Source: Macrostomum lignano (Eukaryota). From it: a stretch of DNA of 64,000 bases. The stretch is from the NCBI GenBank assembly GCA_002269645.1, contig NIVC01002153.1, positions 124,001 through 188,000 of the forward strand, read 5' to 3'. Of this stretch, positions 1 to 64,000 are shown piece by piece (positions within the stretch are counted from its first letter, which is position 1; the number at the start of each line of letters is the position of its first letter). The notes beneath the pieces are model-generated. The model did no database searches, had not been told where the DNA came from, and saw only the letters and a program-made list of their open reading frames with translations. Position numbers and translations under genes: made by a program.

Positions 1-321
1 CATCTGGAACCATTTTTTACCAGAAAGGTACATAGAACAGAAGAATTTTTGCCAGAAAAGCATATATTTTTGCAAAATTTTGGATTTAAATATTAGCAGT
101 AATATTACTAGTGCAGATAATAATTTACTAAAGCTCCCTCAAAGCCAAAGAAAAAATTTAATAAAGTTTTATGTGTGCACATTTAATTTTTTTATTGTCC
201 ATATAGAATCAATTACTTTTTGGGAGGAATTTCACCTTAGGTTCTAAGAACTTAGCATGGAATAATATTTCCCATGCATGGTATATAGTACTTATAGTCT
301 AGAAGTCTATAGTCTTATAGT

Positions 322-596
322 CTACTCTTCCGCAATCTAGCTGCTGCCCAGCGCACTCTCACAAGGCTCTGCAACGGGGTTGCCCATGTTGGGCTGCTGG
401 TGAATGTTTGCAAGATGGAGGCTCTGCACATAGGCTCAAATACCGCCCCAACTCTCACACTGCCCAATGGAGACTGCATCCCCTCTAGCTCTGGCCATGC
501 TGCACCGGCTGACTGAGCAATTGTGCTGCAGCCAGGCTCGCACTGCCACTCTAACAGACTGGCTCATCGCTGACCTGCAGGCACTTGACCTGACCC
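322..596 (+). mobile_element. Degenerate RTE-type LINE reverse transcriptase fragment
   Basis: Translates LLFRNLAAAQRTLTRLCNGVAHVGLLVNVCKMEAL, which aligns with LLSSTVEGAQRQLDRLVAVAASVGLVVNTQKTVVL of the LINE at 21.4-23.4 kb (region after the YADD motif); frameshifted further on. Confidence 0.55.
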
Positions 597-1087
597 TATA
601 AGAATTAGATAGAAATTATTCATATGATACCATAGAGATAAAAATATCAAACAATAATATTTAATAACAAGTTTGCCATCTTTTCCAAAATATATAAATC
701 ATTAAAAATATATTTAGAGACAAAACATTAAAAGAATTGAATTATTTCTTTTCCTACTTGGCATTGTACTAGGCCTAGATTTTCTTTTCTTTTTTATATG
801 CCATATTACACTATCTACACTAGTCAATGTAGAGCTAGGCTATTTTCTATGCTGCATTATATCAATTAGCACAGTTAAATCAACCTACCACTTTTGATGC
901 TAGAATTTTCTACAAAGGCCACCTTCTTGATTATTCATAGTCTATATACCTATTTGGCTAGTCTAGTCCATAGTTCATAGGCCCATAGTCTAAAAGGTAG
1001 CCTTTATGATAGAAAATTCTAGCATATCTTTGCATTTCATTGAAAGTCTTGGTAATATAATACTTTTTAGCATATATATACAACCTT

Positions 1088-1261
1088 GGGAATCACCTGG
1101 CCATTTCTATTGGCAACACACATATAAGTTGCTATTGTCTAAGAGGCTAAGAGCAGTCATATGATTAATATTCTATCCAATAGCAACTGACATATGTCTA
1201 TGTACATGTACTCAAATGTGTACATGTATATGTTGCCAATAGAAATGGCCAGGTGAATCCC
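1088..1261. mobile_element. MITE-like element (~174 bp) with ~30-bp terminal inverted repeats
   Basis: GGGAATCACCTGGCCATTTCTATTGGCAACA at 1088 is the reverse complement (1 mismatch) of TGTTGCCAATAGAAATGGCCAGGTGAATCCC ending at 1261; no clear TSD. Confidence 0.6.
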
Positions 1262-2204
1262 TAGTTAATACCCAAGCATACTTTTTAAGCATAGCATTGG
1301 CATACATAGTTGGTGTATAAAATAGCCAATTTTAGGTTAGGTATAGGTCTATATAGGTATATGGTATAGCTAAATTTTGGTTAAAAAAATTCTTTTAAAA
1401 ATTTATAGAAACTATACTTAAAATAGTATGTAATAGCCCTATATAAAATGAAAATAAATTGAAGAAAAAAATTTCTAGAAAAAAAGAATCTTTATAATAG
1501 TTTAGGGCCTAAAACTATTGTTTTTATTTAAAGATTATTTTGTAAAAAAAGTTTGGTATATAAGTACATTTGTACATTTAAAAAGAAGCCTGACATCCTT
1601 TATGTAGACATGTAGGCAGTGACCTATCAATATCTAGCATTTCCTCTATAAGGTATAGACTAAGGATGGTATATGACCCCTTGGATCTATTGGTGGATGC
1701 TATTGATGGCTATGTCACTTTTTAGGCCCCAAATCATTTGACCAGATCTAAAATAGCTATTAGCAATAAGTTGATATGATACAATGCTGAGTTTATATAG
1801 CTATAGCTATATCCATAGCTATCAAATTGCTATGGATATTCTATGAAAAATGTTTGAAATACCATAGTTGCTAAGCAATACTTTTGGCCTAACATGTTTT
1901 GCAACTTAAAGAAAAAATTACTAAAAAATTGTCAATCAATTTTGCTAAATTTGCTAGCTAGCTAGTAGTTACACTTTATAAAATATATTTATAATGACTA
2001 GATATCTTACTGATAAGTGATGGACCTTAATAAATATGAAATTAATATTTGAGGCTATATTTCCAGATTGGATCTTTCTAATTTTTCATTTATTTTGTTT
2101 TATTAAGGTTTTAATTATCAATTTATAAATTGTATTTTTAAATGTCTGCATGCAAATCATTCTATATAAATTGAAATTGCAATCAAACCTCACTTATAAA
2201 AAGA

Positions 2205-3864
2205 ATGAAGCTGTTCTGGAAAGATCTGCTCAGCTATTTAGCCGTGTGGTTTGTCTGGCTTTATGGCGCCATTGAAGTGCCCAGACTAGTTTTGCTGCCC
2301 CGTCTGTCTGATTTAAGTGCACTAGCACTGATATGGTACATATTTGTACTGGTCACCACTTTGGCCTGTTTTCTAATGGCTGGCCGGTCTAACCCTGGTT
2401 ACGTCACCAGTGATGAGGATGTGAAGCAGTATGTGGGAAGGTTTCTAATTAAAGACCGGCCTGGCATGGAGTTCTGTCCGAAGTGCAATAGAGAACGGCC
2501 TGTGCGGTCGCATCACTGCTCAAGGTGAGTGCACAGAATCACAGGTGTGACATTTTCAATGATAGGAGTGACATTCTCAAAATACAGACTGTGACATTCT
2601 CAAAATACAGACTGACATTCTCAAAATACAGACTGTGACATTCTCAAAATACAGACTGACATTCTCAAAATACAGACTGTGACATTCTCAAAATACAGAG
2701 TGTGACATTCTCAAAATACAGACTGTGACACATTCTCAAAATACAGACTGTGACATTCTCAAAATACAGACTGTGATATTCTCAAAATACAGACTGTGAC
2801 ATTCTCAAAATACAGAGTGTGACATTCTTAAAATACAGACTGTGACACATTCTCAAAATACAGACTGTGACATTCTCAAAATACAGACTGTGACATTCTC
2901 AAAATACAGACTGTGACATTCTCAAAATACAGACTGTGACATTCTCAAAATACAGACTGTGACACATTCTCAAAATACAGACTGTGACATTCTCAAAATA
3001 CAGACTGTGACATTCTCAAAATACAGAGTGTGACATTCTCAAAATACAGACTGTGACACATTCTCAAAATACAGACTGTGACATTCTCAAAATACAGACT
3101 GTGACATTCTCAAAATACAGACTGTGACATTCTCAAAATACAGACTGTGACATTCTCAAAATACAGACTGTGACATTCTCAAAATACAGACTGTGACATT
3201 CTCAAAATACAGACTGTGACATTCTCAAAATACAGACTGTGACATTCTCAAAATACAGACTGTTTAATTGATTACTCATTTCCAACTGGCCAGATGCAAT
3301 TGCTGCGTACTAGAGATGGATCATCACTGCCCATTCGTGCTCAACTGCATTGGCGAGCACAATAGATGGCGATTCATCCTATTGTTATTCTATGGCATAC
3401 TGTTGTGCGCTAGCGCTCAATACCACCTGTGGCGCGATCTGCTTGGTTACTACGCGCCCACCTGCGGCATTTCCCATGCTAAAGCTGCCCCACACACTCT
3501 GTCGGGAGGCAGAATAGAGCCCGCTATTGATTCATCATCTTCATCCTGTCCGGATTATCGGTTATCGCGTCTAATTAGCGCAATTATAATTAGTTTAATC
3601 ACAATGGTTGCCATGGGGATGCTGTTCACTGTGCAGAGCATCGGTATTCGAGAGTCTAGAACTACATTAGAATTGTTGGAAATTGTCAGACAAAAACAGC
3701 TACCGTCTGCGGCCGATTCGAGAGGCCGACGGTTGACGCTGTTCGAGTCAATGTCGCGCGTGTTCGGCTACGACTCGCCCTGGGTCTGGCCTGTGCCCTG
3801 CCGGCGGCGGAAAGACCGACTGATTGACGAGGAGGTGGTGAAACTCAGCAGTATTAATGTGTGA
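2205..3864 (+). CDS. DHHC-type palmitoyltransferase (zDHHC family), 2 exons, 296 aa
   Basis: Exons 2205-2524 and 3294-3864 (AG|gtgagt ... ccag|A, phase 2) join to give [40 protein letters not shown], the DHHC-CRD signature, with two TM helices on each side. 891 nt, in frame. Subfamily not assigned. Confidence 0.93.
2547..3263. repeat. Intronic minisatellite, 23-bp unit GTGACATTCTCAAAATACAGACT
   Basis: About 30 near-identical copies filling most of the zDHHC intron. Confidence 0.95.
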
Positions 3865-3961
3865 CGGATTCCATTGATTGATGCTCATTGGCCTACTGGG
3901 GGTCACTGCGTGCAGCTCTTTCTAGTGGCCACTTGTGGCTGCTTTCTGTTCTGCTGCTCCT

Positions 3962-4181
3962 AGTTCTTTGTCTGCTTTTTCTTGCTCCCCTATTCCTCTC
4001 GTCTCTCCCTCTCCCTCTTCCTCCCCTCTCTCCCTCTTTTCCTCTCCCCTCTCTGCCTCTTTTCCTCTCCCCTCTCTCCCTCTTTTCCTCTCCCCTCTCT
4101 CCCTCTTTTCCTCTCCCCTCTCTCCCTCTTTTCTTCTCCCCTCTCCCTTCCTCTCCCCTCTCTCCCTCTCCCTGTCTCCCA
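3962..4181. repeat. CT-rich low-complexity repeat
   Basis: Polypyrimidine tract just 3' of the zDHHC stop; source of several spurious ORFs. Confidence 0.85.
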
Positions 4182-4904
4182 TTATCTGGCTTCACTGGCG
4201 CTTAATGAAAAAAATCAGACAGTGAACTTCATTTCCGCTTTTAAAAAAACGTACAAACTAAAGTTAATCGCACCTTAACAACTCAATCGTTTTTATTGTT
4301 GGCAGCCCTCTGTGTGATTAAGTGTCACTAACAAAAAAACTAACTGACACGTTATTTCTACTTTTATCAGTAGCAATTGAAGCATGTACGAGTATCCCAT
4401 ATCAGCTTCCAGATGCTTGCAGATAAACTTGTATAATTGCAGATGTGCTTTTTTTGTAATGTGCTTCGCTATGTAATAAGCAACTGCTTATGTCAACTCG
4501 ATTATTTATATTTGTTTAATGCTTTCAATCCTTAATTATATGCATGCGTTGAACAAAAGCCAACCTATTAGTTCGAAAAAATTATTTATAGATGTTAATC
4601 TTAGCATTCTTGATTAGCCTTGTTTAAAAGATTATCCTAGTTTTAGTTCCTGTGCTATTTAAATATTTGTTTTTATATAACCGCCCCGTATGTATTCAAT
4701 ATATATTAATGGCTGTCCATTATTTAACTACTTGCAATATGCAGGCCTGATTTCTAATTTCTTTTTACAATTGTCGTCATTGATGCTGATTTTTAGTGAT
4801 TTGTTTTAAACATTGATTTTGTAAGGTCTTTTTTATTATCTTGCGAGGTATTTATTTATAGCTTGCAATCCATGTTATTATTAACGTTGATTGCTAATAT
4901 GTTC

Positions 4905-5450
4905 TATATATTTGTGACAACTATTAGAATGGATTGCTAATCTACTCTATATCTATCACAAATATTAGAATGGATTGCTAATCTGTTCCATATATTTATC
5001 ACAAATATTAGAATGGATTGCTAATCTGTTCCATATATTTATCACAAATATTAGAATGGATTGCTTCTGTTCCATATATTTATCATAAATATTAGAATGG
5101 ATTGCTAATCTGTTCCATATATTTATCACAAATATTAGAATGGATTGCTAATCTGTTCCATATATTTATCATAAATATTAGAATGGATTGCTAATCTGTT
5201 CCATATATTTATCATAAATATTAGAATGGATTGCTAATCTGTTCCATATATTTATCATAAATATTAGAATGGATTGCTAATCTGTTCCATATATTTATCA
5301 CAAATATTAGAATGGATTGCTAATCTGTTCCATATATTTATCACAAATATTAGAATGGATTGCTAATCTACCCTATATTTATGACAACTATTAGAATGGA
5401 TTGCTAATCTGTCCTATATATTAGGCAGGTTTTAATGGATTGCTAATCTA
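4905..5450. repeat. Minisatellite, 43-bp unit ATATTAGAATGGATTGCTAATCTGTTCCATATATTTATCACAA
   Basis: About 12 tandem copies with degenerate edges. Confidence 0.93.
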
Positions 5451-5984
5451 TTGCGTGTCATAATCATAACTTACCACTGACAATTCAAAGCGCAGATAAA
5501 CCAAATATATATTGTAAAACAAGTTTTTATTAACAAAAAAACGTTGCAAATTTTTCTGACTAAAGCCTTTGATATTTTCGAGTCAGATAAGCTAATAAAT
5601 CACTCTGCTTGTCAAGAGCAACCTGTTCTATGCAGCTGGCAGTTACAGGCTGAATTATTGATTAACAATGCTGCTCATAAATCTTAATCACGGAGACCAG
5701 CCTCTTTCTTGTCCTGAACGGGTTGCCAGATTTATTCAATTCAAAGCATCTGGGACTTGGATGCATTTTCTGCGAAAAAAGATAATTTTTCTGTTAGATA
5801 ATTAAACCTAATTTATCCGAATCGTTATAGGAATATGGTGAGCGAGATTAGTGCGCAGGCAGGTGATAATTTGATGATGAATACTGATTTCTTTGATTGG
5901 GCATCTCTGCAATCAATTATTGAAACTGTTTTTCTTATCTGGCTATTTATAATTTCAATTGTCTGACTGTCACTCACTCTGCAT

Positions 5985-6155
5985 CTCTAATCTCAGTCTG
6001 GGTCTCTAATCTCTCACTCTGAGTCTCTAATCTCTCAGTCTGAGTCTTAATCTCTTAGTCTGAGTCTCTAATCTCTCACTCTGAGTCTCTAATCTCTCAG
6101 TCTGAGTATCTAATCTCTCACTCTGAGTCTCTAATCTCTCACTCTGAGTCTCTAG
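5985..6155. repeat. Minisatellite, 21-bp unit CTGAGTCTCTAATCTCTCACT
   Basis: About 8 tandem copies. Confidence 0.85.
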
Positions 6156-6616
6156 TCACCTAAACTGCCCTTGCATTCCCCCATCACCGTCTCACTAATC
6201 CTATTCGGTATCAATATCTATTTATAACTGTCCCATTATCAGTGAACTCTACCTACCTCGTACATGTAGCTGTCAGCATCATATTTTTCATCTTGTTCGA
6301 TTCGAAGTTTGTCAGAAAATTAGTTGCAGCCTGACTGCTGCTGCAAATATGGATCATTCAAAGCATTTGACCATGGCTTCATCTGAGCCAGGGCCGTCAC
6401 TAAAAGGCTTCTATGCGTCAGATATGATCCTGGAATTGACAGAAAAGTTAGTCATCTTTTCTTGTACATGTAGCTTAAAATTAACTGTGTGCTCGTCCGT
6501 GTGTGTACGGTGCCTGATGATAAACTGCGTTAGATACTGCTGAATCATTGTGTCAGTTTTAATACGTGAACACGTACATCAATGCAGTCTATGGCATTGT
6601 GCTAAGCATCCTCTTA

Positions 6617-6753
6617 GGGCCGGTTCACATTACCACAAGTAGCTCTTTAGATCAGATTGTTCAAATCAATTTGCAATTGGATCAGGCCCGCTTTAACTTT
6701 GATTTGATCAATCTGTGACCCACAGAGCTACTTGTGGTAATGTGAACCAGCCT
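6617..6753. mobile_element. Hairpin MITE (~137 bp), PIF/Harbinger- or Kolobok-like ends
   Basis: Perfect 25-bp inverted repeat GGTTCACATTACCACAAGTAGCTCT / AGAGCTACTTGTGGTAATGTGAACC, plus an inner inverted pair CAGATTGTTCAAATCAA / TTGATTTGATCAATCTG; flanked by TTA and TAA. Confidence 0.7.
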
Positions 6754-6884
6754 TAAGGCTGCATGGGTTAGTGATACTGTAAATATATTTATATTTTCAT
6801 TTTTATAGGTAGAGATGAGAGTTGAATCGAAGACACACTAAGGCAGGCAGATACTTTGTAAGACAAACTGACACTGACACTGAG

Positions 6885-7019
6885 GCAGACGGACAGGCAA
6901 ACAGTCAAACGGACAGACAAACAGACAGAAACAGTAGACAGACAACCAGACAAACAGACAGACATAGTAGACAGACAGCCAGACAAACAGACAGACACAG
7001 TAGACAGACAGCCAGACAA

Positions 7020-7050
<31 letters not shown>

Positions 7051-7175
7051 AACAGACAGACAGCCAGACAAACAGACAGACAGCCAGACAAACAGACAGA
7101 CACAGTAGACAGACAGCCAGACAAACAGACAGACAAACGGACAGACAAACAGACAGACAAACAGACAGACAAACG

Positions 7176-7214
<39 letters not shown>

Positions 7215-7316
7215 GGACAGACAGCCAGACAAACAGACAGACACAGTAGACAGACAGCCAGACAAACAGACAGACAAACGGACAGACAAACAGACAGACA
7301 AACAGACAGACAAACG

Positions 7317-7373
<57 letters not shown>

Positions 7374-7560
7374 CCAGACAAACAGACAGACAGACAAACG
7401 GACAGACAGCCAGACAAACAGACAGACAAACGGACAGACAAACGGACAGACAGCCAGACAAACAGACAGACAGACAAACGGACAGACAGCCAGACAAACA
7501 GACAGACAAACGGACAGACAAACAGACAGACAGACAGGCAGACAAATAGACAGACAAACG

Positions 7561-7608
<48 letters not shown>

Positions 7609-7645
7609 AACGGACAGACAAACAAACAGACAAACAGACAGACAA

Positions 7646-7688
<43 letters not shown>

Positions 7689-7689
7689 A

Positions 7690-7720
<31 letters not shown>

Positions 7721-7825
7721 AACGGACAGACAGCCAGACAAACAGACAGACACAGTAGACAGACAGCCAGACAAACAGACAGACAAACGGACAGACAAAC
7801 AGACAGACAAACAGACAGACAAACG

Positions 7826-7869
<44 letters not shown>

Positions 7870-7926
7870 GCCAGACAAACAGACAGACAAACGGACAGAC
7901 AAACAGACAGACAAACAGACAGACAA

Positions 7927-7981
<55 letters not shown>

Positions 7982-8022
7982 AACGGACAGACAAACAGAC
8001 AGACAAACAGACAGATAGACCA
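6885..8022. repeat. (CAGA)n-type microsatellite with CAAA/CGGA variants
   Basis: Visible 4-bp periodicity; explains the QTDR/SVCL ORFs. Confidence 0.97.
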
Positions 8023-8769
8023 TGCAATTATCTGATATTTAATATTGCTTTAGATAGACATGTACGCTTGTACAAGAAATTAGTGCCAAGAAAATTTTGA
8101 AACGCCAAAGCGTGTTTCTTGTTTTATTCAAGGGTTAAAGCTTACAGATGTCAATAATTTGAGGCTTTTACGCAGCAAATGGGTGTAGGTAAATACGCTC
8201 GTAGTGTAAAAATATTATTGCATGCGAAACCAGGTGGGCAAAACAATCAAGTGGCAGTTTTACTCCAACTCCCCACTCTCTCTTCACCAGCCTAAGCTGA
8301 AGCCTTGTGACACAAAATGCACCACCCCCAGGTGAGACGAATCAATTTACGTCATTTTCGTGCTGAGATCTGAGAAAAGTTGATCACTGGTTCCTCTAAA
8401 GGGTGGAAACTTGAACATGCGTTGCTGCTGGGTACATGCACAGTACATAATGAGCAGTGAGCATTGCACGAGTATACATGACAAGAAATCACGATAATAC
8501 CGTAAGTTACGAGCGTATTCTTCGTATAACTAGCCATCGCATAGATGCTGCTGAGGATCTAAGTGTAGTAATTTCTATTCCTTCATCCATGAGCAAGCAG
8601 TGTTATAAGTCTCCAGGAAGCGACACTCAAAGTTGACGTCTTATCAGTTTATTATGATCTCAATCAGACAGAGTGAGAGGGCGGGCATTGCAAGCGTATT
8701 TTTTAGAGAAAACCGACCATTTTTCTGAGTTGGGTCTACTGTACTTTTGACTGTCCCAAATTGACTGCC

Positions 8770-9108
8770 TAACCTAACCCTAAACCTAACCTAAAGCCCA
8801 ACCCCCCTAACCCTAACCTGTCGGTAAACCTCACCCTTAACCTGAGCCTTAACCTAAACCCTGATCTAAACCCCAAATCCAACCTAAACCCTAACCCCAA
8901 CCCTAACCTAAATCCCAACTCCAACCTAGCCTAAACCTAAATCACAACCTAAACCCCAACTCCAACCTAAACCCTACCCCAACCTACACCCCAACTCCAA
9001 CCTAAACCCTAACCCCAACCCCAACCTAAAACCCAACCCTAACCTAAAACCCAACCCTAGCCTAAAACCCAACCCCAATCTAGCCTAAACCCAAACCCCA
9101 ACCTAAAT
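8770..9108. repeat. Degenerate telomere-like (CCCTAA/CCTAAA/CCCCAA) interstitial repeat
   Basis: Repeated AACCCTAACC and AACCTAAACCC motifs over ~340 bp. Confidence 0.75.
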
Positions 9109-9293
9109 CATTGCCAGCCATAAGTCGGGGGAATCCTTCTGAGATTTCTAAGAAAGAATCGACAGGGTCACCATAGAACCACCGCGTACAATCTCGTGGG
9201 CATTGTAGAAGCCACCCTGGGGTGTACATTTAAACAGATTGATTGAGTGTCGCAGTTTCTGACAATTTTCTACATAAAAAATCCAACTGGGTG

Positions 9294-10218
9294 TTAATCA
9301 TCGGCTACGCTTTCAACCGTGTCCTGAGCCACCAGCAGCCGGTGCCGTTGGCTCTGCACCAGCAGCAGGCCCTGCAGACTGTAGCCCTCCCCCTCCTCCT
9401 CATCATCATCATCATTTCCCTGCTCGCCGCGGCCTCTTAGTCGGCGTCGCCTTCTCCTTAGCCGGTTGAGAATCCTGGCCCGCAGGCAGCAGCCAGTGAC
9501 GGCGCCGATGATGCACACGGCCGCGGGCAGTGTCAGGAGCAGCACGGACGGGTGGATCGGCAGCGATGGGAATTGGCGAGGCAGCAGGGCGATGGCGAGC
9601 GCCAGTAGGATGGCAAAACTGATCAGGCTGATCCAGATGTACCGGCTGGCGATTGACAGCTCCTGACGGTCTGTGTCGCTCAGCTGAAGCTGACGATCCG
9701 AGCGAAGGAGTCGACAGCGGGTCAGGCGGGTCAGGACCGATCCGAGCCGGGAGGTCGGCTTGGTGTGAGCACCGGCGCTGGCGCTGCTGGGGCTCTGCTG
9801 TAGTTTGGAGGAGGGCTGTTGATGAAGAGGACGGTTTCTATGGCGGAATGCGGCGGTGTGGGGCGGATCTAGCTAGGGATGGGGGCGGATCTAGCCAGGG
9901 ATTGGGGCGGATCTAGCCAGGGATGGGGCGGATCTAGCCAGGGATTGGGGCGGATCCAGATAGGGATGGGGGCGGATCCAGCTAGCGATGAGGCGGATCT
10001 ACGAGTAGCCAGGGATGGGGGGTCTGTCTGTCTGTCTGTCTAGGATCTAGCTAGGGATGGGGGCATCTCTTGCTAGGGATGGGGGCGGATCCAGCTGGGG
10101 ATGAGGGCGGATCTAGCTAGGGATTGGATCTAGCCAATGCACTTACCTGCACCTTCACCTGTTCAACAATTAAATCAGAATTGCTTGCAGTCGTTGGTGG
10201 CGAGATCAGCTGCTCCAT
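9294..10218 (-). CDS. Hypothetical two-transmembrane protein, 2 exons, ~197 aa
   Basis: Exon 10218-10147 (MEQLISPP...VKVQ|gtaagt) and exon 9815-9294 (ttcatcaacag| acceptor, phase 0). Two hydrophobic segments (YIWISLISFAILLALAIALL; VLLLTLPAAVCIIGAVTGCCL), then an Arg run and an acidic run. Confidence 0.6.
9870..10135. repeat. Degenerate ~22-bp intronic repeat GATGGGGCGGATCTAGCCAGGG
   Basis: Tandem imperfect copies in the intron of the 2-TM gene. Confidence 0.75.
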
Positions 10219-10429
10219 GACATTCAGCTTAGTGATGTGGTAGCAAAGAATCAGATTGCTAATAGAGAACTCTCTTTAGTGTATTGTGTTATAGTGGAAA
10301 TTTTCCTATCAATTTCCTATCATTCGCCTTGGGGCTAAAGAGGGTTCCCACCGTTTGCGTCTCTCTGTCTCTCTCTCCACATGCCTACCCCTCCGCCTCT
10401 TTTCTCCCCTCTGATACGACAGAGCGGTG

Positions 10430-10600
10430 CAGTCAGCAGCGCATTTGCTAGATTCGCCACGCCACGTCCAAATGCCCTGCCAGCACATACCCCAGCCCTG
10501 GAGGTATGGCAGCGCTGCTTCAGCCTGGGAGAGATGAGCAATGCGACTCTGTCTCTGGCTGCCATGAGGCAAGCAACGATTCATGCTTTACAGTGCCACA
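10430..10600 (-). mobile_element. Possible degenerate LINE apurinic-like endonuclease fragment
   Basis: Minus-strand ARDRVALLISPRLKQRC resembles GRGGVGALIGPRLQQSC in the endonuclease of the LINE at ~23.2 kb. Confidence 0.35.
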
Positions 10601-10675
10601 TGGCAGATGAGAGTGAACTTATGGGAATGGATTTTTTGCGACTCTGGGCTCACACGAGAAAAGATACTGGACGGC

Positions 10676-11150
10676 AGACACTGAGACAGACACTGAGGCA
10701 GACACTGAGACAGACGCTGAGACAGAAACTGAGACAGACACTGAGGCAGACACTGAGACAGACACTGAGACAGACACTGAGACAGACACTGAGACAGACA
10801 CTGAGGCAGACACTGAGACAGACACTGAGACAGACACTGAGGCAGACACTGAGACAGACACTGAGACAGACACTGAGACAGACACTGAGACAGACACTGA
10901 GATAGACACTGAGACAGACACTGAGACAGACACTGAGACAGACACTGAGACAGACACTGAGACAGACACTGAGATAGACACTGAGACAGACACTGAGACA
11001 GACACTGAGACAGACACTGAGGCAGACACTGAGACAGACACTGAGACAGACACTGAGACAGACACTGAGACAGACACTGAGATAGACACTGAGACAGACA
11101 CTGAGACAGACACTAAGGCAGACACTGAGACAGACACTGAGACAGACACT
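10676..11150. repeat. Minisatellite, 12-bp unit CAGACACTGAGA
   Basis: About 39 tandem copies; gives the RQTL/SVSV ORFs. Confidence 0.95.
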
Positions 11151-11669
11151 ACAAAATTGGCGAGTGATGGTCACAGGTCACAAACAGGCAATCCACCCTA
11201 TTTGAGTTCAGTAAGCTAAGGTACGAGTTGAGGGTTGGAAAACTGATTAGAAGGGATAGAATTGTGGAGGGGGGTTGTTGGGCAGCGCAGATTGACAGCT
11301 GGAGGGAGACCTTGTCAGCAGCTATCGGTGCTCAGGTAGCAGCCAGGTACTGCATTTTTATCAGGAAGTTTGTTAAAGAAGGTGCTGTATTTTTGAACTT
11401 GTAGGTTCTTACCGCGGCTACAGAATGTTATGCAAAGCCCCTATATATGGCTCTTTTATGCAGCCCGTGCCTTCCACCCAAGTTACACTTGAACCCATTT
11501 TTTCTCTTGTCTGACTCTCCGATAGCTTTCATAGCCAGTTTTTTTTTAATCAGAGATTCTAAGCATTGCCGACAACTAGACTGACAGTCTCGCTTTGCTG
11601 GCTTTGCTTTTGCACTTTTTCTGTTGCAGTTATTGGCCAGAGAGGCTGAATCGGCTGCGCTGTGGGAGA

Positions 11670-12550
11670 GAGAGACTGGAAGGTAAGAGAGAGAATGGGA
11701 GACTGGAGGGGAAAGATGGAGGTGGTTATGGACTGGAGGAGGGTAAGAAGGAGAGGATTAGACGGAAGAGTAAGAGAGAGGGTAGACTGGAGGGTAAGAG
11801 GGGAGACTGGAAGGTAAGAGGGGAGACTGGAAGGTAAGAGGGGAGACTGGAGGGTAAGAGGGGAGACTGGAGGGTAGGAAGGGAGACTGGAGGGTAAGAG
11901 GGGAGACTGGAGGGTAACAGGGGAGACTGGAGGGTAGGAAGGGAGACTGGAGGTAAGAGGGGAGACTGGAGGGTAGGAAGGGAGACTGGAGGGTAGGAAG
12001 GGAGACTGGAGGGTAAGAGGGGAGACTGGAGGGTAGGAAGGGAGACTGGAGGGTAAGAAAAGAGACTGGAGGGTAAGAGAGAGACTGGAGGGTAAGAGGG
12101 GAGACTGGAGGGTAAGAGAGAGACTGGAGGGTAAGAAAAGAGCCTGGAGGGTAAGATGAGAGACTGGAGGGTAAGAGAGAGACTGGAGGGTAAGAGGGGA
12201 GACTGGAGGGTAAGAGAGAGACTGGAGGGTAGGATGAGAGACTGGAGGGTAAGAGAGAGACTGGAGGGTAAGAGGGGAGACTGGAGGGTAAGAGAGAGAC
12301 TGGAGGGTAAGATGAGATACTGGAGGGTAAGATGAGAGACTGGAGGGTAAGAGGGGAGACTGGAGGGTAAGAGGGGAGACTGGAGGGTAAGATGAGAGAC
12401 TGGAGGGTAAGAGGGGAGACTGGAGGGTAAGAGAGAGACTGGAGGGTAAGAAAAGAGACTGGAGGGTAAGATGAGAGACTGGAGGGTAAGAGAGAGACTG
12501 GAGGGTAAGAGGGGAGACTGGAGGGTAAGAGAGAGACTGGAGGGTAGGAG
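11670..12550. repeat. Purine-rich minisatellite, 20-bp unit GAGACTGGAGGGTAAGAGGG
   Basis: About 40 tandem copies. Confidence 0.95.
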
Positions 12551-12877
12551 GGAAGTGCGGAAGAGTTTTAACTATTTGTAGTGAGCTTAGTGAATAAACA
12601 GCTCTTATTATATATTTTCTACATTTAATTTTCTGTAACTTTTTTGTGACACTACTGGCAGTAGCACTTTAGACAAGCATATTAACTACAACCATTGATC
12701 GAAATGTCACTTCACGTTAATGTCCTCTGATTAATTACCGGTCATTAACTGTAAGACAAACGGCAATTTTAATTTAAAGGGCAAACCAGACAAACGAAGC
12801 AACAATTTATTTTTAATTTATTATGGTAAAGTCCTATCAAGTCATATTAAGCTTCATATCATTAGCTGTCTTATTTA

Positions 12878-13223
12878 TCAAACGAATTTGCATTCGGAGA
12901 AGGTGCAGTTGTTAAAGCTAAACTTCGCCGTCGCCAGATTTTCCTGATTAACGCCGGTGATTTGCATGTTTGACACCACATTGACATCCAGCTCACTGGC
13001 CCCAGAATCGCTTGGTCCTACGTGTCCGGCCTGGTCACCTTTAACTTCTTCTTTAGTTTGCAGTGCCAATGCCGACGTCACAGCATAGCTGCTCGCTTGC
13101 AGAGATCGGTCCCGACGTTTTGTAAGGTACCTGCGTGCCGTTCGTTCAGATGTCTGGCCGGTGATGGACATAATGTCGGCCATGCTATGTCCAGCGGCCT
13201 CTAGATCCGTAATCCTGGTTACC
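12878..13223 (-). CDS. Terminal exon of a Crypton/DUF3504-like tyrosine-recombinase-fold protein (upstream exons not found)
   Basis: After ttttcttag| (phase 2): VTRITDLEAAGHSMADIMSITGQTSERTARRY...FSFNNCTF*. This fits the YR C-terminal pattern (HSLR)xTxITxLxxAG...IMxxTGHxSxxxLxxY and the FxFxNC tail typical of Crypton-derived proteins. Confidence 0.55.
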
Positions 13224-13787
13224 CTAAGAAAATATGATTAATGATGATTACATTACATTACATTATTCGAGTGGCGAATTTGTTTCCAAAATACGAGTGG
13301 CGTTTCGAAGTTTGTTTCTGTAGGGTTTCAAATTAATCTGAGACGAACTTCGCAGGTCGGAAAGAAGAGATTTTAAGAATTTCGCTGTTCAAACTGTCAC
13401 AGATTAGCAATTGTTTTATAATCCGAAATTTGGCTAATCCGATTGAGCAGCAATCAGCTCAATCAGGCTAAGCATTCAGCACCCAGCGGGAAAATCCTTC
13501 CGGCCTTTAATTCTCAAATTGCCCATAATCTCGATAAAATCCTGCATATCTCGTTAAGTGCCGTAGGGATCAGGAAGGGATTAAGTAGGGAAATTTGACT
13601 ACTATGCTGTCAATTCAATTAGCTTCATCAGCGCGGCAGCTGAACGGTGGACAGTTATTAATTAGCGAAGTTCTTGCAATTAAATAAAATACAGAAATAT
13701 TCTTTTTTCGAAGAAGCCTCCTCAATAAGGTCAATGCGCTGGGACTCTGCAGGCTTCACATTTGCCTTTCTTTAGAAAAGTTCCCAA

Positions 13788-14228
13788 CTTGTGAAGCTTC
13801 GAACTTGTGAAGTTTAAAACTTGTGAAGCTTCGAATTTGTGAAGTTTAAAACTTGTGAAGCTTCGAATTTGTGAAGTTTTAAACTTGTGAAGCTTCGAAC
13901 TTGTGAAGTTTAAAACTTGTGAAGCTTCGAATTTGTGAAGTTTTAAACTTGTGAAGCTTCGAACTTGTGAAGTTTAAAACTTGTGAAGCTTCGAATTTGT
14001 GAAGTTTTAAACTTGTGAAGCTTCGAACTTGTGAAGCTTAAAACTTGTGAAGCTTCGAACTTGTGAAGTTTAAAACTTGCGAAGCTTCGAACTTGTAAAG
14101 TTTAAAACTTGCGAAGCTTCGAACTTGTAAAGTTTAAAACTTGTGAAGCTTCGAACTTGTGAAGTTTAAAACTTGTGAAGCTTCGAATTTGTGAAGTTTA
14201 AAACTTGTGAAGCTTCGAACTTGTGAAA
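13788..14228. repeat. Minisatellite, 32-bp unit CTTGTGAAGCTTCGAACTTGTGAAGTTTAAAA (dimer of 16-mers)
   Basis: About 13 tandem copies. Confidence 0.93.
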
Positions 14229-14399
14229 GTGACACACGTGGAGATGTAATAAGTTTTTCTAAGAATGAAATGTAAGATGGGTATTTTCATGTCCTCAAGT
14301 GAACTTCCATGCAGCAGATGTTTACATACGCTAAGAAATAGTAAGCTTTCACTGCACTACATATAGCTCATTTCTCAGAACAATAGATTTTTTTATCTA

Positions 14400-15373
14400 C
14401 GAGGGGTGCTCCGAAAGTCCTGAGACTTTTTGCCCTAGCAAACGAACACAGTCACTCGGAGTCTTCAAAATTGTCACACTTCTTGACGAAGTCCCCCCTT
14501 CAAGTCAACATATACTTCTTCCAACGCAGCACAAGCTTGCGAAGGCCGTCATCAAAGAAGCTTCTTGGTGTAGTCTCGAGCCACCTGTTCAGCGCACGTT
14601 TCACCAGGCTGGTGAAATGGTGACCATGGAGTGATTTTTTCATTGATCAGAAGAGGTGATAGTCGCTTGGTGCCAAATCTGGTGAATAGGCAGGGTGTGG
14701 AAGAACAGTTTGCCGACTGTGCTCACAGTGTGCCTGGCAGTGTGAGGCCTGGCATTGTCGTGCTGAAGGAGTGGCCGACTCGAAGATGGAGCATCACGGG
14801 CCTTGACTGGGTGACCTTCTGGCCTGCGCCACTCACGTGACTGGTCCTTGGTTTCTGGATTGTAGTATGGAAGCCAGGTCTCGTCCACAGTGATGATGCG
14901 TTGCCAGAATGCCTTGCCATGCTTCTCAACCAGAGTCAGCAGGTGGACGCCCAACAGCCGAGGCATCCATCTGGCTGACAGCTTGCACCGATGCCACAGA
15001 AGTCAGCGATCTTGCCAAGGACTCTTGGCCAGACTTGAAGCGATCCACCCACCTGTAAACAGTGGCTCATGATTCGGCATCGTCACCAAAGACAGCTTGC
15101 AGGCGGCGGGCGATTTCGGCTCTGGCTTCGTCCCTTCCTTCGAGAGGAAGAACGCGATGGCTCGTTGGGAATTTTTAGCAGTTTACATCTCGGCTGAAAA
15201 GGTAGCTTACGGAATTTAGCGTAGCTGGGCAGTCGCTGTTTCAAACTAGTTGAAAATTGATGCGAAGTACAATGGTATGTTGATGTACGAGCCTATAAGT
15301 GTGTAAAGTTTCAAAGCAATGACATGAAGCGCCTGAATTTTATGTTAAAAAGTCTCAGAACTTTCGGAACACC
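14400..15373 (-). mobile_element. Decayed mariner (DD34D) transposon, internally deleted
   Basis: TA|CGAGGGGTGCTCCGAAAGTCCTGAGACTTTT left TIR; right TIR AAAAGTCTCAGAACTTTCGGAACACC (2 mismatches, outer ~7 nt lost). Minus-strand motifs WMPRLL, IITVDETW, LLQHDNARPHTA and YSPDLAPSDYHLF, with frameshifts and a stop. Confidence 0.9.
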
Positions 15374-15492
15374 ATGATTTCAGAATTCCTTGATGCAAGC
15401 CTATTATCCAAGCATTTTTCCATGCAGTGCTCCGACAGAGCCTGTCCAATAACAGCGGCCGAAGCTATCGGGAAAATTGCCTGCTACGAGCG

Positions 15493-15511
15493 TATATAAA
15501 CTGTATATAAA
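15493..15511 (+). promoter_or_regulatory. Tandem TATA boxes upstream of the neuropeptide gene
   Basis: TATATAAA twice, about 100 nt before ATG 15610. Confidence 0.4.
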
Positions 15512-15609
15512 CTGCCCAGCAACTGACGCGGAACCGGGTCCCGCTTTGCAGACCATTGCGAAAGGAAAGTCTCATCCCCATAACCTTGAATTGAACGGCC
15601 ATAGAGAAA

Positions 15610-15933
15610 ATGGGAGTTGTTTCCAGATCTGTCCGGCTATTTCTGCTTTTAGCTTTAGTCGGCGTCTTCGCGGATGCTGCTGTCGCACCTTCGGCTGGCT
15701 CTAAACTGCTTGAGCAGTGCTGGCGACCCAATATGAGACATCGTTCACCGGCCGAGTTCAGAGACTGCGCAATCCGGATGCTGCTGAGCCACCGTCAGCG
15801 TCGCGGCAGCTTCACTTTTGTCTCTCCGCTGCTCCGCAACCTGCACCACGTGCGCCTGCAGCCTGAGCAGCCTCAGAACTACGGAACTGGCAGCAGCTCA
15901 GCCTATGGACCCAATGTGATGCGGTTCGGCTGA
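15610..15933 (+). CDS. Secreted RFamide neuropeptide precursor, single exon, 107 aa
   Basis: Hydrophobic signal peptide (LFLLLALVGVFADA), a Cys-pair propeptide, dibasic RR site, and C-terminus ...AYGPNVMRFG-stop (Gly amide donor). Confidence 0.8.
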   Translation: MGVVSRSVRLFLLLALVGVFADAAVAPSAGSKLLEQCWRPNMRHRSPAEFRDCAIRMLLSHRQRRGSFTFVSPLLRNLHHVRLQPEQPQNYGTGSSSAYGPNVMRFG

Positions 15934-16189
15934 TCAAACAAGCAGCGATTGTGGGAAACATGTTTCAGAGACTAAAACTTTTTGAAACTCGACCAGAAAC
16001 TGACCCCCCCCCTCAGAAACTTGTAGCCACTCTGAATGAGAATCTCAATGTGTTAAAATTTCGAGACCCACACAGCCGATGTCTCAGATCTACATGGTTG
16101 GCTCTTGATGAAATAAATTGTTAAAGAAAAGCCTATTGCCGATTTCAATTTAACTGTTGAACTGTTAATTGATCATTTCTGTATCAATT

Positions 16190-17140
16190 CCTGTCTGTCT
16201 TAGTGTCTTTCTGTCTGTCTCAGTGTCTGTCTCAGTGTCTGTCTCAGTGTCTGTCTTAGTGTCTGTCTCAGTGTCTGTCTCAGTGTCTGTCTTAGTGTCT
16301 GTCTCAGTGTCTGTCTCTGTGTCTGTATCAGTGTCTGTATCAGTGTCTGTCTCAGTGTCTGTCTCAGTGTCTGTATCAGTGTATTTGTGTCTGCCTTAGT
16401 GTCTGTCTCAGTGTCTGTCTCAGTGTCTGTCTTAGTGTCTGTCTCAGTGTCTGTCTCTGTGTCTGTATCAGTGTCTGTCTCAGTGTCTGTCTCAGTGTCT
16501 GTCTCAGTGTATTTGTGTCTGCCTTAGTGTCTTCCTCAGTGTCTGTCTCAGTGTCTGTCTCAGTGTCTGTCTCAGTGTCTTCCTCAGTGTCTGTCTCAGT
16601 GTCTGTCTCTGTGTCTGTCTCAGTGTCTGTCTCTGTGTCTGTCTCAGTGTCTTCCTCAGTGTCTGTCTCAGTTTCTGTCTCAGTGTCTGTCTCAGTGTCT
16701 GTCTCTGTGTCTGTATCAGTGTCTGTCTCAGTGTCTTCCTCAGTGTCTGTCTCAGTTTCTGTCTCAGTGTCTGTCTCAGTGTCTGTCTCAGTGTCTGTCT
16801 TAGTGTCTGTCTCAGTGTCTGTCTCAGTGTCTGTCTCAGTGTCTGTCTCAGTGTCTGTCTCAGTGTCTGTCTTAGTGCATTTGTGTCTGCCTTAGTGTCT
16901 GTCTCAGTGTCTGTCTTAGTGTATTTGTGTCTGCCTTAGTGTCTGTCTCAGTGTCTGTCTCAGTGTCTGTCTCAGTGTCTGTCTCAGTGTCTGTCTCAGT
17001 GTCTGCCTCAGTGTCTGTCTCAGCGTCTGTCTCAGTGTCTATCTCAGTGTCTTTTTCAGTGTCTGCCTCAGTGTCTGTCTCAGTGTCTGTCTCAGTGTCT
17101 GCTTCAGTGTCTGTCTCAGTGTCTGCTTTAGTGTCTGTCT
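16190..17140. repeat. Minisatellite, 12-bp unit TCTCAGTGTCTG (reverse complement of the 10.7-kb array)
   Basis: Tandem copies in higher-order blocks. Confidence 0.95.
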
Positions 17141-17579
17141 GTCTTCCTATCCTAGTGTGTAATTTTGAACAGCCCATGATGGCAAATAGTATTTCATCAG
17201 GCCATTTCATCAGGCCAGAACTATGTGTAGGCTATCATGACTATCTGACCTGCCTGAATGAAGCCGACAGCAGTGCAGACGCTAACCCTATGAGCAGTTG
17301 AACTTCGAACTACTCAGGCTGGTGAGCGTGTACTTCTAGTTGGGGATATTTGTTTAAACTGTAGCAATATCCTGGATAATCTTTTGTTAACTAAAGAACA
17401 AACACGACGTAAGTAAAGCGACATCAGGATGGGACCTACATCAGAATAAGAGTGCATCCTTTTCTTATCCGAGATGAATGTACTTTGTGATACTGGAGAT
17501 TTTGGCATCCTTTAAACTGTTGCTGTTTTTTAGATTACCTTCAATTACGTTATATTGAAAATGAGCTTTGTACTACTCT

Positions 17580-18180
17580 TGAGAATATCACACCTGAGAA
17601 TATCACACCTGGGAATATCACACCTGAGAATATCACACCTGGGAATATCACGCCTGAGAATGTCACACCTAAGAATATCACACCTGAGAATATCACACCT
17701 GAGAATATCTCTCCAAGAATATCACACCTGAGAATATCTCACCTGAGAATATCACACATGAGAGTATCACACCTGAGAATATCTCACCTGAGAATATCAC
17801 ACCTGAGAATATCTCACCTGAGAATATCACACCTAAGAATATCACACCTGAGAATATCACACCTGAGAATATCTTACCTGAGAATATCACACCTGAGAAT
17901 ATCACACCTAAGAATATCACACCTGAGAATATCACACCTGAGAATATCACACCTGAGAATATTACACATGAGAGTATCACACCTGAGAATATCACACCTG
18001 AGAATATTACACATGAGAATATCACACCTGAGAATATCACACCTGAGAATATCACACCTGAGAATATCTTACCTGAGAATATCACACCTGAGAATATCAC
18101 ACCTGAGAATATCACACCTGAGAATATCACACCTGAGAATATCACACCTGAGAATATTACACATGAGAGTATCACACCTG
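17580..18180. repeat. Minisatellite, 15-bp unit GAGAATATCACACCT
   Basis: About 40 tandem copies; gives the RISHL/VIFSG ORFs. Confidence 0.95.
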
Positions 18181-18646
18181 AAAATTTACACACCAGATAT
18201 TTTTACTTTTTGTGATAAAAAATATTTAACAAAACTGACGCTAGCGGTGCCGTCAGGTGTGAACTTGACTAAACAAACTGTTCAGTAACATAATAAAAGT
18301 AACATAATTTGGTGAGGTTAATAAAATAAATTTTAGCGATAGCGAAACGCTACCACCCCAACCACAACAAGTTGGGCGCGGCCTGTCTGCTCACTCACAG
18401 GTGCTAAAATCATTGCAATTATAAAGTAGAGCTATTTCAAACACGTTTTATTGATAATTAACTGGGCTAAATTGAGCCTAATTGCCTCGTGCACTGAAAA
18501 CCTGGCGCGGCTAATTGACGCCCCAGGAGGGCCCACCAAACTCCCCCACCCCATAAGCCCCACAAACTGCGACTTTTTCTGATTGGTCAATTAATTAATT
18601 AATTATATAAAGTCTGACGCAATCGTGCACCTGTTTTGCAACAGCA

Positions 18647-18652
18647 TATAAA
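18647..18652 (+). promoter_or_regulatory. Putative TATA box of lysozyme 1
   Basis: CATATAAA 100 nt before ATG; lysozyme 2 has the same motif at 24078-24083, 82 nt before its ATG. Confidence 0.4.
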
Positions 18653-18746
18653 CTGGATGCGTTGCATCAGATCTGACAGACAATTTCTACTAATTTGACT
18701 GTAGATCGATTTCAATCAGTCCAAAAAGACGAAGTCGCTACTCGGC

Positions 18747-20690
18747 ATGTCTTGTCTCGCACGCAAGGTTCTATTGGTCTCTGCTCTGCTGAGCGCTTGT
18801 GTGGTCAACAGGTTTGCTTTTGGTAAGAGCTCGGTTCTCTTTTGTGCGTTACTCGGAGTAGCTGAAAGTGGCAACTGGAAATAAGTGCGAGTAGATGGGG
18901 TCGAGAGGGAGAATAGAGTAGATACGAGAGTGGATTGAAAGTAGATACGAGATTCTTGAGAGTAGATACAAGTGGGTTGAGAGTAGATACGAGAGGGTTA
19001 AGAGTAGATACGAGAGGGTTAAGAGTAGATGCGAGTGGGTTGAGAGTAGATATGAGAGGGACTGTGGAGAGTAGATAAGAAAGGGAATGGTGAGATTAGA
19101 TGCGAGAGGGAATGGTGAGATTAGATGCGAGAGGGAATGGTGAGATTAGATGCGAGAGGGAATGGTGATATTAGATGCGAGAGGGAATGGTGATATTAGA
19201 TGCGAGAGGGAATGGTGATATTAGATGCGAGAGGAATTGATGAGATAAGATGCGGGAGAGATGCGAACACAACCATCACACCCACACCCCAACTCTGCAG
19301 GCCTACCAGACCTGCCTAACAAATTTTTCGACTGCATCTGCGAGGTGGAATCGAACTGCAACCCAAGAATTGGCTGCGTTAACGACCCCGCGACCCTGTC
19401 CTGCGGACCGTACCAGATCAAGGAGGCTTACTGGCAGGATGCTTCAGAGTTTGCCAAAGAGTCCATCGGTGGAAGTGAGTATTTGTCATATTTAGCTGTT
19501 TTGTTGGGACATTGTGCTGTCAATAAGTGATGTTCCTCTGTGGTGAGTGATGGTTCACCCCTGATGTGAGTGATGCTTCACCCCTGATGTGAGTGATGGT
19601 TCACCCCTGATGCGAGTGATGCTTCACACCTGATGTGAGTGATGCTTCACCCCTGATGCGAGTGATGCTTCACACCTTATGTGAGTGATGCTTCACACCT
19701 GATGTGAGTGATGCTTCACACCTGATGTGAGTGATGCTTCACCCCTGATGCGAGTGATGCTTCACACCTGATGTGAGTGATGCTTCACCCCTGATGCGAG
19801 TGATGCTTCACACCTGATGTGAGTGATGGTTCACCCCTGATGTGAGTGATGCTTCACACCTGATGTGAGTGATGCTTCACACCTGATGTGAGTGATGCTT
19901 CACACCTGATGTGAGTGATGCTTCACACCTGATGTGAGTGATGCTTCACACCTGATGTGAGTGATGCTTCACACCTGATGTGAGTGATGCTTCACCCCTG
20001 ATGCGAGTGATGCTTCACACCTGATGTGAGTGATGCTTCACCCCTGATGCGAGTGATGCTTCACACCTGATGTGAGTGATGGTTCACCCCTGATGTGAGT
20101 GATGCTTCACACCTGATGTGAGTGATGCTTCACACCTGATGTGAGTGATGCTTCACACCTGATGTGAGTGATGCTTCACCCCTGATGCGAGTGATGCTTC
20201 ACACCTGATGTGAGTGATGGTTCACCCCTGATGTGAGTGATGCTTCACACCTGATGTGAGTGATGGTTCACCCCTGATGTGAGTGATGCTTCACACCTGA
20301 TGTGAGTGATGCTTCACACCTGATGTGAGTGATGCTTCACACCTGATGTGAGTGATGCTTCACACCTGCTTCGGCTCTTGACTCTTTCAGACTGGATGAA
20401 CTGCATCACCGGAGCTGACAACATGAGCTGCTCAAAGAAGGTCATGCTCAACTATTTCCAAAGATACGGCAGGTACTGCACAAATGGACGGGAGCCCACG
20501 ATTGAGGTGAGCATACTTTGTTTACGTAGATATTTGCTAATTGTTTGGATTATAGTTTATAGAAAACTGTAGAAATGACAAAATTGTGCCTCCACAGGAC
20601 TACGCCAGAATCCACAACGGAGGTCCGCAGGGCTGCAGACTGCAGCGCACCGTGAGCTACTGGGCCAAGGTGTCCCGCTGCCTGGGCTGA
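18747..20690 (+). CDS. Invertebrate (i-type) lysozyme / destabilase, copy 1, 4 exons, 152 aa
   Basis: Exons 18747-18822, 19301-19474, 20391-20506, 20598-20690 (phases 1,1,0; 459 nt). Signal peptide plus CICEVESNC...CVND...LSCGPYQIKEAYWQD...DYARIHNGGPQGC, the i-type signature. Confidence 0.95.
18890..19260. repeat. Intron-1 repeats of lysozyme 1 (21-bp GAGTAGATACGAGAGGGTTAA and 25-bp GATTAGATGCGAGAGGGAATGGTGA)
   Basis: Two adjacent tandem arrays. Confidence 0.85.
19550..20367. repeat. Intron-2 minisatellite of lysozyme 1, 23-bp unit GATGTGAGTGATGCTTCACACCT
   Basis: About 35 near-identical copies. Confidence 0.95.
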
Positions 20691-20949
20691 AGTATCGCGA
20701 CGTGGACTTTGAGAAAATTTAAACAATTTTTATTGGCCTTGCCACTCTTGACTGCAGTCATTCTTTGCTAGTGAATAGTATGGTTTTAATTAATTTGTTT
20801 TATTACTGCATGCAGGTGGACTACCAAATATATTCGACAGAATTACTCGTACATAGACGCCAACAATAGTGCATCAAATTTAGCTCGTATAAAGCCAATA
20901 TTCGACTTGTTCTACTTTAAGTAAGCTAGAATAGACCTAGAAACTGTAG

Positions 20950-21168
20950 ACTGGCCCAGCAACTAAGGATCTGGGAGGCTGGCCCAGCAACTGAGGATCT
21001 GGGAGGCTGGTGAACCAGCAACTGAGGATCTGGGAGGCTGGTGAACCAGCGACTGAGGATCTGGGAGGCTGGTGAACCAGCGACTGAGGATCTGGGAGGC
21101 TGGTGAACCAGCAACTGAGGATCTGGGAGGCTGGTGAACCAGCGACTGAGGATCTGGGAGGCTGGCCC
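20950..21168. repeat. 28/31-bp minisatellite GCTGG(CC/TGAA)CCAGCAACTGAGGATCTGGGAG
   Basis: About 7 copies; the same family occurs at 25.2 kb and 53.9 kb. Confidence 0.9.
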
Positions 21169-21169
21169 A

Positions 21170-21434
21170 GAAACTCCGAGTATATCTCCGAGGCTTCATA
21201 TTTCGGACACTTCATACCTCCGACACTTCATATCTCCGACACTTCATATCTCCGACACTTCATATTTCGGACACTTCATACATGCATCTCTGACACTTCA
21301 TATCTCCGACACTTCATACCTCCGACACTTCATAGCTCCGACACTTCATATCTCCGACACTTCATAGCTCCGACACTTCATATCTCCGACACTTCATAGC
21401 TCCGACACTTCATATCTCCGAGGCTTCATATTTC
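21170..21434. repeat. 16-bp minisatellite CTCCGACACTTCATAT, left half
   Basis: Continues at 23404 after the LINE insertion. Confidence 0.92.
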
Positions 21435-23403
21435 AACAACAACAACAACAGAGTACGCTGCCGGTTCGCAAAAGCGCAAAAGCAGCGTCAGATGGCGCAC
21501 TTCGAAGCTTGGGCGCGAACAAAGGCCGCACCGCCGGCAGAGTCCGGGGCGCCGGCGTCAGCCAGCAGACAGTCGACGTAGCGCCGAGTCCTCGCCTGTC
21601 CCCGCCGGTAGGGTGCCTGCAACGTAAGTATTCATAGCAGCACCTCCTTCACCGGCTCCGGACAGTAGGCCTCGGCGCGGATGACGTGGCCTGCCAGCTG
21701 GAGTCGCCGACGGCGCAGCAGATCGCTAGGACGGGCCAGGCCGGCGCGATGATAGAGCGCCGTGTTGGTGACTCGCTCGTTGCCGATCTTGAAGGCGGCG
21801 CGCAGCAGGCCAGCGTGCGCCGCGTCGACTTGAGCCTCGAGCGAGTCTGTCAGCGTCCAGGTCTCGGCGTTGTATAACAGGACGGTTTCGATCACCGCCT
21901 GGAACAGCGCCGCCCTCTGGCGGTCCGGTAAGGCCTCGGACTGCAGGACTGACCTTATAGAACGAAAGGCAGCCCAGGCAAGTCCTCGGCGACGCCGCAG
22001 ATCCTCGCGAACGTCGGGAACCAGACCGCCGAGGTAGACGAACTGCTGACATCTTGGAAGCTCACTCGCCTGTCCGTCAGCGCCTCGGCAGAAGATTGCA
22101 GCCTCGGCGTCGTCCGGCACGCATAGCACGACGGTCTTCTGCGTGTTGACCACCAGGCCGACGCTCGCCGCAACGGCAACCAGCCTATCCAGCTGTCGTT
22201 GGGCGCCCTCGACGGTCGAGGACAGCAGGGCGAGGTCATCGGCGTAGCCCCAAGCACGCTGAGCCGTCTCTCCGGTTGGCGTCGACCCACGCGTCGCCGC
22301 AGCAGGAAGCCGTCGTCGTTGGAAGGCAGAGCAGTCCGTAGCACCCAGTCAAGCACCAGAATAAATAGGAACGGCGCTAGCGTATCTCCCTGGAGCACCC
22401 CGGAGGATGTCTCGAAGAAATCCGATAGGCCGTCCGGTGTTGAGACAGCAGCCGTCGTGCCGTGGTACAGCGCCATGACAGCAGAAATCAGCAGCTCTGG
22501 CACGTTGTACGCACGGAGCACCTCTGGGAGCGCGTCCCTCAGGACCGAGTCGAAGGCCTTCCTGAAATCGACGAAGATCAGGATCAGGGTCAACTGGCGG
22601 ATGCGCGGCTCCTCGATGACTCGCCGAAGAGCCAGGATCTGCGTCACTGTGCCGCGATGGAGCCGGAATCCGTTCTGCTCAGGCCGCAGGTACGGGTCCA
22701 GCACAGGCTGTAGCCGCGATAGCAGCATGCGGTTGAACAGCTTCGCGGCGCAGGACTGTAGGCAGATGCCTCGATGCTCCTCGAGCTTGGTGGTGCCCGG
22801 CTTCTTTGGAATGGCGACGATGTGCGCCGTGGTCCATTCGTTTGGCGCCACCTCACCGGAAAGCACGCGGTTCATCACTCTGGCGACCTCAGTGGCCACG
22901 CAGTAGCGTAGCGTTCCAGCCGCGCGCGTTCCGCCGCCTCTGCTTGCAGCCCACGAAGGTCGCGAGCCTGCCCGGTGACTTGCGGAATCTGGTGTTGGCC
23001 GACACCATGTCCTGTCTCTCCAGGAAGTCCTCTAGCGCTCCGAGCGTTCAGGTCTCCGAGAATGACCTCCGTGTCACGTTGCGCCATCTCCTCCACCCGC
23101 ACCGAGAGTTGCTCGAAGAAGGCCTGAGCCTCATCGGAGCGGGTAGCAGGCGGCGCGTACGCGCAGAACAGGCGGGCGTTCTGGCCGCGAAGCCGGACGT
23201 CGACCCGAAGCAGCCGAGAAGACAGGGAGACGCAGCGACAGCTCTGCTGCAGCCTCGGTCCGATCAGCGCTCCAACTCCTCCACGGCCTCGCTCATCCGC
23301 TGAGGTGTACCAGAGTGTCCAACCGGCGCCCAGGTCCTCACAGTGAAGTCCGGGGTCGGCTCTGATAGACACCTCCTGTAGTGCGATGACATCACTGCTG
23401 ATG
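21435..23403 (-). mobile_element. 5'-truncated, internally deleted RTE-type LINE (endonuclease + RT pseudogene)
   Basis: Endonuclease motifs DVIALQEV and VILGDLNAR; RT motifs EQNGFR, FVDFRKAFDSV, GVLQGDTLAPFLF and YADDLALL (frameshifted). (TTG)n 3' tail at 21435-21450; 9-bp TSD TCATATTTC at 21426-21434 and 23404-23412. Confidence 0.93.
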
Positions 23404-23757
23404 TCATATTTCGGACACTTCATACCTCCGACACTTCATATCTCCGACACTTCATATCTCCGACACTTCATACCTCCCACACTTCATATCTACGACACTT
23501 CATATCTCCGACACTTCATATCTCCGACACTTCATATATCCGACACTTCATACCTCCCACACTTCATATCTCCCACACTTCATATCTCCGACACTTCATA
23601 TCTCCGACACTTCATATCTCCGACACTTCATACCTCCGACACTTCATATCTCCGACACTTCATATCTCCGACACTTCATATCTCCGACACTTCATATCTC
23701 CGACACTTCATAACTCCGAGGCTTCATAACTCCGACAACCTTCATAACTCCGACACT
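23404..23757. repeat. 16-bp minisatellite CTCCGACACTTCATAT, right half
   Basis: Same unit as 21170-21434. Confidence 0.92.
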
Positions 23758-24159
23758 TTATGTCTGCATGTACACTTTCCGAGTCTTGGGGGCTTGGCCT
23801 CATGAAGGGGGGGGGTGAATCCGCATGTCAAGCCCCAAGTGAATATGGCCGCATTTTATCTGTTTATCGATTCGTTTGACTTGCAGTCACCATGCGTAGT
23901 CGTTAAAGTTACTATCGCGGATCAACGGCCAACTGGAAACTCGAAAACAAAACGTGCTGATAGCTTTCAGCTGTGTTCTAATTTCTGGCAATCTCTGCTT
24001 TTCCTGTGGACTTCTTATCAACTCTTACCTTGGTGACCAAGCATAAACAGAAAATATGTTGATTTCCTCCGGTTGCATATAAATAGTTTCAACATCAAAT
24101 TAACGGATTGATCGAAAATTACACATTTTCACAACCTAAATCGGAAGAAACGAATTCCA

Positions 24160-24884
24160 ATGTCTTCTATGCAGGGAGTTCTACTAATCACCGCACTGCT
24201 GGCTGGCTGCTTTGCCAACAGATTCGCACTCGGTGAGCTTGACATTGAACTGGATTCTTGATGCCATTTTACTGCGGAAATGATAATGACACCCGCACCC
24301 CAACTCTGCAGGCCTACCAGACCTGCCTGACAAGTTTTTCCGCTGCATCTGCAAGATCGAATCGAACTGCAACCCCAGCATTGGCTGCGTGAACGACCCC
24401 GTGACCCTGTCCTGCGGGCCGTACCAGATCAAGGAGGCTTACTGGCAGGATGCTTCGGAGTTTGCCGGGGAGCACATTGGTGGAGGTTGGTATAATTGGT
24501 CCAATTGGGTTAAGGCTTTTCACTGCTTTCAACTCTTCAAAAAACTTTCTCACTTCATAACTCTCAGGCTGGAAGACCTGTACCACAGGAGCCGACAACA
24601 TGAGCTGCTCAAAGAAGGTCATGCTCAACTATTTCCAAAGATACGGCAGGTACTGCACCGGTGGACGGGAGCCCACGATTGAAGTGAGAATTATTTGCAA
24701 TTTGATTGTCGTTGTGTACTACATGTAATTATTTAGATTATAGTTTATAGAAAACTGTGGAAATTGCAAAACTCGCCGTGTGCTTCAACAGGACTACGCC
24801 AGAATCCACAACGGAGGTCCGCACGGCTGCAGACACTCCAGCACGGATGGCTATTGGGCCAAAGTGTCCCGCTGCCTGGGCTGA
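24160..24884 (+). CDS. Invertebrate (i-type) lysozyme / destabilase, copy 2, 4 exons, 151 aa
   Basis: Exons 24160-24232, 24312-24485, 24568-24683, 24792-24884; same intron positions and phases as copy 1; CICKIESNC...SCGPYQIKEAYWQD...RIHNGGPHGC. Confidence 0.95.
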
Positions 24885-25157
24885 AGCACCACCGTTTACG
24901 ACTCTTTTTGAGCAAATAACTTTTTATTGATTTTCTGCGAATGAAGGGCGTTTTACTGATTTACCAGATTTTTTTTATTTGTCTGATTTTTAACCGAATG
25001 CGTCAATACCGCAAATTATTCGAATATATTCCAAAATTATGAAAATATCCAGCATATACATTGATTAACACTGCACAAACTCATTCTCTTGTATTTAAAC
25101 CATTTTAAGTAGCCAAAGAACTTTAAAACACTTTTAAGATTCATTTAAGCAAGGAAT

Positions 25158-25270
25158 TGGCCCCAGCAACTGAGGATCTGGGAGGCTGGCCCAGCAACTG
25201 AGGATCTGGGAGGCTGGCCCAGCAACTGAGGATCTGGGAGGCTGGCCCAGCAACTGACACTCTGGGAGAG
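25158..25270. repeat. 28-bp minisatellite GCTGGCCCAGCAACTGAGGATCTGGGAG
   Basis: About 4 copies downstream of lysozyme 2. Confidence 0.88.
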
Positions 25271-25854
25271 CCAGACCAGTTGCATTCAAAAGAACGAAGG
25301 CTGCAGGAACTCAAACAATTGGTTGCAGATTCGGATAGACTGTCGTGTATAATAGTATTTGTATGTAATAATAACTATAAGATATATTTATATAATAAGC
25401 TGAAACAGGAACGCAGCAGAGAGAGCAGCTGACAGGCGCCATCAACTGGGCTAGCAATATTACAATTTTGTGCAAAAAGAGACACGGTCAGAACAGAAAA
25501 ACGGTCAGCTGAAAACAGAAGCAGAGCATGACGGAAAGAAAATTAATATTTATTAAAAGCAAAACAGATTGCATTATCCAGTTGAATCGCATTTTCATTA
25601 CAATCTATGGATAGGGTTTACAGTAGTATATGAAGAATAATCCTATGCAAAACAAATAAAAAAAGAAACAGACAAAGCCTGCAGCAGCAATGTGGTGATT
25701 GATGGGGCTGTCTATTTTAAAACAATCATTGCTTCATCTTTGGCATGGCCCAGCAAACTTAATTACTGTGCGTTGCACTCGTGTGTATCTCAGTTTCTAA
25801 ATTCCCAGCTGAATGTTATTGACTAGTAATTACAATTGCATTTAGTAAGGCTCA

Positions 25855-26350
25855 TAAGGGGAATTACTCAGGTGTTGAGTATTAATGAGGGGAATTACTC
25901 AGGTGTTGAGAATTTACGAGGGGAATTACTCAGGTGTTGAGTATTAATGAGGGGAATTACTCAGGTGTTGAGAATTTACGAGGGGAATTACTCAGGTGTT
26001 AAGTATTAATGAGGGGAATTACTCAGGTGTTGAGTATTTACGAGGGGAATTACTCAGGTTTGAGAATTTACGAGGGGAATTACTCAGGTGTTGAGAATTT
26101 ACGAGGGGAATTACTCAGGTGTTGAGTATTAATGAGGGGAATTACTCAGGTGTTGAGTATTTACGAGGGGAATTACTCAGGTTTGAGAATTTACGAGGGG
26201 AATTACTCAGGTGTTGAGTATTTACGAGGGGAATTACTCAGGTTTGAGTATTTATGAGGGGAATTACTCAGGTTTGAGTATTTACGAGGGGAATTACTCA
26301 GGTTTGAGTATTTATGAGGGGAATTACTCAGGTGTTGAGTTACCATGAGG
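25855..26350. repeat. Minisatellite, 31/29-bp unit GAGGGGAATTACTCAGGTGTTGAGTATTAAT
   Basis: About 16 tandem copies. Confidence 0.93.
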
Positions 26351-27053
26351 GAAATATTATTGTAAAAATACAAATAAACTGATTTTATCTAATGTCAAAC
26401 CTTGCTAATAATTCCCCAATATACATATAGAGCCTACTGCAAGTACTATGCATCAAATAACAAACCAACCTTTATTATGTAGAGCAAGAACACTTCAGAA
26501 ATAGACTCGCCGCACAGACAAAAATTCCAATTTTATAATAATTAAAAAAACTAAATCTTTTAGACAATAACAGCAGACAGTTAAACACAGGTTAAATTCG
26601 ATTTGATATGAAAGCATACTAAATATACAAAATATAGTTACAACGAAAATAGAAATAAATAAACAATATGCGATATGATATGATAGACAAGAATTAATAG
26701 AAATGCAAAAAACAGACTTCCGCGGACTTCAAAGACCATTTTTAGTATATTGGATATCAATATCAAGTACGCTATTAACAGATATTAGAATTGTGACAAC
26801 ATTCAAGTAAATTATTAATAAACAGATTAATAATAATACAAAACACATACAAGCAAGTAATTATAGCAGACCAGACGTAAGGCAACTATTATATTGTAAT
26901 AATATTTTTTGAATAAAAAATGCAAAAACAATTGCTATAGTTAGCTATGCTACTACTATTGAGATTGTAAGTAGTTAAAGACAGACTTATCTGATTGAAT
27001 ATTTTGTTAGACATATTCGTTTCCGAATAGACAATAACGGAATGCAAAAATAA

Positions 27054-27126
27054 GAGACAGACAGACAGACAGACAGACAGAGAGACAGAGAGACAGACAG
27101 ACAGACAGACAGGCAGACAGACAGAC

Positions 27127-27165
<39 letters not shown>

Positions 27166-27182
27166 GGCAGACAGACAGACAA

Positions 27183-27229
<47 letters not shown>

Positions 27230-27336
27230 CAGACAGGCAGACAGACAGACAGACAGGCAGGCAGGCAGACAGGCAGGCAGACAGGCAGGCAGACAGACAG
27301 ACACAGACAGACAGACAGACAGACAGGCAGGCAGGC

Positions 27337-27412
<76 letters not shown>
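27054..27412. repeat. (CAGA)n/(CAGG)n microsatellite
   Basis: 4-bp periodicity. Confidence 0.97.
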
Positions 27413-27413
<1 letters not shown>

Positions 27414-28154
27414 CTAAGGGCAGTCGTAGCTCACTGGCCTGGTTGTTAATAAACTAATTAGCAAAACATTATAGGGGCCTTAAAATGATAAGGATACAAA
27501 GCGATAAAACAGGATAGATGGGATAAAAAAAATCGGAATGACTTGCCTGAAAGGAAAAAAATAATTGTAACATTGCAACAAGATAATGCAATAACAATAT
27601 CAAACATAACAAACAGTGATTGTTTCAGCGCAAAAAAACATTTCCTGGAAAAGGCATAACTACTCTTTTGTGTGCGCGTGTAGGTGGCTATTTGTAATAA
27701 ACGGACAACCGAAAAAAGCACATGCCTAGCTGCGAATGCGAATTATGCTACTTAAGTAGCTGTGGAATAAGTAGAGCAGTTGGAACATGAACAGAAAAAA
27801 TAACACAAGGAAATGATACACAGTAACAAAGCTCGAATGTTGAAATTAATCGCGCAGTTTAAAAGTACATGTACTATTAAAGTCCAACTTAAAAGTACAT
27901 GTACAAATAGAGTACAACTGAAACAAAGATACAGGCATTCAGAAAGTTTGTGCGGATGACAGACTTCAAATTTGTAGAAAATGTTTAAAGTGTGCGTAAG
28001 GAAACAGTAGATATATGATAATAATTATGACTATGAATGTAAGCGGAGGTGAGAGGTGTACAACATTGAAAATTATGATAGCAGCTGCAGTTTTCCTCAG
28101 TATCGACACATTCCTATGACAAGTTATGGTCCATTTATTTCCACTAGTTAGTCA

Positions 28155-28500
28155 GAACCCACTGGTGACTCATCCCTGACCCACTGTTGACTCATCCCTG
28201 ACCCACTGACTCATCCCTGACCCACTGGTGACTCATCCCTGACCCACTAGTCAGCCATTGACCCACTGGTGACTCATCCCTGACCCACTAGTCAGTCATT
28301 GACCCACTGGTGACTCATCCCTGACCCACTAGTCAGTCATTGACCCACTGGTGACTCATCCTTGATCCACTAGTCAGTCATGACCCACTGGTGACTCATC
28401 CCTGATCCACTAGTCAGTCATTGACCCACTGGTGACTCATCCCTGACCCACTAGTCAGTCATGACCCACTGGTGACTCATCCCTGACCCACTAGTCAGTC
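28155..28500. repeat. Minisatellite, ~41-bp unit GACCCACTGGTGACTCATCCCTGACCCACTAGTCAGTCATT
   Basis: Tandem copies directly after the stop codon of the minus-strand gene. Confidence 0.9.
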
Positions 28501-28506
28501 AGTCGG

Positions 28507-31500
28507 TCACTCGCCGGACCCAGCGGCGGCATTGGCTGCAGCGGCCGCGGCAGACACGGCGGTGGCAGCGGCGGCGGCCCGGCGAGCCCAGTCGCCAGCT
28601 CCTGGCGGTGGCGGCCTGCTGCTGACATAGTCGGCATCCCGCTGCACAGTCATAGTCTGGTACTTCTCCCGCTGGGCAGGCGTGGCGATGCGTTGGAAAT
28701 AGAAATCGTCAAGCAGCTGTTTGAGTTGTCGGGCCTCGCAGCTCTCCCAGGCCAGACTGCGGACCCGAACCTGCTTCCTGTCGTCGTCCTCATCCTCGGA
28801 GCTGACAAATTCGCGCTGCAGAAGCTCTTCGAGTTTGGCCGCCTCCTGAGTCTCCAAGGTGCGGGACAGGTAGCTGGCGGCTTTCTGGCGACGGCGGAGC
28901 TTCTGGTTTATCGGGGGTGAGTTGGGAGATGAGAGTGAACAGATACCTGTTGTATACTACTGACGCATGCGCTATTTAGTAATATAATATGGAAATCATC
29001 CATCCTGTTTTCAATTGCGCCCACCCTATTTCTAATCTCACCATTCTGTTTTCAATCGCACCCACCCTATCTCTAATCTCACCCCTCATGTTTTAAATCT
29101 AACCCTCTTGTTTTAAATCCCACCCATCATATATCTAATCTAATCACCTAGCCTATTTCTAATCTCACCCATTCTGTTTTTAATCTCACCCAACCTATTT
29201 CTAATCTCACCCACCATATCTCTAATCGCACCTAGCCTATTTCTAATCTCACACTCTTGTTTTAAATCTCACCCACTTTATCCGCAACCTCATCTACATA
29301 ATCTCTAATCTCACCATCCTGTTTTTAATCTCATTCAACCTATTTCTAATCTCACTCACCATATCTCTAATCGCACCTAGCCTATTTCTAATCTCACCCA
29401 CCCTATCCCTAATCTCACCTACCCTATCTCTAATCTCACCTACCCTATCTCTAATCTCACCATCCTATCTGTAGCAACACAAGCTACAAGAGTCAGCAGC
29501 AACACAAACCTTCATTCGCGAAGTGAACCGCCTAGCGCGCTCATTGCTGCCAATATCTTTCAGTCGGCGAAATATGTCTTTCATAGCGGCGAGAAAGGAG
29601 TCAGTAAGGCTCGCTTCTGCAACAAAAGGATAAAAATTAAGTATCTATTTTGTTAATTTAGCTACTAAAATAAGTTTAAAAGACGAATAAAAAGTCAAGC
29701 AACATCTCTCACCTCGTCCATCTCCATCGCAACAGCCCAGTCTGCCGATTGCGCGGCGAATAACTTTGCGAGTAATTTCCACATTCAAAGCGTGAGTGAA
29801 TGGCAGATTCAGTTTGAACAGATGCGGCCCGGTTCCTTTTAGCTCTTTGTAGCACTCGCGTAGCAGAGCCTAAACATATTTTACAATGCAAAGATAGGTA
29901 AAAACGGCCCTTTTAAGTACGCTCAAAACTTCAAAGTTCGAATCTACATGAGTTCGAATCTACATGAGTTCCAATCTATATGAGCTCGAATCTGCATGAG
30001 CTCGAATCTACATGAGCTCCAATCTGCATGAGCTCGAATCTACATGAGCTCCAATCTACATGAGTTTGAATCTATATGAGCTCGAATCTACATGAGTTCG
30101 AATCTACATGAGCTCGAATCTACATGAGCTCCAATCTACATGAGTTCGAATCTACATGAGCTCCAATCTACATGAGTTCGAATCTATATGAGTTCGAATC
30201 TACATGAGCTCGAATCTACATGAGCTCCAATCTACATGAGTTCGAATCTACATGAGCTCCAATCTACATGAGTTCGAATCTATATGAGTTCGAATCTACA
30301 TGAGTTCGAATCTATATGAGTTCGAATCTACATGAGTTCGAATCTACATGAGTTCGAATCTATATGAGTTCGAATCTACATGAGTTCGAATCTACATGAG
30401 TTCGAATCTATATGAGTTCGAATCTACATGAGTTCGAATCTACATGAGTTCGAATCTATATGAGTTCGAATCTACATGAGCTCGAATCTTCATGAGTTCG
30501 AATCTACATGAGCTCCAATCTACATGAGTTCGAATCTACATGAGCTCCAATCTACATGAACCCGAATCTACATGAGCTCGAATCTTCATCAGCATAAGAC
30601 TTCACACGTTCGAAGCCTTATTTTGTCGAAAACGTCTTACCAGAATCACATACGCTAGCTTAAAAAACTTACAACACAAATGCTTTCAAGTTCAACGCTT
30701 TAAGAAACATCGGGTCTTTCTTTATCAACTCACCCGAGACTCCGCCGGGTCCATCGGCAAGCCTGACTTGCCAGAACCGCCGCTTCCACTGCTGCCTCCG
30801 CCTCCACCGCCACCAGAAGCGACAACCTCCTCGCCAGCCACCGTCGGCATACTCAGAATCGAACCGAAGCATCTAACAGTCGAAGCACCGCTGCCCAGAT
30901 CTTCTTCGCTGTCGTCGGCTGCTCCTGCCGCTGGCAATTCGCCGACAATGGCATCTCCGGCGTCAACAACATCAGAGGGAGGCGGAGGCTGTGATGATGG
31001 AGACGACAGATCCAACTGACGCCGGGGCATGACAGTCAGCTGGATCTGACGCTGATGCTTCTTCTGACTGGTTGGTGGCTGCTGTTGCTGTTGAATCTTG
31101 ATCGGATGCTGGATATGCAGGAGCTCGTCAGCCGCCACTGCTAAGCAATTGTTAAGGCTCGAGTCTACGCCAACTGTGGATGAGTCATCTTCAACGCTAA
31201 GCTGCTCGTCATCAAGATGCTGAGCATCGGTGCTGGGCCTCTGCTGTTGCTGCTGTCGATGAGGCCGCTTTCTACAGCGTCGTTTAGCAATGGGAATGAT
31301 TGACGGCCGCGACTGAGGCGATGAGGCCACTGATGAGGCAGTAGCAGATTTGGTTGTAGCTGGCAGATTTGGAGACTGGCGCTGCTGATGAAGCTGATGA
31401 AGCTGAAGATGGTGAGATGGCAGCGGTACAGTGGAATCAGCACTGCTTGACGATGTTGTCGGAGCTGCAGCGGCTGCGGCAGCGGCGGCGGCTGCTGAGG

Positions 31501-31759
31501 CGGCAGTAGGACAGGGGCCATTGTGCATCTCGTAGAACTGGCACACTGTGTCTAGGGACGGCCGCATGGCTTCAACAGCGTGCAGGTAGACTTGGCCAAT
31601 GAGGCGCATGCAGGTGACCACGTCTTTCAGGGGCATGCGATCGATCAGCAGGGTGAGGTTGCTCAGGGTGCACTCGAACAGCGTTAGGGGCGGCAGCAGG
31701 TTGCTGGCGCCTGGGGCCAGGGAGGCCGGCAGGAGGGTCGGCAGTGCCTGGCAGGACAT
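28507..31759 (-). CDS. Paralogue A: 4-exon, 561-aa protein with C14orf93-like C-terminal domain
   Basis: Exons 31759-30734, 29869-29713, 29616-29510, 28902-28507 (phases 0,1,0; 1686 nt; all GT-AG). C-terminus ...KKLRRRQKA...EFVSSEDED...VRVRSLAWES...LLD...SSRPPP...W recalls the human C14orf93 motifs (KKLRSRR...ELMSDEED...WVARPPRFR...LD...PSDRLP), compared from memory. Confidence 0.82.
29030..29465. repeat. Degenerate ~22-bp intronic repeat TTTCTAATCTCACCCACCCTAT
   Basis: Imperfect tandem copies in intron 3 of paralogue A. Confidence 0.75.
29935..30590. repeat. Minisatellite, 16-bp unit GAGTTCGAATCTACAT
   Basis: About 40 copies in intron 1 of paralogue A. Confidence 0.95.
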
Positions 31760-31857
31760 TGCTGCTGCTGCTTGTTGCTGCTTTTAGGAGCCGGCTTCTG
31801 GGAGTTGCTGTTGCTGTGCAGAGCGAGTGGCGATCTGGAACTGCGGGAGGGGGGCAA

Positions 31858-32190
<333 letters not shown>

Positions 32191-32809
32191 CTAGCTCCGA
32201 AAGCAAAAAACATAAAAAGCAACGAGTTTCTATTACGTGACGTCACACAAACAAAGTATGCATTGTTATTAATTGCTGGATTGCTGAAGCTGACCAGCTG
32301 TGCTTCAAAAATACAACATGGCAAATGGTGACAGACATATGTAAACTGAAAGCAATAGAATTGAATTTCCTAGCAAATTATTGAAGTAATAAACGCAATG
32401 CGATCACTGGTTGAAGCAGAGGATGATCAATAATAGTGGTGCAAATGAAGTTTTAAAAAAAGAATTCTTCAGTCATTAAATATGTATAGGAGCTGATGCA
32501 AGTTTCATTTTATTAAAAATATAGTTATAAAATAGAATGCTGAGTCAACTACAAGAGTGAAGTTATCAACAGATGGAATTATTGCCCATTGGTGACCAAT
32601 TGAAATACCTGTTGAGTAACCGCCTCACATGCAAGTATTCTTATTTAAAAAAAAACAAAAGTTAGTGACGATGATTGAATTAGCAGATGAATTATTGAAC
32701 AGATTGCCGATTTTGTTGTTGTTTAATTACTTATTGCAACTGCTGCAAACTGAAATAGAGCTTCGTTGACCAGTGACTTGGACAAACTATGGAATAGGCG
32801 GGCATAGAC

Positions 32810-34025
32810 ACAGTGAGACAGACAGACAAAGCAGACGGACACATATACAGACAACAGGCAGAACAAACCAAAGACACAACAGACAGACCTAACAGAAAGA
32901 CAGACACAGGGACGGACACAAAAACAGACAAAGCAGACAGACACAGCAGACAGACAGACACAGGGACGGACACAAAAACAGACAAAGCAGACAGACACAG
33001 CAGACAGACAGACAGCAGACAGACACAGCAGACAGACAAGCAGACAGACACAGCAGACAGACAAGCAGACAGACACAGCAGACAGACAAGGAGACAGACA
33101 CAGAGACAGACACGCAGACAGATACAGCAGACAGACACAGCAGACAGACGCAGCAGACAGACAAGCAGACACACAGCAGACAGACACAGCAGACAGACAC
33201 AGCAGACAGACAAGCAGACAGACAGCAGACAGACACACAGCAGACAGACACAGCAGACAGACAAGCAGACAGACAGACACAGGGACGGACACAAAAACAG
33301 ACAAAGCAGACAGACACAGCAGACAGACAGACACAGACAGACACGCAGCAGACAGACACAGCAGACAGACAAGCAGACAGACAGCAGACAGACACACAGC
33401 AGACAGACACAGCAGACAGATAAGCAGACAGACACAGCAGACAGACAAGCAGACAGACAAGGAGACAGACACAGCAGACAGACAAGCAGACAGACACAGC
33501 AGACAGACAAGCAGACAGACAGCAGACAGACACACAGCAGACAGACACAGCAGACAGACAAGCAGACAGACACAGCAGACAGACAGCAGACAGACACACA
33601 GCAGACAGACACAGCAGACAGACAAGCAGACAGACACAGCAGACAGACAAGCAGACAGACACAGCAGACAGACACAGCAGACAGACAAGGAGACAGACAA
33701 GGAGACAGACAAGGAGACAGACACAGCAGACAGACAAGCAGACAGACAAGGAGACAGACACAGCAGACAGACAAGCAGACAGACAAGGAGACAGACAAGG
33801 AGACAGACAAGGAGACAGACAAGGAGACAGACACAGCAGACAGACAAGGTGACAGACACAGCAGACAGACAAGGAGACAGACAATGAGACAGACACAGCA
33901 GACAGACAAGGAGACAGACACAGCAGACAGACAAGGAGACAGACACGCAGACAGATACAGCAGACAGACACAGCAGACAGACAAGCAGACAGAGAGACAG
34001 CAGACAGACACAGCTCAGACAGACA
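32810..34025. repeat. CAGA-derived composite satellite (CAGCAGACAGACA / CAAGGAGACAGA)
   Basis: Begins just past the paralogue B stop codon; source of the VCLL ORFs. Confidence 0.93.
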
Positions 34026-34064
34026 GGAAACCAGAGAAAGAAGCGATGAGTTCACAGTGCCTCT

Positions 34065-37000
34065 CTACATCCGCTTAGCCCAGCCGGGACATTCGCTAGG
34101 CGGAGGTCGGGAGCTGCGGCAGGCGGGGTCCCGCCTCAGCCGGGTCATCTCGCCGCGCTGTTTCTCGTCAGCTAGGTTGTCGTGGAACAGTTGGTCAAGC
34201 CGGTGTTTCATGTCGCGCAGTTCGTCAGACTCCCATGGGAGCTGTTTGACTCGCATCTCGCTGTCTAAATCGGCGCCGCACTCTTCATCTGAGGAGGTGA
34301 AGTCGCGGTTTAGTACAGATTCGTAGCGCTCTCGGGCGGCTGAGTCCAGAGTGGGCTTCAGGCTGTCGAAGGCTTTCTGGCGGCGGTTGAGCTTCTGCCA
34401 GGGTGTTGGGGCGTTGGGATGGGGATTGAGTCACGACAGACATGCATGAAGTGACCCTGAAGCTTATTAATCCTCATCCTGAAGTGACCCTGAAGTCTAT
34501 TGCTCCTCATCCTGAAGTGACCCTGAAGCTTATTAATACTCACCCTGAAATGACCCTGAAGTCTATTGATACTCATCCTGAAGTGACCCTGAAGCTTATT
34601 AATACTCATCCTGAGGGGACCCTGAAGACTAATACTCATCCTGAGGGGACCCTGAAGACTAATACTCATCCTGAAATGACCCTGAAGTCTATTAATACTC
34701 ATCCTGAAGTGACCCTGAAGCTATATCTATTCTGAATTATCTTCTGCTTTTGATTCTTTTTTATAGGCAGTTAATTGAAATATCCTGCTTTTAAAAATTC
34801 CTGAACTAATGATAAACACTTGTGATAAGGAATTCCGAAGAAGTATTATAAAGAATACCTGCTTGCAATTGCTGTCTGCTTTTGTATATCAAAACCTTAA
34901 CTACAGAATTGTAACAACATAAGTGGAGACAAAAGACTGAAAGCAACTCAGAGATGGTAGACAGAAGACTGAAAGCAACTCAGAGATGGGAGACAGAAGA
35001 CTGAAAGCAACTCAGAGATGGTAGACAGAAGACTGAAAGCAACTCAGAGATGGTAGACAGAAGACTGAAAGCAACTCAGAGATGGGAGACAGAAGACTGA
35101 AAGCAACTCAGAGATGGGAGACAGAAGACTGAAAGCAACTCAGAGATGGGAGACAGAAAGAAGACTGAAAGCAACTCAGAGATGGGAGACAGAAAGAAGA
35201 CTGAAAGCAACTCAGAGATGGTAGACAGAAGACTGAAAGCAACTCAGAGATGGGAGACAGAAGACTGAAAGCAACTCAGAGATGGGAGACAGAAAGAAGA
35301 CTGAAAGCAACTCAGAGATGGGAGACAGAAAGAAGACTGAAAGCAACTCAGAGATGGGAGACAGAAGACTGAAAGCAACTCAGAGATGGGAGACAGAAGA
35401 CTGAAAGCAACTCAGAGATGGGAGACAAAAGACTGAAAGCAACTCAGAGATGGGAGACAGAAAGAAGACTGAAAGCAACTCAGAGATGGGAGACAGAAAG
35501 AAGACTGAAAGCAACTCAGAGATGGTAGACAAAAGACTGAAAGCAACTCAGAGATGGGAGACAGAAGACTGAAAGCAACTCAGAGATGGGAGACAGAAAG
35601 AAGACTGAAAGCAACTCAGAGATGGTAGACAAAAGACTGAAAGCAACTCAGAGATGGGAGACAAAAGACTGAAAGCAACTCAGAGATGGGAGACAGAAAG
35701 AAGACTGAAAGCAACTCAGAGATGGTAGACAAAAGACTGAAAGCAACTCAGAGATGGGAGACAGAAGACTGAAAGCAACTCAGAGATTCTATTCTAACCT
35801 AAAACAGGAAATGTCAATAACTTATCCATATGGTTCAACAAAGACAAAAGCAGAAACACTTGATCTTAAATTCGAAATTCGAAATAATTAGACAACATAA
35901 TAAAAAACAGATGGTATGAGCCACATCCCAGTGGGAGTTTAGAAACACCATTTAGTCCAGTCAAGGTGTGAAGTCACACGTGACAAAGGCAATTAGCAAG
36001 ACGTATAAATTGTGCAAATCGAGTCAACCCAACAGCAGGGGACAGAGGGGCGTATGGGGTACGTCGCAGTCACAAACACCTGGATGAAGGACGCTGGGAA
36101 ACTGCCTCAATGGACCAAATCGCGAATTAAAAACTTCCCGGACTAAAGACTTCAACGCTTGACTGAAGTTAAATAAATTTTATAATCAAGCTATCAGCTT
36201 GGCCTGTAAATGCTAAATAAGGTGGGTTATTAAGGGAGGCTCTCACAGCCATATAATCGTACCGGGTACTATATATTGTAGACATTTATATACAGCCTGA
36301 GATAGACACATGATACAGACTGAGACACAGGAATGACAGACTGAGACACAGGAATGACAGACTGAGACACATGAATAAGAGAATGAGACCCATGAATAAG
36401 AGACTGAGACACATGAATGACAGACTGAGACACAGGAATGACAGACTGAGACACATGAATGACAGACTGAGACACATGATAGAGACTGACACACAGGGAT
36501 GACAGACTGAGGCACATGATAGAGACTGAGACACATGAATGACAGACTGAGACACATGATAGAGACTGAGACATATGAATGACAGACTGAGACACAGGAA
36601 TGACAGACTGAGACACAGGAATGACAGACTGAGACACATGAATGACAGACTGAGACACAGTAATGACAGACTGAGACACAGGAATGACAGACTGAGACAC
36701 AGGAATGACAGACTGAGACACATGAATAAGAGAATGAGACACATGAATGACAGACTGAGACACAGGAATGACAGACTGAGACACAGTAATGACAGACTGA
36801 GACACAGGAATGACAGACTGAGACACAGTAATGACAGACTGAGACACAGGAATGACAGACTGAGACACATGAATGAGAGAATGAGACACAGTAATGACAG
36901 ACTGAGACACAGGAATGACAGACTGAGACACATGAATGACAGACTGAGACACATGAATGAGAGAATGAGATACATGAATGACAGACTGAGACACATGAAT

Positions 37001-40000
37001 GAGAGAATGAGACACAGGAATGACAGACTGAGACACATGATAGAGACTGAGACACATGAATGACAGACTGAGACACAGGAATGACAGACTGAGACACAGT
37101 AATGACAGACTGAGACACATGAATGAGAGAATGAGACACAGTAATGACAGACTGAGACACAGGAATGACAGACTGAGACACAGTAATGACAGACTGAGAC
37201 ACAGGAATGACAGACTGAGACACAGTAATGACAGACTGAGACACATGAATGACAGACTGAGACACATGAATAAGAGAATGAGACCCATGAATAAGAGACT
37301 GAGACACATGAATGACAGACTGAGACACAGGAATGACAGACTGAGACACATGAATGACAGACTGAGACACATGATAGAGACTGACACACAGGGATGACAG
37401 ACTGAGACACAGGAATGACAGACTGAGACACAGTAATGACAGACTGAGACACAGTAATGACAGACTGAGACACAGGAATGACAGACTGAGACACAGGAAT
37501 GACAGACTGAGACACATGAATGACAGACTGAGACACATGAATGAGAGAATGAGATACATGAATGACAGACTGAGACACATGAATGACAGACTGAGACACA
37601 TGATAGAGACTGAGACACATGAATGACAGACTGAGACACAGGAATGACAGACTGAGACACAGTAATGACAGACTGAGACACATGAATGAGAGAATGAGAC
37701 ACAGTAATGACAGACTGAGACACAGGAATGACAGACTGAGACACAGTAATGACAGACTGAGACACAGGAATGACAGACTGAGACACAGTAATGACAGACT
37801 GAGACACAGGAATGACAGACTGAGACACATGAATGAGAGAATGAGACACAGTAATGACAGACTGAGACACAGGAATGACAGACTGAGACACATGAATGAC
37901 AGACTGAGACACATGAATGAGAGAATGAGATACATGAATGACAGACTGAGACACATGAATGACAGACTGAGACACATGAATGAGAGAATGAGACACAGGA
38001 ATGACAGACTGAGACACATGAATGACAGACTGAGACACATGAATGAGAGAATGAGATACATGAATGACAGACTGAGACACATGAATGAGAGAATGAGATA
38101 CATGAATGACAGACTGAGACACATGAATGAGAGAATGAGACACAGGAATGACAGACTGAGACACATGAATGACAGACTGAGACACATGAATGAGAGAATG
38201 AGACACAGGAATGACAGACTGAGACACAGGAATGACAGACTGAGACACAGGAATGACAGACTGAGACACATGATAGAGACTGAGACACAGGAATGACAGA
38301 CTGAGACACATGAATGACAGACTGAGACACATGAATGAGAGAATGAGATACATGAATGACAGACTGAGACACATGAATGAGAGAATGAGATACATGAATG
38401 ACAGACTGAGACACATGAATGAGAGAATGAGATACATGAATGACAGACTGAGACACAGGAATGACAGACTGAGACACAGGAATGACAGACTGAGACACAT
38501 GAATGACAGACTGAGACACATGAATGACAGACTGAGACACATGAATGAGAGAATGAGATACATGAATGACAGACTGAGACACATGAATGAGAGAATGAGA
38601 TACATGAATGACAGACTGAGACACAGGAATGACAGACTGAGACACAGGAATGACAGACTGAGACACAGGAATGACAGACTGAGACACAGGAATGACAGAC
38701 TGAGACACATGATAGAGACTGAGACACAGGAATGACAGACTGAGACACATGATAGAGACTGAGACACAGGAATGCCAGACTGAGACACATGATAGAGACT
38801 GAGACACATGAATTGCAGACTGAGACACATGAATGACAGACTGAGACACATGAATTGCAGACTGAGACACAGGAATGACAGACTGAGACACATGAATGAC
38901 AGACTGAGACACATGATAGAGACTGAGACACAGGAATGACAGACTGAGACACATGATAGAGACTGAGACACAGGAATGCCAGACTGAGACACATGATAGA
39001 GACTGAGACACATGAATGGCAGACTGAGACACATGAATTATAGAATGATTACAAAAAATTATAAAACCTAAGTATGGGATTAAGAATAATATATAGGTCA
39101 GTGAAAGTTAAGTAGGTCAAAGAAAAGCTGCGTAGGACAAAATGTGACAAATTTTCTAGATTCGCTCTGGCTGGTTACAAATTCTAAGACGATGACAAGC
39201 TGTCAGTAAGCCAGTCAAGCATATGATATAAGCTCAGTAATTAGCCCTCAATAGGGTAATCTGATTATTAATTTTCTAAGATGAAACTCAGGAGAAAGTA
39301 GTTTTTTGAATATTGACGAGTCGCGAGACTTCATGACATTTCACTCTCCTTAAGCCTATTTAGTTTCTAGCCAACTTACCACCTAGAGCTAGCTTGAGAA
39401 AATTTCCATAACCAAGGCCTAACACCACTACACACCCTGGGGGTCCTTAGCCATAGGGCAATGGTGTGGCTAATTCTGGCTCGCGAAAACCCTTGGGTCC
39501 TTTAAAACTTCACAAAGGCGTGTTTGTGTCTCTTTCTCTACCTACTTCTCTTTATCTTACTCTCTTCTCTTCCCTCTTGTCTCCTCTCTCCTCTCAACTC
39601 TTCTGTCTTATCTCGTCTCTTATGTCCTTATCTCTCCTCTCTTATCTCCTCTCTTATCTCTCCTCTCTTATCTCCTCTCTTATCTCTCCTCTCTTATCCC
39701 TCCTCTCTTATCTCCTCTCTTATCTCTCCTCTCTTATCTCCTCTCTTATCTCTCCTCTCTTATCTCCTCTCTTATCTCTCCTCTCTTATCTCCTCTCTTA
39801 TCTCTCCTCTCTTATCTCCTCTCTTATCTCTCCTCTCTTATCTCCTCTCTTATCTCTCCTCTCTTATCCCTCCTCTCTTATCTCCTCTCTTATCTCCTCT
39901 CTTATCTCTCCTCTCTTATCTCCTCTCTTATCTCTCCTCTCTTATCTCCTCTCTTATCTCTCCTCTCTTATCTCCTCTCTTATCTCTCCTCTCTTATCTC

Positions 40001-43000
40001 CTCTCTTATCTCTCCTCTCTTATCTCCTCTCTTATCTCTCCTCTCTTATCTCCTCTCTTATCTCTCCTCTCTTATCTCTCCTCTCTTATCTCTCCTTCCC
40101 CTCTTATACTCGTATCTCCTCTCCCCTCTTATCTCTCCTCTCCGATCTATCTCTCCTCTCCCCGATCTTATCTCTCATCTCCTTTTCTCCCTTTGCAGCT
40201 CTTTTACCCTTTCCTCTCTAATATCCAATCGCCCTTTTTATCTCTTATCTCCTCTCACCTCTTATCTCTCTCCTATTCTCCCTTCGCAGCTTTCCTTTAC
40301 ACTTTCCCCTCTATTATCCTCTCTCATCTCCCCTTTCCCTCTTATACTCGTATCTCCTCTCCCCTCTTATCTCTCCCCTCCAATCTATTTCTCTTATCCC
40401 CTCTTAACTCTTATCTTTTCTAATTACTTTTCTCCTTTCCTCCTTTTTCTCCTTTTTCTCCTTTTCCTTTTCTCCTTTTTCTCCTCTCCTTCTACTGCAG
40501 CTTCTATGGACAGAATTGAAAACAATGGTCTGGCACCCTGCGGGGGACTGTCGCTTGAAAACAAAGACCTTAATAGAATGCACGAATTGCGTAATATAGC
40601 TCGAAAGAGAAAGTGGTCAGTCAACGTGCACATATTGCCTAGGGGGAGGGGAGACTTAGCAAGGATAAGGAGACTTAGTTGGGACTTTACTATTATTGAT
40701 ACTGCGCAGTATCCAGTAGCCTTAGCCAGAGAATGAAGGTGCAAATGATGCCTAACCAAATCATATGCCCATTCGTATAATATTAAACCATTTTTACCCG
40801 CAGGCCAACTGTGCGAAATAGAAAAAGTGCTAAATAAAAACAACACCTTCTAACTATGAGCAATGGCATTGAATCCAGTAACCCGTAAACTTTATATGCG
40901 TTTGTGAAATGAAAAGGTGAATAATACTGAGTTGATTATTGCGGGTAGAGAGGTGTGCTAGCAGAATCTTTCCCTGCTCTGATTTATAAATTTCTGACAA
41001 TTTTAGATGTAACTGAGATGACGGAAAAAAGAAGAAAAGAAAATGGATAATGATGGAGACTTGGAGAAAGAGAAATGTTGGAGAAATATTGGGAGAAAAA
41101 TAGGATGGCGAAAAGGAGAAAAATAAAATGGAGACTGAGAGTATAAGAGGATGGAGATGGGGAGAAAAATTGGATGAAGACTAGAAGACGGAGACTGGGA
41201 GACTGAGAATGGAGACTGGGAGACTGAGGATGGAGACTGGGAGACTGAGGATGGAGACTGGGAGACTGAGGATGGAGACTGGGAGACTGAGGATGGAGAC
41301 TGGGAGAAAGAGGATGGAGACTGGGAGACTGAGGATGGAGACTGGGAGACTGAGGATGGAGACTGGGAGACTGAGGATGGAGACTGGGAGAAAGAGGATG
41401 GAGACTGGGAGACTGAGGTTGGAGACTGGGAGACTGAGGATGGAGACTGGGAGAAAGAGGATGGAGACTGGGAGAAAGAGGATGGAGACTTGGAGAAAAA
41501 GAGGATGGAGACTGGGAGACTGAGGATGGAGACTGGGAGAAAGAGGATGGAGACTGGGAGAAAGAGGATGGAGACTGGGAGACTGAGAATGGAGACTGGG
41601 ATAAAGAGGATGGAGACTGGGAGACTGAGGATGGAGACTGGGAGAAAGAGGATGGAGACTTGGAGAAAGAGGATGGAGACTGGGAGAAAGAGGATGGAGA
41701 CTGGGAGACTGAGGATGGAGACTGGGAGACTGAGGATGGAGACTGGGAGAAAGAGGATGGAGACTGGGAGAAAGAGGATGGAGACCGGGAGAAAGAGGAT
41801 GGAGACTGGGAGACTGAGGATGGAGACTGGGAGAAAGAGGATGGAGACTGGGAGAAAGAGGATGGAGACTGGGAGACTGAGGATGGAGACTGGGAGAAAG
41901 AGGATGGAGACTTGGAGAAAAAGAGGATGGAGACTGGGAGACTGAGGATGGAGACTGGGAGAAAGAGGATGGAGACTGGGAGAAAAAGAGGATGGAGACT
42001 GGGAGACTGAGGATGGAGACTGGGAGAAAGAGGATGGAGACTGGGAGACTGAGAATGGAGACTGGGAGAAAGAGGATGGAGACTGGGAGAAAGAGGATGG
42101 AGACTGGGAGAAAGAGGATGGAGACTGGGAGAAAGAGGATGGAGACCGGGAGAAAGAGGATGGAGACCGAGAGAAAGAGGATGGAGACTGGGAGACTGAG
42201 GATGGAGACTGGGAGAAAGAGGATGGAGACTTGGAGAAAGAGGATGGAGACTGGGAGAATGAAAGGATGAAGACTGGGAGACTGAGGATGGAGACTGGGA
42301 GAATGAAAGGATGAAGACTGGGAGACTGAGGATGGAGACTGGGAGACTGAGGATGGAGACTGGGAGAAAGAGGATGGAGACTGGGAGACTGAGGATGGAG
42401 ACTGGGAGAAAGAGGATGGAGACCGGGAGAAAGAGGATGGAGACTGGGAGAAAGAGGATGGAGACCGGGAGAAAGAGGATGGAGACTGGGAGAAAGAGGA
42501 TGGAGACTGGGAGAAAAAGAGGATGGAGACTGGGAGACTGAAGATGGAGACTGGGAGAAAGAGGATGGAGACTGGGAGAATGAGAGGATGAAGACTGGGA
42601 GACTGAGGATGGAGACTGGGAGAAAAAGAGGATGGAGACTGGGAGACTGAGGATGGAGACTGGGAGAAAGAGGATGGAGACTGGGAGAATGAGAGGATGG
42701 AGACTGGGAGAAAGAGGATGGAGACTTGGAGAATGAGAGGATGGAGACTGGGAGAAAGAGGATGGAGACTGGGAGAAAGAGGATGGAGACCGGGAGAAAG
42801 AGGATGGAGACTGGGAGAAAGAGGATGGAGACTGGGAGAAAGAGGATGGAGACCGGGAGAAAGAGGATGGAGACTGGGAGAAAGAGGATGGAGACTGGGA
42901 GAAAGAGGATGGAGACCGGGAGAAAGAGGATGGAGACTGGGAGAAAGAGGATGGAGACTGGGAGAATGAGAGGATGGAGACTGGGAGAAAGAGGATGGAG

Positions 43001-46000
43001 ACTGGGAGAAAGAGGATGGAGACTGGGAGAAAGAGGATGGAGACTGGGAGAAAGAGGATGGAGACTGGGAGAAAGAGGATGGAGACCGGGAGAAAGAGGA
43101 TGGAGACTGGGAGAAAGAGGATGGAGACTGGGAGAAAGAGGATGGAGACTGGGAGAAAGAGGATGGAGACTGGGAGAAAGAGGATGGAGACTGGGAGAAA
43201 GAGGATGGAGACCGGGAGAAAGAGGATGGAGACTGGGAGAATGAGAGGATGGAGACTGGGAGAAAGAGGATGGAGACTGGGAGAAAGAGGATGGAGACCG
43301 GGAGAAAGAGGATGGAGACTGGGAGAAAAAGGATGGAGACTGGGAGAAAGAGGATGGAGACTGGGAGAAAGAGGATGGAGACCGGGAGAAAGAGGATGGA
43401 GACTGGGAGAATGAGAGGATGGAGACTGGGAGAAAGAGGATGGAGACTGGGAGAAAGAGGATGGAGACCGGGAGAAAGAGGATGGAGACTGGGAGAAAAA
43501 GGATGGAGACTGGGAGAAAGAGGATGGAGACCGGGAGAAAGAGGATGGAGACCGGTAGAAAGAGGATGGAGACTGGGAGAAGCAGAGGGAGAAGACTTGA
43601 AAAAGCAAGAAAATAAATACTGGAAAAGGAGGAAGACTGGGAGTCTGGTAGCCGCGAATAAAGAAGAATTGGGATATTGTAGAAATAGAGAAAGATAGAG
43701 TAGGCACAGAGACAGATGGAGCAGAAAGAGGGATACATACAGTAGACAGAGTGGTAGATGTAGTAGGCAGAGAGATAGATTGAGTAGACAGAGGGATAGA
43801 TGGAGTAGAAAGAGAGATATATTAAGTAGACAAAGAGATAGATGGAGTAGTCGGAGAAATAGATAGAATAGACAAAAGCACAGCACAAGGCAGGACACAC
43901 AAAAAACTGACACTATTTCAATATGATTTAATAATCAAACACTGAAGTACAAAACATTAGTTAGAAGATAAAAAATTCTTCAACATTTTCTTCAACAAAG
44001 CTGAATACCATTTCAGAATATCACCGTGACATTGGTTTCCCCAATTGTGACTCCGTGCGAGGGGTCCACCAGACCCCATCCCAGCCAATAGGAATCCAGC
44101 TAGGGGGCAATCTGTATACCGCACCCCTCCCAGCCAATAGGAATCCAGCTAGGAGCAATCTGTATACCGGACCCATCCCAGCCAATGACAGCCAGACTGT
44201 AAACTTTATATAATCGAGACAACTTTTTCCATCTCAGTCGATCAATCAATCAGCAGTAGAAGCAGTTCTACTAGAAGATCGAGGAAGCCAGCTATACGGA
44301 GGTAAGTCTTACTTCTATCTTAAGACTATTATGGCGCTTTCTAGTCCAACGTGTCTCATTATTAGTGCCCGTTGTACTAAAGAGTGGTCCATAACAAAGC
44401 TTATTAATCGACTGCTTTATTTTATTATTTTCATTACATATAAATAAGGCGCTTTATTAGAACTGCTTCAACTTTCTTTACATTGTACACGCACTGATTT
44501 TATTAGGTGTGTACAAGGTAAGAGTTGGAATAGTCGCCTTGATTCGACGTTTTCAAGATTCTGAATAATCAGTATTAGTGATACAGTCAGTTTGGCTAAC
44601 CATGGTTGCACAAACAAGAGATTTTAAAGCTTGGTGTACATGGGAAGCCTACTGTCTGGTCACTATGAGCAGCACAGTAAATCCTAATCCCTATACTAAG
44701 CGGACAATACTATCGCAGGGTCCTTCTCTGAGTACACGTGAAGGCAAAAGTCATGTGTACAGAGTAAGCGCCCTACGTTATTATCCGTTAAGCACCTAGT
44801 AACCCCTCATCAAAGGCTGGATTAACATTGTGGCGCTTTATAGTCCAACGTGTCAGCTATCAGTGACCGTTTGACTACGAAGCGGTCACAATATCATTCC
44901 TTAATCGACTGGATCAGCTTGTAATTATTGCAATAGAAATTATAACTCTGTGGCGCTTTATAGTCCAACGTGTCTGCTATATGATAAGTGACCGTTGTAC
45001 TACAGAGTGGTCACAGAGTGGTTTCTAAACCAACTGCCCTACCCACCCAAGTTTAAATATGAGCCAAATATGGCGCTTTATAGTCCAACGTGTCTGCTAT
45101 ATGATAAAAGTGACCGTTGTACTATAGAGTGGGCTATATTGCCGGCTTGTTGATCAGCGATACTGGACCTTAACCCTTATTCATTATATTCAGTACATTG
45201 CGCATCATCCATACCGCTTAACATCCAAACTGCTACATCATCTATACCAGTCATTATTTATGATCTATATCATCATCATCAATACCAGCAATCATTTATA
45301 CCAGTTATATACCAGTACTGCTAGTCATCATCCATACTGGTCATCATCCATACTGGTCATTATCCATACTGGTCATTATCCAAAGTACTGCTAGTCATCA
45401 TCCATACTGCTCATCATCTATACTGCTCATTATCCAAAGTACTGCTAGTCATCATCCATACTGCTCATTATCCTAAGTACTGCTAGTCATCATCCATACT
45501 GGTCATCATCCATACTGCTCATTATCCAAAGTACTGCTAGTCATCATCCATACTGCTCATTATCCTAAGTACTGCTAGTCATCATCTATACTGCTCATCA
45601 TCCATACTGCTCATTATCCTAAGTACTGCTAGTCATCATCCATACTGCTCATTATCCTAAGTACTGCTAGTCATCATCCATACTGGTCATCATCCATACT
45701 GCTCATTATCCAAAGTACTGCTAGTCATCATCCATACTGCTCATTATCCTAAGTACTGCTAGTCATCATCTATACTGCTCATCATCCATACTGCTCATTA
45801 TCCTAAGTACTGCTAGTCATCATCTATACTGCTCATTATCCATACTGCTCATTATCCTAAGTACTGCTAGTCATTATCCATACTGCTCAGTATCCAAAGT
45901 ACTGCTAGTCATCATCCATATTGCTCATTATCTTAAGAACTGCTAGTCATCCATACTGCTCATCATCCATACTGTTCATCATCCATACTGCTCATTATCC

Positions 46001-49000
46001 TAAGTACTGCTAGTCATTATCCATACTGCTCAGTATCCAAAGTACTGCTAGTCATCATCCATATTGCTCATTATCCATACTGCTCATTATCTTAAGAACT
46101 GCTAGTCATCATCCATACTGCTCATTATCCATACTGCTCATTATCCTAAGTACTGCTAGTCATTATCCATACTGCTAGTCATCATCTATAATCATACTGC
46201 TCATTATTTATACTGCTTAGATCCAACATAAGCCTCAGACTATCCAAAATTTACCGTAATCCTACTAATGATTTGCGAAGTAAAACGAACAGTCTCGCGT
46301 TGTTTGTGCGAAAATTTCAAATTCATCGAATAATATCGACGAAAATAATCGTGACACCGCTCTAGAAAACGTCAACAAAGTACGTTAACTTCTAATGAAA
46401 GTAGTAAAAAAGCGTTAAAAATAACAAGGGAGGTTGCACGGGCTCAGATGCTTACAACAAGGGTGTGCCTAGCGCTGGCTATGTAGCTATTTAAGGTGGT
46501 CACTCGCTCCTCTTCTAAGAATTTCCTTCGCATGTTTTTGTACACAACAGTGCGCAAATAGAAATTGTTAGCTTCTGTAAGTGAAATTGAGATTTTCATG
46601 ACTGTTTATTATAAATAATAGTATAAAACCACAGGGTCTCTCATTGACATAGATACACATTTTCTAGAAATTATTATGTACACATGCGACATTATGGACT
46701 GCCATAACTATCATATGGATGGAAGTCTATGTTCCTACCACTGATACTAAACTACGAGTAACTAGATAAGACACCCAGGCATCGTAGTGATTTAGTAAAA
46801 CAGCTTTCTACTTTCAGTAGCAAATAAGAATACATAAGCTATTTTATAAAAATAAAGGCAGCTGAAGTGACTTTGACAAGTTTGCAGCTTGCTAATTGGA
46901 TCAGCAATAATGTACTTTGGCCAGTCCACTTGAAATGTACATAGCAGCTGTAGGCTGGAATTCCGATAATAAAAATTAGGGCGGGGCGGGGTGGTAGTGG
47001 AAAGGCGCGGTTGGAGGGTAAGGGCAAATAAATGATGGCCTTTTAAAATTCATAAAAATGCGTCTAAGCTACTACTACTACTGAACTGAAAGTAGCTTAC
47101 AAGCAAATCAGCCCATTTGTATTCTAGTTATTCTAGTATCTGTGGTTTCTACTGAGAGAGGGGCATCTTTCTTTGTGCGGATGTCTATGGTCGAATTTTC
47201 AACTTGTCTATGGGCAAGAATGTCTGTCTATGTCATAGAACTTAGAGAATTGAAATAGGGAACAGCAGTCTATGGTCTAAAGCCAAAGCTATCTAACAAG
47301 CAGCATTATTTCATCTCACACTGAAAGTGGCCACGCGTGTATTCAATAACGAATGTAGCTTCCGTTCTCTGGCCAAAGCTGAATGAGATTGTTTCAATGA
47401 TTTGAAGAAATTGTACTGAAAATATCGCTTAGATGAGTCTGTAATGTGTCAATTTTTCGTAACGTAATAAATAGCTATTTAATTTACAATTTACTAGGAG
47501 TCAAAACGTTTCTTAGAAAACTTAGAATTAAGGCCTGAATAGAACACTGCAGGTTTTTTTTTACTTTTTTCGGATATTTTTTCGACACTACTTATAGTAA
47601 AATGTTATAGCAAACTCCCATTCCCAAGAAAACTTTAAAAAGTGTAATTAGCAGTAAATTAAGAGTTGACTTGCGTACTGAATAAGTGTTGATAAGTTTA
47701 TTGGATTTCAATCGATTAGCTTCCAACGAATAGGACTTCCTTAGCGTGTCTCTATAGTAAGTGCCGGTGTACTTTTGAATGGCGACTGTAAGCAAAAGTG
47801 CATAACAATGTATAAATATTTTGTTAAAGTACTTTAGGCGCCCACGATTATTAAAATACTGAAGAGGATGCTGCAGGTCTAAATAAATCCCTTAGATTAA
47901 TCTCAACTCCCCATTGATAATAAAAGATAAAATTTTTAATTACAAATATTTTCTGCATATTTGAGCTGAGATTTTTGTTTAACTGCGTTGTACGAAATTT
48001 GCACTTCAAATTGTGATCAAAGTGATAGCGCATGTACTTCAGTGCCGGCTCTAAAAAGGTATATAAATTAAAAAAAATTGCACACTGTCTAATGATCAAA
48101 TGATTGAAATTTCTTGAACAAAGACTGTTGCAGAGATTAGTAATATTGAATGAATTTAATTACAAAAATTTGATGCATTTTCAAATCCCTATAGTAGACA
48201 GTCAGGTATTTGAAACCAGCTTCTAAAATAAAAATAAATTTTCATAAATCTATTTCATATCCTAGTGAACTGTGTAGTTATTATTCAATCAAATTACAGT
48301 CTGCTCAAGGACGGAGCGTGGTGCTTTCATGAACGATTTCTACAAACAGCAACTTATACTTACCAACGACTGTCTCAGCTGCCTCATCACCGAGGCCCCA
48401 GCATCAATAGTCTTCTGCCGATATTTCAAATAAGTACTGTAGTAGTTTCTCAAATATTTCGATGCTAAGTCTATAAAGCATTGTTTTCATTATGTTAGAA
48501 TCAATTATCTTAGAACACAGCTCAACACAACAGCTCAATTGCCAAAGATTTTAGCAGCAACAAGTAGAAACAATGATTAACTTACAAAAACAGAGTAGAA
48601 TCGGTTTTTAGCCCTGCTTCGATTGTAATCCGATTTTAAGAAACCGTAATACCAACTATTCAGGTATTTGATACCTAGGCCTGATCGATTATTAATAGAC
48701 TGTGTACATTATATAAGAATAAGGATTTTTTAAAAAATGGGAAAAGCCATTTCAGGGCCAAATATTCTCTAGTTTATTGACCACAAGCAAGAATTTCTCA
48801 AGTATTACGCTTGTAAAGTTTAATTAGTTAATTAATGCATAGTTGCGACAATAACGTGAGCAATTTTGACCATTCAATCCTGGTCATGTTTAACAGTCCC
48901 AGCACAAACACTACACTATATAGTCTGAAACAAATAAAAAACTTTCTAACTTTCCCAAACTCTGTCTCAATGAGAGAGCCCTGCAACGTCCTTTCACAAT

Positions 49001-50496
49001 TGAGGCGCAAAAACTTTAAATAATAATAATCGGAATTTTATGTTAAATATGCTACTGGTTTGCTTCATAAGTAGAATTAAACGAATATTGCAACAATATT
49101 TAAAAAGGAGCAGAACTTACTGGTCCAAGCGGCAATGTTAGTGGGCTTGTAGCTGGTGATTTGCAAAGCTTTGTCAATTACTTTCTTGGCGGCCTCCATG
49201 TTAACGGGGGCGGAGTAGGGCAGGGAGAAGTCGAATACGTTTGAACCGGTTTCGTCTTTGAGCTGGCGGTAGGCTTTACGGAGTATGCCCTGGGATTAGT
49301 AGGATATTGGAATGGTAGGATTGTTTGATTTTTAGATGCTTATTATGCTTTTGGACGAATACGAACGTACTTTACATCGAGGTGTGAAAGTTACAAAGTG
49401 TGACAGGCCCATAGCAACCGAGGATCTGTGAGTGTGACAGGTCCATAGCAACCGAGGATCTGTGAGTGTGACAGGCCCATAGCAACCGAAGATGGGTGTG
49501 ACAGGCCCATAGCAACCGAGGATCTGTGAGTGTGATAGGCCCATAGCAACCGAGGATCTGTGAGTGTGACAGGCCCATAGCAACCGAGGATCTGTGAGTG
49601 TGACAGGCTCATAGCAACCGAGGATCTGTGAGTGTGACAGACCCATAGCAACCGAGGATCTGTGAGTGTGACAGACCCATAGCAACCGAGGATCTGTGAG
49701 TGTGACAGACCCATAGCAACCGAGGATCTGTGAGTGTGACAGACCCATAGCAACGGAGGATCTGTGAGTGTGACAGGCCCATAGCAACGGAGGATCTGTG
49801 AGTGTGACAGGCCCATAGCAACGGAGGATCTGTGAGTGTGACAGGCCCATAGCAACCGAGGATCTGTGAGTGTGACAGGCCCATAGCAACCGCCAGATAG
49901 CCCCCTACCTTCCACTCAGCGGACAGTTCGCCAGTATCGCTAAGGTCTCCACCGCTAGTTCTGGCAATCTTTGCCGGGCTACCAGCCGACGCACCGAAGG
50001 CGGCGCCGCTGCCGCCCGGAGCGCCGACAATGTCAAAACTGCCGAACATGCTGCCGCTAGCGTCGTCGTCCAGAATCTGACAATCGTCATCAGAGTTGTA
50101 CTCTCGTTTTAATGAGCCAGCCGACATAAAGTCGGCGACAGCGCCGCTGCTTGACGGCTGCTGCTGCATCTTCATAGCCGAGTTGCCGATTTGCGATCCA
50201 GATGATCCAATATTCGCCGTCGGCGGAGGCGGAGGCGGCGGACATCTGGCGTGAGCATCGGCCGTGTCGGCAATCCTGACAAATTGCGGTTCCATAGCTT
50301 CGACTAGATGAGAATTCAATTGGGTGACGATTTTGAAAGCGACCATCAGATCTCTAGCAGCCATGCTGTCAATCAGCATAGTGGCATTAGTGATGGTGCA
50401 CTCGAACAGTGTCAAAGGCGAGAATGCGCCTCCGCCGCCGGCGCCACCGCCGGCACCCATCTGCTGCGGGGTCATCATAGCAATGCTGGCCGCCAT
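34065..50496 (-). CDS. Paralogue B: 4-exon, 401-aa protein with C14orf93-like C-terminal domain
   Basis: Exons 50496-49909, 49289-49121, 46574-46456, 34394-34065 (phases 0,1,0; 1206 nt). GILRKAYRQLK...FDFSLPY...N aligns with ALLRECYKELK...FKLNLPF...N of A; last exon KLNRRQKA...DFTSSDEE...RVKQLPWES...LD...SSRPPP...W. Intron 3 is ~12 kb. Confidence 0.82.
34445..34722. repeat. Minisatellite, 33-bp unit TCATCCTGAAGTGACCCTGAAGCTTATTAATAC
   Basis: About 8 copies in intron 3 of paralogue B. Confidence 0.9.
34925..35787. repeat. Minisatellite, 32/36-bp unit GAGACAGAAGACTGAAAGCAACTCAGAGATGG
   Basis: About 25 copies. Confidence 0.95.
36310..39035. repeat. Minisatellite, 21-bp unit GACAGACTGAGACACATGAAT (variants GGAAT/GTAAT)
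   Basis: About 2.7 kb; source of the ~900-aa spurious ORFs. Confidence 0.97.
39560..40400. repeat. CT-rich satellite (TCTCCTCTCTTATC variants)
   Basis: Polypyrimidine tandem array. Confidence 0.93.
41170..43580. repeat. Minisatellite, 21-bp unit GAGGATGGAGACTGGGAGAAA
   Basis: About 2.4 kb; source of the METGRKR/SPSLHPL spurious ORFs. Confidence 0.97.
44085..44301 (+). promoter_or_regulatory. Pol II promoter and non-coding first exon of a nested antisense transcript
   Basis: CAGCCAAT boxes at 44085, 44134 and 44182 (48-49 nt spacing); TATATAA at 44207; TCAGTC Inr with A at 44236 (29 nt after TATA); ATG-free 66-nt exon ending G|GTAAGT at 44301/44302. Confidence 0.72.
44329..44394 (+). ncRNA. 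Candidate pre-miRNA hairpin, family copy 1
   Basis: 5' arm TGGCGCTTTCTAGTCCAACGTGTC pairs with GTGCCCGTTGTACTAAAGAGTGG; basal TTATGG/CCATAA; CGAC (CNNC) at 44409. Confidence 0.7.
44629..44701 (+). ncRNA. Possible unrelated hairpin in the cluster
   Basis: GCTTGGTGTA/TATACTAAGC, GGGA/TCCC, TACTGT/ACAGTA and CTG/CAG helices, but with a sizeable internal loop. Confidence 0.35.
44707..44784 (+). ncRNA. Candidate pre-miRNA hairpin, unrelated family
   Basis: GTACACGTGA/TCATGTGTAC 10-bp helix, CTTCTCT/AGAGTAAG, AGGGT/GCCCT and basal ATACTATCG/CGTTATTAT; 9-nt loop. Confidence 0.55.
44827..44892 (+). ncRNA. Candidate pre-miRNA hairpin, family copy 2
   Basis: Same 5' arm; divergent 3' arm GTGACCGTTTGACTACGAAGCGG still pairs; basal ATTGTGG/TCACAAT; CGAC at 44906. 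Confidence 0.72.
44945..45019 (+). ncRNA. Candidate pre-miRNA hairpin, family copy 3
   Basis: Same 5' arm; basal ACTCTGTGGC/GTCACAGAGT 10 bp; CAAC at 45031. Confidence 0.72.
45061..45148 (+). ncRNA. Candidate pre-miRNA hairpin, family copy 4
   Basis: Same 5' arm; basal AATATGGC/GCTATATT and GAGCC/GGCTT; CAGC at 45155. Confidence 0.72.
45280..46200. repeat. Composite minisatellite, ~38-bp unit TACTGCTAGTCATCATCCATACTGCTCATTATCCTAAG
   Basis: Tandem copies with shorter sub-units. Confidence 0.92.
49400..49892. repeat. Minisatellite, 34-bp unit GTGTGACAGGCCCATAGCAACCGAGGATCTGTGA
   Basis: About 14 copies filling intron 1 of paralogue B. Confidence 0.95.
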
Positions 50497-50669
50497 TTGT
50501 TCTGCTGTGCTGGTAGTGGGAAATTATTAAATTCTGCGATTGTCTTTCAAATTCGATTATTGATCAGCTTGTTATTGAGGCGAGGCACGCTTGAGAACAG
50601 TGCTTGTTGCTAATGCATGCAAGCGAATTTATTTGTTTTATTAAACTCGAAACAGTGCGATTGGAGATT

Positions 50670-51565
50670 CACTCTGATCTAGATTGAGAGTCACTCTCTG
50701 ACTTGGATTGAGAGTCACTCTGACTTGGATTGAGAGTTACTCTGACCTGGATTGAAAGTCACTCTGACCTGGATTGAGAGTCACTCTGACTTGGATGAGA
50801 GTCACTCTGACTTGGATTAAGAGTTACTCTGACCTGGATTGAGAATCACTCTGACCTGGATTGAGAGTCACTCTGACTTGGATAGAGATTCACTCCGACT
50901 TAAATAGACATTCCCTCTGACTAGGATAGAGGTTCACTCCGAATTGGATAGAGATTCACCCTGACTTGGATAACGATTCACTCTGACTTAAGAGATTCAC
51001 TCTGAATTGGATATATTCTCTGACTAGGATAGAGATTCACTCTGACTTGGATAGAGATTCACTCTTAGATTGAAATACACTCTGACTTGGATTGAGAGTC
51101 ACTTTGACTTGAATAGATATTCACTCGGATTTGGATAGAGATTCACTCCGACTTAGATAGAGGTTCACTCTGACTTGGATAGAGATTTACTCTGACTTCG
51201 ATAGAGATTCACTCTGACTTGGATAGAGATTCACTCTGACTTGGATAGAGATTCACTCTGACTTGGATAGAGATTCACTCGGAATTGGATTGAGATTCAC
51301 TCTGACTAGGATAGAGATTCACTCTGACTTGGATAGAGATTCACTCTGACTAGGATAGAGATTCACTCTGAATTGGATAGAAATTCACTCTAACTTGGGT
51401 TGAGATTCACTCTGACTTCGGTTGAGATTCACTCTGACTTTGGTTGAGATTCACTCGGAATTGGATAGAGATTCACTCTGACTCAGATAGAGATTCACTC
51501 CGACTTGGATAGATTGACTAGATAATAGAGTCACTTTGACTAGATAATAGAGTCACTCTGACTAA
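50670..51565. repeat. Minisatellite, 22-bp unit GAGATTCACTCTGACTTGGATA
   Basis: About 40 moderately diverged copies. Confidence 0.92.
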
Positions 51566-52024
51566 ATAATGGAGAGTCACTCTCATAATCAAGGGCAGTC
51601 ACTTACAACTAAGTTCTGCAGGGTTAATGTTAAGTCACAGATAAACTGTCGAATGAAAACAGATTAAAATTTCAACAAATTTATGGAACAATACATGTAG
51701 ACACTAAATAAACAAGTATATGAGAAAAATAAAAAAAACCTCCGCATATTATAGACAATTGCATCAGAATAATTCAACATTGATTGGTAAACATGGATCT
51801 GTTAGTTACAAGTAATTAAAAAATCATAAGCGACAAATATTTTTTTTCACAGAGCACAATCTCACTTCGATAAATTGCAAACCTATAAATCAATACGTTG
51901 TGTCCGTGCGGTTTTACTAAATTAAAATTATTCAGGAAAATAACAAAAACAACAACTAGCAGGGCGACATACCTACACACAACGCCATTTACTTTCAAGA
52001 ATTGTCAAATCGCGAAATTTAAAA

Positions 52025-52440
52025 ATATCTGCCAATTTCAACCTACCAACTGCCAATTTCAACCTACAAACTGCTAACTTCAACCTACAAACTGCCAACT
52101 TCAACCTACAAACTGCCAATTTCAACCTACAAACTGCCAATTTCAACCTACAAACTGCCAATTTCAACCTACAAACTGCCAACTTCAACCTACAAACTGC
52201 CAACTTCAACCTACAAACTGCCAACTTCAACTTACAAACTGCCAACTTCAACCTACCAACTGCCAATTTCAACCCACAAACTGCCAACTTCAACTTACAA
52301 ACTGCCAACTTCAACCTACCAACTGCCAATTTCAACCCACAAACTGCCAACTTCAACCTACCAACTGCCAATTTCAACCTACAAACTGCAAACTTCAACC
52401 TACAAACTGCCAATTTCTACCTACAAACTGCCAACTTCAA
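52025..52440. repeat. Minisatellite, 21-bp unit TTCAACCTACAAACTGCCAAC
   Basis: About 20 copies; gives the CRLKLAV ORF. Confidence 0.95.
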
Positions 52441-52964
52441 CCAATCAATAATAAAACGAAATAATTTAAGGAATGCAACCTACGATTTTCGTATGAGTAC
52501 AAATATGATTTACAATTTTACTGATTTACTGAATATTAATTAATATAATTTCCAGTCAAGAAATTACTTCAAATGGAGATTAAAACTATAGTCAGGTACG
52601 CAACAAAAAAGTTAACGCAAAGTTGCAATTGGTTTGCAGTGAAAATATAGCATTTGTATTTATATTTCGTTTTGACAAGAATTTACTAGCTTAAAATGTA
52701 AATCAACAGATTAATACCTACGTATTGAAACAGTAACGGTGCTCTGTGTACCCGCTGGATAAAAAATTGAACTGATTTTATAAGTTGAATAATAAACCAA
52801 ACTAATATTGGCATGTCTAACGTTAATAATATCGATGGTCGCGCTGATACATGCTGACAATACAGTATAACTAAATTAAACTGCACTGAAGGAAACATTT
52901 CGCTGACTCAAATTCAAATATTGTTGTCTCATCACGGATGACAATTACATAGGTGAATGGGAAA

Positions 52965-53300
52965 CCTCGGGATGAGGGACATCTAGTCTCTAGATGAGGG
53001 AAATCTAGTCTCTAGATGACGGACACGTAGTCTCTAGATGAGGGACACCTAGTCTCTAGATGAGGGACACCTAGTCTCTAGATGATGGACACGTAGTCTC
53101 TAGATGAGGGACACCTAGTCTCTAGATGAGGGACACCAAGTTTCCAGATGAGGGATACCTAGTCTCTAGATGAGGGACAACTAGTCTCTAGATGAGGGAC
53201 ACCTAGTCTCTAGATGAGGGAAAACGGGTCTCTAGATGAGAGTCATTTAGTCTCTGGATGAGAGACACTAAAGTCCATAAATAAAGGACACCTAGTCTAA
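52965..53300. repeat. Minisatellite, 22-bp unit GATGAGGGACACCTAGTCTCTA
   Basis: About 14 copies. Confidence 0.92.
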
Positions 53301-53632
53301 CTGTTAGTCTCTAAATGATAAGTGATACTTTCTGTAGATCTATAGCCAGTCTCTACATGAGGGACAGTGGATATAGAGATGCCACAAAACAAAGACAACT
53401 CAAGATATAAGCAAAAGCATATTATTCAATAATAGAGATAAAAATAGCCAATGATAATCGCATAAAGATCTTGAGAGCATCAGACAGACGGAGGACCAAT
53501 ACACGGTTGACGGAGTACTTAAATAGCATCTGTAATTTTGCACTCGAGCCCTAAAATATACTTTATAATATGAATACGCCACAATGTAAAGAATACGAGT
53601 AGGCAATAAATGAGAAGTAAATAGTCAATAGA

Positions 53633-55516
53633 TTAGTTATTACTTCGAACAGACAGATAAATCACCAACCCGATGACAAGTAGTACAATTAGAACTATGA
53701 TAGCCAATATGATCTTCTTGCGTCTAGCTGATCGCTTGTAACTAACAGCTTTGCCCAGCTGTTTGTTGCCGGTTTCTACGTGCATGACAGCCTCGCTGAC
53801 GTGGTCCTCGATGCTGTCCAGCATCTCGCCTTGGTCGTGCACCATGTGGGCCAGGTCCTTGAATAGCTCGTTGATGCCTGTAAGGGAGAATTGAGATAGG
53901 GATGAAATGACAAGCTGCTGTGACGACAAGGGGATCTGGGAGGCTGGCCCAGCAACTGGGGATCTGGGAGGCTGGCCCAGCAACTGGGGATCTGGGAGGC
54001 TGGCCCAAAAACTGAGGATCTGGGAGGCTGGACCAGCAACTGGGAATCTGAGAGGCTGGCCCAGCAACTGACACTCTGGGCGGCTGGCCCAGCAACTGAG
54101 GTCTGGGAGGCTGGCCCAGCAACTGAGGATCTCAGAGGCTGGCCCAGCAACTGAGGATCTCAGAGACTGGCCCAGCAACTGAGGATCTCAGAGGCTGGCC
54201 CAGCAATTGAGGATCTCAGAGGCTGGCCCAGCAATTGAGGATCTCAGAGGCTGGCCCAGCAACTGAGGATCTCAGAGGCTGGCCCAGCAACTAAGGATCT
54301 GGGAGACTGAGGATTTGGGAAACAAGCACAATACCGGAACGCACCAACAATATCCTGCTCCAGCTGATGCAGCTGCTGTTCCCGCTGCTCAGCAGCCTGG
54401 AGATCCAGCTGCTGTTGCTGCTGCTGCTGCTGGCCGCCCAGTCTGAACGGGCTGTCTGCATCAACAAGCTGAGCAGGTTGCTGCTGTTGCTGATCAAACA
54501 GGGAGTCCAGCCCACTCCCGCCAGCTTCGCGCCGCTGTTTAGCTGCGGCCTCCTTCTCTCGGGCCTGGACGAGGCGCTGCACCTCTTGAAAATCGCCAGC
54601 CACTTTGGTTACCTGGTTAAAGAAAACGAATTGAGCCTGATGAATTACCGAGGGAAGTGTCCAATCTCAACAATTTTAAAATAGCTATAATTTTTTAATC
54701 CAATTCTACTTGAATTAATCTTGCCAAAATTTAAATTTAAATATCGAATTAAATCTATCTCACTCGATCTAATTTAACCAATCTTGATCTATTCTCGCCC
54801 GATCTAAAATAATCACTCTGGATCTAATCTCATTAGATTTAAACCGATAAATCTTAATCTAATCTCCATCGATCTAAACTTATCAACCTTGATCTAATCT
54901 CACGCCATCTAATCTAACCAATATTGATCTAATCTCACTGAATCTAAACCGAACGATCTTGATCTAATCTTACTCAATCTAAACCAATTAATCTTTATCT
55001 AATCTTACTCAATCTAAACCAATAAATCTTGATCTAATCTCACTCAATCTAAACCAATAAATCTTGATCTAATCTCACTCAATCTAAACCAATAAATCTT
55101 GATCTAATCTCACTGAATCTAAACCAATCAATCTTCATCTAATCTCACTAAATCTAAACAAATAAATATTGATGTAATCTCTCAATCTAAACCAATCGAT
55201 ATAAATCACATAGTAAAAGATGCAGTACACTCCGCACCTGATCCACCAAGCGATCCTTCTGCACTCGCCGCATAGCCGCAGCCATGCCCTGACACATTGG
55301 AGTCAAATCTCTCTTCAACTGTTCAGTAGCCCGCTGGCATTGAGACAATGTTGTATGCGTCAGCGAGTGAATCTGAGAACGCAATGCTTCGGAATCTCGG
55401 TCCGTACCAATTTTATTAGACAAATTGCGTATCTGGCCAGTGTTAGTCTGTACGCCAGTTACTAGTTGACTAATCTCGGCGGCCAGATTAGCAAAACGCT
55501 CATCGTCTGTAGACAT
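53633..55516 (-). CDS. Syntaxin-7/12-like endosomal Qa-SNARE, 3 exons, 263 aa
   Basis: Exons 55516-55238, 54612-54345, 53877-53633 (phases 0,1; 792 nt). Habc-like N-terminus (IGTDRDSEALR), SNARE motif [31 protein letters not shown], C-terminal TM anchor. Confidence 0.93.
53930..54310. repeat. 28-bp minisatellite GCTGGCCCAGCAACTGAGGATCT(GG/CA)GAG in syntaxin intron 2
   Basis: About 13 copies; same family as 20.95 kb and 25.2 kb. Confidence 0.93.
54740..55200. repeat. 35-bp minisatellite AATCTAAACCAATAAATCTTGATCTAATCTCACTC in syntaxin intron 1
   Basis: About 12 copies, degenerate toward the left. Confidence 0.88.
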
Positions 55517-58500
55517 CTTTGATGATTTATTGATTGTACTGAGTATTCAATCAGATGAATGAGTTGAAATTTTTATTGCACAATAATGGCTGAAAAATAG
55601 AATGGTAACTGGTTGCTATTACTTTAAGTAGTAGCATGAGAAATTTAGTTCTTTAGTTTTAAACTAATTACAATTTGCTATTATAATTATAATTTGCTAT
55701 AGTACGAGCTATGTTATATATCAATAAATTTAGTGAATGAGAGCTTTGTTTTACAAAAAAATTGCGTCACAAATCATCATTAATATAAATGGATGCATTT
55801 AGGATAGAAAGATTTTTAACATGTTTTTTTCATTGCATGTTTATTGACTAAATGCACAATAAATATAAAACAGTGACTTATAAAGTAAAAGTTAAAGTTA
55901 AGGATCACAACTACTTTTAGGCCTATGCCAGAATAAATATATAATATCTTAGCTCAATTTGTATAACCCTAACAAATTATCTTCAACAAGACTTTTAGGC
56001 TGATCCTTATTAATTGCCTTATAAATTCATTATTACAAAAAGTAGCTATGTTATATTGTATCTCTTTATTTTTATTTTTATTATATAGATACATATAAAA
56101 AATATTTTATTAGCATAGTTATTGTTTATTTCTTTGGCATTTTTAGTACCTACACATCTAAAACCCTTGTTATATATGGGACTTTTTCTTTATTTAGTCT
56201 GTGCATTCTTTCTATTTCCTAGGTTTTATCTTTCTAATTCAGTGCTTCTAATAGTAACTTGCATGGTACTTATTGTGTCACTGTATTTTGCTATAGTAAA
56301 ACAATTTGTTTTGATTTACACATAAATGTAGACTAGACAGCACATCAATTCAAACTTTTGAATAGAATAGAAATAGGGGAACTGGTTGCAAAGGAAAGTG
56401 GGTTGGTGGCGGGCCAACAATGGGGGTACAAATGTAATACATAATTGTTAAAAGCTGACTGTACAGTGGAATTGGACTTTCTAAGAATGCATCAAATAAT
56501 GATAAACTTGTTTTTTAATTTTCTTTTTCAGTAATAAATATTTTAGTCCATTAGTAGTGCAACAAAAAAATTGTTAAAGGGGGCAGATTCTGAAGAGTAA
56601 AGGGGTGGGTTTCACAAACGCAAAATTTCATAACCGCTAAAAGCACTAGCTTTCATAAATGCAAAACTTCACAACTGCTAAATTGTTTGCAGTCACTTTC
56701 ATAAACATGAAACTTCACAACTGCAAAACTTCATAACCACTAAAACACCTACTTTCATAAGTGCTAAATTTCATAAATGCGAAACTTCACAACCACTAAT
56801 TTTTTTGCAGTCACTTTCACAAACTCGAAACTTCACAACCGCTAAATGTCACCTACTTTCACAACTGCTAGATGCCATCTACTTTCACAACTGCTAAATG
56901 TCATCTACTTTCACAACCGCTAAATGTCATCTACTTTCACAACCACTAAATGTCATCTACTTTCACAACCGCTAAATGTCATCTACTTTCACAACCACTA
57001 AATGTCATCTACTTTCACAACTGCAAAATGTCATCTACTTTTACAACCGCTAAATGTCATCTACTTTCACAATTGCAAAACTTTACAACAGCCAAATGTC
57101 CTTCAAGTAATCATTTCTGCAGGTTTCTGTGGTTTAAGAATTAGTTTTAACACAAATGCATATTGTATTGAAAAAACTACATGACACTGCAGGCTATACA
57201 ATGCGGCGCATAGCCCATAGGCTGTGGATTTTATTTTTTAAAGGACGTTTTGAAAAAGCTACCTACTTACATTACAAGCCACAACTGATGTGCTAAGCTA
57301 AACCATAGAATTATAGATAATATGGAAGTGAAGTCTTTTAAAAAGGGTTTGAAAAATTTTATATAACTGGGCTCTGGCTGGCCGACTGTTTTTTCTTATT
57401 CCCTTTGGCTTTGACAAAACTGGGCCATTGCTTCCCATTCCATAAAAGGGGTATTGAGTGAGGGGCTGAGGGCCAATGAAATGTGGATACTAGAATATGA
57501 GCACTGAGCCGTTGTACATGGGTCCGAAACAACTTTTTAGGGTTTAGGGTTAGGTTATAGGAATATTGTAAAGATAGTGATAACTGCCATTTGAGTGCAA
57601 TAAGAAAACTTGCTATGTAGTTTCAGTCATTCTCACATCAAGTTAAACTGACAAAGAACGGGTGATGGCTATATAATGTGCTTGGGGAATCGATTCAAAA
57701 GAAACCCTTTCTATAAACAGCTAACTGTATAGCTATTCACTACCCTCTGCAAAAAGAAATGCGGGACCATGGAGGGGCAAGAGGGGATGCAGGTAAGAGA
57801 AATAAACTGTACAGTTACAAGCTAGCTTGTATATACACAAGTCTTTGTTGTGTTGGTAAGATATAAGAAAACTTACAAGAGTTGCCAGAGAAAAGAGCAG
57901 CTCTGCTTTTATCACAGCAGGTTTCAGTCACACCAAAAGCTTCAAAATCTGCCAGGCTCCTTACAGATTGCAAACTCTGGTTTAGATAGTACTGTTAAGC
58001 TTCCTTGGTTAATCTTTCACAGGAACATAGAAGGGGCTTTGTTAACACCTCCTTCATCTTCAACAGCAACCAGCAGTTTGGCACAGGCTCGCTTGACAGT
58101 TTTTTTGCACTGAAATTGACTTGGCAAACTTGCCTGCAACATAGAAAGTGACGATGTCATCAGCATCTCACAATTCACCCACTGCCTCCAGTTCGCAAAT
58201 GGATTCCTTGACTTCTTCATCTATGCCTCGGTGCTGCTTGATGATTCCGCAGCAAGGTAGGTACTGAATATCCCGAGGCACAACTCCACTGAACTGCTTT
58301 TACAGTTTTTCTAGTTGCGCACGTAGTTTTTCTATATCATTAAGATGGCATAGCTGCCAGTCCATATCTGATCTGACTTGATCTCGGCTGGCAATCTTTC
58401 CTGTGCCTATTGATTGTACTTGTCCTCATATTATGAACATGCCAGCGTGGAACAATGGATCAAACAAAAATTGCTGTCTCATTCCACTGCTTGCCTTGAT

Positions 58501-58609
58501 TTTGATTTTTTAAATGCTCTTTTGTTCAATCATGCTGCAAGTCAAATTTGAAGCCAGCTTCAAAGGCTTTTGCTCTTCAATGTTTACATGTTTACAATGT
58601 CTACGTAGG

Positions 58610-59960
58610 TGATTTGAATTTGTTGAAGGCCATAGGGGCTCAAGGCTTCTCCTAATAGACCAGAATGCATACAGGTGCAAAAGAACATTGAACAAGAAGT
58701 ACTATTTTACATGTCGTAATGAAGACTGCTTCGCCAAAGTTATGCTAAGTGGTGAGACTGCCACACACAGTGGGACTCATAAAGATGGTCCAATCCCTGA
58801 TGAAGAAATTGGAAAGATGAAGTTAAAGCGACGACTAAATGAAGCTGAGACAAAACAGCCAGAAAAGTGCCTATGAGTAGTTTTTGACAAAATAACAAAT
58901 GATAAAGCAGCTAGGCCAGATGTTGGATTTCCAGAAATGGAGCTCCGCATGTGGCGAGCAAGATGAGCTGTACAGCCTCGAATCCCAACATCTGTTGATG
59001 AGGCTGTCGAACTTCTGCATGACGTGGACATGCATTTGCAAAACTGCGGAGTAGATAGCAAGAAAGTTTTCCAGAAAAGCAGTCAAGTTGACCAGCATGC
59101 TGCTGTTTTTTTTGCTCACCCTGAACTCCTGGCTGAGCTTCAAAATGCAAACAACATTTTTGTTGATGGCACATTCCGAGTTGTGCCTTGCCTGTTTTTT
59201 CAATTAGTGACCATTGGAATCATTAAACAAGGTTTCTTTTTTCCTTGCTTTTTTGTGCTACTTACTGGCAAGACAAAGGCCCTCTACCATTTAGTGTGGT
59301 CGAAGGTAAAGCAGCTGTTTCCTGCCTTTGAGCCACTGAGTGTCATGATGGATTACAAAATTGCACTGCGAGATTCTCTGCTGGAAGCGTTTCCAACATC
59401 AACCGCTCATGGATGTTGGTTTTACAAGCTGTCCTCACGAAGCTAAAAAAGCTTGGACTATGGAGTGAAGTGTGCCGCAACACTAATGTTTGCAGCTATG
59501 TGAGACTGCATTTGTGCTTGCCTCTGCTTCCTGCGCAACACCTTGCTGCACTTCATGCTGTCCTGCAACCTGAGACATTTGTTACAACACTTGCCAATGA
59601 CAAGATGGAAGCACTGCATCGAGCCTACATGTACATCCGGACCTATTGGCTAGAGAGGGTTGGTGCAGCCATCCTCTCTGTGCACAACTGCAAAGACAGG
59701 ACCAATAATAAGCAGGAATCCTACCATAGTCATTGGAGGACCTTTGTAGAGACCACTCATCCCAATATGTGAGATTTCATTGTAGTGCTTTATTCCTCAA
59801 CGAAAAGAAGCAGTTGTTCAACCTATGCAGCTGACCTAAATAGGCTAAAATGTGGTGTTCCAATCCACCGAGTGCGAGGAAAGTGCAGTGTACTAAAAAG
59901 TATCCGCATTCGGCAGCAGTATGACCTATTAAGCAGTGGACGGGTAACTGCTCTGGAGGT
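58610..59960 (+). pseudogene. MULE transposase pseudogene with N-terminal FLYWCH/WRKY-like zinc finger
   Basis: GHRGSRLLLIDQNAY...KYYFTCRNEDCFAKV...HSGTH; catalytic-region motifs FVDGTFRVVP..FFQLVTI, FP.FFVLLTGK, VMMDYKIA and HGCWFY, then TNNKQESYH. Several in-frame stops and frameshifts. Confidence 0.88.
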
Positions 59961-60029
59961 TCTACGCAATTTGAGTGTATCAGCTGGTCTCCCTCTAGAC
60001 AACCCACATGATGCTGCTGAACTAGCTGT

Positions 60030-60285
60030 AGGTCAGTTGCCAGATGTTGCCCAGCCGGCCCTTGGCAACGCCGGCAGGCAGCCGCAAGTCATCGCCCAGC
60101 CAGCCCTTGGCAGCTCCAGCGGGCAGCTGCAAGTCATTGCCTAGCCGGCCCTTGGTGGTGCTAGTGGGCAGCCGCAAGACATCACCTAGCTGGCCATTGG
60201 TGGCACTGGTGGGCAGCTGCAAGACGTCACCCAGCCGGCCATTGGCGGCACTGGTGGGCAGCCGCAAGATGCCGCCCAGCATTTC
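60030..60285. repeat. Degenerate ~45-51-bp repeats in the 3' part of the MULE ORF
   Basis: CCCAGCCGGCCCTTGGC...GGGCAGCCGCAAG repeated about 5 times (QPALG...QPQVIA). Confidence 0.7.
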
Positions 60286-63200
60286 CTGCACATTTTTCAG
60301 TTTTGTTGTTGTTATCTTGCCATTTGTCAAATACAACCTTTAGACTCTGGCAGTTTGTACCCCCGTTTCCCTGCTACCCCATCAATGTAGAGCTAGAACC
60401 TGCTATGGCCAGTGAGAATTGAGGAAGGCACAAGGGCCAGCAAAATAAAACAGTACGACAGTACTTCCCAAATGGGAAACAAGTGTTCTTTCATTGAAGA
60501 CATGGTCAAAAAACCTGCCTCTGTTCTGAGTTCCGAGTTCTAGATCTATATAATTATAAACTGTTTTATTATTAATATATTTAGACTACTCTATCATTTC
60601 TGTATTATTCCTAAATTTCTGAGTCTTAAGTACTGCCCTGTACTTTACAGTTCAAACATTAAGAAATTTTGGTCTTATGAAGCCTCCACCGAGAAGACGA
60701 ATGTATAATAGCTTCATTACATATACAAAATGTACGAGTATCTGCCTTTACTTAACTGAGAATAATTATTGACGTCACTGTTATGGAACATAAAACCTAC
60801 CACTTGGTATCTGTGCCCAGTTGGCAATGGAACTCTACTATAATAAGAAAGTAGATGACATATGCTCGTATTTAGCGACTGTAAAGTTTCGCGTAGACAA
60901 CATTTAGCAATTGTGAAAGTAGATAACATTTAGCAGTTGTGAAAGTAGATGACATTTAGCAGTTGTGAAAGTAGATGGCATTTAGCGGTTTTAAAGTTTT
61001 GCGGTTGTGAAGTTTTGCGTTTGTGAAAGTGACTGCAAAAAATAGCGGTTGTGAAGTTTCGCATTTGTGAAATTTAGTGCTTATGAAAGTAGGTGATTTA
61101 GCAGTTGTGAAGTTTCGCGTTTATGAAAGTAGGTGATTTAGTGGTTATGAAATTTTGCATTTGTGAAAGCAACCCAGGTAAAGACCTTAGGGGCCATGAA
61201 GTAATGGGGGGGGGGTGACCTGTGGCCTGTGGTCTTGGACTGAAAACCTCATCTCGCTCTTAAGTGGAAAAAGGTTGCCAACCCCTAAATTTACAAGGAC
61301 ACTATATTTGATTCTATATAGGCCCCCTAAAATGATTTTTTCTACTAATTATCTATAGATATATTTTTTGTTTACCAGCCTCTACTAACTGTCTAGATAT
61401 ATTTTTGATCAATATATATACACTTTCTACAATTCTACATAGTTTCCATTCATACTAGAGTAGCCTAATATCATGTGTAATTTGAGAGATAAGAATTGGG
61501 TATATATGAAATCTACATTCTACAATACTGTTTAATAGGGTAGAAGAGTGGCTCTATATTTTGGTAAAGGCAGCCCTTCTGACACCCCCTACCCCTAGTT
61601 GCACTATAAAAATCAGTGTATATATGAATATACATTTTGTGTAGGCAAGTATAAACTAGGTTTTTGGTTTCTTTTTTATATTAATCAAATAAAATCAATC
61701 AATTAGCGTAGATAGACTAGCAACAATTCAGAATTAAGCTAGGCTATATATATTGATATATATCTATTTATTTATTGCAATTAGCATCAACTATATCTAT
61801 TTTTATAATAACAAAGTTTGGCATTCTTCTCAAATTGTTCATTTAACTATTTTTTAGTGTTTTTCATATTTTCTCTACTTTAGAAGCTGATTTTAGCATG
61901 TTTGTATATACCTCAAGCTATTAAAATAGTACAATTAACAACTTTGTTTTTTAAGCACTTTTTCCATCTTTAGCAATTCTTAATGATTCCTAACAATTTG
62001 AGGGCAGCCTCCTGGCATGGTGTTATAGACTTAATGGTTGGTTAATGGTCTTAGCAAGAACTAATTAGTAGCAAGAAAAGAAGTCTGAGTGCTTAGACTT
62101 CCTTTTCCTCTAACCAACTCATCCCTTTGGACCATATATATTCCCAACAAGCATAAGCATACATGCGCAACAGTTGGCCGAGTCGGCCGATCCGGCCGAC
62201 CGATTTGGCGGCCAACCAAGGAAGTCGCAAAAATGCCCACCCGGCTTAATAAGACAGTCATAGTTACTCCTGCCGTTTACCCAAAGTTGCGTTAATTTTG
62301 CTTTAGGGTTTTTTTACATGTAAGTCACATTTTTGGCCAAAAACTACATCGCATTTTTGTTAAAACTAAGTCGCATGGCCGACCAAATTTCAGAGGTTGC
62401 GCATGTATGAGCATAAGTGCCATATTAGACAACATGTGTTAGATTTGTATTTTCTGTTTTGCAATATTTTCTGTTTTGCAATTCAGCCTCGTACTTTTCA
62501 GTTAGCCAACTCTTTTCATCTACTATGCTCTTCCCATAGACAATCTGAGCCAATAATTTACTATAGATATTTAAGCTAACCTGTTTGCTATGTTAGTATA
62601 AATATAAGTTTAACTTGTGGCCTAGGCTTTTCACTTCTTTTTTGCCCCACTCTAGGGAGTCTAGTCTAAAGATGGAAAAAGTTGTCAAAAAAAATTAATT
62701 TTACTGTTTTAATAGCTTAGGGGATGTCCAAACATGCTAAACTCAGCTTCTAAAGTGGAGAAAATATAAAACATTGAAAAAATAGTTTAATAAATGATTT
62801 GAGAAGAATGCCTAAAGTTTAGAAATGTCCCAAGATGAAATTTTTGTATGAAATCCTAGACACATTTTATGCACGCTGACAAAAACGTGTACACACATTT
62901 CTGGCTAACTTGCATAACTTTAAAAGGTTTACATGTGCACGGCTGATAACTTATTATTCTAAGAAATCTTACAAAACTTCATTTAAAATTTTAAATATTG
63001 CACTTGTTGTTGAAAAAACAAAGTTATTATATATCTAAAAATTACATTAAAAGTACATTAGCCTCTGCAAACTACATTAAACTCAAAAGAGAATTATAAA
63101 GTTTATTTTTAAAGATTTATTTAAACTTTAACAAAACATTATAAAAAAGTTGCTTAAAAATTATTGTGCCAAAAAACTTGCATGGTTTTGGGTAAAAAAC

Positions 63201-64000
63201 TTGCATGAAAAAAATGCGCATAACTTTTTGTTTCAAAATTGTTATGCAAAGATTCTATCCTATGTAATGACTATCAAAAGCTGTGGATTATGATAGATAT
63301 AAATTATGGTAGCATAATAGGACTTATCATAGGCCTATTGGCATTAGTCAAAAGGAATATGGGTTAATAGGGCCCATACAAAAATGAGTTTTTATTGTAT
63401 AATAGGCCTATACTTTTAGATTAGGGCTTATATACTACAAACTATAGATATGTTACATTAGATATTTATATTCTGTAATCATATACAGGTGAGCTTTAGC
63501 TTGAATGTATTATCATATATGTCTAGCCCTAGCTGTCCCCTGGCTGAAGCTTTAGATAAACTTAGTAAGCTCTCTTCCCTAGTAGTGCATACCATGTATA
63601 TATAGTAGGCCTACATAGTACTAAAAACTAGGCCCTAGATCTAGACCACCTAAGACATTGTTGTTGCATTTGAGAATTTTTCCAAAAGAACTGTATCTTT
63701 GTAAGTATAAGTCATAGAGTTGTTGACGTTCCTGGACACTTTGTCATTGAATAGGCCTAGGGACTAGTACGGCCTAACGTCTAACGAATTGGCCATGAAA
63801 ATAATGGCAGGAGAAACAAGGATAAAGGCAAGACTAGGCCTACCAATCGTTAAAGTTATAGAGCCTAGTTTCTGCCGAAGAGCAGGAGTTAGAGTAGGCC
63901 TACAAGTACAACTACAACTAGAAGTATAGATAGGCTGATGATAGGCATTTGCTTGTCTCTTCTCGAATTTTTTATTCTTCTTGAACCCCGCTTCAATCAG

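Follow-up and report, generated by a model that had tools for sequence, protein, structure and literature searches.

In the 64,000-nt stretch of Macrostomum lignano DNA analysed here (the window), we identified an array of seven hairpins spaced ~120 nt apart on the + strand, running from 44321 to 45150 over ~0.9 kb and preceded by promoter-like motifs and a putative short first exon. A three-exon syntaxin gene was reconstructed 8.5 kb downstream of this cluster. The initial annotation had described a cluster of four hairpins; all four were found, but the count was incomplete, as three more (hairpins A, B and C) lie between the first and second copies and bring the total to seven. Below, the original four are termed family I and the additional three are assigned to a candidate family II. 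The features of the locus are as follows.

44041, + strand: CCAAT box, the fourth of four (motif position)
44075..44186, + strand: 48-bp unit repeated 2.3 times in the upstream promoter region, holding three of the four CCAAT boxes (44085, 44134 and 44182)
44207..44213, + strand: TATA box (TATATAA), 29 nt upstream of the A in the Initiator-like TCAGTC
44234..44239, + strand: Initiator-like TCAGTC; putative transcription start at ~44236, placed from the motif only
44236..44301, + strand: putative short first exon, ending at the 5' splice-site-like AG/GTAAGT (GGTAAGT at 44301-44307)
44321..44403, + strand: hairpin 1, family I copy 1; predicted 5p 44332-44353, UGGCGCUUUCUAGUCCAACGUG; predicted 3p 44370-44393; CNNC (CGAC) at 44409, +16
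44445..44541, + strand: hairpin 2 (A), family II; predicted 3p 44508-44529, UGUGUACAAGGUAAGAGUUGGA; CNNC (CGAC) at 44545, +16
44576..44665, + strand: hairpin 3 (B), family II; predicted 3p 44632-44653, UGGUGUACAUGGGAAGCCUACU; CNNC (CAGC) at 44670, +17
44696..44792, + strand: hairpin 4 (C), family II; predicted 3p 44754-44775, UGUGUACAGAGUAAGCGCCCUA; CNNC (CACC) at 44793, +18
44813..44902, + strand: hairpin 5, family I copy 2; predicted 5p 44831-44852, UGGCGCUUUAUAGUCCAACGUG; predicted 3p 44868-44890; CNNC (CGAC) at 44906, +16
44934..45027, + strand: hairpin 6, family I copy 3; predicted 5p 44951-44972; predicted 3p 44993-45015; CNNC (CAAC) at 45031, +16
45059..45150, + strand: hairpin 7, family I copy 4; predicted 5p 45071-45092; predicted 3p 45115-45138; CNNC (CAGC) at 45155, +17

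Family I is built on a 24-nt 5' arm, TGGCGCTTTMTAGTCCAACGTGTC, which had been reported as a four-copy repeat with its last three copies 120 nt apart. Exact matches to this block occur in the 64-kb window at 44332, 44831, 44951 and 45071, all on the + strand, against none expected by chance in 100 shuffles, and the starts of copies 2, 3 and 4 are indeed spaced by exactly 120 nt. Beyond these four copies, no match with three or fewer mismatches was present in the window. Each copy gives rise to a single long, imperfect hairpin on the + strand, in agreement with the earlier claim that all four fold. Folding energies for copies 1 to 4 were −22.2, −34.5, −37.8 and −36.6 kcal/mol, with z-scores of −3.2, −6.5, −5.8 and −5.0 relative to dinucleotide shuffles, making copy 1 a weak fold. 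The 3' arm of copy 2, described previously as divergent and still paired, retains its pairing in the drawn fold. A covariance model built from the four copies recovered no extra members in 89 kb (the window plus a 25-kb locus), and hairpins A, B and C gave no match to it.

Similar stability was observed for the interleaved hairpins, with + strand energies of −37.3 kcal/mol (z −5.5) for A, −36.9 kcal/mol (z −4.2) for B and −36.7 kcal/mol (z −3.4) for C; the + strand is the more stable one for A and B, and the minus strand for C (−41.8 kcal/mol). The 3' arms of all three contain GUGUACA and are identical at 13-15 of 22 positions. In DNA form this 7-mer occurs eight times on the + strand of the 64 kb, three of them (44509, 44634 and 44755) at the equivalent 3'-arm place in A, B and C. 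These hairpins probably form a second seed family, with a seed of about GUGUACA, whose predicted cut sites (U start, 22 nt) were picked after the sequences had been seen. MAFFT produced no convincing alignment of A, B and C with family I. Hairpin A carries at its base GGCGCUUUAU, which is also present in family I; the visible links between the two are GGCGCTTTAT at the base of A (from MAFFT) and TTGATTCGAC in the tail after A (by eye), and no others.

Across the array, all seven hairpins are more stable on the + strand than their dinucleotide shuffles (z −3.2 to −6.5), with stems of ~30-35 positions plus a basal extension in every case. The predicted duplexes contain 19-20 paired positions each, against a threshold of at least 16; their 2-nt offsets are built into the arm prediction. 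Raw folding energy was unexceptional, as GC-rich and minisatellite regions of the window fold as well or better, and we dropped it as a discriminator that is uninformative in a window so rich in repeats.

We then drew a conservation profile for family I, from the four paralogues in the window rather than from orthologues. Identity among the copies falls from 0.98 in the 5' arm to 0.83 in the 3' arm and 0.53 in the loop, while the flanks (0.47-0.54) sit at the level of random 40-mers (0.48), the order being guide arm > star arm > loop > flanks. The divergence of loops and spacers proposed at the outset was borne out. With flanks at random-level identity and a 5' arm conserved at 98%, the flanks are saturated with change and one arm is frozen.

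The lower stems show a different kind of constraint. Their identity (0.40-0.45) is close to that of random 10-mers (0.40), yet the pairs quoted in the initial annotation, which held that these stems differ in sequence and remain paired, are present, and in each of the four copies the real flanks give a lower-stem extension of greater stability than shuffled ones do (P = 0.024, 0.016, <0.001 and 0.009). Three lower-stem pairs have both sides changed, and the covariation score of 0.224 versus 0.142, with 2 of 500 shuffles reaching it, is to be read as rough because the four paralogues are non-independent. The lower stems are kept as structure rather than as sequence. At each of four stem positions, three copies have a G:U pair, which suggests that the + strand is the transcribed strand. 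The earlier claim that such pairs favour this strand therefore stands for the pairs themselves, but folding energy favours it only in copies 3 and 4, the two strands being about equal in copy 1 and the + strand slightly worse in copy 2.

The positions of candidate Microprocessor motifs bear on where the arms would begin. CNNC is placed canonically at 16-18 nt, and apical UGU at ~22 nt from the cut, as defined in vertebrates (PMC6004053). All seven hairpins carry a CNNC at +16 to +18 from the predicted 3' cut, offsets that assume, for family I, that Drosha cleaves immediately before the invariant U. By chance, a 3-nt window of this kind would hold a CNNC with a probability of 0.14 in each hairpin, a statistic made rough by the same non-independence. 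For family I the tetramers had already been noted (44409, 44906, 45031 and 45155), but the distance of 19-21 nt given for them rested on an assumed cleavage site; if cleavage is placed at the 5' boundary of the invariant block, the distances become 16, 16, 16 and 17. The guide of this family more likely starts at the invariant U and corresponds to UGGCGCUUUAUAGUCCAACGUG, since CNNC then falls at +16/17 and the GUG/UGU at 5p positions 20-23. The original choice of the invariant arm as guide fits its 98% conservation, and only its start has been shifted. A basal UG at −14/−13 was sought in the hairpins and was absent. The near-constant 120-nt phasing of the array may also have a bearing on cluster-assisted Microprocessor processing.

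Upstream of the hairpins is a CCAAT-TATA-TCAGTY composite, the single one that both strands of the window contain, compared with 0.025 occurrences expected from block shuffles. It lies ~85 nt upstream of the array on the same strand. If the GTAAGT site is used, the hairpins may be intronic. Downstream of the array, the earliest AATAAA signals occur at 46851-47027.

We similarly searched for known relatives of the locus. Rfam 15 returned no match at gathering thresholds across the whole window and nothing credible for the cluster region at E<=10; the best sub-threshold scores were 25.7 bits for MIR814 (gathering score 90) and 20.7 bits for mir-460 (gathering score 52). Likenesses to miR-219 (GUCCAAACG core), miR-1992 (GUUGUACCAC) and miR-2001 (GUGACCGUU) were each rejected, as the seed differs and no Rfam model matched. 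H/ACA or C/D snoRNAs were likewise set aside, Rfam giving only sub-threshold noise, and a tRNA search found none. The arm sequences and their 9-10-nt starts, used as exact strings in the searchable literature, gave no miRNA match, and the arm sequences were not found in the supplementary files of Zhou et al. 2015 (PMC4604429). This agrees with the earlier statement that the arm is not recognisable as a known family. A 21-mer had 0 matches in a metagenome scan, exact look-ups of six window open reading frames (four of them within the cluster) returned no record, and HMMER with the frame translated across hairpins B and C retrieved irrelevant repetitive proteins only. Contig NIVC01000068.1, reached via a DHHC gene, is 98% identical to the window, the compared stretch stopping ~30 kb before the cluster.

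Judged from sequence, the locus is probably a polycistronic, lineage-specific canonical miRNA gene cluster of M. lignano, a reading to which we assign a probability of about 75%. The in silico properties of the array fit this interpretation, already put forward in the initial annotation, with respect to stem, conservation, compensatory stems, CNNC, spacing and promoter. RNA polymerase II would start at ~44236, downstream of the CCAAT boxes and TATA box, and transcribe the + strand across all seven hairpins, which may be part of intron 1 of a non-coding host transcript. Each hairpin would then be cut by the Microprocessor (Drosha/DGCR8) about one helical turn above its base, with help from the CNNC lying 16-18 nt beyond the 3' cut and, for family I, from the apical GUG/UGU, and Dicer would take off the loop. 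Family I (hairpins 1, 5, 6 and 7) would load the invariant 5' arm, with seed GGCGCUU, and thus provide four gene copies for one guide; family II (hairpins 2, 3 and 4) would load its 3' arm, UGUGUACA.../(U)GGUGUACA.... Transcription, the sites of cleavage, the arm that is loaded and any targets or biological role are all predictions here. M. lignano carries Drosha, DGCR8, Dicer and Exportin-5 genes, and its small RNAs include an abundant 22-nt population with a 5' U bias (PMC4604429), which fits the predicted U starts.

Tandem repetition is widespread around the cluster: roughly half of the window is minisatellite, and simple or tandem repeats make up 15% of the M. lignano genome (PMC5730564). 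A decaying ~120-bp tandem repeat or MITE-like element with an internal palindrome could have left the hairpins as by-products, yielding no functional small RNA. The tandem arrangement of the hairpin units at a ~120-nt period and the equally stable folds at many other sites in the window are in keeping with such an origin, as is the sole Rfam similarity, a set of weak matches to plant MIR814 (E 0.05-4, far under the gathering score). The MIR814 family is transposon-derived. Neutral decay, however, would be uniform over the whole unit, whereas here a 24-nt arm is 98% conserved between flanks of random-level identity, lower stems with unrelated sequences still pair, and G:U pairs indicate a constraint on RNA rather than DNA. 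Nor was a further copy present in the 89 kb, and the adjoining minisatellites look quite different, as the initial annotation had remarked, with shorter periods (4-50 bp) and uniform identity (80-96%). We regard a repeat-derived origin as quite improbable. Still more so is a DNA-level element, in which a 24-bp site bound by a protein, present four times as in an enhancer or insulator array, happens to sit in palindromes. The fourfold exact recurrence of the motif next to a promoter, with a spacing of exactly 120 bp among three of the copies, would suit it, but it leaves unexplained the compensatory lower stems, the partly conserved complementary arm, the G:U strand asymmetry and the presence of three unrelated hairpins in between with the same period.

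An RNA-level role other than that of a miRNA is also unlikely. Conserved structure and strand would suit Drosha-cleaved hairpins that destabilise a host transcript, short hairpins giving endogenous siRNAs, or stem-loops by which a non-coding RNA binds protein, all the more so because the 22-nt product and its loading are predictions and the GTAAGT site, if used, would allow an intronic position. Against these stands the restriction of invariance to one ~22-24-nt arm, which is expected of a guide and not of a purely structural element, together with the 7-mer common to family II at the 3'-arm seed position. Stem length, CNNC and the apical GUG/UGU positions fit Microprocessor substrates, the stems are too short for hairpin-siRNA loci, and the hairpins have neither the large internal pockets nor the box motifs of H/ACA snoRNAs, with no Rfam snoRNA at threshold.

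Read as a miRNA cluster, the locus resembles the paralogous polycistronic clusters of other animals, such as mir-35-41 of C. elegans, mir-430 of zebrafish, mir-2/mir-71 of Drosophila and flatworms, and mammalian mir-17~92. As in these, a single promoter is followed by several hairpins on the same strand at intervals of ~100-130 nt, tandem copies keep their guide arm or seed as the star arm, the loop and the spacers diverge, hairpins of more than one seed family would share a transcript, and CNNC motifs follow the hairpins. The M. lignano cluster differs in having no sequence or seed match to any of them and in being known from sequence alone. Its best Rfam similarity, for copies 2-4, is to MIR814 (RF04299), a hairpin of similar length and nearly perfect pairing, but the scores reach 18-26 bits against a gathering score of 90, some matches are on the wrong strand and the family is from plants; the resemblance is one of generic hairpin shape plus a few shared bases. 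Closest in subject are the M. lignano miRNAs of Zhou et al. 2015, from the same organism and the same pathway as the predicted cluster, a study with small-RNA libraries from adult, sorted-cell, irradiated and regenerating samples that listed only reads 100% identical to miRBase entries (PMC4604429). The GenBank annotation of M. lignano omits non-coding transcripts (PMC5730564), and the cluster appears to be undescribed.

A bolder extension of the miRNA-cluster reading, tentative and in our view rather unlikely, is that a miRNA 'operon' specific to Macrostomum has arisen here by tandem amplification, with a non-coding host gene dedicated to it. One guide would then be supplied at four times the dose, together with a second seed family of three members. 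The cluster would function like the multicopy early-embryonic or stem-cell clusters known elsewhere in animals (mir-35, mir-430 and mir-290/302), its site of action being the neoblasts or the germline of a regenerating flatworm.

Lineage-specific miRNA clusters are common, and young, tandemly duplicated ones are expected in a poorly annotated invertebrate genome; the view of miRNA biogenesis is unchanged by this one. M. lignano is a transgenic, regeneration-competent flatworm model. A cluster of seven hairpins that represent two new seed families, behind a promoter that is compact and recognisable, would provide it with lineage-specific regulators testable by RNAi, reporters or sensors. The cluster would also help to date miRNA gain within flatworms.

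We read the plus-strand hairpin array in the M. lignano window as a predicted lineage-specific canonical microRNA (miRNA) cluster with seven hairpins, two seed families and its own promoter (probability about 0.75). The 24-nt block TGGCGCTTTMTAGTCCAACGTGTC matches the plus strand exactly at the four places claimed for it (44332, 44831, 44951 and 45071), the last three being spaced exactly 120 nt apart as reported, and no extra match appeared with three mismatches allowed (0 expected, 100 dinucleotide shuffles). Each of these four copies (family I) forms a single long hairpin, as proposed, and all stems quoted in the initial annotation are present in the drawn folds. Its four repeated hairpins thus stand but its total does not: three more hairpins (A, B and C; family II), unrelated in sequence to the four copies, lie between copies 1 and 2, so that the whole array comprises seven hairpins over 44321-45150 with a period of ~120 nt. 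By raw folding energy, the locus does not stand out from the rest of the window, which is rich in repeats and locally GC-rich.

Features of the hairpin array and its putative promoter
44041, 44085, 44134 and 44182, plus strand: CCAAT boxes; a 48-bp repeat carries the last three
44207, plus strand: TATATAA, directly upstream of the cluster
44234, plus strand: initiator-like TCAGTC, directly upstream of the cluster
44301/44302, plus strand: splice-donor-like AG/GTAAGT, 20 nt before the first hairpin
44332, plus strand: family I copy 1, -22.2 kcal/mol, z = -3.2 against shuffles (a weak hairpin)
44445-44541, plus strand: hairpin A, -37.3 kcal/mol, z = -5.5
44576-44665, plus strand: hairpin B, -36.9 kcal/mol, z = -4.2
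44696-44792, plus strand: hairpin C, -36.7 kcal/mol, z = -3.4
44831, plus strand: family I copy 2, -34.5 kcal/mol, z = -6.5 against shuffles
44951, plus strand: family I copy 3, -37.8 kcal/mol, z = -5.8 against shuffles
45071, plus strand: family I copy 4, -36.6 kcal/mol, z = -5.0 against shuffles

The family II 3′ arms, identical at 13-15 of 22 positions, have the 7-mer GUGUACA in common, in a corresponding position with respect to the loop; the plus strand has only eight GTGTACA in all 64 kb, and these arms account for three (44509, 44634 and 44755). MAFFT gave no overall alignment of all seven units. At the base of hairpin A, GGCGCTTTAT (44448-44457) matches the ten bases that follow the opening T of the family I block, and the TTGATTCGAC tail behind this hairpin (44539-44548) resembles the TTAATCGAC that follows copies 1 and 2. 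This common block and tail suggest that all seven units derive from one ~120-nt ancestor.

All conservation evidence is drawn from paralogues of a single array. Averaged over pairs of family I copies, identity was 0.98 in the 5′ arm, 0.83 in the 3′ arm and 0.53 in the loop; it was 0.45 and 0.40 in the 10 nt below the arms (random 10-mers, 0.40) and 0.47 and 0.54 in the next 40 nt (random 40-mers, 0.48), in line with the claimed divergence of loops and spacers. Such identities imply that the duplications are old enough for the flanks to have been randomized while one 24-nt arm stayed frozen, a pattern that, judged from sequence, is one of selection rather than decay. A decaying palindromic tandem repeat or MITE, against which this contrast between arm and flanks speaks, is improbable. 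In addition, a covariance model built from family I found no other match in the window or the related 25-kb locus (NIVC01000068.1:121377-146722), which argues against a dispersed repeat at this scale.

Lower stems had been said to remain paired despite differing in sequence. With the conserved core kept, every copy folded more stably with its real 20-nt flanks than with shuffled ones (P = 0.024, 0.016, <0.001 and 0.009 for copies 1-4). Three lower-stem pairs changed on both sides in the alignment (UA/AU/CG, AU/GC and AU/UA), and the covariation score (0.224 versus 0.142 in shuffles) was reached by 2 of 500 shuffles; because four sequences are few, we take covariation as supportive rather than decisive evidence for the stems. 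Four stem positions have G:U pairs, each in three copies; these pairs favour the plus strand as proposed, and become C·A mismatches if the opposite strand is read. The plus strand folded much better than the minus for copies 3 and 4 and hairpins A and B; the two strands were about equal for copy 1, and the minus strand had a slight advantage for copy 2 and hairpin C. We regard a structured RNA other than a miRNA as unlikely, and a DNA-level array of binding sites as very improbable.

Under the miRNA reading, Microprocessor would cut just 5′ of the invariant U, yielding a 5p product UGGCGCUUUAUAGUCCAACGUG that starts with U, like the majority of M. lignano miRNAs (PMC4604429). M. lignano has an abundant 22-nt, 5′-U-biased small-RNA population, together with Drosha, DGCR8, Dicer and Exportin-5 (PMC4604429). 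Given that cut, the family I 3′ cuts would fall after 44393, 44890, 45015 and 45138, and the predicted duplexes have 19-20 paired positions. A CNNC motif does lie downstream of all four copies, but not at the claimed spacing of 19-21 nt: its first C, counted from the inferred 3′ cut, is at +16, +16, +16 and +17, the earlier figure having arisen because the guide start was placed 3 nt further in. For family II, assuming 22-nt 3p products from the U before GUGUACA (A and C) or before GGUGUACA (B), CNNC falls at +16, +17 and +18. CNNC canonically lies at 16-18 nt (optimum near 17), and the apical UGU ~22 nt from the cut (PMC6004053); the CNNC spacing argues for a guide starting at the invariant U rather than 3 nt in. 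Family I GUG/UGU occupies 5p positions 20-23, and no basal UG was found at -14/-13 of the predicted cuts. The chance of a CNNC start within a given 3-nt window is 0.14 in this region, giving ~1e-6 for seven of seven if independent, which the cases are not fully, since four of the hairpins are paralogous and the family II cuts were chosen after the sequence was seen.

Over its full length and on both strands, the window has a single CCAAT-TATA-TCAGTY composite (0.025 expected from shuffles). The splice-donor-like site ahead of the first hairpin means that the hairpins may be intronic. The next gene after the cluster is a minus-strand ORF (49609-50496); the interval before it has no plus-strand ORF of 70 aa or more, and the first AATAAA signals lie at 46851-47027. 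A dedicated non-coding host transcript would be the simplest reading.

Across the whole window, no Rfam 15 family scored at or above its gathering threshold. The best hits at E<=10, plant MIR814 (at most 25.7 bits; gathering 90) and mir-460 (20.7; gathering 52), fell far short and were rejected as generic hairpin resemblance. Neither the arm sequences nor their first 9-10 nt were found in searchable full-text literature or in the supplements of the M. lignano small-RNA study, which gave only reads identical to miRBase entries (PMC4604429). The genome paper makes no mention of miRNAs, and the GenBank annotation has no non-coding transcripts (PMC5730564). Within Rfam 15, the full-text literature and that study's supplements, the cluster thus appears undescribed.

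The window is eukaryotic, about half of it minisatellite, and an exon at 3268-3864 encodes part of a DHHC palmitoyltransferase, with 98% identity to the NCBI protein BOX15_Mlig030347g1 of Macrostomum lignano. Positions 1-14000 have a collinear, 98%-identical copy at NIVC01000068.1:121377-146722 (GCA_002269645.1), with SNPs and small indels, as M. lignano is neopolyploid, with 15% of its genome in simple and tandem repeats and 180 Mb of the assembly in duplicated blocks with an identity of 95% or more (PMC5730564). On that contig, the equivalent of the hairpin cluster would be expected ~40 kb farther on.

Elsewhere in the window, a minus-strand non-LTR retroelement within 21182-23758 (endonuclease-like ORF, 22875-23423; reverse transcriptase, 21632-22899, with closest entries from M. 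lignano) has the same 16-bp minisatellite on both sides (21182-21431 and 23404-23758), so it either inserted into that array or carries the repeat at both ends. The 28-31-bp minisatellite CCAGCAACTGAGGATCTGGGAGGCTGG occurs at 20956-21165, 25162-25268 and 53932-54309 and looks like a dispersed family; its third array fills the last intron of a minus-strand syntaxin-7/12-like gene (53633-55516; exons 55516-55238, 54612-54345 and 53877-53633), whose hand-built model encodes a 263-aa protein that has Syntaxin_2 and SNARE domains. Minus-strand ORFs 30725-31759 and 49609-50496 are paralogous, with 46% identity over 48 residues at the N terminus (E 2e-13), and have tails that are low-complexity or continue into minisatellite; neither matched a Pfam family or a record in the collection searched. 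A degenerate interstitial telomere-like repeat (8771-9107) mixes CCCTAA-like and CCTAA-like units, and a plus-strand MULE-type DNA transposase remnant (59024-60144; PF10551, E 2.5e-07) spans several consecutive ORFs.

In kind, the predicted cluster resembles the tandem paralogue clusters of other animals, such as mir-35-41, mir-430, mir-2/71 and mir-17~92, and is unsurprising in principle. It would be useful to the M. lignano community and for studying miRNA gain in flatworms.
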